Shown here: positions 1 through 64,000 of the stretch, one piece after another | How positions within the stretch are numbered: position 1 is the first letter of the stretch | Layout: each line of letters begins with the position of its first letter | NCBI GenBank assembly: GCA_040285825.1 | Contig: JAUPSS010000009.1 | Span: forward strand, 186,001 to 250,000 | Length of the DNA stretch: 64,000 bases | Reading direction: 5' to 3' | Source: Eukaryota sp. TZLM1-RC | Lineage: Eukaryota; Protista; Metamonada: BaSk clade | The notes under the pieces: model-generated | Told to the model about the DNA's origin: nothing | Seen by the model: the letters and a program-made list of their open reading frames with translations, nothing else | Database searches by the model: none | Made by a program: the position numbers and the translations under genes

Positions 1-1
1 C

Positions 2-457
2 ATTAAGTCTACTGAGCAATATATCCTCAAAAACGGGCTCAACAATGTTTCTGATCTCACAATTGAGAACGATACTGATGCAGTAGCGCGCTCCGCCAAA
101 AATATGGCTCAAAGCATTGGAGCCAAGGCTATTGTTAACTTCACTGAATCCGGGTTTAGTTCCCTTCGTTTATCCAGAACTCGTCCTGGTGTACCAATCA
201 TCGCAACTTCACCTCATCTCAGTGTTTTACGTTGCATAAATCTTGGTTATGGAATTCTTCCTGTGAAGTGTAATGGACTCAAGTCGTTTGATGAAATCCC
301 CAAGGTTGCTGCTTCAATCGCTCTTGATGCAGGTATCGGTGTCCAGCGTGGTGACAAGGTTGTTGTTGTTGCTGGTTGTCCTTTTGGTTTTTCTCAGGCC
401 AATGCTGAAGACTCTGATGTTAGGACCACTAGTTTTGTATTAATTGCTACTTGTTAG
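2..457 (+). CDS. PYK: Pyruvate kinase, C-terminal domain (5'-truncated by window edge)
   Basis: Frame open from the window start; DAVARSA...AKAIVNFTESGFSSLRLSRTRPGVPIIA...GDKVVVVAGCPFG matches the PK C-terminal alpha/beta domain. Confidence 0.9.
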   Translation: MKSTEQYILKNGLNNVSDLTIENDTDAVARSAKNMAQSIGAKAIVNFTESGFSSLRLSRTRPGVPIIATSPHLSVLRCINLGYGILPVKCNGLKSFDEIPKVAASIALDAGIGVQRGDKVVVVAGCPFGFSQANAEDSDVRTTSFVLIATC

Positions 458-604
458 TTTTTTTTGTTTCGGAATACACTAGTTTTAATCTCTATGATCA
501 ATGATTAATACTACAACAACCTTGATTACTATACACTTTAAAGATATCCGTGTCACCATGGATGGAAAGATACAATTGATAGTCAGTCTACAACTTTCTG
601 AACA

Positions 605-3600
605 ATGCCGCTTATTGATGTACCACAAACACCCTTTCCCTTCAAACGAGCCTCTCAAACACCTTTGTTGAATAAGGTGATCGAATATTCCCATATACCG
701 GTCTTCTTTCTCAACAACGGCAGCACAGGCACCAAAGAACCTCCAAGGACGTTCAAGAAGGAACCCTCAAATGATACTTCTCCAAAAACGAAATACAACA
801 CCCCTCATGACTATGAAATCCACGGTTTAGGTCCACTGACGGAGTTCACTGAAAACAATTCTCCATTGCTTGATGTTGGCAACTTAACCCCATCTTTAAA
901 TGATGATTCTCCTTGTCAAATGGCCTCTTCTGTTCCCAATGTTGAGAAAACACCAGTAGCCAATGTTCGCCTGAAACATCTACAAAACATTGACGTAACC
1001 CCTGAGAAGATGCCGAAAACACCTGCAGGGTTTCACTGCAATCATTTATTGCAACTATCTGGTATACCAAGACGATGGCAACGGTTGGTCAATGTGCACA
1101 ATGAAATCTCAGAATCAATGCAGGCAATTGATGTTATCGACAATGTTCCTCCTCCTCCCTTTGAGTGTCTCTCTAGCGAAAAAGCGCTTGAGCTGTGGTT
1201 AGTTGAGAATCGTTCATATGTCGATCAACGCCTTGCCTCAACTTCACTTCAGCAGTTCCGAGCAATTTGCTTCAAGAGAGTGTTAAACAATTCTGTCAAG
1301 TCGATACTCACCTCAAGTATAAAGGACTATGTTGCTGCTGATTGTGTCGTGGATGGAAATGCTGCGAAAACAGTCGTTTTTTTAAGCTTTGCTCGACTTC
1401 TTTCGATATCCGAAATATCAACTCTCATCGGTGAAAAACTTGCTCAACTGCAGGACTCTCAGTTTGCACGTTCTCTTTTCAAAGATGCTGGATGGCTACG
1501 TCAAGTAATCTGTGAGGTCATGTCAACCAACGATGAAGTCAAATCTATTCCTAGACCATTTTCGTCTCTTCATCTAGAGGACCCTCTCCTCAAACTTGCT
1601 TGTACTAATCCAATATCGTTCTGTTCCCGTATGATTAGGAGTTCTCTTCATGATTGGACATGTCATAGTTCACTTTACATTAATTCAATAATAGAAAAAT
1701 TGCACTTTTTTGATACAGATCCGGTTCTGAATCAAACAGTTATCACAGAATTATGTACAATCATTGAATCTTTTCCTTTCCAATTTTCTGAAGAAGAAGC
1801 AGTTGAATTTGATTCTGCCAATGGTTATGTAATTAATCTAAAAGCAATCATCAAAACTTTAACAAATATTATCAATCTGTTTGTTGATAATTTCACGGTG
1901 GAACCAACTGATGACTTGACTCAAATGATAGAGTTGATTGCCAAAAATGTTTTTCAAATTCCTTTCCAAAATTTATCTTTCAATTTGGCATTCTATCGAT
2001 TGGTCAAGTGCTTTTTAAACTACAATGATGATCATCTTGCATTTCTATTTCCATTGCATAGCTTTTCTCGCAACCAACATGATCAGCATGAGTTTGAGTA
2101 CATTACTGATCCTGGAAAAATATATCAACTAAAGTATGTATGTGATAGAGTTAAAGATTTTCCAAACTTTTGGGGGAGTTTGATCTTAGCTCAAGCCGCC
2201 ACCACTGCTTTGTCTCTCTCAAGGAGCTTTTCTGATGGCTTATTATTGTTGCACGATTCGTTATCTCATTTTCTTTGCAACTTGGAGACGATGGAGCTCA
2301 CCATAATGGAACAATCCCAACAAGAAGAAACTCAAAAATTCATTGAAGAAGTGTTTAATCTTTACGTTGTGGCATACAATGGAGTTAATGGCGTGAGCCA
2401 GGGTTTGTATTTACTGAACCAAATTGTGCTTGATGAGGATCTAGACCACCCTCTCTGTAAGATGCTCAATAATTTTTCCTTTTTAAAACCGGTTGTTTTC
2501 AAATACATAGCAATAGGACGTTCTTTGAGTCCAATTTCTGATGTAGTTTTGAAATTCAATCAATGCTTGATTGATTTAATTGATTTAATTGTTGCAAATG
2601 TTTCTTTTGCGATTGGTGATTTTAGAGGAGCATTGGATTGTTTAATTAAAAGTTGCACTTTTCAAAATGATTTCCATTTTTCTAAAAGCAAGATTTCAGT
2701 CACTTTTGAAGACCTGTGCTTGACATTCATTCAGTATTGCAAGGACAGATCCACAGATTCAGATTTTCTTATTGAAGTTGGTGATTTCATTCTAGATTTT
2801 TATCCATCTTGCCCATTGAAACTGCCCGTGATCAGTGAAATTCCAAATTATATGGCAGAAATTTTAAACAGAGTTCCAATTAAAAACAATGGCGATTCAG
2901 AAACAAACAATTTCGAAAGCGTATTCAAACAGCGATTGTCAATGCTATTTTCTAAATATCTACTCTGTCTTGGCTTAGAGCGAGATGAATTTTTGAATTT
3001 TGATTTTTCCAAATTAATTAAAGTTGCCACCATTTCAAAGACCAAAGTTCATGAATTCTATTCTTCATACCCCTTCATTTTAAATTTAATTACTCTTTAC
3101 GTTGACCAGTGCATATCCAAACAATGTTATGCAGATGCACTTCGATTAACAATGATAAATTTTTCCATAACAATGGTGGTCTTTTCTACCAACAAAGATT
3201 TACTTGCACCAACTCTCGCTCTATTGAAAAAAACGTTTTTGGCAAGGGGAAATTCAACTAGAGTCTACTTCAATACGTTACAAGATATCCAATTGGTGAT
3301 TACTAGTACTCCTATTAAAAGAATAATTACGACTAAAGTTTTAGAAAAATTAATTGATTTTGAACTTGCCAATACCAAAAAAGTTTTAGCTAACAGAGAC
3401 TCTTTATTTCAAGTGATTAGCGTGTATTCTTTTTATTTATTGGTTTTGGTACTCTTTGTCATTTTTGGACCTTCGTTACTCTCATTAGTTGATCATTGGC
3501 TCGATTATGCCCCAGTTTTTGTCTTTGGGGCGTTTCTTTTAGAAAATGTCATCTTTTTAATCTGTTTAATCACGACGTCTTGGCCGCTATCCAGCCCTTC

Positions 3601-5786
3601 ACATGACAAAATGCAAAAGAAGAAGTTTCTTTTGGAGAGGAAAGCAAACCTTAAACAAGTTTCTCTGCTCATAACATGTCACAATAGCGCCATTGCCGTA
3701 CCACCAACCTTAGAAGCTGCCCTCAAGGTATTTCCCCCTGAAAATATTTACATTTGTGATAATGGTAACAGTAAAGTACCCACCGATAATACTAAAGATG
3801 TTGTTCATTCCATGTGTTCTAAAGTCAATTACCTTTGGATATCAGAAGGTTCAAAAACAATGGCTTGCTACGTGGCATCAAAATTTCATGCTGTGACACC
3901 TTATGTGTTAGTTATAGACGATGATGTTTTGCTACCAGAAAAATTCTCAATTGATGTCTCCAAATTTGATGATGTAACAAAGGCAATTGCAATCACAATT
4001 GCAGCTGCCAACACAAGATCAAGTAACGGAAAACATCTCCCCGTCGTGGAATTTCAAAGTTTAGAATACCTAACAGCTGGATTTTCTAAATTATTTCAAA
4101 GTCAATATGGGTCTGCATTGTTCTGTCATGGAGCCATCGGATGTTGGGAAAGAAGTACCTATGTTAAGGTTCTAGAACGGCACAATGGAGTTTGTTTTTT
4201 TGTATTCTCCTATTAATTTCAGGTATTTAGGGCTGAAGATTTGACATGCGGGATAATTTTGGTTTGTTCTTTGTTTAATTAGATTTTAATCATAGCAAGA
4301 ATTAGGAAAAGGGTATAGAATTGAAACAATTGGACATGATGTAATCACCACTGTTGTTCCAAATCACTGGGTATGCAAAAGACTGTTTCGTTGTAAATGT
4401 CCAGAGGCTTCACTGGTTAAACAAAGATGTACTTCATGGGAACCTGGATCCCACAGAATTATTTTGAGAATGGTCAAGTTGTTACTGTTTTATTGGTCGA
4501 GGCCAAATTTGATTTTAAAACCATTCCTAATTTATGATCTTTATTGTGTTATTATGGATTATGTTAAAATATTGTTTATTTGGTATATTATTTGGCAAGA
4601 TCCTTGGCCTGTTTTTGTAGGTTTGGTACTTTCTTTTATCGTTTATGAAATATTATTATTAGTTTTCAACTATTTCACTCTGAGAAATCGTCCAGATCTA
4701 CAGAATCGTTTAATGATAATATTATCATTTCCTATCTACCGTTTTATTTCCCAATTGTTTAGAGTTGTGGGGCTTTTATATAATTTACTTTATTACGTAC
4801 CGTTTTCCAGGACTCCCGACGTTTATGCTAATAGAAACGATCTGCCAGAGGACGAAACCACTGATTACAATGTCCATTCTCCCATTGTACCAGTGGATTC
4901 AAACCTTCCTTTTAGTGAAAACATTGATGATGATAACGAGGAAGATCAGGCTGTTTGTGATCATTCCAAGATGGACTACACTTTAAACTCTTTGTTTTTT
5001 GTTATCAGGAAAATTTTGTTTGGATCAGCACTTTATGTCCCCTTTTTTGAGTCTAATCAATCATTAATGATTATTAATAATCAGTCAGAATTGATGAATA
5101 TCCTCCTTAATGTAGTACAATTCATGGTACCTTATGTTGAATCTGGAAAACAATCTGAATTGATTCTTCAGAAAATCATGGAAAATTGGTCATGTTCAAC
5201 ATCAATGTTTAAAAAATCTAAATTGTCTTTTAATGATTTAATATCTTTCCAATTCCTAAAAACCATTGAATTAATATTTGGAGCATTTTCTGATAAGATC
5301 AAACTGGTAGTACCATTTGAAGATGAAATTTTTGAAATATCTTCCAATTATTCATTCAAAAATGTAACTGAAATTACAAATAATGAAATTTTATTGATAA
5401 TCCCCAACTTAGAAATGCTGACTTTTGATACTCCATGCACATACTCCTATATCAGAATTAGGCCAATTACTAAGGAAATACTGATTTTCTATCAAAAAGA
5501 ACTATCAAAAAGTGTCAACAATATCGTTAATTTACTAAATTACAGAGTTCCGGATTGGAAATTTCAAGATATGACTTTAAGTCAAGCATTCATAATACAA
5601 GAAAATCTACAACTGAAAGGTTCAATTCCTGAAATTATTAATGCTAATGCATCATTTAGTATCAAAGATTTCTTATCAAAAATAGCAACCAAATCAGAAG
5701 AATCAGATGATGTGATGATTTACGAATTGATTGATGGTCAAAAAGTGATTGTTTCTGATTCATTTATTCAATTATTTGAGAAATAA
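605..5786 (+). CDS. Processive family-2 glycosyltransferase (polysaccharide synthase-like) with long N-terminal extension; exons 605-4189, 4223-4261, 4296-5786 (~1700 aa)
   Basis: TM helices, then LLITCHNS, YICDNG, GSK, VIDDD, QSLEY, HGAIGCW. Splicing two GT-AG introns adds FRAEDL (catalytic ED) and KQRCTSW (QxxRW-equivalent) and joins the 4464 ORF, with its C-terminal TM helices, in frame. Confidence 0.85.
4190..4222 (+). other. Spliceosomal intron, 33 nt
   Basis: GTTTGT...TATTAATTTCAG; contains the in-frame TAA that ends the 605 ORF; removal restores the GT2 motifs. Confidence 0.85.
4262..4295 (+). other. Spliceosomal intron, 34 nt
   Basis: GTTTGT...TTTAATCATAG; removal puts exon 3 in frame with the 4464-5786 ORF. 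Confidence 0.85.
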
Positions 5787-5851
5787 ATCAATTGTTCTTG
5801 AAATTAAATTCAACTCCAATAACTTAAATTAAATTCACCCAAACCCAATTC

Positions 5852-8800
5852 CTAACTGTTCCCAACAATACGTTCAAATTCCTCAAACACTGTAATAAAT
5901 TTCTGCTTACTTTCCTTTGCCAATGATTCAAGATGAACTTGAAGGCCAAGTAATTCTTTTGAACAATGTTTCCTATGAATTTTCAACACCGAGCCCAACA
6001 ATTCGAAATGTTGCTTCATCAAAGAGTTCAGCTCAATCAAATCAGCCTTGTATCCATCATCGAGAAATTGATTGACCTTATCAGGGTCAAGAAACACCTT
6101 GGCATATCTGGCAATTCCACCATTAATAGAAGCTTCTACACAACCTTGAAGAATCATAGAGACTGAATCCACAGATGTTAAGCTTGATTTTAATAAATCT
6201 TCAGAAATAACATCTCGGAGTTGAGAATTTTTTTGGGAAATGGTAACGCAGGCTGACTCGATAGGGCCTATGGACCTACTAAATTTATTAACAATTGGAA
6301 CCCTTATCAAGGAACACGGGAAGGAACGTTCGCAAACGAAATATTCAAATACTGTGCGGAGACATGTGACTTCCTTGTCTTCGGCATTGTTTTCATCAAT
6401 GATTTCAGCTCTACTGACCACAAAAACCTTGCATTCTGTGGTGTTGGCAGTGGTGGTGTATGCAATCGGGGGCTCTGATAACAAAGAATAGTTGGATTTT
6501 GATAAACTAAATGAACATTCACATTCATTAAAATCAGTACTGCACCAAAAACAATTTGGAAACTGCTTGTTAGACTTGCTGAGGAAAGGAACAGGAACTT
6601 CTTGATTGGATAATACTTGATTTTGTTCATTATTTTCAGTTAATTCAACTATTTGGTTCTGAATAACAGAATCGACAGGTTGAACTGAAGTGACTTGAAT
6701 TACAGGGTTATTTAGTTGCTTAAGGCTAACCTTGGATCTTTTTTGGTAAAGTTTGGCATTAGGAAATTCAGCTTGCAACTTTGCGACAAACTCAGCCAGT
6801 CGCTCCCCCACGCATGAATGGTAAACGTAATCAGTAACGGAAACACTACCCTTGACAGAAGGATCAGCGGTGTAAAAGGAAACTCGATAATAAGCTGGTA
6901 TCGGAAGTCGGTCAGAATACGACTTGACTACAATCGACTGATTGTGTAAACAGTCAGAAACTGTTTGAAAGTCATTGAATTTTAATGCCTCTTTCTTGAG
7001 CAAATCGTATGTTTGGAAAGACTTGGTTAAGAGGTAAGATTCTCTATATAATTCAGCTGCCTCTCTCAAATATTTAATTTTCTTAGAATAATCAAAAGTT
7101 GACAAACCAAGACCAACAGCATATGATTCTAAGCAAAAAGCTGCCTCAGAGAGATGTTTTGATTCCTTTAACAAATTTTCTAGGCGAATCATATGGAATT
7201 CATAGAGTTTTTTGAGTTTAATATTGGCTGAAAACTCTAATATCGACTGAGTGGCTTCTACAGTTTCTGGTAGCTGGTAAAGGGCTGTAGATCTGTTTTT
7301 AAGTTCAACTAAAAGTCCAAAAAGATCTTGACAAACGTTGACTAAAAATCGTGACACTTCCCAAATTTTGTCGAAATTATCAAAATTTAAATATTTGGTT
7401 CTCACTTCTGGCAAAATTGATCCAATTGAGGTAATAAAGGTCTGGTGACAATGACGGTGAACTGCTTCAACAAAGGAAGTCAGCACTATTCTTGGACAAT
7501 CAAATTCTGATAGAGGGTCAGAATTACTGATCAGGTCAACAAGAATCTTGATGACTATAGATACTCCATTCTTTCTGATTTCCGAAACATTACTTGATAG
7601 TAATTCCAAAGCTCTCGGCAAAACTTTGGGGTAAAGCACTTGAACATCTGAATAGTCTAAATTTCCCCAAATTTCAACGATCAAATTAGATAGATCTTGA
7701 CGATAATCATAGAGCCGAGTTTCCGAGTTAAAAACTGAGGGTCGGGAATGTGAACTAGGAACAGAAAGTCCAGACAAAATACACGAGAATAAAGAATTCA
7801 AAAGTGGAAGAGAAGGTGAAAGTTCTAAATTTTGATACACAAACCCCAAAATTTCATGAAAAAGTGCATTTGAAAGATTATGTAGGTGAACTGAGTTGGC
7901 TGGAAATGGAGGATAGTGATAAAAATAAGTAATTCCGAAAAACAACCAAGAAATAGAGATCACTCCATTGTTTAAACCCAAATATTTGGCAGAATTGACG
8001 GTTGTCGTATGACCTTGAAAATTTTCGTCGCAAGATTGAATTAAAGAATTCTTAATAACATTTTCCAATTGATTAAACTTTGACAGCAGTTTTATAGTAC
8101 CTACAACAAGCCCTTCCAGAGCATGGCAACACTGAGCTTGAGGGGGGTCTAGTGATCTAGTACTGAAGAGGGTAAGTAAAAGAAAAGGAATTGCTCCAAA
8201 AAGATAATTACTTACATCTGGTGTAATGAATCTCGAATTTAATTCTAATCCAGAGAGCAAATCAATAAACGTGATAATTGCCGAATGCCTTGTTGTTAAC
8301 GATGATAATAAGCCCAAAATACAGGTAACAATCGATGGAAAGAGAGAATTGATGTCAGAAAAATTAGGAAATTCATGTTTAATTATTGAGCTAATCCAAC
8401 AAAGAATTAATTCACTACTTTGAATGCTTTCGATTGAAACAACACTGATTAAAGGAGGGGCTATAGGTAGGGTAATTGTTAATGGGAAGTCTTCTCCTGG
8501 AAGGTAATTACCTGGATCAAACGGTTCTGGTGAGGGCAATGCTATCCAAGGAGCCAACGGGAGGAGGAGAGCGCCAGAGGACAGAGTAGTTGAGGAAAGC
8601 GAATCAAATAGAGAATCCAGAAAAAGATAACACTGCTGTGGAGTGACCAATTCAGATTTAGGTGAGTTACAGTACTGAAATCCTTTAGACAAACCCATCA
8701 AGATAGAAACCCTAGCATAGGGATCAAACCCACCAGGACTGGACATCCTTAAACAACCACAACAATTAATTAAAAGCTTATTAATTAATTTAATATCAAG

Positions 8801-11419
8801 AGGGGAATTATTTAACTTGTTTGCCAGTAAAAGAAAAGGAAAAAGACATCTTAAAGATCTTAGACCTTGAGCAATAGTGTTTTGCTTGACAACAGTACTA
8901 TTTTTGATTAATTCAGAAATTTCGATTAATAAAGTTAGTATTCTGTTCCCTAGCTGTAATGAGTAAAACTCTTCAAATGAAGGAAGTTTGTGAAGAATGA
9001 AAGCTTCAACTGAACCTCTGAATAAAGCCAGTCTGCTTTGGGTATCGTGATAGGCATGGTCAAAAAGTCGAGCAAAAGTCCAAATTACCATGTGACCAAG
9101 CTTGACCTGTAAAGATTTTCCTTGACCAAGAATGGCCGAGTCATCCTTGATTGGGACAGAAGAAGAGTATTCGTTATCGACAGCCAGAGCAGAAACAAGC
9201 CTAAAACAAACTAAGCCAAAATTCTGTAGAGTTTCCCCAATCGGAGCATCTAGGAGGACAGCAACGGCATTACGAACAATAGAGGGCTTGGGAGGGTTGT
9301 CATCAGTCCAATATTTTGGAGAAGAGATCAAGTTTGTGGGAACTAGTGGCGGACAGCTTAAATACTCAGTAGAAGCAGCGGACAGTGAAATATTCAAATA
9401 CTGGCTCATCACATAATCAGGAGAAGGCGTAAACGTGATATTTGATTGGCTCATAATAGTACTACGAGGAATATTCTTTAGCAAATCTTTGATAATAGAA
9501 TTAGGTGACGGTAATCTTCCATTATGAACTGTGTGCAAAGGAATTGGGTAATTTAAAAAAGACAAAAAGTACTCATCAGAGCAAAAGGGAATGAAGCCAA
9601 CAGCAAAGGCAGAATCCCTTCCTCGAGTGGAAGAAACATGCCGGAAAACAACTCGAAGGTAGCATTCATTGAGGAGTTTAGGTTTCAATTTAATAGCCAA
9701 GGTAATTTCAAACTTTGGATCATCAGAATGATAAACGACTGGCAATCGAACTGGGTGATCACGTTGGCTGCCGTCACCTTGAAAGCCATAATACTGCTCA
9801 ATGACACACGGTCCATACAAATGAGGACTAATCAGAGCACTGGAATCTTTTAGTTCCTTTCCATACCTATCCACAACACAAACTTCAGGTTCAATGTTCC
9901 TTGCTGAAGTTTTATTGTTGTTTTTGTAAGAGAGACAAACTGCTGAGTGGATAGTAAAGTAGATAGAATGCTTAGAGTACAATGAAGAACATGGTTCAGG
10001 CAGTGTTAAAAAAGGCAAGTTAACCAAATCATGGTGGTCATCCTGTCCAATCAATGCGGATAAAGACATTCGAACTCTAAAAGGTTGTCTTGAATTGGGA
10101 GGGTAACCATTGACAAGTTCCTTATGTAAAGAGGGAGCTTCGGTCGAGGAAGTAGGTGAAACGAGTTTAATATTGACATCAGAGTCATTAGTGAAGATAG
10201 TTTCAACTACATTGGAGACGTTGAAAACACCAACGGCGAGAGGAACCAAAACAGAAGTAAAGGCAGTGGGAGCATCTTTACCTCCTTTACGCAGGAGAGA
10301 AGAGTAATCAGAGACAGGTGGGGTAACGTGGCAAAGACGGACAACAAGGAAGATATCAGTGGAGAGAGCAATATCAGACTGAATGGAAGAAAAAAGAAAG
10401 GAAGAGGCATCGTGAAGAGAATTGTGAACCAACTTACCATCTTGATCTAGTGGAATGACCAGAGTTTCGGAGAGGGAAGCATCGTCAGAAGAAGAGTAAA
10501 GAAAGAGGTGAAGGTAAGAACGATGTGAGTGTTCTTCAGCAAAGCCGTCGTCAAGTGCTTTGGAGAAGAGAGGATGTGACGATGTGGTTGATGAAGATGT
10601 TCCTTTGAGAGAATCTACGCCAACAACTGAGAAGATACGGAGACGCAGGGAAAATACAGCAGCAGAGAGGAGGGTGGAATAAATGTCAGGAGAATCATCA
10701 GATAGTGGAGGAACAGGCGGTACAATCACCGGTGACTGACAAAGAGAATTGTAAGACGAAGATGAAATGAAAGACAGTGGCTTGGAGTCAAAATTATGAT
10801 CAGCGCGGTCTGAAAAGGGTTCTTCCAGATAGGAAGAACTTCGGAGAGATTTTGGGGATAGCGCGGGTAGATGGGAACCAAGAAAGGGAATGATGCCTAC
10901 ACTGTCAAGAGATGCGGGAGATCCGTCAGACGCTGACCTGAGATAGGTATCTAAACCCAGTTCCTGACTACCAGCGCCTATAAGATCGAGAATCTCGTCT
11001 TTTAAAGTTAAACTGGCTTCGTCATTGTCATACAACGTGGTTAACTGACGCCGCAGTGCAGCTAAGCGTTGTATATATTTATTCACCGTCTTAGATTGTT
11101 CAGGATATTTATTGACAACTGAACGCCATGTTTTAATTACTGAAAAAATCTCACTATGAATAATAGATGTAGTTGTGCTTACAGGTAGAGATAGAGGAGA
11201 CTGGGGGTTCATACTTAAGTCGGAAGTTTCTATAATACAATCAGTAGGGAAAATGCCAACCTTGGAACGGTCACAGTGGAGATGGCCACGGATCCATTGC
11301 TGTTCAAAGCGACGAAGAAGCACTACTCGATCACCAACATTTAAAGGCAGTTGATTAGGACCGAAAGGACAAAATGAGGATATACAAATGGCGGTGCCAG
11401 ATGCATCCAGCCAGCTCAT
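5852..11419 (-). CDS. DOCK-family Rac/Cdc42 GEF (SH3 + DHR1 C2 + DHR2; DOCK1-5-like)
   Basis: N-terminal SH3 (LPLNVGDRV...WIRG...GIFP), DHR1 (VVYHSDDPKF...LRVVFRHVSS), DHR2 (LQGCVEASINGGIARYAKVFL). Confidence 0.92.
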   Translation of the reverse strand: MSWLDASGTAICISSFCPFGPNQLPLNVGDRVVLLRRFEQQWIRGHLHCDRSKVGIFPTDCIIETSDLSMNPQSPLSLPVSTTTSIIHSEIFSVIKTWRSVVNKYPEQSKTVNKYIQRLAALRRQLTTLYDNDEASLTLKDEILDLIGAGSQELGLDTYLRSASDGSPASLDSVGIIPFLGSHLPALSPKSLRSSSYLEEPFSDRADHNFDSKPLSFISSSSYNSLCQSPVIVPPVPPLSDDSPDIYSTLLSAAVFSLRLRIFSVVGVDSLKGTSSSTTSSHPLFSKALDDGFAEEHSHRSYLHLFLYSSSDDASLSETLVIPLDQDGKLVHNSLHDASSFLFSSIQSDIALSTDIFLVVRLCHVTPPVSDYSSLLRKGGKDAPTAFTSVLVPLAVGVFNVSNVVETIFTNDSDVNIKLVSPTSSTEAPSLHKELVNGYPPNSRQPFRVRMSLSALIGQDDHHDLVNLPFLTLPEPCSSLYSKHSIYFTIHSAVCLSYKNNNKTSARNIEPEVCVVDRYGKELKDSSALISPHLYGPCVIEQYYGFQGDGSQRDHPVRLPVVYHSDDPKFEITLAIKLKPKLLNECYLRVVFRHVSSTRGRDSAFAVGFIPFCSDEYFLSFLNYPIPLHTVHNGRLPSPNSIIKDLLKNIPRSTIMSQSNITFTPSPDYVMSQYLNISLSAASTEYLSCPPLVPTNLISSPKYWTDDNPPKPSIVRNAVAVLLDAPIGETLQNFGLVCFRLVSALAVDNEYSSSVPIKDDSAILGQGKSLQVKLGHMVIWTFARLFDHAYHDTQSRLALFRGSVEAFILHKLPSFEEFYSLQLGNRILTLLIEISELIKNSTVVKQNTIAQGLRSLRCLFPFLLLANKLNNSPLDIKLINKLLINCCGCLRMSSPGGFDPYARVSILMGLSKGFQYCNSPKSELVTPQQCYLFLDSLFDSLSSTTLSSGALLLPLAPWIALPSPEPFDPGNYLPGEDFPLTITLPIAPPLISVVSIESIQSSELILCWISSIIKHEFPNFSDINSLFPSIVTCILGLLSSLTTRHSAIITFIDLLSGLELNSRFITPDVSNYLFGAIPFLLLTLFSTRSLDPPQAQCCHALEGLVVGTIKLLSKFNQLENVIKNSLIQSCDENFQGHTTTVNSAKYLGLNNGVISISWLFFGITYFYHYPPFPANSVHLHNLSNALFHEILGFVYQNLELSPSLPLLNSLFSCILSGLSVPSSHSRPSVFNSETRLYDYRQDLSNLIVEIWGNLDYSDVQVLYPKVLPRALELLSSNVSEIRKNGVSIVIKILVDLISNSDPLSEFDCPRIVLTSFVEAVHRHCHQTFITSIGSILPEVRTKYLNFDNFDKIWEVSRFLVNVCQDLFGLLVELKNRSTALYQLPETVEATQSILEFSANIKLKKLYEFHMIRLENLLKESKHLSEAAFCLESYAVGLGLSTFDYSKKIKYLREAAELYRESYLLTKSFQTYDLLKKEALKFNDFQTVSDCLHNQSIVVKSYSDRLPIPAYYRVSFYTADPSVKGSVSVTDYVYHSCVGERLAEFVAKLQAEFPNAKLYQKRSKVSLKQLNNPVIQVTSVQPVDSVIQNQIVELTENNEQNQVLSNQEVPVPFLSKSNKQFPNCFWCSTDFNECECSFSLSKSNYSLLSEPPIAYTTTANTTECKVFVVSRAEIIDENNAEDKEVTCLRTVFEYFVCERSFPCSLIRVPIVNKFSRSIGPIESACVTISQKNSQLRDVISEDLLKSSLTSVDSVSMILQGCVEASINGGIARYAKVFLDPDKVNQFLDDGYKADLIELNSLMKQHFELLGSVLKIHRKHCSKELLGLQVHLESLAKESKQKFITVFEEFERIVGNS

Positions 11420-11609
11420 AAACTAATGGGTATGAATAAGGGTATTGGGTGAGAAAAAAATTACTTTAAAATTATTGAAAATAATAATTAACATTAAATT
11501 AAACTGACAAAACTAAACAACTAATTTCAAGAGTTGAAAAATCGACAAAAAATCTTGAGAAGTATAACAAAAATAACAAAAGATAAGTTGAAAACTCCCA
11601 TCACAAAAC

Positions 11610-12323
11610 TCAAGTCTTTTTCAATAAATAACAATGAACCGGTCCTCTAACTGCCTCATTTCCAGCATACTTTGACTCATCTTCAAATAAAGGTTCAAAG
11701 CTGGTATCTGTTTCAAAATGTTCAACGAAAAGCCCTTGAGAAGAGCAAACCTCAAAAAATTGCAAATCTTGCTGAACATAACAGGGACGATGATGAGAGA
11801 ATGCGAATATAGCCACACTACTAGGTCCCAATAATGAACTAATGGTAGATGCTAGAGATTCGTGACAAGAATGATTAAACACTAAATCACTGCATATGAT
11901 AATATCAGGTGTTCCACCCAAACTCTGAATCACATCCTCTACTGGATTTCCCCATATCAATGGCTGGATAAAAAACTTGGAAAAACCATTAGATTGACAG
12001 TTGAAGCGGATGTTCTCAAGTACTTTAGGCTCAGGATAATCAGTGAAGCAGACAGTGGCACCACAAATACCAGCGAATAGACCAACAAGACCAGAACCAG
12101 AACCGAGTTCAACAATCGTTTTGTTATTGCAATCAAAAGTCTTGTTGAAGATTTTATTACAAAGATATCGGGCTGCATTGCTCACAACGTGTCCCCATAG
12201 AGCAGTAGTTCCAAGATTTCTCATTTGTAGTGAGATACTGCCATATGAGAACGTCTGAAAAGTAGGTTTTGGTGATTCAGGATAAAAATCATCTGGATCA
12301 GAGAAGAGATTGGTCTCCTCCAT
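11610..12323 (-). CDS. EFM7: Protein N-methyltransferase EFM7/NNT1 (family 16 MTase)
   Basis: LWGHVVSNAA, VELGSGSGL, TDYP, SDLVFNHSCH and FSHHRP motifs. Confidence 0.85.
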   Translation of the reverse strand: MEETNLFSDPDDFYPESPKPTFQTFSYGSISLQMRNLGTTALWGHVVSNAARYLCNKIFNKTFDCNNKTIVELGSGSGLVGLFAGICGATVCFTDYPEPKVLENIRFNCQSNGFSKFFIQPLIWGNPVEDVIQSLGGTPDIIICSDLVFNHSCHESLASTISSLLGPSSVAIFAFSHHRPCYVQQDLQFFEVCSSQGLFVEHFETDTSFEPLFEDESKYAGNEAVRGPVHCYLLKKT

Positions 12324-12630
12324 GATAGTAGATGTTGCCTATATCAAAGTAGGGAGTATGAAAGTAAATGGAATTACATTTTGAACTTCCTCTTTGAAGG
12401 AAATATGACAAGAAAAATTGTACTTAGAAGTATTAATTAAATTAATTTACTCAGTTGATTCAGTACTGTGTATGTTGTAATGATGTGCTTTTATTATTTG
12501 GTTGATAATGGCTATATTTTCCCAAAGATATTACTAAGGCATAACATGGTGCCGAATAAGTGCCAACAACTGAAGAAATATTCAAATGTAGAAAAACTCT
12601 TGAAATGATGCTTTATTATCACATTAGAGA

Positions 12631-14832
12631 TTATGAATAAAACTTGAAGGCTTTATAATCTAGTAATGATCCATCCAACAAATTTCCAAACCCGATAGAG
12701 AAAAGCTCTTCAACAGGAATAGATGTTAATTCAGAGACTACTGATAGTGCTTCACGTACAGTATAACCAAGAACAAAAACAACTTTTCTGAAATCATCAA
12801 TTACCTCCTGAATATCAGTAGGAGTCCCTCGAGTCAAGAAAGAAATAACTAAATTCACACGCAAGACAAACCCAATATCTTGCACAACGAAATTGTCAAC
12901 GCCAAGTTCTTTGAATTTCGCCAATAATCTAAGATTCCATGAATCAGTAGTGGCAAAATCTTGGTTGAACAATGCTAATTGTGCCTCCATATTGAAGAGA
13001 CGCAAGTAGCCAACTTTCAGGCATTTGGGGAGAGAATTAATCTTATTAAATAACAACTTGCGTTTTTTTGAACTCAAAACCTGTTTCGCTTGGCTGATTG
13101 TTCTACTAGAAAGTCCTTGTTTGAAAAATGAACAAGCCTTATTGATTAATTTTTCATCTTCCTGAATTTGGCGATCTCTTCTAGTCAACTGACATCTTTG
13201 GCAGTGGCAAGTAAAACCAGTGCCCTCTGAGAAGTTCTTCAACTGCTTGGCTCGATCATTTAATGGTTGAAGAGTGTCAATATAGGAAATAAACAATTCT
13301 TCACCTTTCTCAATATCAAGTGTAGCATAAACAAACATGAAATCTCCAATAAAGAAATAAGTACAATTAGGAGAGCAGGAATGGTTAAATAGAGACATCT
13401 TTAACCAAAACCCGCAGCCTTTTTCACTTGCTTCTATTCTAAACCAATTAGTTCTCACAGTTTGTTCAATATGACGTATATTTAAGGTATCATGGATTGA
13501 ATTATCAACATTGACTCCTCTTGCAAGTTGGAAAAACTCCTGCTTTTCAGTAGAATCATCAGGCAACAACGAAAGCTTCTGAATCGCTTTCCGAATAACA
13601 ACCTTCTGATCCATGGTGTCAGCGTGAGTTGAGTAAGGGTTAATATCCAACGACAATGGATCAAGACTTTCCTTTTTTGGAATATATGCAGCGAAAGCCT
13701 TCCCGGCCATGACAAGCGTTCCTTTAGGAATGGTTTTGATCGCCCTTATACCCCGTCCCATGGAATGTGTGTTAAATTCTTGAATCAGGGAAGAGAAGAA
13801 ATCTCCATGAGATCTGTCAAGGTAGTCATTGACTTTAGCTTCTTGTGAGAGTTGAGGGTAGTTATACCACCCATTAATCTCCTCTTGAGCCCTTTTTGCC
13901 TTATTGATTAATTGGTACCTTTCATTTTCTCTTATCAATTCCAATTCGTTAGCATGTAGCACTTCTTCAACCCTTCCCATCATAAGGGCAGCTGTAAGTT
14001 TTCTATAAGCCGCCTTCTCATGGGTGGGGTCGATCAAAAGTGCGTTGGAAGAAGCTGAATACGCAGCTTCCCAATGCTCAAGCTTAATATTACAGGCAGC
14101 AAGATTGGAGTTTAGAACAACCAATAAAGACTCAGGAGGAGAAAGTGAAAGGGCAGACGACCACAACTTTTCTGCCCGTTGATAATCCCCCTGGAGAAAC
14201 GCCTTGCTGCCCAACTCTTTAAGCTGGAAGGGATCCTGCGAAAGAGAGGTTTTTTTCCCTTGAGCCATTAACCACTCTTGTTTGCTGTTATAGCGAATGA
14301 TGCCGTGTGGATGATCACATCGAAGTAAAAGTGGATTCGCACGGCTGTCTTGTGCGTTCTTCATGAAAGGTTCTATCACGGCAACATAAGAACCCTTAGG
14401 AAAGTATATTGCGGGATCCTTGTCAGCAGGAACAAGGTTGTAGCTAGATAGTTGCATAAAATGGCTGTTGCTATCACGGATAAGTACATGGGTGGCAGTC
14501 GATCTAAAAGGATCTGCCACAACTTTAGCAAACAAAACATAGCCAGAATGGAGGTAATTCACCTTCTGGACAATTGAGGATAGAGTTATTGGTCTAAGGG
14601 TTTCCAAAGGAGGAATAACAATGTGTCTGATGGCCGAACCAACCGATTGTTTGACTAAAGACGAATGACCTTGGTGATTGGATGACTGTTTTCCCCCTTC
14701 TTCAAAAATATAACGATATACACTTTCAGGAGGAAGAACCCCAGAATAAATAGAAGGAGGACCAGCAGATTGTCTTTGTTGAATGACTTGTTCAAAAGGT
14801 TCCAACAAATCTTTAAACAAAGAATTCTGCAT
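12631..14832 (-). CDS. TPR + SET domain protein (SMYD-like lysine methyltransferase)
   Basis: TPR (LKELGSKAF...SNLAACNIKL), SET (GRGIRA, FNHSCSPNC, GEELFISY) and post-SET CHCQRC. Confidence 0.9.
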   Translation of the reverse strand: MQNSLFKDLLEPFEQVIQQRQSAGPPSIYSGVLPPESVYRYIFEEGGKQSSNHQGHSSLVKQSVGSAIRHIVIPPLETLRPITLSSIVQKVNYLHSGYVLFAKVVADPFRSTATHVLIRDSNSHFMQLSSYNLVPADKDPAIYFPKGSYVAVIEPFMKNAQDSRANPLLLRCDHPHGIIRYNSKQEWLMAQGKKTSLSQDPFQLKELGSKAFLQGDYQRAEKLWSSALSLSPPESLLVVLNSNLAACNIKLEHWEAAYSASSNALLIDPTHEKAAYRKLTAALMMGRVEEVLHANELELIRENERYQLINKAKRAQEEINGWYNYPQLSQEAKVNDYLDRSHGDFFSSLIQEFNTHSMGRGIRAIKTIPKGTLVMAGKAFAAYIPKKESLDPLSLDINPYSTHADTMDQKVVIRKAIQKLSLLPDDSTEKQEFFQLARGVNVDNSIHDTLNIRHIEQTVRTNWFRIEASEKGCGFWLKMSLFNHSCSPNCTYFFIGDFMFVYATLDIEKGEELFISYIDTLQPLNDRAKQLKNFSEGTGFTCHCQRCQLTRRDRQIQEDEKLINKACSFFKQGLSSRTISQAKQVLSSKKRKLLFNKINSLPKCLKVGYLRLFNMEAQLALFNQDFATTDSWNLRLLAKFKELGVDNFVVQDIGFVLRVNLVISFLTRGTPTDIQEVIDDFRKVVFVLGYTVREALSVVSELTSIPVEELFSIGFGNLLDGSLLDYKAFKFYS

Positions 14833-14866
14833 CTGATGTGTGGTTGATAATAAGACTAAATAAAAA

Positions 14867-15030
14867 GGAGTTAATTACAAAAACTTCTTTCAAATCTGCT
14901 ACTGAGAATTTCACACAAAGTGAATATTGAATAAATATCCCTAATAATTGTGTAAACTTCTCAGCACCAAGGGTTAGTATACACTAAACACCTTGGAAAT
15001 ACGTTGATTAAAACAGCTACTGCTGTCTTC
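14867..15030 (-). ncRNA. Candidate Fanzor omega-RNA (fRNA) scaffold
   Basis: Lies between the Fanzor stop codon and the element end. Three stems on the minus strand: AGACAGC/GCUGUUU (15011-15028); CCAAGG..UUAGU-GUAU-ACUAA..CCUUGG (14967-14996); UGCUGAGAA..UACACA..UGUGUG..UUCUCAGUA (14900-14966). Boundaries are inferred. Confidence 0.72.
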
Positions 15031-16883
15031 TTAGACGTCTCACACGCCTTGGCCTTCTGAATGGTTCTGGCCTAGTACCAGTGAAATACTCACTAATTGC
15101 AATCTCCAGCTGGTTTCTGGAGGCTGAGATGTCTCTAGACCAGTTGGTCTGACATCGAGGGCAATCGAACTTAGCGTTATTTACCCTTCCGTCATCATGA
15201 TAGATCTTTCTATGAAAGACCTTACAGCAATTCACATTTGCTGAGGTCATAAACTCGTCCCCGACTTTGACGCTTTCAAAGTGTTTTTTGATTTGTTTGA
15301 GAAATCTCTTTCGGGGGGATTTCACAGATTGACGAGATGGACCACCACCGCCATTGCCGAACCAAACTATAGTGTTTCTTCCTTCAGACAAGCGTTTAAT
15401 TTTGTTAATAAAACTAGTTAGTCTCTTTTGTCTTCGTATGAAGAAATCAAACTTATTTCTTCTCAGCTTTTTTCTTGCACCAAGCTGCAAATTTCCAGAC
15501 ATAATTGAAGCATATTCAGGCTCTTCCTCAGATTCAGGAACATAAGGTAAACTTATTTCAATCAGATACTCTTGGAAGCTCTGAGCGGAATAAGTGTTAG
15601 GAGTTGCTTGAGTGAGAGGAGGGGGGTGATTTAGTCTTCGTTCTTTTGGATTCAGTAGCAGTCCAGAACGTTCAAAAACAGTAGCAGAATTTCGGAAAGA
15701 ACCAGCAGTCCAACCACAAAGATTGCTGTGGTTGGGATCAATGGCTACAAAAAACAAATTTTCATCAGGATCTCTGTAATTGGGCTGTTGTTCCACTGGT
15801 AACCGCGGTCTTCTCTGTGGATTTGCTGTTCTATGGACATTGGATTTTCGTTTCCTTTCAGAGTTGTGAAAATCATAATTTCCAGAGGCTCGCCTGGGCT
15901 CAAATTCCGCTTTACTTGGCCTATTATAAGTTTTTCTTTCCTTCTGGGTAAACGTAAACCGCAAAGAATCACCATTTGAAAAAATGGTATAGTTAATAAA
16001 TTTGGATTTATTAAAATACCGATAAGGGTTGTTCAGAAGCTCTTTGTTTGCATTTAGTTTTGTGAAATAAGCTTCTGCTTCTTTAGTCAAGCTGCAGAAG
16101 CATGGAGACCAACTGGACAGTGGAGAGAGAGTGCCTTTTCATCACATCAGGGCAGTTATCTTCTAAAAAAGATAAAATGTTCAAGCCAGATTGAACGATT
16201 GTTGCAGCAGACTCCATATTGATGGGAAACCGTTCGTTTCTTATTGAATTTTCGAACAAATTTTGACCGCCACCAATATAGGCGTTGGCTGTCATATTGA
16301 GCCAATGGACCAAGATATGCTGGTGTATTTCTTGATACCATTGTAAAATTGACTCATCTGGCTGAATCCCTTGAAGTACACAGTCGGCGTATTTCTTGGG
16401 CCAGGGGCAATTTAGAAACTGAGCACAGCTTTTGAAAAAATTGCGTTTCCAGACGACAGGGCCGTCAGCAAGCAACTGACAAAAGGCTTCTCGCAGTTGG
16501 ATGGCTCGACTGCCAAGAAGAGTGGAAAGACACCAAAATCTACCACCGTCGGCTGAGGTGGTTTCATTCAGCGGTCGCCAGGGCCAAAAGTGCTGAACAA
16601 GGTGTTGTAGCGCTTGGTAAACCAAAGGATGGTTTTCAAATGGCCTCCTTTGTTTAGGCTCACTTTGGCAAACAAAGTCGAAACAGAGGCTCCAGAACTG
16701 GCTTTGAGTAAGCCACATTGAGTGTTCTGGGTATTGGAGCACAAAGAGTCGTGCTAGGTGAGTAGCATGAGCTCCAATACTAGCAAGAACTTGGAACTGG
16801 CGTTCCATTGCTTGTTGTGCCTCTGAGTCGAAGAACTGGTTGACAGACGCTGCCACAGTTGTAGTTTGTAGAACGTTATTCAT
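15017..16883 (-). CDS. Fanzor1 (TnpB-derived RuvC RNA-guided endonuclease), ~620 aa, split by one frameshift near 16083-16135
   Basis: RuvC-I VAIDPN, VWFGNGG, RuvC-II GDEFMTS + CC, CPRC zinc ribbon, RuvC-III WSRDISASRN, RPEPFRR and a basic tail. The upstream ORF (first ATG 16883) overlaps it on the same strand. Confidence 0.88.
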
Positions 16884-17283
16884 GGCAGTCAACACAGAAC
16901 GGAAACAGTCAGAAATGATTGAAAATTTGTTTCCTAAAATTGAAAATTTGTTGAAGTCAATCAATCTTATAGTTGTCAATTCAAAGTAAAGTTAGTTACA
17001 AGTGTTTATTAATGAGACATATGGTTCAAGATTACTTTCTGAATATTTTCCTTTCTTCAGACAAGAACTACATGTTACAAAAGTTGGTGAGTGGAGTTTG
17101 GTTGGGTTGTCATCATTGCCCAGATTCGTAATTGAATTTCATTTCATCACTTACAACATTTCATCACTTACTCTACTACGAACCTTCTCCTACGAATCCT
17201 TGCTTGCAGCTACTACCACTCTTTATGTCGGAAATTGAGAATCACTTTTATTTTAAGTAAAGTTTTTTTTTCTTCCTTCCTAT

Positions 17284-17904
17284 ATGGAATATAACCATGA
17301 ATACAAGATTGATTCTGGAATCAAATCAAATATAAAAGTCTCTACTATGCAGGGGCACTTATTTCGTAGAATGATCAACACAGAACTGTTACTACATTGT
17401 CATAGGTCCCTTCCCTCAAGTTCTTTTGTGGCTCCCTGGACTTCATATGAATCAGTCTGGCTGTCTTCCCTCTCTTCTATTCCTGATGTTCCACACCTTG
17501 TATTAAAGCTACAGAAGAGTCTACTTCCTGCATGTTTTCATCCTCAGTTCCAAAACTTTTCCAAACACTGCTACACGTTTTTCAAGAGAGTCAAATTTCC
17601 CCTTCTTTTCTCCAATCTGAACACTAAGGCCGAGAACAAAGCCTTAGAAGAGCTGATGCGCCTTCGTCATGAGCCTAATGATGCAAGAAACTCTGATGGA
17701 AGACGCTCTGGATCTCGTAAGGTCGCAACTGTTGCACAACCTAACTTTAAAATAAATGCTTTTTCTTCTCATACATGCTTTGGATCAATGTCTACCACCA
17801 ACAAGGCTGCAAATGCAGAATATATTGCAAATATGGCAAGTATTCAATCAAAACTCAGGGCCAACAATTTTTATTCACTTGGAACAACGTACTATTTTAG
17901 CTAG
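17284..17904 (+). CDS. Unassigned ORF inside the MULE element (possible captured host fragment)
   Basis: 206-aa ORF overlapping the transposase remnant; no MULE DDE motifs recognisable. Confidence 0.3.
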   Translation: MEYNHEYKIDSGIKSNIKVSTMQGHLFRRMINTELLLHCHRSLPSSSFVAPWTSYESVWLSSLSSIPDVPHLVLKLQKSLLPACFHPQFQNFSKHCYTFFKRVKFPLLFSNLNTKAENKALEELMRLRHEPNDARNSDGRRSGSRKVATVAQPNFKINAFSSHTCFGSMSTTNKAANAEYIANMASIQSKLRANNFYSLGTTYYFS

Positions 17905-18367
17905 AACGTTCAAAACAAATGACAGCAATGATGGTTTATATGAAGTTGTTGGTTTAAGAAACAGTACTTTTACCGTAGACTTTATCAACAAAAAATGTAG
18001 TTGTAATGGGTGGCAAAATGATGGATACCCATGTACTCCCAGTTTGGCTGTTTATTTAAAGAAGCAAGTTGTGCCATTTGATGGTATAGCTAAAATTCAT
18101 AGTTTAGAGTATTACAAAAAGTCTTTCGAAACAAGTATTCACATTGTTCCTGATCGAAGTGAATGGGAGTTCAAGTCTAAATTTCAAATGGTGGATCCTC
18201 CTAGTGTGCCCAAAGTGGGTGGACGACCACGCAAGAAGCGAATTGATGCCTTTTCTCCACAAAGAAAGAGACAAAGTGTTGCACTGGTACAAGATGATTG
18301 GTTATCCTTGTTCCAAGAAGACAATGTCCCAGAACTCATCGACGTGGACGATGTTTATCCAGACTGA
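17850..18367 (+). pseudogene. MULE transposase C-terminal fragment (degenerate SWIM zinc finger)
   Basis: GLYEV...FTVDFINKKCSCNGWQNDGYPC(TP)...YYKKSFETSI...PP...GRPRKKRI. The SWIM His is lost and no DDE domain is present. Confidence 0.85.
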
Positions 18368-18690
18368 GACATGGAAAATCATTTCGACTTGCTGAATGAC
18401 GATGTGGTATAAACTAGTATTAATAATAAACACTTTGATGACAAATGGTCTTTATCAGCTCTAAAGTGATATAAACTCTTCGTATAGGTGATGTTAACAT
18501 TGATATAACCTCGACTGAAAGTAGCAGTGTCAGGAGAATGGCTGATGGAATATAAGCAAAGGTAGCCCGAAACATGTGCATTTTTGAAATTGCAAAGTGA
18601 AAACGTGAGCATTTTTGTAAATCACCCAAATAAAAAGGGGAGGATTTCCTCTTCATTCTCAGTGCTAGTAATAGATTCAAATATGCATAT

Positions 18691-20055
18691 ATGTCGTTTA
18701 CGACATCTCCTAGACGTGTACGCCGCGTGGCTGTCATAGATGATGCCTCTAATTCATCCCCCTCTGACCGACAAGTTCCTCTATCCGCCCGAACTTTTTC
18801 AACAACATTTTCTGGTAGCGATTCGGTTTCCATACCTGATGCCAGTGTTCGTCTCAATGATTCTGCGTCAGAACCTGGATCTCCTCCACCACAACCACCA
18901 ATTACAACTCCTCTTACCGCACCTTACCTCAATGAAGACGAGGATCTTTCTAGAAACTCATCATCGGCCCTCCTCCAGAAAGTCTCTGCTCTCCGTCGTA
19001 TGTTTCAAGCTGAACGATCAGCTAGATCCTCCTTAGAAGAAGAATTAAAATCAGTTCGTGCACAGTACAGAACATTGGAGAAAACACTCAGTGAAAAGGA
19101 TGAAGTTTGTGTTCGATTGTTTCGAGAAAAGGATCTCTTAGCCGAGAAACTTATAACTCTACAAACAGAAAGAGCCGCAGAATTGGAAACTGATCAATCT
19201 GATTACCACTCAACTGCTCTCCCAGTTAAAAACAAGAAGAAACAAGCAGGTGTGGAACACGCAAGACTATCAAATGACTTGAGAAGACTTGAACAAAAGA
19301 ATGAAGACCTCCAGGACTCTCTTGACACAACATCTTCCATGCTTGATGCTGCTCGTGCCCAAGCCAGGATAATGGAAGAGAAGGTGCGGCAACTGAGTGA
19401 TGCATTAGATGTTAAGGAGGAGGCTTTGGATCAGTCAGAGAAGGAAAAGAAGTCATTGAGAGATCGCTACAGAAGGCTTCAGCTTGAACTTTCTGCTTGT
19501 CTGGAAGAAAGGAATGACCAAGATCAGACCGTAGAGAAGTTGCAAGAAGAAGTTAAGTTAGCCTTGGAGGGACAGGAAGAGCAGAAACAGAAGGTGATTG
19601 AGGTTGAGGGTCAGGTTGGTTCGCTTTCACAGTCATTAAAGCAAAAACAGAAACAAAATCAACTATTAGCTGATCGGTTACTTGATCTGACACTTAAGAC
19701 ACAGAGATACAGGCTGGAAATTCGAAATTTTAGGGTTGTCAGAGTATCCAAGTTGGGATCATCCAATGCGGTCATAAACATCTGTAAGAGCCCGCGAACA
19801 GGTGATGTAATGCTTGAAGTTTCTTTTGGAAGTACTCTGAAGGTCACTCCATTAATGCAGCTCTGTGGGTTTTCCCTGCAGTCTGATACCACTTTTAAAA
19901 TAGAATTTTCTAAGGGTTATTATGAAATTTTTGAGTCAACAGAGGCACCTGAAATAATAGAGATTTTAAATGAGTTTACTAGGTCTTGTGCCGAAGCTGA
20001 GTCTTCCAAAGTAACAGAGGTTGCAGATCAATTTTTAGCCTTTTTGGGTTTGTGA
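18691..20055 (+). CDS. Coiled-coil protein with small C-terminal beta-rich (PH-like?) domain
   Basis: 454-aa ORF with Ser/Pro-rich N-terminus and long heptad region; family not recognised. Confidence 0.75.
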   Translation: MSFTTSPRRVRRVAVIDDASNSSPSDRQVPLSARTFSTTFSGSDSVSIPDASVRLNDSASEPGSPPPQPPITTPLTAPYLNEDEDLSRNSSSALLQKVSALRRMFQAERSARSSLEEELKSVRAQYRTLEKTLSEKDEVCVRLFREKDLLAEKLITLQTERAAELETDQSDYHSTALPVKNKKKQAGVEHARLSNDLRRLEQKNEDLQDSLDTTSSMLDAARAQARIMEEKVRQLSDALDVKEEALDQSEKEKKSLRDRYRRLQLELSACLEERNDQDQTVEKLQEEVKLALEGQEEQKQKVIEVEGQVGSLSQSLKQKQKQNQLLADRLLDLTLKTQRYRLEIRNFRVVRVSKLGSSNAVINICKSPRTGDVMLEVSFGSTLKVTPLMQLCGFSLQSDTTFKIEFSKGYYEIFESTEAPEIIEILNEFTRSCAEAESSKVTEVADQFLAFLGL

Positions 20056-20721
20056 ATATACTTATCGTCGTTGTTTTTTTGCCAATTTGTGTGTTTTGAA
20101 GTTTTAATAAACTTTTTTAGTTTTACTATCAATAATACTATTTGTTTAAGTATTATTTCAGATTGCTAATGTATTTTGCCAAATAGATCACCTAGTTGAG
20201 AATCAGTTGGATGGTGCTCCACATTAAAAGTGTTGCAAACTTGAAATCTAATAAATTGCAGAAACTAAGTAGAAACTCTATTTAATGATTTAGATAGCAA
20301 TGTCATAATATGACCAGATTATGGTTTTCAATGAAGAGTTTATGGCGAAATATTGGGCAGAAAAAAAGGAATTGAATTGAATCAGAGTTTGGAGTTATAG
20401 CTTTCACGTGTTAAGGGGTTTCTCTGGTGAAGGTTTATGCTAAGTTTTATGTACTGAAGCTAAACTAAAACTTTATGTTACAACAACGGTCTCGGTACAC
20501 TTTCAAGGCTGTATAAGAGATAAAGTAGTGGAAAAGGGGACATTTAACAGTGTTGTATCATGTATTTGCAAGAAAGGCGACTATAAACTGATTAAGAGAA
20601 GTAAATCTATTGGAAGAATGAGATGAATACGCGTTTTCTGAGGTTATGATCTGAATGTGGGACACATGTAAATTCCTTCACTGTTCCTGTTGTATAAATC
20701 TACTGTCCTTTGCCAAATGCA

Positions 20722-23718
20722 ATGACCTCTGCAGATGAATTATCTGATGCTTCCCTGTCCCCACTTTCTTCTTTTAATGAAGGGCGATATATGCAAAATT
20801 ACTCAAAGGAAATTATTGATACAGTACTTGATAGGCTACTGTTACTTCAAAAACATTACTTACTTGATCCTGATGACCCCAAAGACATCACCAAGATCTT
20901 GTTTGGTGAACGACATCGTGTCCTTATATATTTACATGGACTAGACCTAAATGACATTAAAATCTTTTCACGAGAACAAAAATGGACTCTGGACGAGGTT
21001 CGTTCTATAGTTGTACATTGCCTAAGTTTTCTTCATTCCCGCAACCTGATTGTGTCCTTAGACGATAATGCAGCAGTCTTTACCCCTTCTCTCTTTCCCC
21101 CAGAAATAAAGTATATATACAGCTTGGTAGAGAAAGCTATTGTCACTCTTAGGGCCTCTTCATTGGCTTATATGCTCAAAGACAAGCACAAACTCACCTA
21201 CATAATGAGGTTAGCCCCAAACAGTTCAAAGAAAAAACCTTATGAAGAAATGTTTAAAGAGGTTGGTATTGATCCAAATGTGATTTTTGTTTTGAAAATT
21301 AAGCGTTTTTGCCCCAGAATTTGCTATAGAATGATTAATACCGTGTGTCATGAGTTGGAAATTACTGCATCTTCCATTACTTGTAGTTCTAGAGGTGAAA
21401 ATGATGAAGATTTACCCTTAACTCAATTAATCTCCACTCCTCATTCAATTACAGCTAAGGATTGTTGGAGTCAATTGTCAAGTGAGGTGCAATGTTTTGT
21501 AGAAGAAAAGAAGCAAGATTCTAGTAGTGATGACTTTGAGGTTGACTTTGATGGGGGAGTTTCTGACTCTCAGGATGATGTCAACGGCAACTTGCTTGAT
21601 GGTGATTCTCACGTGATTGATGTTAAGGGTCAGCGTTCTGAAATGGTATTTAAAGGTGAAGAGAGTTTGGTTGGCCTTGAGCAATCATTAGATGATTTGA
21701 TTGATGATCACAGTAGTTCAGCACTTTTGGGAACAACAACGGCAACCAATCAATCAAAGCAAGAGGTTGACAGTTTAAAAGAACAAAGTTATCAATCAGA
21801 ATCAGAAATTGATAGTCCAGAGCCAATCAATCAATCAAATCAGGATGTTGACATTTTAAAAGAACAAAGTTATCAATCAGAATCAGAAATTGATAGTGTA
21901 GAGCCAATCAATCAATCAAATCAGGATGTTGACATTTTAAAAGAACAAAGTTATCAATCAGAATCAGAAATTGATAGTCCAGAGCCAATCAATCAATCAA
22001 AGCAAGAGGTTGACAGTTTAAAAGAACAAAGTTCTCAATCAAAATCAGAAATTGATAGTCCAGAGCCAATCAATCAATCAAATCAGGAGGTTGACATTTT
22101 AAAAGAACAAAGTTATCAATCAGAATCAGAAATTGATAGTCCAGAGCCAATCAATCAATCAAATCAGGAGGTTGACATTTTAAAAGAACAAAGTTATCAA
22201 TCAGAATCAGAAATTGATAGTCCAGAGCCAATCAATCAATCAAATCAGGAGGTTGACATTTTAAAAGAACAAAGTTATCAATCAGAATCAGAAATTAATA
22301 GTCCAGAGCCAATCAATCAATCAAATCAGGATGTTGACATTTTAAAAGAACAAAGTTATCAATCAGAATCAGAAATTGATAGTCCAGAGCCAATCAATCA
22401 ATCAAAGCAAGAGGTTGACAGTTTAAAAGAACAAAGTTCTCAATCAAAATCAGAAATTGATAGTCCAGAGCCAATCAATCAATCAAATCAGGAGGTTGAC
22501 ATTTTAAAAGAACAAAGTTATCAATCAGAATCAGAAATTGATAGTCCAGAGCCAATCAATCAATCAAATCAGGAGGTTGACATTTTAAAAGAACAAAGTT
22601 ATCAATCAGAATCAGAAATTGATAGTCCAGAGCCAATCAATCAATCAAATCAGGAGGTTGACATTTTAAAAGAACAAAGTTATCAATCAAAATCAGAAGT
22701 TGATAGTCCAGAGCCAATCAATCAATCAAATCAGGATGTTGACATTTTAAAAGAACAAAGTTCGTCTGGTTATGATTCTGGTTATGATTCTGGTTATGAT
22801 TCTGGTTATGATTCTGGTTATGATTCTTATAGTGGAACTTCACCCAGTCCTTATTCAAGTGACCATGACTTTTCACAAAGTCCAAGATCAAGGTTAATCA
22901 AATCTAGACTATCTGAGACCTCTCAACAATTTCCATCATCAACACAATCAAAAATGATTGATGATTCTCAACCTGATTGCATTCTCTCGTCTTCTTATAG
23001 TTACTATTCCTCCTATAATGATTATTCATATGAATATTACGATTCGTATGACTCTGAGACAAATTCAACCTCTCCTAGTTGCCAAATCATTTCTCCATTG
23101 GCATCACCATCACCCATCTTTGAACCAAAATCTCCTTTCGTTGAAGAGACAAAAGTTGGAGGCAATTCTGTTAGAGAGGTAAAGGAAAAATCTGTTGCTC
23201 CCAAAAAAGATAAAAAGAAGAAGAACATGAATAGAGAACTTGCTGCATTGTCATTTAATTCTGAAGAACTGAGTATTAGTGTACCTGAACAAATATCTAC
23301 AAGAAAGCCTCAAAGACGTACAACCAGAGCTCTAGTTAAAAAAGAATTAAACAAAAATGGTTCAAATTTAAGTGAAAAAAGGAAATTAGCAAAGAAGTCA
23401 ACCATGAAACAGGAATTAGCTTCTCTTTCTTACGAACCTAGATGTCGAAAAAGGTCTTCAAGTTCGACAAAGTCAAATAACCAAGGTAAGGAAATCAAAC
23501 CTAGAAAGAGACTAAAATCTAATCAAAATGGTTCCTCCACCAATGCAATCCTCGGAGATAATTATAACAATGAGGACAGAAGAAGATTAGTGCAGACTAA
23601 AATAGGTGATCATTTTAGGAGAAAGTCTAACCTTTCTGTTTATGAGAAAATTCATTTGGAATTAGCTAGTAGGGGGGTGTCTGTGGAACCTTTGATGAAG
23701 TGTAAAAGAGAATCTTGA
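20722..23718 (+). CDS. Hypothetical low-complexity protein with 27-aa tandem repeats and basic C-terminus
   Basis: Long uninterrupted ORF; first ATG at 20722; acidic repeats, (SGYD)5 and Lys/Arg-rich NLS-like tail. Confidence 0.75.
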   Translation: MTSADELSDASLSPLSSFNEGRYMQNYSKEIIDTVLDRLLLLQKHYLLDPDDPKDITKILFGERHRVLIYLHGLDLNDIKIFSREQKWTLDEVRSIVVHCLSFLHSRNLIVSLDDNAAVFTPSLFPPEIKYIYSLVEKAIVTLRASSLAYMLKDKHKLTYIMRLAPNSSKKKPYEEMFKEVGIDPNVIFVLKIKRFCPRICYRMINTVCHELEITASSITCSSRGENDEDLPLTQLISTPHSITAKDCWSQLSSEVQCFVEEKKQDSSSDDFEVDFDGGVSDSQDDVNGNLLDGDSHVIDVKGQRSEMVFKGEESLVGLEQSLDDLIDDHSSSALLGTTTATNQSKQEVDSLKEQSYQSESEIDSPEPINQSNQDVDILKEQSYQSESEIDSVEPINQSNQDVDILKEQSYQSESEIDSPEPINQSKQEVDSLKEQSSQSKSEIDSPEPINQSNQEVDILKEQSYQSESEIDSPEPINQSNQEVDILKEQSYQSESEIDSPEPINQSNQEVDILKEQSYQSESEINSPEPINQSNQDVDILKEQSYQSESEIDSPEPINQSKQEVDSLKEQSSQSKSEIDSPEPINQSNQEVDILKEQSYQSESEIDSPEPINQSNQEVDILKEQSYQSESEIDSPEPINQSNQEVDILKEQSYQSKSEVDSPEPINQSNQDVDILKEQSSSGYDSGYDSGYDSGYDSGYDSYSGTSPSPYSSDHDFSQSPRSRLIKSRLSETSQQFPSSTQSKMIDDSQPDCILSSSYSYYSSYNDYSYEYYDSYDSETNSTSPSCQIISPLASPSPIFEPKSPFVEETKVGGNSVREVKEKSVAPKKDKKKKNMNRELAALSFNSEELSISVPEQISTRKPQRRTTRALVKKELNKNGSNLSEKRKLAKKSTMKQELASLSYEPRCRKRSSSSTKSNNQGKEIKPRKRLKSNQNGSSTNAILGDNYNNEDRRRLVQTKIGDHFRRKSNLSVYEKIHLELASRGVSVEPLMKCKRES
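21748..22761 (+). repeat. 81-bp coding minisatellite, ~12.5 copies
   Basis: Unit encodes NQS(N/K)Q(E/D)VD(I/S)LKEQS(Y/S)QS(E/K)SEIDSPEPI. Confidence 0.97.
22765..22827 (+). repeat. 12-bp coding repeat (TCTGGTTATGAT)x5
   Basis: Direct reading; encodes SGYD. Confidence 0.95.
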
Positions 23719-24086
23719 ATTTTTTTTTTCATTGTTTTTCTTTATTTTCATTGTTTTTCTTTATTTTCAATGTTTTTTTCTTTTTTTTGTTGTACATATT
23801 CACTTATTCCCGAACCAAAATAAATCAATAACAACCAATCAAAAATAAGTATCTAGTCATTTTATATATTTCATATAATATTTACTACCTAGTTCTTTTC
23901 CTTGTCCTGCTTTTCTCTGATTTTTTTGATGATTCCAACCAGTTTTATTGAATTAATCAATAATCTTAATGAATGTTTGATAATTGAATTAAAATGGAAA
24001 TCTTTGAAAAATATTCCCGATCTATTCCCGATCTATTGTATCATGTATTCGCATTGTGTATGTTTGTCATCAACAAACATATTTAG

Positions 24087-24151
24087 TAGTTAAATAGTTA
24101 ATTTAATAGTTAAATAGTTAATTTAATAGTTAAATAGTTAATTTAATAGTT
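24087..24151. repeat. 20-bp intergenic tandem repeat x3
   Basis: TAGTTAAATAGTTAATTTAA repeated three times. Confidence 0.9.
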
Positions 24152-25788
24152 GACAAACTGTCGTCAATCCTTACCTTTCAACGTTAATCAATAGTCTCAG
24201 AAATAAGGTTGGAGAATTTTTGGGCGCGAGTCTGAACAATACCACCTGGTGTGGAGCAAACATTACACCGCTTGCATTCAATTGATACAATATCACATTC
24301 TGTTCAATAGATTAGACTAAATTCTATTGTTGTGCTTTTCATATAGCTACTCATATGGTTTTCTCTGTCGTGGAGAATCCAATAATTGACTTATAATAAA
24401 TAATAATAAATAATTGATAATACTCACAAAATCCAAACGCACGACGAATTGAATTTTTTGTTCAATTATTTCAACCTTTATTAAACTTACACACTTGACA
24501 AAATTAACTCATAACTAATGGGACGAAATTCATTGAACCAAAATTTCCTCTGCAAAATCTTGATCTGCTTGCTGTCTAGATAAGGCTTCTCTAATTGGAT
24601 TGAAAAACCGAGGTAATCTATCAATAATGGCAAATTGAATTCGAGAGCGCCACAAAAGGATATCAAATCTTTTCATTGTTTTTCCTTGAACCATTTTTTG
24701 GAAATTATTGAAAAGAGTTATTGCATCATGTAATGAAGAACGATAAGTTATCAATTTCCAACAATTCAGAGCTCGACGCAAAATTTTATTAATGAATGTT
24801 GAATCTGAAAAGGAATTTAAATTTGGTTTAAATATGCTGCTACGTGTTGATGGCTTTCAAACGTCAATTAAAATTGCTTTTAGTGTACCCATAGATGGAG
24901 GTTATGGTAATAATTGGAGTGATGCGTTTTTGAAAACTTATTCTGATAAAATTGCTAAGTGTTCAATTTGAAAAGAATTAAATTTAATTAACCAAATTGT
25001 TCCTCTCGTTTTTTGTGTTCATGGGGGTTTTTACACTAAAACAAAAATACTGTTTGACCAATTTGGATGGAATGAGGTAGCAGTTGAAATTAGTTGTATC
25101 ATTTTGAAGAATAGCTTTAAATGCCACAGTGCTTTTAATTATATACTTCAAAAGATAAGAGAAGATCGTCAGTGATGGTGGTACTGCTATTTTAGTTTTC
25201 AAATAGTTTCTCCTCAATTGTTTTTGAAAACAACAACCACAAAACCAGTCACTATCTTACGCATTACAACACAACAACATGTTATAGAGCATGATTCATC
25301 AGCAACTTTGTTTAAACAAAAGCAGGTGACATAATTCAAGAAATAATTGTCCTCGCCTAATAATTAAGTTATACAGCTTAATTTTTAGTGAACTAAAATA
25401 GTATAATAAAATATTATTTAAAAAGGCAGCAAAGACGGGATTATTAATAAAATAGTATTTATTTAATGGTCAGGGATCGTAACGGACTAACATAGTGTTG
25501 TGATGTCTTTGATTCCTTTTGTTTGACAACCAGTTGCATTACCAAAGTTTATCATTGTTTTATCGTAATAATGTTGTAATTTAAGATCTCTCATTTCAAA
25601 AAGATGAACAATTTGAGATTGTGTCATTTGTTAAAACATGTATTAACAGAAACCTATAGAGAGGCTATTCAATATCATAAGTCAGAGTAATGTTGAAATC
25701 TTAGCTTAAATCATAGTTTTATTTAATAATCCCCACATTTAATCAGACACGCTATCAACACTTACACAAGAAAAAACAAAAAACCCGC

Positions 25789-27036
25789 CTACCTACACTT
25801 TCGCTCAACTATAGTGGTGCCATGTTCTTGAAATTCTTGCTTTGAGATCCAAAGCTGATGGAAGGTATGCATACTGCCCAAGATTGAACCTCCAATCCAA
25901 CTGGTATAAGGTCTATCGAAATCTTCAAGAAAAGAAGTATTTTTCAGTCCCAAATGCTCCACTTCTAGCCCAAATCTCCTTGTAAAACCTCTCATCATGG
26001 ACGAACCCCCCGTCAGTATTATATTATTAGAAACACTTTTTCTGGTATCAGGGTCACATGAAGACAAGCAATGTCTAATAATATCCTGAATAGGTGCAAC
26101 AGAATTTAAATCACATTGGGGATTTACCTGTTGATAAAGGTAATCTTTAATAGTATTACTGAAAAATAATTCTGGAATATTAACTGAACAGGGTCCCATC
26201 TCAAGTAATTGGCCATCGGGAAGAACATAAGTGTGCAACGGGTTCGTGGACTTTGATGGCTGGTCAATAAAAGTCTCATTGACTAGGAAACAGCAAGACT
26301 TAATCTCTTGGAGTAGTAAATGGCGATGAAAATTTTCAAAGGAAGGTGAAATTCCATCAAGACCTAAATCAGATACTTGATATTGACCTGATGACGTGAT
26401 TTTCTTTGAAATTCTATAAAAAGGTTTTAGATTAAGCCGATGACTGACAAAGCTATCAAGGAGCTGAGAAAACATTGTGCCCCCTAATGGAGATCTTGCT
26501 ATGCACTTTTGAACGACTGATCCATCAAGGATAGGTGTAACAGACGTTCCACAAGATCCTATATCAACAACCAAACCAGAAGTCTTTCCATTGGCAAAAG
26601 CAGCCAGGACTGAGGTTTTGGCAAAATAAACTGCTGGAACATTAAAAGAATCAAACAGTAATTGACAGAGACGTTCTCTGTGGGAAATAGAGTTGTGGGA
26701 AGGTTCGGCGATGATAAGAGGTGATTCTTCAGGTATAATGCCAAGGTAGTTGAATATATACTTCCAATTCTGTTCAAGGCCCTCCCAATCGGCTATCAGC
26801 CCGGTGTGATCGAATGGAGAGCGTATTTCTGTATGGGGAAGACGAGTAGATAGAGTCAACTCACTGTTTATATAGGAGGAAGGGGTTGGTGAATTTTCGG
26901 AGAGACGTACACCATAAGCAGAAGGGGCAACGTAACGAGGAGCTTCATCTCCGGCATATCCAACTCTTGTAGTACAAACTCCAGCATCAATTACCACAGA
27001 GTGTATGTCAGTAGTGTGAAGCTTTGTATCAGCCAT
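25789..27036 (-). CDS. ARP4: Nuclear actin-related protein ARP4/BAF53
   Basis: VVIDAG..RVGYAGDEAPR, LAAFANGKTSGLVVDIG, WIGGSILGSMHTFHQLWISKQEF...ERKC. Confidence 0.85.
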   Translation of the reverse strand: MADTKLHTTDIHSVVIDAGVCTTRVGYAGDEAPRYVAPSAYGVRLSENSPTPSSYINSELTLSTRLPHTEIRSPFDHTGLIADWEGLEQNWKYIFNYLGIIPEESPLIIAEPSHNSISHRERLCQLLFDSFNVPAVYFAKTSVLAAFANGKTSGLVVDIGSCGTSVTPILDGSVVQKCIARSPLGGTMFSQLLDSFVSHRLNLKPFYRISKKITSSGQYQVSDLGLDGISPSFENFHRHLLLQEIKSCCFLVNETFIDQPSKSTNPLHTYVLPDGQLLEMGPCSVNIPELFFSNTIKDYLYQQVNPQCDLNSVAPIQDIIRHCLSSCDPDTRKSVSNNIILTGGSSMMRGFTRRFGLEVEHLGLKNTSFLEDFDRPYTSWIGGSILGSMHTFHQLWISKQEFQEHGTTIVERKCR

Positions 27037-27210
27037 GAAGGTATGTTCTAGTTTAGCAAGTCCAAAATGTAATGTGTGTTTGTGTTTAGTTTTATTGATT
27101 CTTTATCAATACTAAAAAGGTCTTCAAGGAACCTTCCGTTTTAGTGAAGCCTGTTCCCAACCCTTTACATTTCTTCTATCCCTTGAACTTTCTATCAAAC
27201 CATTTACCTG

Positions 27211-30200
27211 ATGGATGTTTCTAAAGTGTATGGTCTGGATTCCACCAAAAATCTAGAATTCAGTACCGACTCCATCATTTATGCAGCAGGCAATGTTATC
27301 ACTGTTGTCAATCCTGAGGAGGACTCTCAAAACTTTCTCACAGCATACCATAATGATTCATTTATCTCTTGTTATACAGTCTCTACAAACAAACGATATG
27401 CTGCTGTTGCTGAGTTCAATGGAGAACGATCTTCCCTTAGCATTTGGGATCTTTTCAACTTAAAACGCAAGAAGTTCTTCACGGTTCCGGAACTTGTACA
27501 TGGCAAGGTAATCTCCATGGCTTTCTCTCCTGACTGCAGGGTGCTTATCACCCTCTCTTCTGCCCCTGATCACCTCATTTGCTACATACCTTGGGAAAAG
27601 GGAAAGGTATCTGCATCCTTGAAGAATGTCGTCTCTCAAAACACTTCACTTTCACATCTTGCCATCTCCCCCACCAATGCTGACGGCTCCCTCTTCCTCG
27701 TCTGTGGCAATGGTCTCTTTCGCATACTTCGCTATGCCCCCGGTGAACTCTCTCTTCGTCTTGCCCATGGTGGTTTGGTCGGGTTGAAGAAGGAGCATCA
27801 TGGTTTTACCTGTGCAGAATGGGTGAATGATGACGTCATCATTGTTGGAACCAAGTTGGGAGAGCTTCACTTATTGGAAAAGGGTCAATATGTCCAATCA
27901 CTTACCGATGCCCCTTTGGATGGGAAACCAATTGTTAGGATCATGACTTGCTCTAAGGGGTTTTTAACTGTTTCCTATTCTGGAATGTATATTTTTGAAC
28001 TTGTCGACAATCAACCAACCTTGATTAGAACGGGAGCTATGAATAATTCCATTCAACAGTTTGCTCTTTCTCCTTCCGAAGAATCTTTTGCAGTCATCAA
28101 CAACACATCACAAATTCCTTTACTCTACAGGTTCTCATCAGAAGAATTAATTTCTGAGGAAAATGGGTTATTGTTATGGAAGTTCTCGAACGGCTTATCT
28201 TCAATGTTGCTAGGATTGAATGACTTATACTCTGAAGCTATTGTTACTTTTAGTTTTCACCCTTCTTTTACTTATATAGCAGTCTCTTTGTTTAGTAAGT
28301 TGGTGATTTTGTTGATAACGTTTGAAGGTTTCATTGAAGTTCATGAGTTTGGGAACTTGGCAAATTCAAGTAGTGTCGAATGGTCAAAAGATGGGTCATT
28401 ATTAGCAGTAGCTCACAAATGCCACGTCAGCATTCTTTCCTTTTCAAGTGCCACGTCACCTTTTCCTGAGAAGCACGTGTCCAAATCTCTACCTTCTCCT
28501 CATTTAATTACCAGTATAAGGGCTCACTCCACTAGTGAAGTCTGTAGTTTAAGCTTTAATTCTTGCTCTAATAGTGTTGTTGCTGGTTGTCGTGATGGTG
28601 CAGTTGTTTCCTTGGAATTCAACGGAATTGAGTTAATTAAGAAGAAAATGTTTGTCTCTGAAAATTGCGAATTAATCGCAATTGAACAATACGACGACTG
28701 TGTCTTTGTACTGTCAAAGGATGGAGTCTTGAAAAGTCTTTTGGATTTTGATCTACATCACGAGATTGAGCTTTCAGTGATCCCTACTTGTATGTGTCTC
28801 GTGTCACCACCAAGTCACTCGAATTATTTGGCAATTGGATCAGATGATGGATCAGTTACCTTTGTTTCAATACCTTTAGGTCCTGCATCTCAGATTTTGA
28901 CACACAATACCCATTCTCAATCAGTTTTTTCACTCATTTATGATTGTTTTGATCACAAATTAATATCAAGTTCTCTTGATGGCTCTGTATTTGAATACAA
29001 ATTTAAAAAATCTTTTGAGAATCAGTCGCTTTTAGCTGGATGTGTGATAGTCCCATGTACCTTACTAAACCAGTCAAGTAAACAAGTTTGTGAATTAATA
29101 AGTGAGATTGATTCAATTCAACAGAATCATCTATTTGAAACTACATTAAGAAATGAAGGCTTCAACGTCAAGCTGAGAGAAAAAGAGGAAGAATTAAGTG
29201 AAGAATTGGCAAGTGAAGAACGCAAATTCAATGATTTGGAGGCGACTCAATTAGAACTAAATAAGGAACATAACAACCAAGTCAATAAGCTCAAACTGCT
29301 TCACAACCAAACCGTTAACCAAATGAAGGAAGCATTTGATGCCAGGGCTATTCATGACCAAAATTTGGAAGAAGAATTAATTAAATCAATTGGGGAAATC
29401 AAGGACCATCATGATGAAAGGGTTAAGGTCTTAAAGGAGGAGCATAGGAGTAAATTAACTAGCTTATTTTCGGAATTTTTAATGAGGAAAGAGGAAGATG
29501 AATTAGTAATGGAAAACATGAAAAAAACCCTCCAGGAATTGGTTGGTAAACACGACACTGATTACAGTTTGATTGAAAAGAAGATTGAAAAAGAAAGCAT
29601 GGACTTAGTCAAGGAGTTTCAATCGAAAATTGTTCAAGAAAAATCAATGGTTGAGGCTCTCGTCAAGGAAAATGAAGCATTAAAAGCCGAATATAGTAAA
29701 GTTGAGCAGGATCTGTTGGCCAAAAGGGACGAAGTTGAGAGTCTTCACGAAGAACAAGAAAAACATTTGGCTGAAATTGAAAAAATCAACAAGGAGAAGG
29801 CTTCCTTGGCTAGAGAAATAAGGGAACGAAACTCAACCATTGAGGAAAAAGAACTTCGCGCATTGGAGCTTAAAAAGAAGAACCAAGAATTAGGCAAGTT
29901 TAGATTTGTCTTAAACTTTAAAATAGACGAGTTAGTTCAAGAGCTTGAGCCCTACGAAGCTCAGGTTATGGAATGTAGGGAACAGATTAAGCACATGGAG
30001 GATGAGCTCCATGACCACAGTCAACGATTAGCTGAACTGAAGTCTGTTAACCAAGACCTGCAAATGAGGATTTCAGCCACTAAAAGTGCGATTAATGATC
30101 ATTTAGAAAAGAAATCAGTATTAGAAGAGTTGATTAATGTTTTGGATGCAGATTTAAAGGTCATCATCAACAATCTCGACAATCCAAAAAAGACGAAACA

Positions 30201-30624
30201 ATCAATCCTATCCCTCTACAGATACTATGTAACTCAAGAAAGTGCCATTCCTGGGGTAAAGGTAACTTCGGTTTTGGCAAATTCGTCAAGTTTTAATCTT
30301 CACCGCCATTTGCACCAAACTCAACGTACGTGTACTACTCTTGGTAACATGTCTAACAAAACACAGACAAAATTTCAAAAAGACCGAGCTAGATTACTCC
30401 ATGAGAATACAGTACTCACTGAATGTCTCAATGAACTTCGTAGGGAGTTCATTTCTTTTGGTGTTTCCAATAGTGCAAAGAGTGCTCCTTCAAGTGACCA
30501 GTTAACAAGGGAAATTGAAATGCAATCAGTAACTATTAAAAGATTAGAAAAAAGATTGGCTGAGGTAGAAAACCAAAGGCCTAGGTCGAGGTCAAAGTTA
30601 CCACCTTTAAGTTCGCCTGTTTGA
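27211..30624 (+). CDS. CFAP57: Cilia- and flagella-associated protein 57 (WDR65)
   Basis: WD40 N-terminal half plus coiled coil containing LKKKNQELGKFRFVLNFKIDEL..ELEP. Confidence 0.85.
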   Translation: MDVSKVYGLDSTKNLEFSTDSIIYAAGNVITVVNPEEDSQNFLTAYHNDSFISCYTVSTNKRYAAVAEFNGERSSLSIWDLFNLKRKKFFTVPELVHGKVISMAFSPDCRVLITLSSAPDHLICYIPWEKGKVSASLKNVVSQNTSLSHLAISPTNADGSLFLVCGNGLFRILRYAPGELSLRLAHGGLVGLKKEHHGFTCAEWVNDDVIIVGTKLGELHLLEKGQYVQSLTDAPLDGKPIVRIMTCSKGFLTVSYSGMYIFELVDNQPTLIRTGAMNNSIQQFALSPSEESFAVINNTSQIPLLYRFSSEELISEENGLLLWKFSNGLSSMLLGLNDLYSEAIVTFSFHPSFTYIAVSLFSKLVILLITFEGFIEVHEFGNLANSSSVEWSKDGSLLAVAHKCHVSILSFSSATSPFPEKHVSKSLPSPHLITSIRAHSTSEVCSLSFNSCSNSVVAGCRDGAVVSLEFNGIELIKKKMFVSENCELIAIEQYDDCVFVLSKDGVLKSLLDFDLHHEIELSVIPTCMCLVSPPSHSNYLAIGSDDGSVTFVSIPLGPASQILTHNTHSQSVFSLIYDCFDHKLISSSLDGSVFEYKFKKSFENQSLLAGCVIVPCTLLNQSSKQVCELISEIDSIQQNHLFETTLRNEGFNVKLREKEEELSEELASEERKFNDLEATQLELNKEHNNQVNKLKLLHNQTVNQMKEAFDARAIHDQNLEEELIKSIGEIKDHHDERVKVLKEEHRSKLTSLFSEFLMRKEEDELVMENMKKTLQELVGKHDTDYSLIEKKIEKESMDLVKEFQSKIVQEKSMVEALVKENEALKAEYSKVEQDLLAKRDEVESLHEEQEKHLAEIEKINKEKASLAREIRERNSTIEEKELRALELKKKNQELGKFRFVLNFKIDELVQELEPYEAQVMECREQIKHMEDELHDHSQRLAELKSVNQDLQMRISATKSAINDHLEKKSVLEELINVLDADLKVIINNLDNPKKTKQSILSLYRYYVTQESAIPGVKVTSVLANSSSFNLHRHLHQTQRTCTTLGNMSNKTQTKFQKDRARLLHENTVLTECLNELRREFISFGVSNSAKSAPSSDQLTREIEMQSVTIKRLEKRLAEVENQRPRSRSKLPPLSSPV

Positions 30625-30959
30625 GTCTGTTTGAGTGTTTTTTTTTATTTAATTTACAGTGATTATTTTTTGCTTGATAATTCTATTAATTTTATGAATT
30701 TTTATTGTATTCTATTGTAAAATATTATCATTATTAATGTATTTATAATAAATTAATTTTTTTTATTGCTTTTCCATTGTCAACTTTTACAAGAAACTGT
30801 GATACATTTTTACCTCGGTTTGAACCACTAAAAAATTCTAAATTTTTAATTAATAAAAATATTAATATATTCTGTTTAAAAAGACGCAATGTGACTAAGA
30901 TCAACATTCCCGTCTTTGCTGACTTCTTGTCAGAAATTAAAAATTACCCTAGTTCTATT

Positions 30960-31720
30960 TTTCAGTAACCAAGGTCATTTGGTCTTCACCTAACAAATGA
31001 AGCTTGGAAACAAATTATGTGATCGAGATTAGGGTAGTCTTATCCAAGTAGTCTTTTGGATAATTCTGCTTATCTTTGCAACGAAAAACCGTTTGCCAAT
31101 TTCCGTCATATTGTGAGTTGTAAGGAGTTTTTCCAATATAGGTCAGTTCTTCATAATGTTGTTCGCTATGTGACCTATGAAATGTTTAAGTGTTACAATT
31201 TTTGTTGCTAAGTAGAACCCTTGTTGAAGCATTATAGCGATAATAATTTGTTTGATTCTCGTCGTGGTGATTTAATTGCTCCTTTTGTGGATTCCTCTCA
31301 AGTTGTTGTTTTTTTACTACTGTTGATCTCTTTGCTTCAATTTACCGTGATGATGTCTTAGTTTGTTCTAGTGGGCTTTTGGACAAGACTTACATTCGTA
31401 AACGAAACAAATATGCTGTGTTATTGAATGATTTAAATGGGAACCTTTACTCGAAGTTTTCGTTTGTTCCTTTTGCATTTTCGATTTTTGGTAATAGTGG
31501 TCAGTCTGGTTTGAATTGTCTCAATGATTTTGATATTCTTTGTCGTTCAAGTGGTAAGAATTTTGCTGGGCATGATTGGAAGAATTGTGCCATTTTTGCT
31601 TTGTACAGCAATGTTTTCAAGTATTTAAATTTCATGATGTCTATGCTTTCCAAGGATTCTTCAAGAGTTGATGTGGAGAATTTTGTTTCTTTTGTGTTTT
31701 AGTTGGTTTTTTTTGTTTTG
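30960..31720 (+). mobile_element. 3' remnant of an RLE-type (CRE/R2-like) non-LTR retrotransposon
   Basis: Decayed frame: C...HIVSC...LHNVVR...EPLL...RRGDLIAP...KRNKY...FVPFAFSIFG, with stops and frameshifts. Confidence 0.7.
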
Positions 31721-32119
31721 TGTTTACGTGGAAAATAAATGTAATGATAATAAATATGTTAATAGATTATGTTCATGTAATTAGTCAAAATCTTGGTAAG
31801 TTTTACTTCAATTTTGAAAAGCGCTCCTATTTTTTATTGAGTTTTGAAAGTGCGGAAATTACGATTCACTCAAATAGGAAGGTGCTTTTAATTGAATTGG
31901 TGCTAAATCAAGTTGGTATTCCATCATGAAATTAAAATATAAAGCATCATGTTATAATGCTAAATTGAATCATTTTTTACGTAGCTCCCACCTCCTCCCA
32001 TAAACAACCAGTTGAAAGAGCGACACGAGATCCCCCTTTTTTCTGAAGTAGATGTTGTCAAAAGAACAGGCGGGCCCGATACCACCTCTTTTTTTGACCC
32101 AAATCTGGTTAAAGAGGAA

Positions 32120-32635
32120 GCGAGAACGGACCCAGCTCCCTCTCTTCACAGATCATAAAAACATTGCATTCCTGGCTACAGTCCCAGAGAAAAATACAAT
32201 TGTAAAGAGATGGCTGCCGGAACTATCTGAATTCGACTTTGACATTGTCCATGAATTAAGTGAGAACAACCGCTGAGCAGACATGCTATGAGAGATGTCG
32301 ATCTTGATCAAGACGAAAAAGCTCCATCAATTTGTAGCATAATTATACCAAAAGTTTTGCTCTTTGGCTTAAACGTAGTAATAGAATTAGGATGCGTAGC
32401 TAATTCTTGGTATATTTAGAAGTACGCCTGTTTTGAAGATATTGATTTTTAGACTGTAGTTTTAAAGATAAATGGTATTTTTAAATGATTATAGTTATTT
32501 AGTTATAGTTTAGTTTCATATTTATATCAGCTGATTTGTTTTGAAAAAGAAAAGAAGAAGTGTTGGCGCCCTTAGGATTATACAATATGAATAAAACAAT
32601 CAACTTTTTCTTAACATCTTGACTTGAGGTTACGG
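32120..32635 (+). mobile_element. Heavily deleted derivative of the 79-bp-LTR Ty3/Gypsy family
   Basis: Gag repeat (RTDPAP-type DNA) joined to an RNase H piece FTDHKNIAFLAT..., then the ORF tail, 3' UTR, PPT and an LTR starting TGTTGGCGCCC at 32561. Confidence 0.85.
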
Positions 32636-34404
32636 GTTAATTTCTTAGAATAAGTCCTTTAAAACAACAAATACAATGATTGTTTGGGTGTAGTACAGAC
32701 GTCACTCGATTTCATAACAGCAAGCATCAATATAAAAATGGCTGTTTTGGTGGCATAAAGGAATGTGCGGTTGTGAGTGGTGAAAGGTTCGGAAAAATTT
32801 TGATTAGTGTGGACAATTTCGACCTCCATTCATTTAGTGAACGATGATTTGTTTTGTATTCAGCTCTCGATAAGTGCTGAAGTTCAAGTCATTGGGCCAA
32901 AATGCTGTCACAAATAATACCATCAATGTAGTTCTTTCGTCCAATGATAGAATCGATTTACTCATTGATGTGAAGACATGATCAATTCTCATTAAGCAAT
33001 CATGCAAATTGGGAGTAACATCAGATTGAATCGGAATGATGTATTTTTGCAAAAGTCCTCTACTTGATAGAGTAAATGAATAGTATACTGTAAAATCAAC
33101 TAAGGTCCTATTTTGACTGTCAGAATTTAAAGATGTTTCAACATCTACTGGTGTATCACATGACAGCTATTAACATATTTTGCATTGAGTTTATTTTTCA
33201 TTGCATTGAGTATTCTTTTTATTCTCGGGATAATCTGTTGCAACAGTGGTTTTCTATTTTGAAATACTTAATAAAGAATTTTAAATTACAAGTGCTCAAA
33301 AAGGAAATTATACTACCACAAATGGAGTTGTAATCACATTTTACAATATTTTTAAATCATTTGAACGAATAAAACTATGTGATGTTATGTTTTCGTTGTT
33401 TTTTGAAATAATTCTGCAGCAAATATGCTCTTCATAAATTTGAAAGAAAATAGAATGAAATAATTAATGAGTATAATATAATAGCTAATTCCTATCGAAA
33501 ACGCCCACCATTTAGCGTGATATTCACATAACTGAAAATTTTATGTTGCAAATTTTTCTGTATGTTAACAGTTCAGCTTGCAATTCAGCTTGCTCTCGCC
33601 AAATGACAGTCGGACAGTGTATATAGAATATCTCTACTTTGATGAAATAAAAAATGGTTGTAGTTAAAAACCTTAAAGGTTGTATCTCTTTGTGTTCTAA
33701 TAAAAGATCATATCAAAGATCTGCGCCAACATTGTTAGATCTAATAGTTTTATCTAATTTAATTATCAGAATTCTACAACCGAGTTTTGTCGGGCTAGTT
33801 CAAATACCCTGAAGAACTGAGATGTTCGCAATTTACAGGACTTGTCAAAACTCCAAAAATGGATTTTCGTCCGCAGTAATGAAGTGATTTTTCAAAGTTA
33901 GCAAAATACTGTTTCAGAATGTTGTTTCAAACAGATTTAACGAAAATCCAAAAGAAGCTTTTTATCTGTTTTTCTGTAATTAGCACCCCTGATGAAATTG
34001 CTTCAGCAGTATTTGCAACAGGTGTATCATTTCATTGCGATGAATCGAATAAGCCTTTTTTGTTGGATCTCAATATTACCGTAAATTCAATTCATTGGTG
34101 CAGTATCAATGATGCCACGACAAAATACTTACCGTAATCCTGAACTTATTTTTAAAGATCATATCAACATTTCTTTGATAAGTTGAATTCAAAGTTGAAA
34201 TTGACCAAAAAATGAGATTAGATGTACGGAAACATATTAAATTTACCATTATACGACTTTGATGCCGTTAGGGAGAAATTCCAAAGAAGAAAAGACAGAG
34301 AAAAGAAGCATTTATTAATAAAGATACTTGTTTTTCATCACGTTCCACGTCATCTCGGGAAATTTTCAGATGTCTACTAGCCTAGTTTATTAGCAACAGC
34401 AACA

Positions 34405-34614
34405 CTACTTCTTACCATTTTTTTCTTTCAACAGTTTTGTAAACCATTTAGCATGATGAAGAGAGGAAAATTGTGAAATACTGTGGCACGTAATGCAGAT
34501 GATTTCGTGTTTAACTGTAGCAGGGCAAGCACGAGCTAGATGACCTTTCTGATGACATTTGAAACATGTCCCGTCAGTCAGATTGCGAGATCTATGGGAT
34601 GATCGAGACTTCAT
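34405..34614 (-). pseudogene. Gag-like CCHC zinc-knuckle fragment (different retroelement family)
   Basis: CFKCHQKGHLARAC. Confidence 0.55.
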
Positions 34615-34621
34615 GCATTTT

Positions 34622-37600
34622 TTACTCAGCTAGACATAATGAAAGGGGAAAGTGACACCAGCGAAGAATTCTACAAACTGTTAAAAGAAGATGCAGAAAC
34701 TTACCTTGAACCAACAGATTTCTGTTTGTTTGAGCAGCTCCCTCCTATGTGGAGTTCAATCCGAAAAAGAGGCAGCAACGTCGTTTTTCAGACGCTCGGT
34801 TTCGTCCATGATACCCAAAAAATGTTTGAGATTTTCCTAAACAAAAGGAACGAACTAATAAAAGCTCCTGGCAAAATGAGCAGAAAGATTTACGGCAGAA
34901 GCGCAGAACGCCGTCCCAAAATCTGCGGAATGGTCAAACGGATCAATTAGATCATGCCACACCAACTATTGATAGAATTGTTTATGAGGCCTCTCATTTG
35001 GACCAGTTTGGTAGGCGTATAAGCGTATAAGGGTACCCTGCATTGAGCAAAGAAGTAGGACTGATTCTAACGACATCCTACTTTACATATTGCCTGTTTG
35101 GTTTGATTCCAAATTCGATACAGCCATTTACAATTATATGGAGCTAACAGCGGGAGCTCCTACTTACTTCAAAAAATAAATCGACCAGAAGGATAGCTTA
35201 AAAGCGAACACGCTTGAACCAGTATCCCCCTGTTTTGATGCTGATTTCTTAAATAAAATATATTCGAAATGATCTTGTCTATTCGCGTATATGAGTCGTC
35301 CTGACAATTGAATTCAACAACCTGGCAACTTGTTAACTAAGAAGAGAAATTTCAGGCAATGGCTGACGGGAGATTCATTTACAGTGTTTCCCCTTCTTGA
35401 ACATCCTATATTGGCTCCTAATATTGCGGGAAAAGCCAACCGCTACAAGTTTGCTCAATAGACAGTATTTTTGATCACATTTCAACAGTGAATGCATCAA
35501 ATCTGTAAAATAACGAGTGACCTCTCAACAGGGAAAATTGAGTTCCTCCCACCCCATGAGCACAAAGAACCTAGAAGTTGATTTAAAACTAAACAGGCCA
35601 GATTCGCAAGAAACAGCTCCGCTTCAATTTCCTCAAAGGACCCGTCATTCTGATAGATCGATGAGTTTAAAGGATTTTCAATCTTCTAGAAGGGCTATTG
35701 GCATGAGTATAGCCAGCAGTCTTCAGAGACAAATTAATTCTCGGTCCAAAGATATCGATTATAATAGACCTCAATTTTTTCAAAACACGACTGAATCAAC
35801 AAGATGCGCATAACATTGTTTGTATTGAAATTTCAAACATGCAATAATTACGAGCGTAAAAATCTAATAGAAGCTTTGAAACCCCAAATTAATCAGATTG
35901 CACTGGAGTCTATCTCATAACTACCCACCTATTCAAAGAAGGGCAGACACAACTGACACCAAAAAAAAGTTTGAGATCTCCCTTCACATATACGAAACGA
36001 AATTACGAAAGATATGACTCAGCCTTTGGTAAAAATTGACCCAGCTATAACAGGTAAGATCGGGCATCCATTTCATTATTACAAAATGTTTAGGATCGTG
36101 ATGATGAGTACATGCCCTACCGGAATTTCTAGTATGATAGACCCCGGCCTTCCATCAAGATGGCAAAGTCAAGGGCTATTCGAAGTTGATTACACCGACA
36201 CCGACGGCATGCTGTTTTTATTAAAAAGAACAGTTTACCTTATATCACGAGGCTTGCACTGCCCTGATTAAATCTTTGAAATAATTGGAAAAAATCAGCA
36301 AAAGATACGAATTTGGTCGATACGTTGAAAACTTCAATGACGTCCTTAAAATGACCGCATATATGACCGACCTAGCAATTACAAATCTAGCTAAAAGTAG
36401 CAAAGGCTTAATAACCATATCTAAAGACCCCCGTTGTTCTAGACGTAAAGTGTGCAAGGAGGAGAGATTCAAAATCGGAGAAGCTGATGAGCATGCCAAC
36501 AGAGACAGTGTAGAGAGATGCAGAGGTCATCGAAGTAGACATGTAAATAGGTTTACGTTTCGTTGCTGAGGAGACCGTTTTAGAGGTCATAAAAACAGAG
36601 GTATGTACAGACGTATACATAACCCCAAGACATCAGAACACAAATCATCACACGGATCCCCTACTGAGAACAAACCAACTAGTTCGAGCACAGCTCCTCA
36701 CAAACGGATCAATAACGGCAACATGAATAGCAGAACAGGCAACTTTCCAAATCGAGTGAATATCAACGCAATCAATCATAGTCAATTACCAACTTGTTTT
36801 CGGAAACCCAGTCAACAACTATCCAAGAGCCCAACAAAAACTTTTAATTTTTCTACAAATTCACCAAATTAGTTCCGATATCAACAGTAATTTTGATATT
36901 AATTGTACGGTTAGTGAACAACAAATCCCAGAGTATTCCGTTTCTAAGACTGGAGATATCAATAAATGATATTAAGATGATTACGACTATTGATTCGGCT
37001 GCGTTTTGTTCGGTTATTACTGCGGATTTAGTTAATCAATGCCACATGTCAATTAATAATAAATAAACTATTCAGTTTTTGCCAGGTGATAACATATCTA
37101 CAAAATCGCTAGGGAGTGAAACTGATATTCTGTCGTTCAACGTAGGAAGCATTGCGCAACAAGTACATTACAGACATACTCTTTTTTATAATCCCGGGTT
37201 CGAACAAATTATTAATAGGGACAGACATGTTAAAAGCACTTGGGCTTGAGGCTGATGATGGTCTTTTTTAGATTGGACCTAAAAATGCCGCATTTTGTGA
37301 AGTACAGAATCGAAATTTGACTTTAGAATCGCTCAACATTCGATTGGGAACTTGAAAATCCAATCATCGAGTTTTTCTGATTTTGAGGAGCAATTAACAT
37401 GATCTATAGTTGAAATAAAAATAGATGATATTAATATAATATTATATACTATATAATATAATAATAAAAACAATAATAATAATAATAATAATAATAAATA
37501 TAATATAATAATATAATATAATATAATATATAATAATAGTATATATAATATATTATATTATATTATATTAATACTAAATTAAAAAGAACGAGTCTATTCA

Positions 37601-38010
37601 AAATTTCAACGATCTTTTAGTGCTTCAAACAAAAAAGGTATTGATTGTAGTCCTCTCACAATCCCCTTTTGCGATGAAAATGATGATGTCCACAAGCCTG
37701 TTCGACGGTTCAGCCCAAGCAAACTGGAAATAATCAATAAAATATTCGACGAATTGATAGAAATGGGTTATGCAGTTGAATCCAATTATAGATTCAGCTG
37801 TCCTATTGTCCTAGGTATTTACCCAGATGATAGAAAACCTAGGTTAACTGGTGACTTTAGTGGGAAAGATGGTGTTAATGCACATACAATTTCAGTCAAA
37901 CCTAATCTGCCGCGGATTAGTGATAAATTAGAAGTTTAAGTAGAGCTGACTACATTGCCACGCTTGATTTACCTAAAGCTTTCTACCCAATGAAAGTAGC
38001 AGAACAAGGT
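34622..38010 (+). mobile_element. Degenerate copy (gag-protease-RT start) of the element at 40770-47883
   Basis: Colinear peptide matches (FYKLLKEDAETYLEPTDFCLFEQLPP; MMSTCPTGISSMI; IDSAAFCS; KPRLTGDFSGKDGVNAHT) with many stops and an internal gag deletion. Confidence 0.92.
37428..37575. repeat. AT-only microsatellite (AAT/AATAT units)
   Basis: ~150 bp of almost pure A/T inside the decayed retroelement. Confidence 0.9.
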
Positions 38011-38652
38011 CAATATTTAAGAAGCAGACAACAACAAACCCGTGCAATTTCATCTTGACAATAAACAAATATTGTGGGTAGTTTTTGGTCACGTTTCTCA
38101 AACGTTTTTGTAAACACAGCAGTATTGACAGACCAAAAACTGATCAGACCGAGAACAATGAATCGACCACACCGAAATACATTTCAAGCAGGGAAAATGA
38201 TACGTGTTGATTGAAGCTACCTAACTAAATCTGTTCCGAGCAACAATAGGTTATCTAGAATAGCGTCAATCGAAAGATTGTTAAGGTAGAGACCATTCAT
38301 GATGGCTGAATAAGAACTTCTTTCTAAATTTGATTAAAAAAAGCAATACCTCTACGGTAGATTTATTTCAAAATGTAATAAATTTCTAAACAAAAGAATC
38401 AAAACTACAAGCTCAATCGTCTTGACATCTGCTGACTTCCTTCAAGGTACCACCAATCCAAACCATAGTACACTAATAGTGGTTCTGTTGACTCCATGTT
38501 TAACTGATGCTATCTTCCAATTGGAAGACTCTCACGAAGGTACTGTTACATGTTTGGGTCGCATCAACTGTAGTTACTCTCCTTGAGGTAATGATAACCG
38601 CCAACTATATTAGAAGTATTGGACAAAAGTTTAATGTAACAAAGTCACAATA

Positions 38653-40118
38653 TTATATACTATAAGGTTTGATTTCATTACAACTAGAGACGAATTCACA
38701 GCTATCCATGGACATGTTAGAACTGGTAAAGAAGGTACAAGCTGCACGACGGATTAAAGGGTTATGGAAGCCGAGCCCACCAAGGCCAACAGTCAAAAAG
38801 TTTTGGTCAACTAAATTGTAAACACCTTCTGAGTAATTGAATTTACGTATCGACTCTCGGTCGTTGAAAGTCAAATTGGTGACATCATAAATGATGGTTT
38901 TGAGCTGGTCTGGAAAAGTTGCAAAAACATTTACAATTTCAACACATCCGGATAAGATAGCTGAAGAATCATTAGCATAACCTTGAATCAGTCGTGGAGA
39001 TGGGCCAACATCTCGCATTGTCTTATTAAAGTCTATTCCCAATCTAGTAGTGAGGTTTAGGATTTGTTCATCAAGAGGATAACTGAACCAATGAAGTGAC
39101 ACCACTCTGCGAATCATTGGATAGATGGTGGTGTAGTAAGTAGACCAATCAGAGGCCGTAAAATAAATGGGGAATGGAAGACTTGTATGAGATCCAAAGT
39201 GACGGAACAGATCCACCATTGGGGAATCCTTTTGTAAGACCTGGACATCATCAATGACCAAAGTAAACTTGTTGGAATCAAGGGCATCCTGTGCCATAAA
39301 CAAGCACTCTTCTTCGCTTAATTGATTGACATTTAAGCCAATAGTCTTAAGATTACGACAAATGGAAGTTCTTCCGGACAACCAAAGAACATTTCGCTTT
39401 TCTAGAAACTTATACAATGCAACAGATTTTCCACAACCAGGTTGCCCAGCAAGAACTACCAGCAGTGTGTCGCTTGCACGACTGATGGTATCCATAAGGT
39501 CTAGGTTAACAGTTCGATTGAAAGGTGGAAGTGAAACACCAATAGGGAGAAATCACCCAGCGTGTGTGTCTCCAGAATGGAGTTCAAAGCATGGGGTGCA
39601 TGACGACAGTGAGATATGTTAAGTAAAACCACGGAAAGTATTGGGACGAGCCAAGTGAAAAGGGCAAAAACAACCTTTTCGTCCAGTCCAAGCTTTCTAA
39701 GGAAGGGAAGTATCATAAGCAGACAAGTGATAGCAGCGCCATAAACAACCAACTGATACCAAAATGTGAACGCTTCTTCAAAGTTGTACGTGAGAAAGTT
39801 AGTACTGATGAGAAAGATCGACGCAAGAACTGCCAAAATGACAGCATCAGACATGCAGCACGAGTTATCAACATCTTTGAAAAAACTTCCTGGGAAACGA
39901 CGAAGAAATCGCACAACAACATACCAACATGTGAATACAAAAATAGAAAATTGGACTATGAGAATTTCGTGGATCAAACTAACATTCCAGAAACGGAACC
40001 AGAAACTACCCACAGAAAGAACAACTGTGAATAGACACATGAAACAAAGAACGATAGAATCTGCTATAGTCATTGTTGAGATATGACAAAGACAAAGAAG
40101 CTGGTATTGTGAAAACTC
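38653..40118 (-). pseudogene. Multi-pass membrane protein + P-loop NTPase (STAND-like), probably one gene with a frameshift near 39550 and its start disrupted by transposons
   Basis: About 5 hydrophobic helices in the 39501 ORF. Walker A GQPGCGKS, Walker B LVIDD and GPSPR in the 38653 ORF, whose frame stays open upstream to ~39555. Confidence 0.6.
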
Positions 40119-40757
40119 CAGTGATCGGACACCATCTCGTGGTCCAACTTTATCACCATGTGGACCATGTGGTACCACGTGGTGGTTTTCTTGGTGGTCA
40201 ATTTCATTTCATTATTCCTTTCTCCTTTCTTTGTTCCAGATACCATGGCCTGGTAGCAAACACCCTGTATTTGAATACATTTCCCCTAATAATGCTTATG
40301 ATGAAGTGGAATATTCGAGAGGACGCCTACATACCATATGTGACTTTTATTCATATGGATGAATGCTGAAATAGTAAAAATGATGGAAGAGATGGAAGAA
40401 ATTGCAGAGGCAGAAGTTGCAGAGGCTGTCAACGAGCAGGACCAAGCAGCAGATTATTCACTGCATGAGGAACTCCTACCGATCCTTGTTATTTCAGAAA
40501 TCTTTATGTTTCGGAGGATATTGAGGAGGAATGATATGATCTCAAATGCGTTTTTCTTTCGGTAGATGAGTTATGGGTTTAGTATTTGTTAGTGGAAATA
40601 AACATGTTTTATTCATAATGATTTGACAATGTCAGAAGGTAACAGCATTTTATAGACTAAAAAATACACCACCATGTGGTCCAATTTTACCACCATGTGG
40701 ACGACGTGGTGGTACATGGTGGTTGGTGCTACCGCGTGGTCAGAATTCCGAACACTG
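40119..40757. mobile_element. Non-autonomous hAT element (639 bp)
   Basis: 8-bp TSD GAAAACTC (40111-40118, 40758-40765), TIR CAGTGATCGGA / CAGTGTTCGGA, and subterminal ACCA(T/C)GTGG repeats at both ends. Confidence 0.92.
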
Positions 40758-40978
40758 GAAAACTCCATATGTTGCCTAAAGTCTATTGTAGTAAAGAAAA
40801 GTCTGATTTATTTTCTATTCATATTATAAAAGCCTTAGGGCGCCAACACTGCTTCTTCCCTTTTTCAAAATAAATCAGCTTATATGAATATGAAATAAAA
40901 ACTATATACAAATAACGAAATAACTATAAATAAATACATATAATCGATATAATATTAATATTCGATATAAACTAAGAA

Positions 40979-41599
40979 TTAGCTCCTCTTCCTAATTCTA
41001 TTACTGCGTCTAGGCTTCTTAGAAGGCGTAGACTCATTGGAGGTACCTTGTCGTCGACTAGTGGTACGTTTACCAATTTTCTTGTTATCCTTACTAAATG
41101 ACTTATAAGCTTCTGAGTGTTTAATCGAATGGAGTGGCTCTTCTGTTGTCTCACCGCCAAACCACTGAACAGTACAGAAACTACCTGAATCAGAGTGGTA
41201 TTCTGAGAGGATTTTCTCTATAACGTGTTTTTCGGAATCGCCTGCAGCGACTGCCTTGAGGAATTCAATGTCCTGTGGATTATCTGCGTTATAGATTTTG
41301 CAATCTTTCTTGGCAGCTTTTAATTCTGTGCCAGTAGTAAGATTCTTCAATAATAAAGTGGATGTGGAAGGAAGGTCAATAACTAAAAATGGTCCATTCC
41401 AAGATCCATGCAATTTATTATTTTGCTTGGTTTTACGTAAGACGTAGTCACCAATATTAAATATTATAAGACACGAATTAGTATTATCTACTGAAGACGG
41501 AGTATTTAATGTTTGGTGACGCTCTGCTTCTTCCCTTTTTTCTTGTAGACGAGTGTTTTTCACTTTGATGTCATCTAATAAAGGGATATTAGTTGGGAT
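40979..41599 (-). CDS. Integrase C-terminus (GPF motif + chromodomain-like)
   Basis: KLHGSWNGPF; HVIEKIL...TVQWFGGETTEEP. Confidence 0.85.
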   Translation of the reverse strand: MPTNIPLLDDIKVKNTRLQEKREEAERHQTLNTPSSVDNTNSCLIIFNIGDYVLRKTKQNNKLHGSWNGPFLVIDLPSTSTLLLKNLTTGTELKAAKKDCKIYNADNPQDIEFLKAVAAGDSEKHVIEKILSEYHSDSGSFCTVQWFGGETTEEPLHSIKHSEAYKSFSKDNKKIGKRTTSRRQGTSNESTPSKKPRRSNRIRKRS

Positions 41600-42249
41600 T
41601 TTTACTGGCCCAATATGAGAAAGGACCTTATTAATCATGTCAAAAGATGCCCAACTTGTCAAAAAACGGCTCCAGTTAAAAGATCAAAAACACCTTCCAC
41701 AGGATCTTTATGGGCAGATGGTCCTTTTGCCAGATTAAATGTCGATTCAATTGGACCCCTAAATTCTGACAACGAAGGAAATAAATATCTATTAGTATTT
41801 GTAGACTCTTTTACTGGATATACAATCTTAGTCCCTCTAAAAGAACTCAATGCCTTAGAAAGCGCAGATGCCTTGATTTGGAATGTTTGCGCTATCTTCG
41901 GCATACCTATGTTAATTCATAGTGATAATGGACCTGAGTTCGCCAATGAGACTTTCAAAATAGTGTGTAACAGATTAGCGATTGAGATGAGTAACTCAAT
42001 TCCCCACTATTCAGAAAGTAATGGACTTGTAGAACGTAAACATAGAGACGTTCTTCAATGCTTAAGGAAACTATTAATAGATTTCAATGATTACGGAAAT
42101 TGGTCTACATACGTACCTATATCCCAACTATTAATAAATTCTACTAAAAGCAGAAAAACTGGTTTTACCCCATACGAACTCATGTTCGGTTCTTCGATTG
42201 AACCAAGAACAGACCCTGCTAATATATTAGGAAATTTATCCAAATTTAT
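41598..42249 (+). other. Inverted integrase core segment
   Basis: Plus strand reads DFYWPNMRKDL..CPTCQ..VDSIGP..HSDNGPEF..NGLVER, opposite to the rest of pol. Confidence 0.92.
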
Positions 42250-45200
42250 ATCGCTTTTGGATAGTTTGTGTAAACTATCGTTTTTGCTAGGGTGACCAGA
42301 TTGAACCAAACCATGTATTAATAGAAGTGCCTGTTTTCTGAGGCTCTTTGGAATCAAAATTATGTTTTTATTATTTTTCCAAATTTGAGTATTTTCATCT
42401 AGAATTGCATTTTCAAATAACGAGTCGTTGTTGTTTTTGGCTATTTGTTGTTCAGATCTTATCTTAGAGAACCAAGAAGAAAAGATAGGTAGGTCTTGGT
42501 GTCTACTTAGAGATGAGATTGATGGGATGTCCGAATCAGAATCATCGTCTAGTGGAGGTATCTCGTAATTTGAAAGTAAAGTATCTGGTATATTTATACT
42601 ACAAATAGAAGGAGCTTCCTCATTTTGATCCAAATCAATATTCCTCGATAACATATCTGCCCAATGGTTGTCTTCACCAGGTTCGTGGACTATGTCAAAG
42701 TCGAATTCAGATAGTATCGGCAGCCATCTCTTTACAATTCTATTTTTCTCTGGGGCTGTAGCCAGGAATGCAATGTTTTTATGGTCTGTGAAAATTGTTA
42801 AATGTCTAGTTAACAAGTAGCTTTCTAAACAACTTTCAGTTAAAATCAAAAGTATTGCATATAATTCTTTTTGTAAGGTGGACCATCTTCTTTGTGTTTC
42901 TGTAAGTAATCTACTATAGAATGACAAAGGTTTTACTTTCCTTTTATTTAGCGGGGTTCCTGCAGGGGAGTAGGGTTCAATTTCTTGCCAAATAACACCT
43001 CCTACTGCTACATCTGAAGCGTCAGTACTTATCAATACTCGCTTGCCCGGAGCTGGTAATTCAAGGGGCATGTGGTTTACTATTAAGTCTTTTATTTGTT
43101 TTAAGTAATCGTCATGCTTGCTAGTCCATTTAATTATTCTGGGTTTTCCTTTAATTAGCTCGTTAATTGGAGCAATTAATTCAGAAATACCTGGAAGCCA
43201 ATCTCTAATATAATTTATGGATCCTACCAATGAGCGAACTTCTTTCACTGTTTTTGGTCTAGGGATTCTCATCAAGGCTTCGATTTTTTTCTTACTTATA
43301 AATCTAGTTTTATCCTGGAAGGTACTTCCTAAAATGTCGATAGGGTGTTTTGATGTTACGAATTTACATTTACGTAAGCCTATATTTACACGTCTATTTC
43401 TGGCGCATTGGAGGACTCTTTGTAATCTCTTATAAAATTCTTCGAATGTCGTTCCAACTATTATGATATCGTCAATGTATATGAAAACGCCATCAATTTG
43501 GAATATTTCCATCATTACGTTTTGAAAAACTGCTGGGATATTCTTTAATCCGAAGCAAGCTCTTTTAAACATAATTGACCTTCCAGGGATTGAGGTTGAT
43601 GTTTTCTCAATGTCCTTTTCAGCTACATTCATCTGCCAGAAAGCTTTTGGTAAATCAGACGTGGCTATGTAATCTGCTCTACTTAAAAACTCTAAAAAAT
43701 CACTAATCCTAGGTAGATTAGGCTCTACTGAAATCGTGTGGGCATTGACTCCATCTTTACCACTAAAGTCTCCCGTTAACCTGGGTTTCTTGCCGTCAGG
43801 ATATATAACTAAGACAATAGGAGAGCTGAAGTTATAATTAGATTCAACTGCATAGCCCATTTCGATCAGTTCATCAAATATTTTGTTTGCTATTTCCATT
43901 TTGCTGGGATTTAACCGTCTAGCAGGCTTGTGTACTATAGCATTCTCATCTCTAAAGGGGATTGTTAGAGGATTACAATCGATTCCTTTTCTATTAGGAG
44001 TTTCACTAAAAACATCGCTGAATAATTTTAGTAGGCTCGTTAAATTCAATTTATTATTACTATCATCTAAATTTATCTCACATCCAGATCTTGCTAATTG
44101 CTCCTCAAAATCAGAAAGACTTGGTGATTGGTTATCTAAGTTCCCAATCGAATGTTGAGCGATCCTGGAGTCGAATTCTGATTCTGCATTTAGCAAAGTG
44201 CGGTGTTCTTTGTCTAATCTAATGAAAAGACCATCATCCGTCTGAAGCCCAAGTGCTTTTAACATGTCTGTCCCTATTAATAATTTGTTCGAACCCGGGA
44301 TTATGGGAAGAGTATGTTTATAGTGAACTTGTTGCGCAATGCTTCCTACGTTGAACGACAGAATACCAGTTGCACTCCCTAGCGATTTTGTGGATACGTT
44401 ATTAGCTGGTAAGAACTTAATAGTATCCTTGCTATTGATTGACATATGGCATTGTTCAGCTAAATCTGCAGTAATAACTGAACAAAACGCAGCCGAATCT
44501 ATAGTCGCAATCATTTTAATATCATTTATTGATATCTCCAGTCTTAGAAATGGAGAACGCTGGGACCTGATGTGGTTTTTACTAACCGTAGAATTAATAT
44601 CAAAAATACTATTGATATCAGAGCTGGTTTGGTGAATTTGTAGAGGAATTAAAAGATTTTGTTGAGCTGTTGGAAAGTTGTTGACTGGGTTTCCTAAATC
44701 GGTAGTTGATTGATTGTGATTGATTGCGTTGATATGTACCCGATTAGGAAAGTTGCCTGTCCTGCTGTTCCGGTTGCTGTTGTTAATCCGTCTGTGAGGA
44801 ACCGTACTCGAACGGGTCGGTTTTGACTCAGTAAGGGATGCGTTTGATGATATGTCCTCTGTTGTGTTTATGTTATGTATAGGTCTGTACTGACCTTTTC
44901 CTTTATGACCTCTAAAACGGCCTCCACGGCCTCTAAATCTGAATCTATGTACACGTCTACCACGGCCACCTCGGCCCCTTTCTACACTGCCTCTACTAGC
45001 AGGCGCCTCCTGTTCTCCTAATCTGAATATTTCTTCTTTGGGAACTCTGCTTCTAGCACAACGAGGGTCCTTGCATTCGAATACAGTGTGGCCAACAGGA
45101 TTGTTACCTTCGACGTTGCTGCAGAATGTACAGAATTTTGATCCTTCTCGTTCATGCTTTTCAGGGATGCATTTGTGTTGAGGGGTTCCTCTTGACTTTC

Positions 45201-47727
45201 CACCTGATCGTCTTGCTCGTTTTGATGGAGCCTGGGCTGATGGTGTTACTCCTCTTGAGTAAGTTTTCATCGCCGTGAGTCTTAAAGGAATATCTTCTTC
45301 ATTAGCCCTGTTCCTTAGTATATCCATTGTGGGCTTGTTTCCTGCTGTGTAACACCAAGCGAGGAAATGTCTTCTCGTTGTCGATATTAAATCGAGTAGA
45401 GTTGTTCTGTTCGGTGAGTCCCACAAGGATTCCCTAGTCCATACTGGGAGGAGTTCGCTCGATATAGCAAAGTTATCCAAACCCATAAGGAAGTACTCGG
45501 CTATTAGTGCGGGAGATATGGTTATCAGCCCACTGCTTCCTCTAATTAAATCGGGGATGGTTAGGTCGGTCATGTAGGTGGTCATTCTCAAGACGTCTCC
45601 AAAATCTTCTACATAACGACCAAACTCGTTGTCAGCCTCATGTCTATTGTGGATTTTTCTCCAGTTTATCCTAGGCTTCATTAGGGCTGTACAAGCCTCA
45701 TGATATGATGTAAATTGTGTTCTTTTTAACAGAAATACCATGACGTCGGCGTCGGTATAATCAACACCGAGTAAACCTTGACTCTGCCATCTAGATAGAA
45801 GGCTAGGGCCAATCATGCTGGATATTCCTGTAGGGCAAGTGCTCATCATCATGCTCCTAAATAAATCATAATGGTGGATTGGGGGTCCGAGCTTATCTGT
45901 TATAGCTGGGTCAATCCTTACCAAAGGCTGTGTTGTGTCCCTGGCGATCTCGTCGCGTATATGTTTGGGGAGATCTTTAATCCTATCTTGGGTTGTTTCT
46001 GCTTGGCCTTCTCCAAATAGCTGGGTAGCTATCATAAAGGCTCTGGTCCAATCTGATTGACCTGGGGCTTCAAAGCTTCTATTAGCTATCTTTCGCCCGT
46101 ACTTATCCCAAGTTTGATATTTTAAAAGAAAAGCTATGATAGACATTTTGTTGATAGGGTCATCAGCGGATAATCGAGGTCTTTTATAGTCGATGTCCTT
46201 AGACCGTGGATCAATCTGTCTATGAAGGCTACTAGCTATACTCATGTCAATAGCTCTTCTTGAGGATTGTAGGTCCTCGATACGCATGGATCTGTCGGAA
46301 GAAGAGTTTCTTACTGAGGGTTGAGGAGGAGCCGTTTCTCCAACGACTGGCCCGTTCAACTCTATGTCTTCTCCAATTTCACATTCCATAGGTTGGGAGG
46401 AAGTTGGTTCTTCCTGAGGAGCAACGTCTTGTCTTGTTACAGGCTCCGGGACGTTCACTGTTGGAACGTGTTCGGGTATGCTGTCAATAGAGCAGACCTT
46501 TATTGGTTGGCTTTTTTCAGAAATTATAGGGGCTACAACAGGCAATTTGGGAAGGTGGAGAGATGTGGATGGATCTCCCGTTACCCATTGTCTAAACTCT
46601 CGTTGTTTCGTGAACGAGTTACCATGTTGTTGGATGTAGTTGTTAGGACGGCTCCTATACGTGGATACAGCTGATCGTTCCGTATGAATGTTATTCAGAG
46701 CGTCTGCATCGAACCAGGGTGTTACTGGTTCAAGCTTGTCTTGTTCACTACTATCCTCCTGCTCCATAAATTCCCTAAAATATGTGGGAGCACTTTCTGT
46801 CAGCTCCGCGTAATTATGGCTTACCGTATCAAAGTTAGGATCAAACCAGGCAGGCAATTTGGATTGTAGGATGTCTTCCGAGTCGGTCCTACTTCTCTGT
46901 TCGATGGAGAGATACCTTATTCTCCTGCCGTATTGATCTAGGAAGGAGGCCTTCCAATCCAATCTATCATTGATGGGAAGAGACATCAATTCATCGATTC
47001 TCTTGTCCATTCCAGAGATTCTGGGGCGGCGTTCTGCGTTACGCCCGAATGTCTCTCTACTCAATTTATCGAGTGCCTTTATGAGTTCATTCCTTTCATT
47101 GAGGGGAATTTCCAATACCTTTTGGGTATCCCCAATCATTCCGAGGGTCTGGAAACCAACGTTTCTGCCTCTTTTTTGAATGTAACTCCATAAAGGGGGA
47201 AGCTGCTCGAACAGACAGAAATCTGTTGGTTCGAGGTAAGCCTCCGCATCCTCTCTTAATAACTTGTAGAACCCCTCAGAAGAGTCGTCTTCTCCCTCCA
47301 TTTCATCTAGTTGAGATTGAATTTCTTCATATTCTCCTAATGGGGAAGACGTGTCTAAGGTGGGATCTCCATCCGTTCCCTTTGAGACAGGTTCTAGAAT
47401 TGGGAGGGGAGAGGGAGCCGGGTCCGTTCTTGTCGCCTCTTCCATTGCTTTGAGGGGAGAGGGAGCCGGGTCCGTTCTCGTAACCTCATCTGTTTCTTTT
47501 TTCCTGAGGGGAGAGGGAGCCGGGTCCGTTCTCGTTACCTCTTCTGTTGTTGAAGATGGAGGGACCTTGTCCACTCTTTCATCTTCTTCTACATTAAGGG
47601 AGGGGGAGGTGGGATCCGGGTCCGTTGCCTCGTTGCCCTCTATATCATGTGTATGTGACGCTGGTACTTGCTGCATATTAAGTGGTGGATTAGAGTCAGA
47701 GATATCTGGTTGGGAGATGTCTGACAT
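42250..47727 (-). CDS. Gag-Pol polyprotein in a single frame (gag, protease, RT, RNase H, start of integrase)
   Basis: CTFC-x10-H-x4-C knuckle, IDSAA protease, DLPKAF and YIDD RT, TDASD RNase H, H..GHP integrase start. Confidence 0.95.
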
Positions 47728-48510
47728 GCTGTAAAGTGTCTGAAGATGTTCGCTAATGCTGAAGTTATGGTATACCTTTTGACTTTAAAATGGCCAATAA
47801 TTATTGTTGCCTAAAGTCTATTGTAGTAAAGAAAAGTCTGATTTATTTTCTATTCATATTATATAAGCCTTAGGGCGCCAACACATATCTACAACCTCTT
47901 AACCTGATATCAATTATTATCTGACAGACCATTGAGATATTGAAAATTTCAGCAATTCTTCATTGGACAATGACAACTATAACAGTAATTTCAGTCTATG
48001 TGGGATTTGAAAAGCACATAAAGTCCCACTAAGGAAAACTAAACTGAAATTCCCTCCTTAACTGCAACGGGGTTCAAAATTATTGGATCCATTTCTCATC
48101 AGGAAAAATAGGGAGGAGACAGTTGAGGTTATAGAACTTGATTGATTGGGACCATACCTATGAAAATCAGTATTTTTATGTATTTGCGCATTTTTTGTAT
48201 CTATTTTTTATACCGGAATTATTTGCAATCAATGACAATCATATAGATAAACATGATTAAATATTGTGTTTAAACATTGTAGGCTGCATTCAATAGCAGT
48301 GATATACCATACATTCCATACGCCGTATGCGTATGGCAGATTAAACCCGTATGGCAAATTCTTCACGTTGTAACATTATGTCCTCTTTGACCACCTTTAA
48401 TTACTAGACTGTTTTATTTGTATAATTTGTATTGCAATTCCAAATGATACCTTTTATAACATTGTTCTGTATCACTCTCAACTCTCGTATCCTAACCTCA
48501 TCTTCTAAGA

Positions 48511-48720
48511 TTAAGCGAGCTTTGTTGTTGGTTGGAACTTAGTGTTGAAGTGCACATATACTAGTTTTTTGGCTCTTTCAATTATGAGACTGTTTCTTGC
48601 GTTAGAATGAATAAAAGAATTAGAACTCCAGACTCTTTCACAGGCAATAGCTGAACATACTTGGCTAAGCAGCTCAATTGCAAGTTTTTTACGGTAGTAG
48701 CCTCCTGCTCCTAGTTCCAT
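48511..48720 (-). pseudogene. hAT transposase C-terminal dimerisation-domain remnant
   Basis: LAIELLSQVCSAIACERVWS...IHS..RNSL...AKKLVYVHFN. Confidence 0.85.
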
Positions 48721-48825
48721 CAGAACTCAATGTCCAAAACATAAAGACATTAGTGAAAAGAGTGGAAGTGGAGAAAAGATACTGAAAGTGAGATGCATTA
48801 AAATAAATATATTATAAATATATAT

Positions 48826-49895
48826 TATTGCCTAAAGTCTATTGTAATAAAGAAAAGTCTGAGATAATGTGAATGAGGAAAAGTCAATGAAAACGTTGAA
48901 CTATTTTGTATTCATATTATGTAAGCCTTAGGGCTCCAACACTGCTTCTATTTTTTCCAAAATAAATCAGCTTATATGAATATGAAACAAAAACTATAAA
49001 CAACTAACTAAAAAACTATAAATAACTAATTATACTAGAAACTAAATACTAATTTGTTCTATTGTTTACTATTATTTCTGCGCTGATTGGAATTCACACA
49101 AACACTGGTTTTATTTTGGTTAAGATTCGCAACTCATGTGCTGATAATGTACAATATGGTAGTTCACAATAACCAAAAGGGCCTCGTTTCAAAAATTGTG
49201 TGTCTGAATACTTCGTTGGGTGTGTTGTAATTGCTACATAAAGACGTTCTGCGTCTTTTCTTTTCATAAACGAATAACGTGGTAGTGTCGTTTAGTAAAA
49301 ACATAGTGGAATCGACTATTGATTTACAAATGATCATACAGTGTCTGAGTTGGATTAACAACAACAGTGGGCAAAGTAACAAACTTCAGAAATCTGAAGG
49401 CGGAATCTTTTGTTGTTAGAGTACTGCCTTTACGACTACTATTGTTAGAGGAGGTTCAACACTCGTATATTTGTCCTCGTAGTACATTAATAGTGGAGGT
49501 GGAGTCACTACTCGTAACCTCGGAAGTAATCGACTTCTTTGTGTTTGGCTTTATAAAGTCCCAATGGACAAAAGTTCATTGGCTCGCGCTACGGCTGCAC
49601 GTCCTCGTTAGGAGTTTTTAGAGTCAACCACAGGCGTCATATTTCCCTTGTCATGTATTTGAACATGAAATTCATCATACTCTCCTAGTGGGGATGACGT
49701 GTTTAAAATTGGATCTCCATCCGGTCCGTTGACTACAGTTAATATGTTTGAATGGGGAGATGGAGTCGGGTCCGTTCTCATAACCTCCGTCGACAAAGCT
49801 TGTTTACTGAGGGGAGAGGGAGCTTGGTCCGTTCTCGTAACCTCTAATGACGAAGTTGTTTTCTTGAGGGGAGAAGGAGCCGGGTCCGTTCCCAA
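48826..49895 (-). mobile_element. Decayed relative of the 79-bp-LTR family (3' LTR with ~39-bp insert, 3' UTR, gag N-terminal piece)
   Basis: LTR-homologous 48826-48941; TRTDPAPSPL repeats and GDP.L.TSSPLGEY at 49608-49895. Confidence 0.8.
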
Positions 49896-50329
49896 CCATT
49901 TCCCAACCACTTGATCAGTACCTGAAAAAATTTGTTCAAGGTTAATATACTCTTGGAAATTTACAAAACATATGACCAGAATATATGAAGCTAAATATTT
50001 TAAAAATTTGTACAGCTAGGCTGTTTTGGATTAAGATACTCACTCATTGTTATCGCATAAAGGTGCGTGTGGATTAACCATCTGATTAACCACTATTTGT
50101 AACCATTGTGCACCGAAAATTTGGGCCATATGATCTTAATGAAGCTTTTGTAACAAAAATGAGGTAATATTTGAATATTCCAATTGAGCAACTTCTATTT
50201 AATAAAGAATGCATTTGTTTCAATAAATATTAATAGACAACTTGCTTTAACTGCTTTTTACTGTCTTTTTGTTTTTGGTAAATGGAAAACTAGCAGTAGA
50301 AGCAACAAATTTTTAAAAATGATTTCCAA

Positions 50330-51500
50330 ACGTTGGTTCAAAAAAAAGCTTAATTAGAAATAACTGAATCTTTGATCAGAAGTTATGTATTTTGTTCTGC
50401 TGATTTGGGTGGAAATGGTCTCACTAAATCTTCGATTTTGTGTAAAGCAGCATTTTTAGGAGGTGGAACAAATTTAATTTTTGAATTTTTCCAAAGGTTC
50501 CCTTTTGATGTTCATCTGATCAATGGTGAATCAAATTTTTACCTAAATCAACTTCAATTTGAATTAGATCATTTGCCCAGTGATATCTGGATTCAGTGTT
50601 TTCCTCAGAATGTTTAAGAAGTTTTGAACCATTCACTCCCAAATATACATTTTTGCCTGAAAAAACTTCAGCACCATCTAGTTAAATCTTATGAAAGCTT
50701 GGATTATGAAGTAGGACTTGGATTTTCAAAAACTGTAAATGCCGCTTTCGGAAAATTTTTAAAGGACATTCGTAAGCGTTTTGCTGCTGCTTTAGTAACT
50801 CACATTCCCTCTGCTTATGGATTTTTTTTAAAAAAACAATGAATGGCTTTTTAACATGCGTTCTCGTTGTTTTCTATTGACAAACATTTTGCCCAATCAT
50901 TTAACATGTAAAAATGGTAAACCTCTTTTGTTTACTCATCTATTGAACTGTGAAAAATTTCATTACATTTAGAAGTAAAGTGCATAATAATGTCAGGGAC
51001 CAAATTTATGTAATTTGCAAATCATGTCGAGTAAATTCCTTTTTAGAGCTTTTGCTATCAGAATTTATTCTCGATGATCTCAATATTGTTAGTACGCGCT
51101 ACAATAGAGCTTCTTTAGGTCTGACAAAAGGTGATTTGGTTGTCCCGGCTTAAATGGTAGTTTTACTATTTTTGACGCCATGTTCATCGACCCTTGAAAT
51201 TCTTCTAACGAACATTTCATTACCTGAGATGTCAATAACCCTCTTCTTATTGGCGAAAGATATAAAAATGGTAAATACGCGAAACCCAATTCTCATGCCC
51301 AATATAATTTATGTCCCTTTGTTTTTTCTTTGCTTGGATCTTTAGGTAAGGCTGCTGTGTCTTTCCTTGAGGATTTTGTTGTAATTGTAACGGAAAGCAC
51401 TGGAAGAATTTTCAATCGTGTTTACTGACAAAGCAGGATTGTATTTTCTATTTTTAAGGGAATGAGGAAATTAATTTCGCATTCACTCTTTTAATTTGGG
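50330..51500 (+). mobile_element. Second RLE-type non-LTR retrotransposon remnant
   Basis: DLGGNGL (RT thumb-like), HNNVRDQIY..CK, KGDLVVP and YVPLFF resemble 30960-31720; frame broken. Confidence 0.65.
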
Positions 51501-52103
51501 AATTTTTCTGAATCTTAAGTAATTAATTGTTTTGATGTAGGTGAGGCAGATTCTGAGGATGTGGAGCTATAGTTGCGTATTTCTTGATTTCATATTCCCT
51601 ATTAGATAAATTAAAAATGTTAAAAAAAGGAAAAAGCAATGAAGATATTTGATATGTTTCCTTGGCACACACGAATTCAGTAAATATTATTTTCAAATTA
51701 ATAGTATGCATCAGTTCTTTCACCGAATATGAGAAGCAATGATGAAAAGCAAGCAGATCAAGATGTTGTAGAGGAGATCTTTTTTAGCTTTTACTTTATT
51801 ACATTCAAAAAAATTAAACACAAAAATTAAAAATTAAAAATCTAAATCTTCATATCCCAAATTAGCCAATAAGAATTGACTGGAAGTTTTTCCTTCATAA
51901 AAGCGACCAAGAGATAATAAAGCAGAAGACAATAACAGGACAACACATTTAAAAATTGAAATTACAATTCTGTTCTGCAAAAACGCTTCGCCAAAAGTTC
52001 TTCCTGAGGAAATCTTGTTAAAATTAACTTTGTCCCATTGGTCTGATTTAATTTTATTAAGTTTCACCTACGAAATAATGCAAATCATCTCCAAAGTACT
52101 TAC

Positions 52104-52955
52104 ATGAACACCAAAGATAAGACACAGCGGGTCCCAAAACCACCATCACTTGCTGCCTTGAAAAGAGATGTTACAAAGTGTCTACCTCTTGTGAACATTT
52201 CTTTTCTCCCAACAGATGGTATCGACACCAGCGTTTTCAATCCCTTTTTTGAATACCTTTCAGCTCAAAATCTGAACTACAATCAACATTGCAGCTTTTA
52301 TTACCCTTCCATTTTACTTTCTTTTGAACCCAACAAACTCACTTCGTTTAATCTAGAATTCCCCTCTCCCTTGGTCGTTATATATCTCTCTCAGACCGCT
52401 TTGAATTCACTCCTTGATTCGTATACTGACTCTACTCTACCTGATCTTATGAACTTTGTCACCACCAACTTTCCCTCCACCACTGCCCGTTTTGTTTCCT
52501 TTTCTTCTGATTCTCACCCATTGCTGTCTTCCTTTCAATCTCGACTCATTTTCTTTAACTCCACCCTCTGTGTTTTCCACAACACTTCTACCTTGAATGA
52601 TTGGTTGGCATCCACACTCAGAGTATACTCTCAATCTGCATTTAGAAAGGAAGTAGCAAACAATTGTTCAGATGAAGTTGGTTGTAATTCATTGAAAAAA
52701 GTTGATAAATTTTTTCCTTCAAACTCTGCGAAAGACACGTTTGCCAGAATGCTGATTCGGATTCCTAGGATGAACCATGAAGCCATCGTCTCTATTATTG
52801 ATCATTATGGCTCTTTGGGTGAATTAATTCTTGCTTATCAGGTCTGTGAAGATTTATCAGAACGACAGAATTTATTAAAGGATCTTTCAGCTGGTAATAG
52901 GAGAATTGGTCCTTCCTTAAGCCTCAAAGTTTGGGAAATCATTTACGGGGAATAG
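52104..52955 (+). CDS. EME1: EME1/MMS4-like subunit of the MUS81 endonuclease (ERCC4-like + HhH)
   Basis: FARMLIRIPRM...IIDHYGSLGELILAY...LLKDL...RRIGPSLSLKVW. Confidence 0.75.
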   Translation: MNTKDKTQRVPKPPSLAALKRDVTKCLPLVNISFLPTDGIDTSVFNPFFEYLSAQNLNYNQHCSFYYPSILLSFEPNKLTSFNLEFPSPLVVIYLSQTALNSLLDSYTDSTLPDLMNFVTTNFPSTTARFVSFSSDSHPLLSSFQSRLIFFNSTLCVFHNTSTLNDWLASTLRVYSQSAFRKEVANNCSDEVGCNSLKKVDKFFPSNSAKDTFARMLIRIPRMNHEAIVSIIDHYGSLGELILAYQVCEDLSERQNLLKDLSAGNRRIGPSLSLKVWEIIYGE

Positions 52956-53923
52956 CTTTTTTTCTCGAATTTCGAATTTAATTATTTTTAATTCAAATAC
53001 TATTATTTTATTATTTATTATTTATTTTATTATTTTATTTTATTATTTTATACTATTATTTTTATTAGTTTAAATACTATTGACTGAACTTTTGTTGTTA
53101 CAATTATCTTGTAGAATAATTTGTATTTATTTATTTCAACCAAGCTGTTTATTCACATTAGGAATTATTTTTCTTTTTTTAACTGAAATATTTATTGAGA
53201 TAATTTTTCTTTTGGAACATAAATGGTTTTTCCAGAAGTTTTAGCAATAATTGATACAATATTCTACTTCATTCTATGTGTAGCAGTTTCGCATTAATTC
53301 AATTTTTTTGTATTACATTACACTCTTTATAGTCATTTTCTTCGAAGTTTTGGATCTTACTTGTTCAAATAGGAATTTTTTAATAAAAACTGTAGAATAC
53401 TTGTTCAGAGTAGCTCAAATTCAGTAATATTATTAAAAACTCAATATGACTTTGGTACTTTGAAACATGGTGAGTCAACACGAGGTGGTGAACAACCTTC
53501 CCAAGTAATTGAACCGAATTCTGATAAACGTTCACTAAACAACACAGTTTCTAATTGGTTTCTAATTGTTATAACGTAGTTGAAGAACATAAAACTGAGA
53601 AAATAGTGATGAAGAGACCTATGGTGTAACAATATTGAATTGAAAAAATTAGTTTAAAATTTTGTGTTTGAATAGAATGAATTTCGATAATGGAAGCTAT
53701 CGTCATTGTTAGATCAAATGTTCAGGTTGTTAGCATTATTTTTCTCAGTAATTAGGTCCATTTTAGTGATAAGAATTCATGATATAATCTTTACATGTGT
53801 TGATGAATGTTGGAATAAAACATGTATCAAATGAACAATTTTTGATTCAATTTTACTCATCATCCATAACTATCCCACTATTTAAGCTGTAGTATTAGCT
53901 TGAAAGCTTTGGATCCAAATGAT

Positions 53924-54784
53924 ATGAATCATGCTTATGGAATCAAGAGCTGCATTGATCTGTATCACGATCTATATGAAAACAAGAAGTCAGCTTCTTC
54001 CTCATCAACTCTATTATGTGTAGGCACTACTCCCATCTCCCATGTCAACCATCCATTTGTACCATTTTCCATTTATCTTGATATTAATGATGTTGAATCT
54101 CCTCCTGATTGGAATGTTATCCAATATGAATCACTACAAAAGTTGTTGTATTTTCAGCTTGGAATCCATCAAAATTCATCTGTTGTTGTTTATTCTACTT
54201 CACCAATGATTGCTTGTAGGGTGATATGGGCCCTTTGCATGGCTAACATCACCAGTGTTTTTCTCTTGGATGGAGGAATCTTCCAGTGGATTAAACTCAA
54301 TCTTCCCACCACCACCACGCCAAAGCCTCCCCATTTATCCAATGAACCTTTCCTCTCGTACGAGCCTCGTCTAACCTTTCTCACCACTAGCAAGGAAATC
54401 TTAGACTGCTTAGCTGATTGCAATACTATTATTGCAGACGTTCGAACCTTGTCTGAGCATAACGGAGAGACTTCTGGCTATGACTATATCGCAGAAAAAG
54501 GAAAGATTCCTGGAAGTCTATGGGCTCTTGCTGGACTCGGCACACACGATGTTGTTGACTTTATTGATGAAGAAGGAATGGTTCGACCATTGGAGGAGAT
54601 TGGAAAGAGGTGGACTGAATTGGGGATTAAACAGGGTAAGAAATTAGTATTTTATTGTGGAACGGGTTGGAGGGCTTCTGTAGCTTGGTTCATTGCATTA
54701 AACTTGGAATGTTTTGACAATGTTTCCTTGTATGATGGTGGTTGGTTGGATTTTGTTTCCAAGTATCAAGATTTGATTGATTAG
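53924..54784 (+). CDS. Tandem-domain rhodanese/sulfurtransferase (YnjE-type active loop)
   Basis: LLDGG..W, DVR..E..G, GKIPG, FYCGTGWRAS, LYDGGW. The ATG at 53924 is taken as start. Confidence 0.9.
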   Translation: MNHAYGIKSCIDLYHDLYENKKSASSSSTLLCVGTTPISHVNHPFVPFSIYLDINDVESPPDWNVIQYESLQKLLYFQLGIHQNSSVVVYSTSPMIACRVIWALCMANITSVFLLDGGIFQWIKLNLPTTTTPKPPHLSNEPFLSYEPRLTFLTTSKEILDCLADCNTIIADVRTLSEHNGETSGYDYIAEKGKIPGSLWALAGLGTHDVVDFIDEEGMVRPLEEIGKRWTELGIKQGKKLVFYCGTGWRASVAWFIALNLECFDNVSLYDGGWLDFVSKYQDLID

Positions 54785-55293
54785 TTTTTTCTGTGTTTTG
54801 TTTTTTTGTTGCTAGTCAATTACTTTCAATATATAATTTATTTATAATTGTCCTTCAGCATCTTATTGAAGTTTGGCCATTAGCTATTCAATTTATAAGA
54901 TTGTTTTTTGAACAACACACTATTGCATGACGTCATCTAGAATCATTCTACACCACACTTCACTGGTTTAGACATGTCTTCAGATAATCTCCGTTCAATA
55001 CAAGTTGTAATGAAATTAGAACTAATTGGAAAAAGACGAACTTCCATTCCCTTGATAACAATTACAATCAAATCAGTACGATTTACAATGTCTGTTCCAG
55101 CAGATAGCTCAGACTAAATCAGATCAACAATTGGCTTTATCAATAAATATCTGCTTAACTTGGGAGTAGTAAGGAGAAATGGAGGGTATGGAACCCAAGC
55201 AATTGAATAATGTTTCTTTTGTAATTACAATTAATTAATTTTAATGACAAACTCTTACAAACTGAAGAATGTTGTTCCACAATGTTGTGTTTA

Positions 55294-56187
55294 TTAGTAG
55301 AAACACAAATTACTACTGGATGACCGCATAAACAAGTGTTTTCTACCACTGAATATCTCTATAATATTGTCAAGTCCTTTCAACTGAATTGGGGTATTGT
55401 TAATCGTTTTCGGTACCCCAAAAGAATTATTACTATTATCTCCCCAAATATAGACAGATCCATTATGTGTAAGGGCTACAGAAGTGAAATCCCCAGCAGC
55501 AACCATTTTGACGTTACGAAGCCCTGGAACTTGCATTGGTTTTTTGGAAACATCACTACAGATACCCAACTGTCCTTTGTAGTTCTCACCCCAACCCCAA
55601 ACTAATCCATTCAAATCAACAGCAATAAAGTGTCTTTTGCCTGCAGCAACTGATTTTGCTTTAATGGAATGGGACACTACTTTGTTGTTGATTAGAGTAA
55701 ATACTGAAGAGTTGGCGTCGATCACAATGAGTCTGTCAAGATACCCATTCATTAAACAAATGTTGGAAAGCTTCCCACTTTCCTGAAATCCATAACGCCA
55801 CCTTCCCCAAGTGATAATTTTTCCTTCATCAGTTAACCCATATGAGTAGTAGTGACCAGCATGAATGTCAAGCAGTTTGTATGGGAGATCGATTTTGGAT
55901 ATATCAAGGTAAAGATCGTGACTGAATGGGAGTATTTGTTCGTCATCATTATAGCCCCACCCAAAGAGATCTCCATTCTTCAAAAGAACTAATGAATGGC
56001 AGTCACCAGCAGATATTCGAATAGCATTGTGTAATGGAATCTGTACAGGTGTTTGGAATTGATGGTCACATGTACTCTGGATTTGAAAGTGTTTGTTTGA
56101 ACCAAAAGAAAGAACATCACCATTAGTTGATAGAAGAAGGATGTGATCATGTGCAGAGACGGAGTCAATGTGGTGTGTTGATTGCAT
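55294..56187 (-). CDS. RCC1-repeat protein
   Basis: Repeated SAGDCHSLVL..GDLFGWGYN, AAGKRHF..GLVWGWGENYKGQLG, AAGDFTS..GSVYIWGDN. Confidence 0.88.
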   Translation of the reverse strand: MQSTHHIDSVSAHDHILLLSTNGDVLSFGSNKHFQIQSTCDHQFQTPVQIPLHNAIRISAGDCHSLVLLKNGDLFGWGYNDDEQILPFSHDLYLDISKIDLPYKLLDIHAGHYYSYGLTDEGKIITWGRWRYGFQESGKLSNICLMNGYLDRLIVIDANSSVFTLINNKVVSHSIKAKSVAAGKRHFIAVDLNGLVWGWGENYKGQLGICSDVSKKPMQVPGLRNVKMVAAGDFTSVALTHNGSVYIWGDNSNNSFGVPKTINNTPIQLKGLDNIIEIFSGRKHLFMRSSSSNLCFY

Positions 56188-56294
56188 GTGCCAGGTATAA
56201 TTAGCTTGTCATGTGACGTGCAAAGAATTTTAATGAAAAAATAATTTTGTTTTTAAGACCATCAATAGCCTGAAGCCCAAGTACTTTTGACATG

Positions 56295-58472
56295 TGTGTC
56301 CCTGTTAATAATTTGTTCGAACCGGATTATGGGAAGAGTATGTTTGTATTGTATTTGTTGCCCAATGCGTCCTACGTTGAACGACAGAATACATGTTGCA
56401 ATCTCCAGCGATTTTGTAGATACATTATTTGCAGGTAAAACTGAATAGTATCTTCACTATTGATTGATATATGGCATTGTTCAGCTAAATTTGCAGTAAT
56501 AGCTGAACAAAAAGCAGCCGATCAATAGTCGCAATCATTTTAATATCTTTTATTGATATGTCCAGTCTTTGGTTTTCACTTAATCTAGAATAAATAATAA
56601 AAAATACTGTTGATATCAGAGCTGGTTTGGTGAAATTGTGGAGGAATTACAAGTTTTTGTTGGGATGTTGTTTAGTTGTTGACTAGGTTTCCGAAGTCGG
56701 CTGTTGATTAATTTTGATTGATTGCGTTAATGTATACTCGATTTGGAAAGTTGCCTGTCGTGTTATTCCTGTTGCCGTGGATGATCCGTCTGTGAAAACT
56801 GTGCTCGAACAAACCGGTTTGATCTTAGTAGGGAATGAATTTCTAATAATAAAAAGAATTTTGGTGTTATACATACTGTATTCTCCCGATTAGAGCACAC
56901 CCCCCTTCCGATTAGAGCACCTCCCCAAGGGGTGCTCTATAACAGAGCGCTCTTGAATAGAGCACCCTCATACTTGACTAAAATCAACTGCAGTCAATAG
57001 TATTTGTTAAACTGTATTTCTAACAACTTAGCAAATTACAATAAATACTGGAAAGTGGATGAACAATTTGATATTCTATTCCTTCTTCTCACATGGTTTC
57101 TAGAAATCATCGTCGAAGTCCGGATTCTCCTTCCCAACCAATCCGTCGTCCCAAAAAAATGGCTCGCTTATCTGTTTCAATGGGCTTCAAACAAAAGGTT
57201 CTGTCAGACCTTGAAATCCTCGGAAAAACTCCTACCTTACAACGATACAAATCTATCTCTTCTCGTCAACTTAAAGACTGGCTTCGGGACGAAGAGGCCA
57301 TCTTTCTGTCTGATCCCAAGGCTTTCAGACTCTCTGGGGCCGGAATGAAGCCACTAAGTTTTTTTAAAAAAGTAATTTGGATTATAATGTGGTATCCTCT
57401 CGAATAGAGCACCCCTGAATAGAGCCTCTAATTGGGTGAAGGGGTGCTCTAAAATAGAGCCTGGTGCTCTAATCGGGAGAATACAGTAATATTGATCTCT
57501 GTCTTTATGTCCTCTAAAATGGCCTCCACAGCCTCTATGTCTAAACCTATTTACACCCTTACTACGGCGACCTTGGGTCCTTTTTACACTGTCTCTATCA
57601 GCAGGCTCATCGAATTGTCCAATTTTGAGTCTCTGCTCCTTTGGGACTTTACTTCTAGCACAATGAGGCCCTTTACGTTCAATTACATTATGACCGATGG
57701 GATTGTTGCCTTCGACGTTGCGACGGAAGGTACAGAATTTCGAGCCATCTCGAATGTGTCTTTCGGGGATGTATCTATGTTGAGGAGTTCCTTTAAACTG
57801 TCCTCTTGTGCGCCTTGCTCGTTTCGTTGGAACTTGAGTTGATGAAATTACTCCTCTTGAGTAAATTCTCATCGCTGTTAGTCTCAAGGGTATGTCCTCT
57901 TTATTAGCTCTGTTCCTAAATATGTCCATTGTGGGTTTGTTTCCTGCAGTAAACATGCTTGGATTCCAGTTTTGAGAAGGGGGAGAGAACGGAGTCTGTT
58001 TTCGTTACCTCCGGTGAGAAAACTTATTTTCTGAGTAGAGAGGGAGCCATGTCCGTTCTCCTAGTCTCCTTAACCGAATTTGGATAAGCAAAAGAGGTGG
58101 TATTCGTGCCTGTTCCTTTGACATCTATTTTTGCAGAAGGTACCTCTTTTTTTTCGTTTTTTCGACTACCTTTTTAATGAAGGAGGAGGTGGGAACCGCG
58201 TTTGTTACCTCTTTGTTTTTATAATTGTGTTGTTGTTGTTGCTTCATGCTGCATGCTGTCAGAAGTATAAGAATCAGAGTTATTTTTCTGAAAGATGTCT
58301 GACATTCTGCTGATATCTGATGAATGGTACTGTAATGCTGGCTAAGCTATAGGCATATACGGTATACCGTTTGACTTAAAAATGGCCAATAATTGATGTT
58401 GCTTTAAGTCGAGAAGTCAAGATAAAGATGATTTATTTTTATTCATCTTATATAAGCCTTAGGGCGCAAACA
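56295..58472 (-). mobile_element. Decayed 5' part of a 79-bp-LTR family element (5' LTR 58397-58472, deleted gag, protease)
   Basis: LTR and leader homologous to 47780-47883; TAGNKPTMD...EDIPLRLTAM gag; protease-homologous DNA at 56295-56570. Confidence 0.9.
56876..57486 (+). mobile_element. Non-autonomous pogo/Tc2-like (Tc1-mariner) element nested in the retroelement
   Basis: TA TSD, perfect 23-bp TIR CTGTATTCTCCCGATTAGAGCAC, many TAGAGC(AC) subterminal repeats. ORF 57093-57407 resembles a transposase N-terminal HTH (FKQKV...QLKDW...RLSGAG.KP). Confidence 0.92.
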
Positions 58473-58906
58473 ATAGAATATATAAAGAATCGATTGTAGA
58501 AAAGTGATAATTATTCATTAAAAATGAGTTGATACAAATATGAGTGTACTTGTGGAAGTTATGGGCAAACTTGCTCATATGATCCAAATGCTGAATTTAA
58601 AGAATGGTATGTATTGATCCTACCTAGTATTGCTCACAAGGTTATTGTCGTTGTGGAGGTGTTGCACCTTGTGATGGATAGTTAACATTAAATAAAATTG
58701 AACATGACGATTATTGTGGTATGGACTAGTGTGGTTGTCTATGCTAAAATCCTCATGTGATGGTCTTGGCTGGTTAGTATCAGACATAACTGGAGAAATC
58801 TAAGGAGATTTATTACCAAGAGGAATTGCATTCTCTCTTCTTGAACTAATAGGCGGAATACTAATAAACTATATAAATAAACTATAAATACTATTCAAGA
58901 CTAACA

Positions 58907-61900
58907 CTGCCTTTTCCTCTCCTTCGAGCGACGAGCCCTGGAAGCTCTAGTCACAGGAGGTGAACCATTGGAATTGGTACGCTTCTTGGGAGGAGCGGAT
59001 TTAGTAAGGCGACGTGCCTTTGAAGTCTTGATAAAGTCTTAATCCGCGGCAGTATTTTGGATTGTAGACACGTGTTCAGTGGTGATCTCTTTTTCAGGCC
59101 ATTGCACTTGGCAAAAGTCACCGTCCTGACTGAGCACTTTTTCAATGATGTGTTCTTCGACATCACCTGCAGCGACCCAGGAGTGGAACTCATCGTTGGT
59201 GGGCAAGCTGGAGTGCCAGGGTGCTAAATGTTTGACGCTAGCTTGGACAATCGCACCGGTGCAGAGATTCTTAATGTTCACAGACGAATTGGATACAATT
59301 TCAGTAATTAGGAAAGGTCCTAAATAATCCCCATGTAGCTTAGCGGAGGAGCTGGAAGCTCGTAATACCAATTGACCAACTTCAAAAGGATTTGGAGTTG
59401 TGGATCTAGTTAGCTTGGAAGCCTTGGAAGCTTGATGGTGTGCTGCCTTTTCCTGTTTTTCTTTCAACCTTCGAAATTTAAATTGGATTTCGTGAATGAA
59501 AGATGACTCAGACGTCGAGCTTTCAATGATTTCAAGAATTTTGCCAGGGTCTGATCTAGGAGACACATCTGAGCCAAAGATCACTTGGTATGGAGTGTGG
59601 TTAGTTATTGAGCTCTTGGACGAGTTGATCAATAATTGCACATAAGGCAAGTATTCAGACCACACATCGTAGGCGTTGAAGTCTACGAGCAATTTCCTTA
59701 GGTTTTGCAGAATGTCTCTGTGCCGGCGCTCTACCAAGCCGTTGGACTGAGAAAACCTAGGTATTGACTTTGACACCTCTATGCCTAAAAATTTGCTTAG
59801 TTCGTCAAAGACAGCTTTGGAAAATTCGGGTCCATTATCACTGTGTATTTAAAATGGAACACCAAAGATGGCACAGACTTTCCAAATTAATGCATCTGCA
59901 GTAAGATTGGCATTTATCTCTTTTAAAGGCACGATGATCGTAAACCTAGATAAGCTGTCAATAAATACGAGGATGTATTTGTAGCCTTCTTGATCTTCTG
60001 GAAGAGAACCAATAACGTCGGCGTTGACGCGAGCAAAAGGTCTGTCAGCCCACAATGAACCGGTTGGGGAAACATGCAGTTTGGGAACTGGCTTAGTTTT
60101 CTGCCAGGAGGGGCATTCTTGGACGTGCTTATTCATGTCGGTGAGCATGTTTGGCCACCAATAATCGCTGTTCCTGAGCTTGTTTAGGCTTTCAGCTTTG
60201 CTTGGATGGCCTCCTTGCAGAAGTCCGTGCAACAAGTTAAGGGTGTCCTTAACGAGTGATTTGGGAATCACTATCTTGTTGTCGTGAGTCATATATAAAT
60301 CAAGATGATTGTTATGAACACAGTTGTTGAAAGAGGAGTCTTTGGAAGCTATGGCAAGCTTCTGTTCGGACCTAATCCTACAGAGCCATGGCTCGAAAAT
60401 AGGCAGGTCGTTGGAACATCGTTCTCTGATGACCATGATACGTTCGAAGTTGTTTAAGTCTTCGATGTAGTATCTTTCATTTTCTGTTCTATCAATTTTA
60501 TCGATGTAAAATATTGGATGAAAATTTGGAGACATTTGATGGGACAAATGATTGATCTCTTGATGGTCTATAGGCGGAACTATTCGAGACAACATAGCAG
60601 CCCAGAAGTTATCTTCCCCTTTGGTATGTACCAAATCAAAGCAGAATTCGGAGAATATGGGTAACCATCTAGTTACAATTCTGTTCTTCTCAGGAGCCGT
60701 GAACATGTAGGTAAGGTTTTGATGGTCTGTGAATATGACCAGTTTCCTTCCTTTCAAGTAGTTTTCAAAACCACTTTGAGTTAACATGAGCAGGATGGCA
60801 TAGAGTTCTTTTTGGTTTGTCGGCCAGTTCTTTTGCGAGTGGTTAACAACCGGCTGAATAAGCTGATGGGCCTACATTTCCTGTTGATCAGGGGGTACCG
60901 GGGTCGTCGACTTGTTCCATTTGTTCCCATATGACGCCGCCTACAGCTATGTCGGATGCATCGCAACGAATTAAAATTTGGTTTTCCAGAGGAGGTAAGC
61001 TGAGCGGCATGTGCTTCGCTATCAGTTGTTTGATCTTTTGGAGGAGTTCGTCGTGCGTGTCGGTCCATTGTAGGCGTTGCGCGCGGGGTTTGGAATTAAC
61101 GATGGAGTAGTTTCCATCCTTCTTAGTCAATCTGATAATAGGAGCGATGAGCTCAGATACCTGAGGAAGCCATTCTCTAATGAAGTTGACTGATCCTCCG
61201 AGGCTGCGAACGTCTTTGATTGTCTTCGGTCAAGGTAGATTCAACAAAGATTCAACACGAGTGGGATCGATAGTCCGTTTTTTGTTTTGGAAAACACTGC
61301 CCAGTATCTTAATTGGGTGTCTGGAAGACACAAAATGGCACTTTGGAAGTCCCAAGGAAACTCTTTTGCATCTGGCTTGATCAAGGACGCGACGGAGTCG
61401 TTCAATGAATTCGTCAAAGGTTGAACCTATGATTATGATGTCATCTATGTAAATGAAGACATCGTCTCCAGAGAAGATGTCAGCCATGACGTTTTGGAAA
61501 ACGGCTGGGACATTCTTGAGGCCAAAGGCTGCGCGTTTGAACATGAGACTTTTGCCAGTCCTTTTCAGCAATCTTGAGTTGCCAAAAGGCTTTGGGGAGG
61601 TCAAGGGTGCCTATGTAGTTCGCTTGGGAGAGAAATACCAGCACATCGCATATCCTTGGAAGGTTGGGCTCAACAGGGATGGTGTTGCCACTATAATCAC
61701 CAGTAAGGCGGGGCTTACGGTGATCTGGGTAGACCACTAGACAGACAGGGGAGCTGAACTCATGGTTTGATGGGACAGCAAATCCTGAGTCTACGAGTTA
61801 AAATTTGGATAGCGACCTCTAGCCTGGCTGGATTCAGGGTCCTGGGGGGTCTTCTAACTCTGACGTCTTCATTGTAGAAGTTGATTTCCATGGGAGGGCA

Positions 61901-62032
61901 ATCTATACCTTCAGCATGAGGCTTGAGGGTAAATACGTCTTCGAACTCTTTCAAAGTTTGAAGTAGGGACTTCTTGAAATGGTCGTTGTCGAGGTTGATG
62001 GTACAACCAGATGAGTTGATGTGTTCCTCCAA
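58907..62032 (-). mobile_element. Second Ty3/Gypsy chromodomain family; frameshifted pol, 5'-truncated
   Basis: RT (LDLPKAFWQ, YIDD), RNase H (CDASD), integrase (WWPNM, DNGPEF, NGLVERRH), chromo-like tail, PPT ending GGCAG|TGTT at 58907/58906. Confidence 0.92.
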
Positions 62033-62213
62033 AAATAGCTGCCTTCATTTTAAAGGAACATACATGTGTGTTCTCCCCTAGGAGGATGCAAAAGATGTCC
62101 AATAAGGAACGCAGTATAGCCAACCATGCCACAAAGAGCAAAAAAAGATGAGAAACAGCAGAGTTGTAAGTAGGAAAATGAAGTTCTGCTTTCCAATAAT
62201 TTAATCGGATACC

Positions 62214-64000
62214 ATGTCACATTTTGTGTTAGATATTTACAGGGGTGTTCGTGAGAGAGAGTTGGTGAACCGCCATGACACCATCATATCGTTCTGCTGC
62301 AACTTGTGCGCACAGCTCTCTGTACTTCCCAATTTTCGCCATTCTAAGGAAGTTCAAAAACCGGAAGTCAGTGCCATTGTTGGTACAAGAGGGTCAGGAA
62401 AGACGACTTTTGGTTCTACACTGTTTCATTCGTTTACGGATGCTCTACTTCTTGAAAATATGTGTTCTTCTGCTATGTCTCTTGGTTTAGATAGCCCAAT
62501 GCCCCATTTTCTGTTGTATCTCTTCTTCTCTGGACGCTTTGCCGCTTTGGAATTGACTACTGCTCCATATGATCTTGATCAATATGCAACCTGGCTTTTG
62601 AAGTATCTTGCAGTCTATTTTGATGTCAAAGATTCATCATTAGCTTTCTCTGACGAATCTGTCAGTGAACAATTTGTTGACCATCTGAGGTCTCTCCTTG
62701 CAAAGGTTGATTTTTCGTTCACTTGTGATGACGCAGAACTGTCCATTTCTCTTCAACAACACTTTTCATCTGATGCAGAAGCACTTGATTTCTATAGAAA
62801 AGTCACTAATTGTCCAGATGCTGAACTTCCCTTAATAGTTTTTATGGACGAAATGTCTGGTGCTAGTTCTTCTGGATCTTCTTCTATGCAGAACATTTAT
62901 CCTCTTATTGATTACATTGTCCGTTCTGGTACTGGCTTGGTCTATGTTGCAGGTCTTCACAAGGAATACATTTGTGATTCTCTTTCAAATTCACAGTTTG
63001 TAGCTGTTCCCTACCGTCTACCAGTTATTGCTAGCTTGGACCACCTACAGCAGTTTTTGAATACTGCTCCTGAATTAAGAAATGTTCAATACGATAAGGC
63101 CGAAGCTCTGAAGACTTTAATTAAGTGTTGTGGCAATCCTAGGACCATTGTTTCTGCCATTAAGTCTTTTGCTAAACATAAATTGTGGAAGGTTCCATCT
63201 TCCTCGGCTACTTCTGGCTCTTCGTCTTTTCAGTTGGCAGCATTGGTAGCCTTGCCCCTCCAGATAAATGTTGATTCTTTTTTAGGTCAGTCCATGAAGC
63301 AACTTGAACTCGAAGCGAATCTAATGTTGGCACCAATGGTGTTACCTCCAAGGCACTATCTCCGGCACTCTGACAAGGAGAAGTACAGTCTGACATCCTT
63401 TCATTGTTTTTTGGACGCTATCAACTTTGAACCTATTGGACCATATTCAATAGAGACTGTGTTTGAAGAGGTTTTCAATGAGGCTGTCCGTCGCTTTTGT
63501 TTACCTGGGAACTCTAAATCATTCCATAAAGTGGGCATACATCTCGAAAAGGTTGTTTATTTCATTTTGATGTATCGGAATTGGCTGTTTCGAAAGGCCA
63601 TCCGACCAGGTGCTTTGTCTACCCCACTGTTCTACCTCTTTGGCCCCAGTCATACTTCTCCTTCCCCAGATTCGGTACTGTGGGGGTTGGAGCTTGTTAA
63701 GTTGTCATTGCCTGTTGCTGTTCCTGAGGAACTTCCTTTTAAAATCGAAATTTCCAATACTGAAAACCTCACAGGCAGACTTGAACACTACATTGGCTCT
63801 GTTGTTCTCAATGGTGATTGTGCTCAAGGACCAGATCTCATTATTTTATCCAAGGATGGTACAAGAATTGGTATTGATGTTAAGAGCAAGTCATGTAACC
63901 ACCCGATCAAGCAGTTTGCTCAACAATTCATATATTGTCTAGCTGCTAATCCCCCCATTCCCGTTCTTTTTTCAATTAGATGTGTGGAGACTGTTGCTGA
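62214..64000 (+). CDS. P-loop NTPase + PD-(D/E)xK nuclease protein (Crinkler/RHS-type NTPase-REase architecture), runs off the window
   Basis: Manually translated open frame of ~595 codons, absent from the ORF track: LVNR, Walker A GTRGSGKT, Walker B LIVFMDE, CGNPR, then GPDLIIL...IGIDVK. Confidence 0.8.
   Translation, partial: MSHFVLDIYRGVRERELVNRHDTIISFCCNLCAQLSVLPNFRHSKEVQKPEVSAIVGTRGSGKTTFGSTLFHSFTDALLLENMCSSAMSLGLDSPMPHFLLYLFFSGRFAALELTTAPYDLDQYATWLLKYLAVYFDVKDSSLAFSDESVSEQFVDHLRSLLAKVDFSFTCDDAELSISLQQHFSSDAEALDFYRKVTNCPDAELPLIVFMDEMSGASSSGSSSMQNIYPLIDYIVRSGTGLVYVAGLHKEYICDSLSNSQFVAVPYRLPVIASLDHLQQFLNTAPELRNVQYDKAEALKTLIKCCGNPRTIVSAIKSFAKHKLWKVPSSSATSGSSSFQLAALVALPLQINVDSFLGQSMKQLELEANLMLAPMVLPPRHYLRHSDKEKYSLTSFHCFLDAINFEPIGPYSIETVFEEVFNEAVRRFCLPGNSKSFHKVGIHLEKVVYFILMYRNWLFRKAIRPGALSTPLFYLFGPSHTSPSPDSVLWGLELVKLSLPVAVPEELPFKIEISNTENLTGRLEHYIGSVVLNGDCAQGPDLIILSKDGTRIGIDVKSKSCNHPIKQFAQQFIYCLAANPPIPVLFSIRCVETVA

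Follow-up and report, generated by a model that had tools for sequence, protein, structure and literature searches.

A broken, 5'-truncated Fanzor1 unit inside a small Mutator-like element of the metamonad Skoliomonas litria

The locus and its features

The window analysed here is a 64-kb stretch of the genome of Skoliomonas litria TZLM1-RC, a little-studied flagellate (Metamonada). Within it, two divergent host genes, a SET/TPR gene that ends at 14832 and a coiled-coil gene that starts at 18691, flank 3.8 kb that hold a Fanzor-type gene together with sequences of a Mutator-like element (MULE). Neither the Fanzor nor the MULE has a second copy elsewhere in the window. The locus was compared with others from the S. 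litria genome, some nine with a Fanzor and two with a MULE (L008 and L013). Among sequencing runs, the locus was found in short-read DNA contigs of a single study (X1 and X2 were used here) and in no run recorded as RNA; a run of unrecorded type (X4) gave no contig for it. The features, in window coordinates, are as follows.

14858-14868 (no strand): left TSD copy, an exact 11-nt repeat; TSD length 9-11 bp, according to the base at which the TIR is taken to start
14870-14901 (plus strand): left end of the MULE-like element, TIR 14870-14883 plus 18 nt, with a 21-nt deletion relative to L013
14902-15016 (minus strand): Fanzor 3' non-coding end (RE), candidate omega-RNA scaffold, with two hairpins, the second of which closes at the terminal base
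15017-16090 (minus strand): Fanzor C half, with part of the WED domain, RuvC I-III and zinc ribbon; pseudogene
16083-16883 (minus strand): Fanzor N half, a REC-like helical domain; pseudogene, probable ATG at 16883-16881
16118-16133 (minus strand): (TC)n tract, with a frame shift between the N and C halves, from three-frame translation
17197-17235 (plus strand): fragment of a CBP20/NCBP2-like gene, divergent to the Fanzor; its translation matches a 109-aa RRM gene of other copies
17236-17570 (no strand): variant-specific Fanzor segment, present in one structural variant; the unit is cut at 17570 and its 5' end is missing
17571-18627 (plus strand): MULE body and right end, with a degenerate SWIM-like ORF (17756-18367) and right TIR (18612-18627)
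18628-18638 (no strand): right TSD copy, the exact 11-nt partner of 14858-14868

We found that the window protein is a genuine Fanzor1 by descent. Its ORF is split over two minus-strand frames, with the N half at 16979-16083 and the C half at 16090-15017, and the two halves were searched and folded separately, never as a joined protein. The start codon of the N half was set by comparison with P0001 and P0009. An earlier note on this DNA had read a TnpB/Fanzor-type RuvC triad and a zinc ribbon from the letters alone, and the catalytic codons are where it placed them (D118, 15737-15739; E279, 15254-15256; D320, 15131-15133). In an alignment of the C half, the three residues of the triad fall in columns that are nearly invariant among 45 homologues. 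The same is true of C289, C310 and C313, and the zinc-ribbon residues are C288/C289 and C310/C313.

The Pfam family Cas12f1-like_TNB scored just below its cut-off against the C half (E = 1.6e-5; 25.4 bits, cut-off 26.3), and it matched 40/45 of the aligned proteins (the window C half and 44 homologues). A profile made from these sequences matched SpuFz1 (8gkh) with E = 1.5e-70 over profile positions 9-529, and it also matched PpFz1 and GtFz1. The profile was required for this result; a phmmer search of the PDB with the C half alone gave no match. The AF2 model of the C half (pLDDT 80.6) had SpuFz (2e-8) and PpFz as its best Foldseek matches, followed by Cas12 and TnpB. With the N-half model (pLDDT 83.8), Foldseek returned nothing significant (best Fanzor rows, E 0.8-3), and the match was seen after re-alignment with VIA-align. 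Against seven Fanzor1 entries (SpuFz, PpFz and GtFz), matched in their N-terminal parts, the N-half model then scored Z 10.3-11.7, and the next unrelated chain scored Z 5.2. The match to Fanzor2 (9b0l) was confined to the C-terminal part and was much weaker than that to Fanzor1. Profile, Pfam and both half models bear out a Fanzor-type protein with RuvC triad and zinc ribbon. The comparison with SpuFz1 that had been proposed as a check gave matches to solved Fanzor1 structures for the RuvC/WED half and for the REC half. These results also support the earlier suggestion of a Fanzor1 family specific to the lineage of this flagellate.

Borders and copies of the Fanzor unit and the MULE

The Fanzor family has a 3' terminus of its own. 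Six independent 3' junctions share one breakpoint, the counterpart of window base 14902, which is 33 to 35 bp inside the TIR that had been claimed as the end of the element. In the alignment, the copies in the window and at L002/3, L004, L006 and L012 break off sharply past this same terminal base into unrelated flanks, and contig X2 has a loose end at 14902. The copies are approximately 95-99% identical up to that base and unrelated beyond it.

The extent of the unit on its other side was set by the same comparison. Copies at L001-L006 are 95-98% identical to the window, with the identity confined to 14902-17235. The nearest kin are the two copies at L012 (98.7-98.9% identity over 14902-17281), which are not in a MULE and which also match the window at 17386-17423 and 17531-17570. 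L011 is 98.4% identical to the window over 17068-17570. Truncation of the window copy at 17235 was considered and rejected; L011 and L012 show the unit continuing to 17570 as a structural variant, and in both loci it runs on to its 5' end. The window Fanzor unit is 2.67 kb (14902-17570) and 5'-truncated.

A complete Fanzor unit is approximately 3.1-3.2 kb and contains no transposase. Its left end was defined from five copies. The termini are CTTGAG... and ...CTCAG, with no long inverted repeats, and T-rich bases (CCTT, TCTT, TGTT) lie immediately upstream of the left end. We looked for a TSD around full-length units, including L003 and L012b, and found none. The trinucleotide CTA occurs at both junctions of the window copy and is too short to be meaningful. 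The 109-aa RRM gene carried by other copies matches human CBP20 (1h2t) with E = 1.4e-29.

The inverted repeats that bracket the whole block, reported previously, are real. They match at 12/14 positions (14870-14883 and 18612-18625), and the MULE TIRs read GTKAWTTACAAAAA... The accompanying duplication had been described as a 9-bp TSD; an exact direct repeat is indeed present at the termini, but it is 11 nt long. This 11-mer occurs only twice in the 64-kb window, each time abutting a terminus, and the chance that a repeat of at least 9 nt abuts such a terminus is p ~4e-4. In 128 kb, the right terminus has only one further match of at least 12/14.

Both other MULE loci share sequence with the window. 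L013 is a complete copy of 1,053 bp whose TIRs match at 23/26 positions and whose ends abut an 8-nt exact direct repeat. The left 32 nt of the window element (14870-14901) match L013 from its left end (7852 onward), interrupted by the 21-nt gap, and window 17578-18627 is shared with L013 in pieces. L008 shares 17785-18625 and the right end. We found no left TIR in L008, which is a 5'-truncated MULE copy. The sequence ...TCAC(CC) is the family end in all three MULE-like copies. Neither L008 nor L013 has a Fanzor between its ends.

The SWIM-like ORF (17756-18367, plus strand) gave a weak and consistent signal. Pfam SWIM matched below the cut-off (E = 0.0025), a feature search (Atlas) placed 30/30 matches in the SWIM family set (best 0.94), and tblastx against the SWIM region of a genomic MULE gave E = 1.6e-4. 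The His of the CxCxnCxH motif is replaced. Pfam found no DDE/MULE domain (PF10551) in the window ORFs, and the MULE in L006 that bears PF10551 belongs to a distant family. As judged from sequence, the TIRs and TSD appear to belong to a real Mutator-like element, a class assignment that rests on the TIRs, the TSD and the weak SWIM signal, without a DDE domain. This MULE-like element is approximately 1.1 kb and non-autonomous, and the SWIM-like ORF is part of it. The SWIM remnant noted earlier has weak support to that extent, and it is not a relic of a transposase that used to mobilize the Fanzor.

A probable nested insertion and its alternatives

The common 3' junctions and the Fanzor-free MULE copies lead us to conclude that a 2.67-kb Fanzor unit is nested in an approximately 1.1-kb MULE-like element. 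Window segments 14870-14901 and 17578 onward map to L013 only ~12-20 nt apart, so that the MULE is nearly colinear across the insertion. Because the Fanzor and the MULE are independent repeat families, we favor an ordinary nested insertion over a Mutator-carried Fanzor. Our main reading, to which we give a probability of roughly 85%, is that the block consists of two nested, unrelated transposon relics, a broken, 5'-truncated Fanzor1 inside a small MULE-like element.

The order of events may have been as follows. The non-autonomous MULE, with TIRs of ~26 nt and a degenerate SWIM-like ORF, would have entered first, into an intergenic spacer of originally ~90 bp, duplicating 9-11 bp of target. 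A separate Fanzor1 copy would have inserted later, 32 bp from the left end of the MULE. A complete unit comprises the Fanzor1 gene, a CBP20-like gene in divergent orientation, a left end of its own and a right end that forms hairpins. On arrival or shortly afterwards, the window copy probably had its exact 3' end at 14902 and a 5' end truncated at 17570. Loss of the 5' end by deletion after insertion keeps some likelihood, because the ~12-20 nt at the MULE insertion site align uncleanly with L013.

The earlier note had described the block as Mutator-borne, a single delimited element. In that case the Fanzor gene would have been captured by a Mutator (Pack-MULE-like, or MuDR-type as in Mucorales), and 14867-18627 would be one MULE-moved unit. 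There is precedent for this arrangement, as Rhizopus, Phycomyces and Mucor are documented to have Fanzor1 between MuDR-type TIRs that are flanked by 9-bp TSDs (PMC3627910), and real TIRs and a TSD do bracket the whole block here. However, capture predicts TIRs common to the Fanzor copies, with different TSDs, and no other Fanzor locus examined has these TIRs. The other copies instead end at the 14902 junction with unrelated flanks, an outcome that the earlier note had named as refuting the MULE link, and the MULE family occurs without a Fanzor at L008 and L013. The left junction is the Fanzor family's own terminus, which is unexpected of a random capture breakpoint, and 21 nt have been lost from the left TIR. 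The two parts also differ in divergence from their nearest kin, 1.1-1.3% for the Fanzor part and 6-11% for the MULE part. Based on these results we consider capture very improbable.

The nuclease gene of the nested unit is broken. The tract at 16118-16133 is identical in all six aligned copies, frame change included, and contigs X1 and X2 span it with no indel in the tract. In the relatives P0005, P0012 and P0013, the homologous SPxxSxSPxF stretch is in one continuous frame. Other copies have private indels of 1, 7, 8, 14 and 39 nt. We conclude that the window's Fanzor family is a set of pseudogenes because one (TC)n frameshift is common to all six aligned copies. An interruption of the ORF by a frame change was implied, and never stated, in the earlier note.

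We considered whether the gene could still be functional, either because a 22-nt intron is spliced out at the frame change or because ribosomes undergo programmed +1 frameshifting at the (TC)n tract. Conservation of the frame change in 6/6 aligned copies would fit this explanation, as would the otherwise open half-ORFs of the window copy and the 22-nt GT...AG stretch at the frame change (16093-16114). Annotated proteins of this family in the S. litria genome are either fragments (127-548 aa) or a model of 614 aa, from 1,867 nt, that needs the 22-nt intron. We rejected this intron: it would remove residues aligned to conserved coding sequence of the uninterrupted P0005, P0012 and P0013. The private indels have the pattern of decaying pseudogenes, and substitutions in the terminal hairpin are uncompensated among the copies. 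We therefore regard a functional gene as very unlikely, slightly more so than capture.

Least likely of all, and effectively refuted by L013, is that the TIR and direct repeat arose by chance in AT-rich DNA between the genes, with no MULE insertion: the repeat is A-rich, the window TIR matches at only 12/14 positions and a transposase domain is absent, but the joint chance of TIR and direct repeat is ~1e-5, the left 32-nt segment and the right kilobase align to a complete copy with its own TIRs and flanking repeat, and the right end is common to L008.

The ends had been thought to be defined well enough to reconstitute the system. Given the nested, truncated and frameshifted copy, reconstitution based on 14858-18636 would rely on incorrect ends, a frameshifted gene and a copy without a left end. 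Far more suitable for biochemistry are the intact relatives of 592 and 604 aa (P0012 and P0013) from a second assembly, GCA_040285805.1.

Candidate RNA, mobility and comparison with known systems

The 3' region of the Fanzor unit is conserved and structured. Fold z-scores were -3.8 (118 nt) and -5.0 (259 nt). The layout of the terminal hairpin is common to both intact relatives, whose 3' regions (loci L009 and L010) end in ...CACAG, and the closing pairs in the diverged families are CUGAG/CUCAG versus CUGUG/CACAG. The 3' hairpins of the family copies were compared for covariation, and their substitutions were uncompensated, as expected of decaying copies that are ~95% identical; relic 3' ends at L001, L003 and L013 were too degraded to join the comparison. 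With E values of up to 1 allowed, Rfam gave no match in the element; four related loci, searched at gathering thresholds, gave none either. An omega-RNA in the conserved, structured region that ends at 14902 is plausible from the sequence. The omega-RNA candidate put forward previously remains a plausible one as to region, with its terminus at 14902 instead of at the claimed element end. If an omega-RNA was ever made, its scaffold would be the stretch from ~15150 down to 14902, and the candidate guide would be read from the 15-20 nt of flank below 14902, in this copy part of the MULE TIR. The right end, defined to the base, gives the expected start of any guide.

The frameshift common to six copies suggests that the family spread after the nuclease broke and was moved in trans. 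It is possible, and we offer this tentatively, that the Fanzor unit and not the MULE is a new kind of metamonad Fanzor1 carrier. Such a carrier would be ~3.1-3.2 kb, with neither TSD nor transposase, with a terminal hairpin of conserved layout and a host-derived CBP20 gene head-to-head with the nuclease. It would insert 3' end first, giving exact 3' ends and 5' truncations, and it would have spread after the frameshift, with the intact 592- and 604-aa orthologues being active RNA-guided nucleases. If so, these nucleases would come from a eukaryotic supergroup not sampled before. Two features of the carrier, its spread once the nuclease frame was lost and its truncated insertion anchored at the 3' end, bear on how Fanzor elements move and on whether the nuclease is needed for movement. 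Because the literature searched gave no paper naming Fanzor together with metamonads, we add Skoliomonas, with its many Fanzor1 copies, as a new, deep lineage of eukaryotes.

The window protein shares with the Fanzor1 nucleases SpuFz1, PpFz1 and GtFz1 (PMC10432273; PDB 8gkh, 9ceu-9cf3) the TnpB-type RuvC D/E/D triad, the zinc ribbon and, in its N half, the fold of their N-terminal helical REC region. The layout is also alike: a conserved non-coding stretch runs from the stop codon to the right end, and variable flank comes after it; in SpuFz1 the conserved region is 75 nt and the guide 14-15 nt (Saito et al. 2023, PMC10432273). In contrast to the solved proteins, to which it is only 9-19% identical, the window Fanzor has CC in place of CxxC as its first metal-binding pair. 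Its ORF is frameshifted in 6/6 aligned copies, and its carrier lacks long IRs.

Mutator-type Fanzor1 families resemble the window block in having a Fanzor1 gene between Mutator-like TIRs, a TSD of ~9 bp and no MuDR transposase. In those families, however, the TIRs are the element's own ends in every copy. Here they belong to a separate 1.1-kb family, and the Fanzor family lies outside a MULE in every other copy examined.

The Chlamydomonas elements CRe-1, CRe-2 and CRe-3 (non-autonomous Helitron2-type Fanzor1, PMC3627910) have several features in common with the Skoliomonas unit. Like it, they lack a transposase, have an invariant 3' end with a hairpin, occur as many 5'-truncated copies, show no TSD at full-length copies, carry a captured host gene and have T-rich bases immediately upstream of the left end. 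In contrast to these elements, no RepHel partner or common Helitron ends were identified for the Skoliomonas unit. Its hairpin reaches the very terminus, whereas that of the CRe elements is subterminal, and its termini (CTTGAG..., ...CTCAG) depart both from the TC...CTRR rule and from the ATIR rule that has been described.

TnpB-only IS200/IS605-like elements of prokaryotes differ from the Skoliomonas unit, which has a eukaryotic host, encodes a Fanzor1-type protein of ~620 aa and carries a eukaryotic cap-binding gene. The two are alike in combining a nuclease gene with a structured right end, in lacking TIRs and a TSD, and probably in having their transposase supplied in trans, with the nuclease dispensable for movement.

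A disrupted Fanzor1 gene

We found that a pair of minus-strand half-ORFs in the window is a Fanzor gene.

16979-16083, minus strand: Fanzor N-half ORF, 298 aa
16090-15017, minus strand: Fanzor C-half ORF, 357 aa, overlapping the N-half ORF in a different frame

The halves were searched and modelled separately. The C half matched the Cas12f1-like TNB family slightly below the Pfam cut-off (E 1.6e-5), and an exhaustive HMMER search gave 103 relatives. When it was aligned with 44 relatives, D118, E279, D320, C289, C310 and C313 were nearly invariant, and 40 of the 45 aligned proteins matched TNB. The catalytic codons lie where the earlier note had placed them. The C-half profile matched Spizellomyces Fanzor1 (8gkh) over almost its full length (E 1.5e-70); Parasitella and Guillardia Fanzor1 followed, with Fanzor2, TnpB and Cas12f far lower. 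A structure search with the AlphaFold model (pLDDT 80.6) ranked SpuFz and PpFz first, then Cas12j, Cas12f and TnpB.

For the N half, a Pfam search gave no match and Foldseek found nothing significant with the model (pLDDT 83.8). Re-aligned, this model matched seven Fanzor1 entries in their N-terminal parts (Z 10.3-11.7, 196-233 residues); a Z near 11 is by itself soft evidence for helical folds, but the match is convincing because Fanzor1 entries alone stand above a clean gap, the next chain scoring 5.2.

The gene is broken, along with its whole family. The frame changes within a (TC)n tract at 16118-16133. Three related proteins (P0005, P0012 and P0013) carry a conserved SPxxSxSPxF stretch in one open frame, whereas the window splits it between two. 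The assembly was made from Nanopore reads with Illumina polishing (bioRxiv 10.1101/2023.05.03.539051). Short-read contigs from two runs span the site without a tract indel, so the frame change is not a long-read assembly error. The tract is identical in all six aligned copies (6/6), each of which has additional indels of its own (1 to 39 nt).

The annotated family proteins of this genome are all fragments or intron-bridged models. At 15017-16883 (4671-6537 of L007, the window's own locus on contig JAUPSS010000009.1), the public annotation derives a 614-aa product from 1,867 nt, implying a 22-nt intron over the frameshift. Such an intron would remove conserved coding residues, and we regard it as an artefact. 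Other copies (P0009, P0001) are annotated with longer invented introns. These intron-bearing annotations are gene-model artefacts over pseudogenes.

A Mutator-like remnant in a compact promoter

Eukaryota sp. TZLM1-RC (GCA_040285825.1) is Skoliomonas litria, an anaerobic haloalkaliphilic metamonad (PMC11603281). The region lies between two divergent host genes.

14832, minus strand: ATG of a SET/TPR host gene
18691, plus strand: start of a coiled-coil host gene
14858-14868 and 18628-18638: exact 11-mer direct repeat, with no other copy in 64 kb
14870-14883 and 18612-18625: inverted repeats (12/14), just inside the direct repeats
17756-18367, plus strand: SWIM-like ORF with a weak SWIM match

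The inverted repeats and flanking direct repeat reported previously are real. The right terminus has just one further match of at least 12/14 in 128 kb (both strands), and the probability of a direct repeat of at least 9 nt abutting such a terminus is ~4e-4, which excludes chance. Related locus L008 shares 17785-18625 with the window and has the same end point, and at L013 the copy is complete (1,053 bp), with TIRs matching at 23/26 positions and its own flanking direct repeat. No DDE domain was found in the MULE-like copies; the MULE label rests on TIRs, TSD length and a degenerate SWIM motif.

If the nested elements were taken out, only ~90 bp would separate the host start codons (window 14833-14857 and 18639-18690), so the MULE-like element struck a promoter that is very compact and shared by both genes; its insertion point is 26 bp away from one ATG and ~50 bp away from the second. 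Elsewhere in the window, 24477-24649 (L007:14131-14303) belongs to another multi-copy repeat family, which adjoins Fanzor or MULE copies at L001 (2122-2626), L004 (10925-11156), L005 (9190-9708) and L006 (5565-5891), and flanks the L013 MULE on both sides (6003-6177, 8918-9019).

Ends and contents of the Fanzor unit

We found that the Fanzor unit has ends of its own. Among the loci compared, taken from the DNA around related proteins, L001 to L006 share 95-98% identity with the window, and this is confined to 14902-17235. At the 3' end, the window, L002/L003 (counted as one duplicated site), L004, L006 and L012 all stop aligning after one and the same base, beyond which the flanks are unrelated; a short-read contig with its junction at 14902 brings the independent junctions to six. 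The Fanzor 3' terminus sits 33 to 35 bp inward of the claimed TIR end. The closest relatives, two inverted copies at L012, are 98.7-98.9% identical, and no MULE surrounds either.

Comparison with L011 and L012 extends the window's unit to 17570. Both of those units run past the equivalent position to a left end, roughly (T)CTTGAGCTGTGGTTGATT as defined from five copies, that the window copy lacks; in the window copy, part of the second gene has been replaced, which makes it a structural variant. Complete units are ~3.1-3.2 kb (L001, L003, L005, L012b). No TSD was found at the two copies with both ends intact.

The second gene, of ~109 aa, lies in every full unit, divergent from the nuclease and ~350 bp upstream of it.

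L001:5323-5652, minus strand: RRM gene
L005:5319-5648, minus strand: RRM gene
L003:5098-5475, minus strand: RRM gene
L004:5254-5532, minus strand: RRM gene, retaining a longer C-terminal part than other copies
17197-17235 of the window: fragment of the RRM gene

Its homology to nuclear cap-binding protein subunit 2 (CBP20; 1h2t, E 1.4e-29) is clear. The gene may have been captured from the host, perhaps along with a bidirectional promoter.

Some copies were multiplied with their surroundings. L012:2344-4936 and 5763-8982 form a head-to-head pair within a large inverted duplication that includes the flanks, and a second such duplication consists of L002 and L003, ~6.6-kb segments, 98.5% identical, ~18 kb apart on contig 4. 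Both pairs are segmental palindromes and not independent insertions. L001 also contains the C-terminal relic of another Fanzor (4450-4752, plus strand), highly diverged and with 43% identity to its counterpart in the window. This relic stops ~100 nt before the unit's left end, the two elements standing in tandem, head to tail. Contigs of run X3, which is labelled as a different organism of the same study, contain the unit (window 14913-16739). Of eight pieces, six differ at 0-7 positions per 105-399 nt and one at 22 in 151 nt; none of the flanking host DNA was found in them. The family is common to these isolates or was very recently exchanged between them.

The 115 nt from the stop codon to 14902 are conserved among copies and are predicted to form two hairpins, of which the second closes at the terminal base (z-score -3.8; -5.0 with the last 140 nt of the ORF). 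P0012 (604 aa) and P0013 (592 aa), single uninterrupted ORFs in assembly GCA_040285805.1, belong to elements ending in the same motif (TTGAAAnnCACAG vs GTGAAATTCTCAG in the window), and each has the terminal hairpin with different, compensated closing pairs. In SpuFz1, the guide consists of 14-15 variable nt that come after a conserved 75-nt region (PMC10432273). The unit's layout matches this, which makes a candidate omega-RNA with its guide below 14902 plausible. An equally good reading is that the structure is a DNA hairpin recognised by a transposase. L009 and L010, loci of two intact Fanzor genes in GCA_040285805.1 that are far too diverged for DNA alignment, nevertheless have in common a 355-nt non-coding block (L009:4511-4864, L010:4581-4935; 89% identity) ~140 nt upstream of each ATG. 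One part of it is rich in GC and looks structured; the block has no ORF and no Rfam match.

Nested insertion and known Fanzor1 elements

The earlier note had described 14858-18636 as one delimited, Mutator-borne Fanzor1 element. We found that this single system does not exist: the other Fanzor copies examined are bounded by different ends, an outcome that the note had itself named as refuting. Window 14870-14901 aligns to the left end of L013 except for a 21-nt deletion, and from 17578 the window resumes on L013 merely ~12-20 nt further. This colinearity with a Fanzor-free copy indicates that the Fanzor fragment is a simple insertion into the MULE-like element. Divergence from nearest kin is 1.1-1.3% for the Fanzor part and 6-11% for the MULE part; by this measure the former appears much younger. 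The window copy is genuinely a Fanzor1, but a dead one, and the Mutator-like remnant in which it is nested is unrelated to it.

Exact 3' ends, 5'-truncated copies, absence of a TSD, T-rich bases before the left end and the putatively captured host gene suggest that the unit would be copied by a mechanism anchored at its 3' end and supplied in trans; the window copy seems to have lost its 5' part on insertion. We found no partner element for the unit and therefore leave the carrier unclassified.

The Fanzor family is new and lineage-specific. Bao and Jurka described Fanzor1 families with MuDR-type TIRs as their own ends and 9-bp TSDs (PMC3627910); the window holds a nested insertion instead. 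Among known elements, those that the unit's features come closest to are the Helitron2-type Fanzor1 elements in Chlamydomonas (PMC3627910).

Follow-up and report, generated by a model that had tools for sequence, protein, structure and literature searches.

The omega-RNA of SpuFz1 (PMC10432273; Saito 2023; PDB 8GKH) is the reference for the locus described here, and the two systems have the Fanzor1 fold and the D-E-D triad in common. In both, the scaffold lies just after the stop codon and consists of unpaired 5′ bases, stem 1, a short linker and stem 2 with a conserved base and a variable tip, followed by a variable flank. They differ in scaffold length (75 nt in SpuFz1 versus ~100–160 nt here), in the terminal inverted repeats, which SpuFz1 has and our element lacks, in the start of the duplication (inside the scaffold in SpuFz1, after it here), and in the TAM, which is CATA in SpuFz1 and predicted to be TTG or TATTG here. 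Fanzor1 cleavage falls 14–21 nt past the TAM.

In the available portions of the report by Bao and Jurka (2013, PMC3627910), the non-autonomous Chlamydomonas Fanzor1 elements CRe-1/2/3 lack a transposase, keep their 3′ end intact, are frequently truncated at the 5′ end and can carry internal deletions. Their duplications vary in length and begin immediately behind a T-rich motif, and some of their 5′ junctions contain additional sequence. All of these traits recur in our element. The motif is TTTT in CRe-1/2/3 versus TTG here, and the duplications measure 7–19 nt versus 4–13 nt. CRe-1/2/3 are linked to Helitron2, whereas our element is likened to them by the pattern of its ends; those portions of the report contain no description of docking before host start codons, and the Fanzor gene here is intronless. 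They also state that CRe-1 has target site duplications on truncated copies and not on full-length ones, and that Fanzor-less Helitrons almost never have them. By analogy, the way our element would work resembles that of CRe-1/2/3.

According to the same portions of PMC3627910, MCi-2 of Mucor likewise combines Fanzor1, no terminal inverted repeats, differing 5′ regions and target duplications, but its duplications are of a fixed pattern (11–12 bp) and it carries a partial Crypton transposase. The MuDR-borne Fanzor1 elements described there (ROr-4, PBl-3, MCi-4) are resembled by the window copy alone, with inverted repeats and a 9-bp duplication around Fanzor; they differ in that the window case is a nested insertion and its siblings are without MuDR ends. 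Restorative homing of IS605 TnpB (reviewed in PMC13565253) is similar in that the guide is the 3′ flank and the TAM is the 5′ insertion motif; here, in contrast, there is no TnpA, duplications and truncations are present, and homing is something that we infer.

The omega-RNA at our locus is in itself ordinary. What is new is docking at start codons and a presumed homing scar that can be tested; the rest is a Fanzor1 omega-RNA of a known sort.

The locus and its Fanzor1 protein

The window, that is, the whole stretch of DNA analysed (64,000 nt), comes from contig JAUPSS010000009 of Eukaryota sp. TZLM1-RC and is identical in sequence to our locus L004. We take strain TZLM1-RC to be Skoliomonas litria. 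S. litria is a free-living metamonad (PMC11316075). The coordinates of the features are given in Table 1.

Table 1. Features of the Fanzor1 element and its surroundings, in window positions
Feature	Position	Strand	Remark
Host TPR/SET gene	12631–14832	-	ATG 70 nt downstream of scaffold end, same strand
Left 9-bp duplication of Mutator-like element	14858–14866	+	Partner 18628–18636
Mutator-like remnant, outer left end	14867–14895	+	The earlier "TIR"; resumes at 17574
Predicted 15-nt guide of window copy	14887–14901	-	Flank; length borrowed from SpuFz1; Mutator subterminal sequence
3′ copy of 6-nt target duplication, TAGCAG	14896–14901	-	
Core omega-RNA scaffold, predicted (~105 nt)	14902–15006	-	14902 is the element 3′ end
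Stem 2	14902–14964	-	Base CUGAG/CUCAG; conserved length 63 nt
Stem 1 (CCAAGG/CCUUGG hairpin)	14967–14996	-	Closing-pair probability 0.97–1.0
Unpaired 5′ motif	14997–15004	-	AYGUWUU in five families
Hairpin over Fanzor stop codon	15010–15029	-	Stop 15019–15017; only in the window's family
Fanzor1 gene	15017–16883	-	D-E-D triad intact; frameshifted in CT run 16120–16133
Retained 5′ part of Fanzor element	16884–17570	-	Siblings reach up to ~0.8 kb further
5′ copy of 6-nt duplication	17568–17573	-	Final 3 nt shared as microhomology with truncated element (starts 17570)
TAM position of window insertion	17574–17576	-	GTG (family consensus TTG)
Mutator-like remnant, remainder	17574–18627	+	SWIM zinc-finger fragment 17756–18367 and right end

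The window Fanzor consists of two pieces, and protein searches were made with its C-terminal piece and with the in-frame sibling P0032. The protein has many relatives at 89–99% identity in the same genome, and more distant families occur there and in GEM-RC1 and RCL. Insertion and position counts refer to 14 loci in all, picked via protein hits, and the copy-to-copy comparison of boundaries to eight siblings set against the window. Rfam gave no relevant match, and viral contigs and JGI metagenome contigs held no relatives.

The family profile finds SpuFz1 at E 7e-59, and also PpFz1 and GtFz1, with Fanzor2 and TnpB far behind. The model of P0032 has the Fanzor1 fold (pLDDT 85.7; Foldseek E 1e-14 to 1e-10), with catalytic residues D383, E543 and D584 and the hallmarks of a rearranged RuvC, in which E lies just before the zinc finger, and a C4 zinc finger. 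The window copy does not hold an intact frame: compared with the in-frame copies P0032 and P0002, its CT run lacks 2 nt. A long-read error was rejected, since the loss is also present in an Illumina contig that has no gap at the site. The annotated "22-nt intron" is a rescue of the frameshift by the gene caller and not a real intron, because relatives retain the motif that it would excise and two copies have an open frame across it. Being frameshifted, the window copy probably supplies RNA only. The identical frameshift occurs in six of the eight compared copies, so that within this sample the non-coding lineage outnumbers in-frame copies.

Element boundary and nested Mutator-like remnant

The preliminary description proposed to look for the point at which conservation between copies ends, and this point is sharp. 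As far as 14902, 7–8 of the 8 siblings agree with the window at each position; past it, agreement falls to a background of 0–5 of 8, which places the scaffold end at 14902. An Illumina contig departs from the window at exactly this position, into the flank of another copy. The sequence directly 3′ of the scaffold is variable, with a different flank in every copy; in the window copy the predicted guide starts at 14901 and reads UAGCAGAUUUGAAAG.

It had been proposed that a ~67-nt stem runs on into the element's own inverted repeat. The stem itself stands, whereas its continuation is contradicted by the end of the sibling match, and the outer 2 bp of the stem as folded (14966–14900) are chance pairing with the flank. 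Both guides suggested on that basis are displaced. A guide made of the target duplication and flank would begin 36 nt beyond the scaffold end, past the 14–15-nt guides of Fanzor1 (PMC10432273), and its supposed TAM context CTCCCC is Mutator flank. The inverted repeat as guide is off by six bases (14895 versus 14901), and a fixed guide against element ends disagrees with flanks that differ per copy, only the window copy sitting in a Mutator repeat.

The 9-bp duplication is real, as are the imperfect inverted termini (14867 and 18627), but they belong to another element. When the Fanzor part is taken out, a 1.1-kb Mutator-like remnant with a SWIM fragment is left, and the end-anchored global alignment of the Mutator ends rises from 4.6 to 12.4, a score reached in 1 of 2000 shuffles; in local alignment the ends do not exceed shuffles. 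Since a separate 6-nt duplication brackets the Fanzor part and its excision improves the Mutator ends, the inverted repeats and 9-bp duplication are those of the host element. The window copy is a Fanzor insertion nested in a Mutator remnant, and its guide reads Mutator sequence by accident, because the copy sits in the end of that remnant.

The surrounding inverted termini, 9-bp duplication and SWIM fragment, and the precedent of MuDR-borne Fanzor1, would also suit a Mutator element that carries Fanzor as cargo, with the scaffold running into its inverted repeat and a guide formed by the duplication and flank or by the repeat. This is scarcely credible given the duplication proper to the Fanzor part, the better match of the Mutator ends after its removal, and the siblings, in which Mutator sequence at either end was found in 0 of 8, as were shared MuDR inverted repeats or fixed 9-bp duplications.

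Without both nested elements, the SET gene and a divergent coiled-coil gene would be ~90 bp apart (14832–14858 and 18636–18691), so that the Mutator remnant occupies a bidirectional promoter of very small size. The gaps between divergent genes appear to be comparably short at L001 17312, L010 8246 and L012 8416.

Scaffold fold across families

The three stems that had been noted on the minus strand after the stop codon are present, and their fold (MFE −51.3) is better than that of shuffled sequences (z −4.59, 0 of 200 shuffles as good). The plus strand folds more weakly (MFE −39.5, z −4.11). The hairpin over the stop codon was seen in the window's family but in none of the other four, and therefore may lie outside the core scaffold.

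Five families from three species, at 37–51% protein identity to P0032, have one layout with differing sequence: the unpaired AYGUWUU leads directly into stem 1, and a linker a few bases long separates this from stem 2, which closes on a terminal CAG. Stem 1 keeps its position across families while its length and sequence vary; the base of stem 2 is of the CUGUG/CACAG or UUGUG/CACAG type in the other families, and its distal part varies. Between families the sequence changes with pairing maintained, as judged from an alignment built by anchors rather than a formal covariation test, and the layout occurs in ≤1% of shuffles per family. No compensatory changes were found within the window's family. 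The 3′ end of family 2 was mapped from three copies, and those of family 3, GEM and RCL were set from motif and fold alone.

The original omega-RNA reading and its minus-strand orientation are thus supported by the Fanzor1 gene upstream, the conserved scaffold, the paired changes between families, and the variable flank past a sharp end. Judging from these sequence features, the scaffold (15006–14902, minus strand) together with ~15 nt of flank after 14902 is very probably a Fanzor1 omega-RNA with its guide.

Two other roles for the hairpins were weighed. They could be end signals at the DNA level for a rolling-circle helper, with no guide RNA: both strands fold better than shuffles, and Helitron ends bear hairpins. 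However, the sense fold is lower than the antisense fold in 5 of 5 families and uses G-U pairs, and layout and position match characterised Fanzor1 RNAs, so that we regard this role as extremely improbable. The scaffold might instead have a second function as a spliceosomal intron (GTATT...CAG), in which case splicing it out would restore the host mRNA downstream, in the manner of IStrons. Its 5′ motif is similar to the donor sites of the host, CAG terminates the scaffold in all five families, and the element precedes start codons. Eight clear host introns, in contrast, are 28–34 nt long with T in position −9 and A in position −7. In the three S. litria families, neither base is found at the scaffold end, the scaffolds measure ~100–160 nt, and the CAG is paired in a stem; the intron role is therefore very improbable. 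The eight introns, in which the branch A is always 7 nt away from the 3′ end, lie in L001, L003, L007, L011 and L013.

In the third family (L002 18025–18190, minus strand) the scaffold reaches 158 nt and has an additional long hairpin within stem 2. A decayed fragment of ~200 bp at L009 1892–2095 (minus strand) consists of just the ORF tail and scaffold of the window's family.

Insertion scars, start codons and proposed mechanism

Copies of the element have a fixed 3′ end and 5′ truncations at varying points, and some have internal deletions, for which loss of introns was rejected as the boundaries are not GT-AG. No transposase was found in any copy, the upstream ORFs have no Pfam hit, and no RepHel was found in 13 loci. 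At independently mapped 5′ junctions we found duplications of 10, 13, 8, 6 and 9 nt (chance 1e-6 to 6e-3 each); as a set, the motifs before these five are TTG three times, TTA in one sibling and GTG in the window copy. In a uniform scan, 9 of 14 loci (1.6 expected) had, on the upstream side, a TTG joined to 4 nt or more of the flank sequence; several of the nine hits are just 4–5 nt long, and some of these short hits will be due to chance. Family 2 has TATTG in three of three copies. These motifs suggest that TTG is likely the TAM.

Overall, the duplications are 4–13 nt long, and every one is shorter than the distance to the Fanzor1 cut positions (+14 to +21). The 5′ junctions contain microhomology, filler and templated repeats. 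No convincing duplication was found at GEM, L005, L008, L007 and L013, the hits at L007 and L013 being distant 4-mers. The GEM-RC1 candidate was put down to chance and sits within an intact Spt16 gene; candidates at L006a and L007 were not relied on, as the surrounding repeat continues beyond them.

At L001 9055–9086, TTG and the duplication occur twice in tandem (10 and 9 nt) at a single 5′ junction, which could reflect repeated cut and repair or a templated insertion. L006 1–14648 holds two divergent Fanzor copies with identical 3′ flank in a multi-kb inverted duplication with a 5.4-kb palindrome, either a true rearrangement or an assembly artefact.

In 13 of the 14 loci, the gene called next after the element shares its strand. 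A same-strand host ATG lies <100 nt downstream of the element end in 11 of the 14 (1–86 nt, distances that rest on automatic gene calls), as it does for 5% of random non-genic positions (p ~1e-12). The median distance to the same-strand gene start is ~40 nt, and fusion exactly at the ATG is seen in only 1 of 14 loci. For the control, LINE ends in these loci, a start codon is this close in 3 of 13 cases (Fisher p 0.007).

The flanks have no likeness over the first 6 nt (p 0.21) and a slight one over 15 nt (p 0.01); being unalike, they indicate that new sites are not picked by one master guide. With the same-strand docking and no transposase found in any copy, this agrees with a self-propagating element that would take its guides from host mRNA 5′ ends by template switch or ligation, cut the matching TTG-preceded gene start and be copied in. 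However, the same bias could arise if a helper targets such sites or if selection acts in a compact genome; a precedent was not found in the literature searched, and we consider such capture improbable.

We prefer a model with three parts, an omega-RNA scaffold, an element placed by a helper, and incomplete homing by Fanzor, and assign it, from sequence comparison, a probability of roughly 0.6. A postulated helper encoded elsewhere, for which a rolling-circle helper or the RLE LINE would be candidates at first entry, would put the element at TTG sites near gene starts. Because the window copy is frameshifted, its RNA would need protein from in-frame siblings, and a sibling Fanzor loaded with it would probably cut the empty allele behind a TTG-type TAM. 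Repair would then restore the element by copying that starts at its 3′ end; this would often halt early, with closure by microhomology or templated end-joining, so that the 3′ end is constant, the 5′ truncation varies and a short duplication directly follows the TAM. The duplications expected from this course of events are shorter than the cut distance and start right after the TAM, as observed. That helper placement and homing with early-stopped copying explain the scars is, in our estimate, an even bet. Fanzor cuts in such duplications were raised as a speculation by Craig (PMC10288648); the closest precedent, CrFNuc-1, was without cleavage in vitro (PMC10530073).

An active RLE LINE in the same genome yields duplications of similar size, which counts against this model. 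This RLE non-LTR retrotransposon could use a TTG nick to reverse-transcribe the Fanzor RNA, beginning at its scaffold end, which would make the element a SINE-like passenger with no Fanzor cutting. The 5′-truncated LINE is abundant in the same loci, with duplications of 8–13 nt, and two Fanzor copies are joined at the 5′ side to same-strand LINE fragments, one via 6 nt of microhomology. We nevertheless find the passenger unlikely: the LINE ends in an A-rich tail whereas Fanzor copies have no tail and no 3′ sequence in common with it, three LINE duplications follow TCA, TGG and TGA, the internal deletions are not introns of the GT-AG type, and LINE ends show the lower frequency near start codons given above. 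The LINE itself lies at L007 17700–19281, with copies in most loci and at 24477–24782 of the window; in L013 and L006 it abuts Fanzor copies at their 5′ end.

If the preferred model is right, it bears on the role of Fanzor within its own genome, as the insertion scars may record the cutter at work. Homing predicts duplications that are limited by the cut distance and found just in truncated copies, and the same logic would account for the CRe-1 pattern left unexplained in 2013. Since dozens of copies are 95–99% identical and each has a predicted guide, TAM and scar, homing can be tested from one genome. The lineage also yields in-frame Fanzor1 proteins of 590–660 aa with a short predicted TAM (TTG or TATTG), and the five natural scaffold variants show which parts can be trimmed. 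It is a good deal more doubtful that this is a Fanzor1 lineage without transposase that spreads at gene starts through its own RNA-guided cuts, perhaps with guides from host 5′ ends; if so, each guide would target the promoter or start codon of the adjoining gene, and the scars would be a fossil record of native Fanzor activity.

Elsewhere in the window, an 81-nt unit forms a tandem array at 21662–22852 within an ORF of 1002 aa, and ORFs like those of Ty3/Gypsy LTR retrotransposons, one long and one fragmented, were recognised from translations only at 40979–47727 and 57354–61604.
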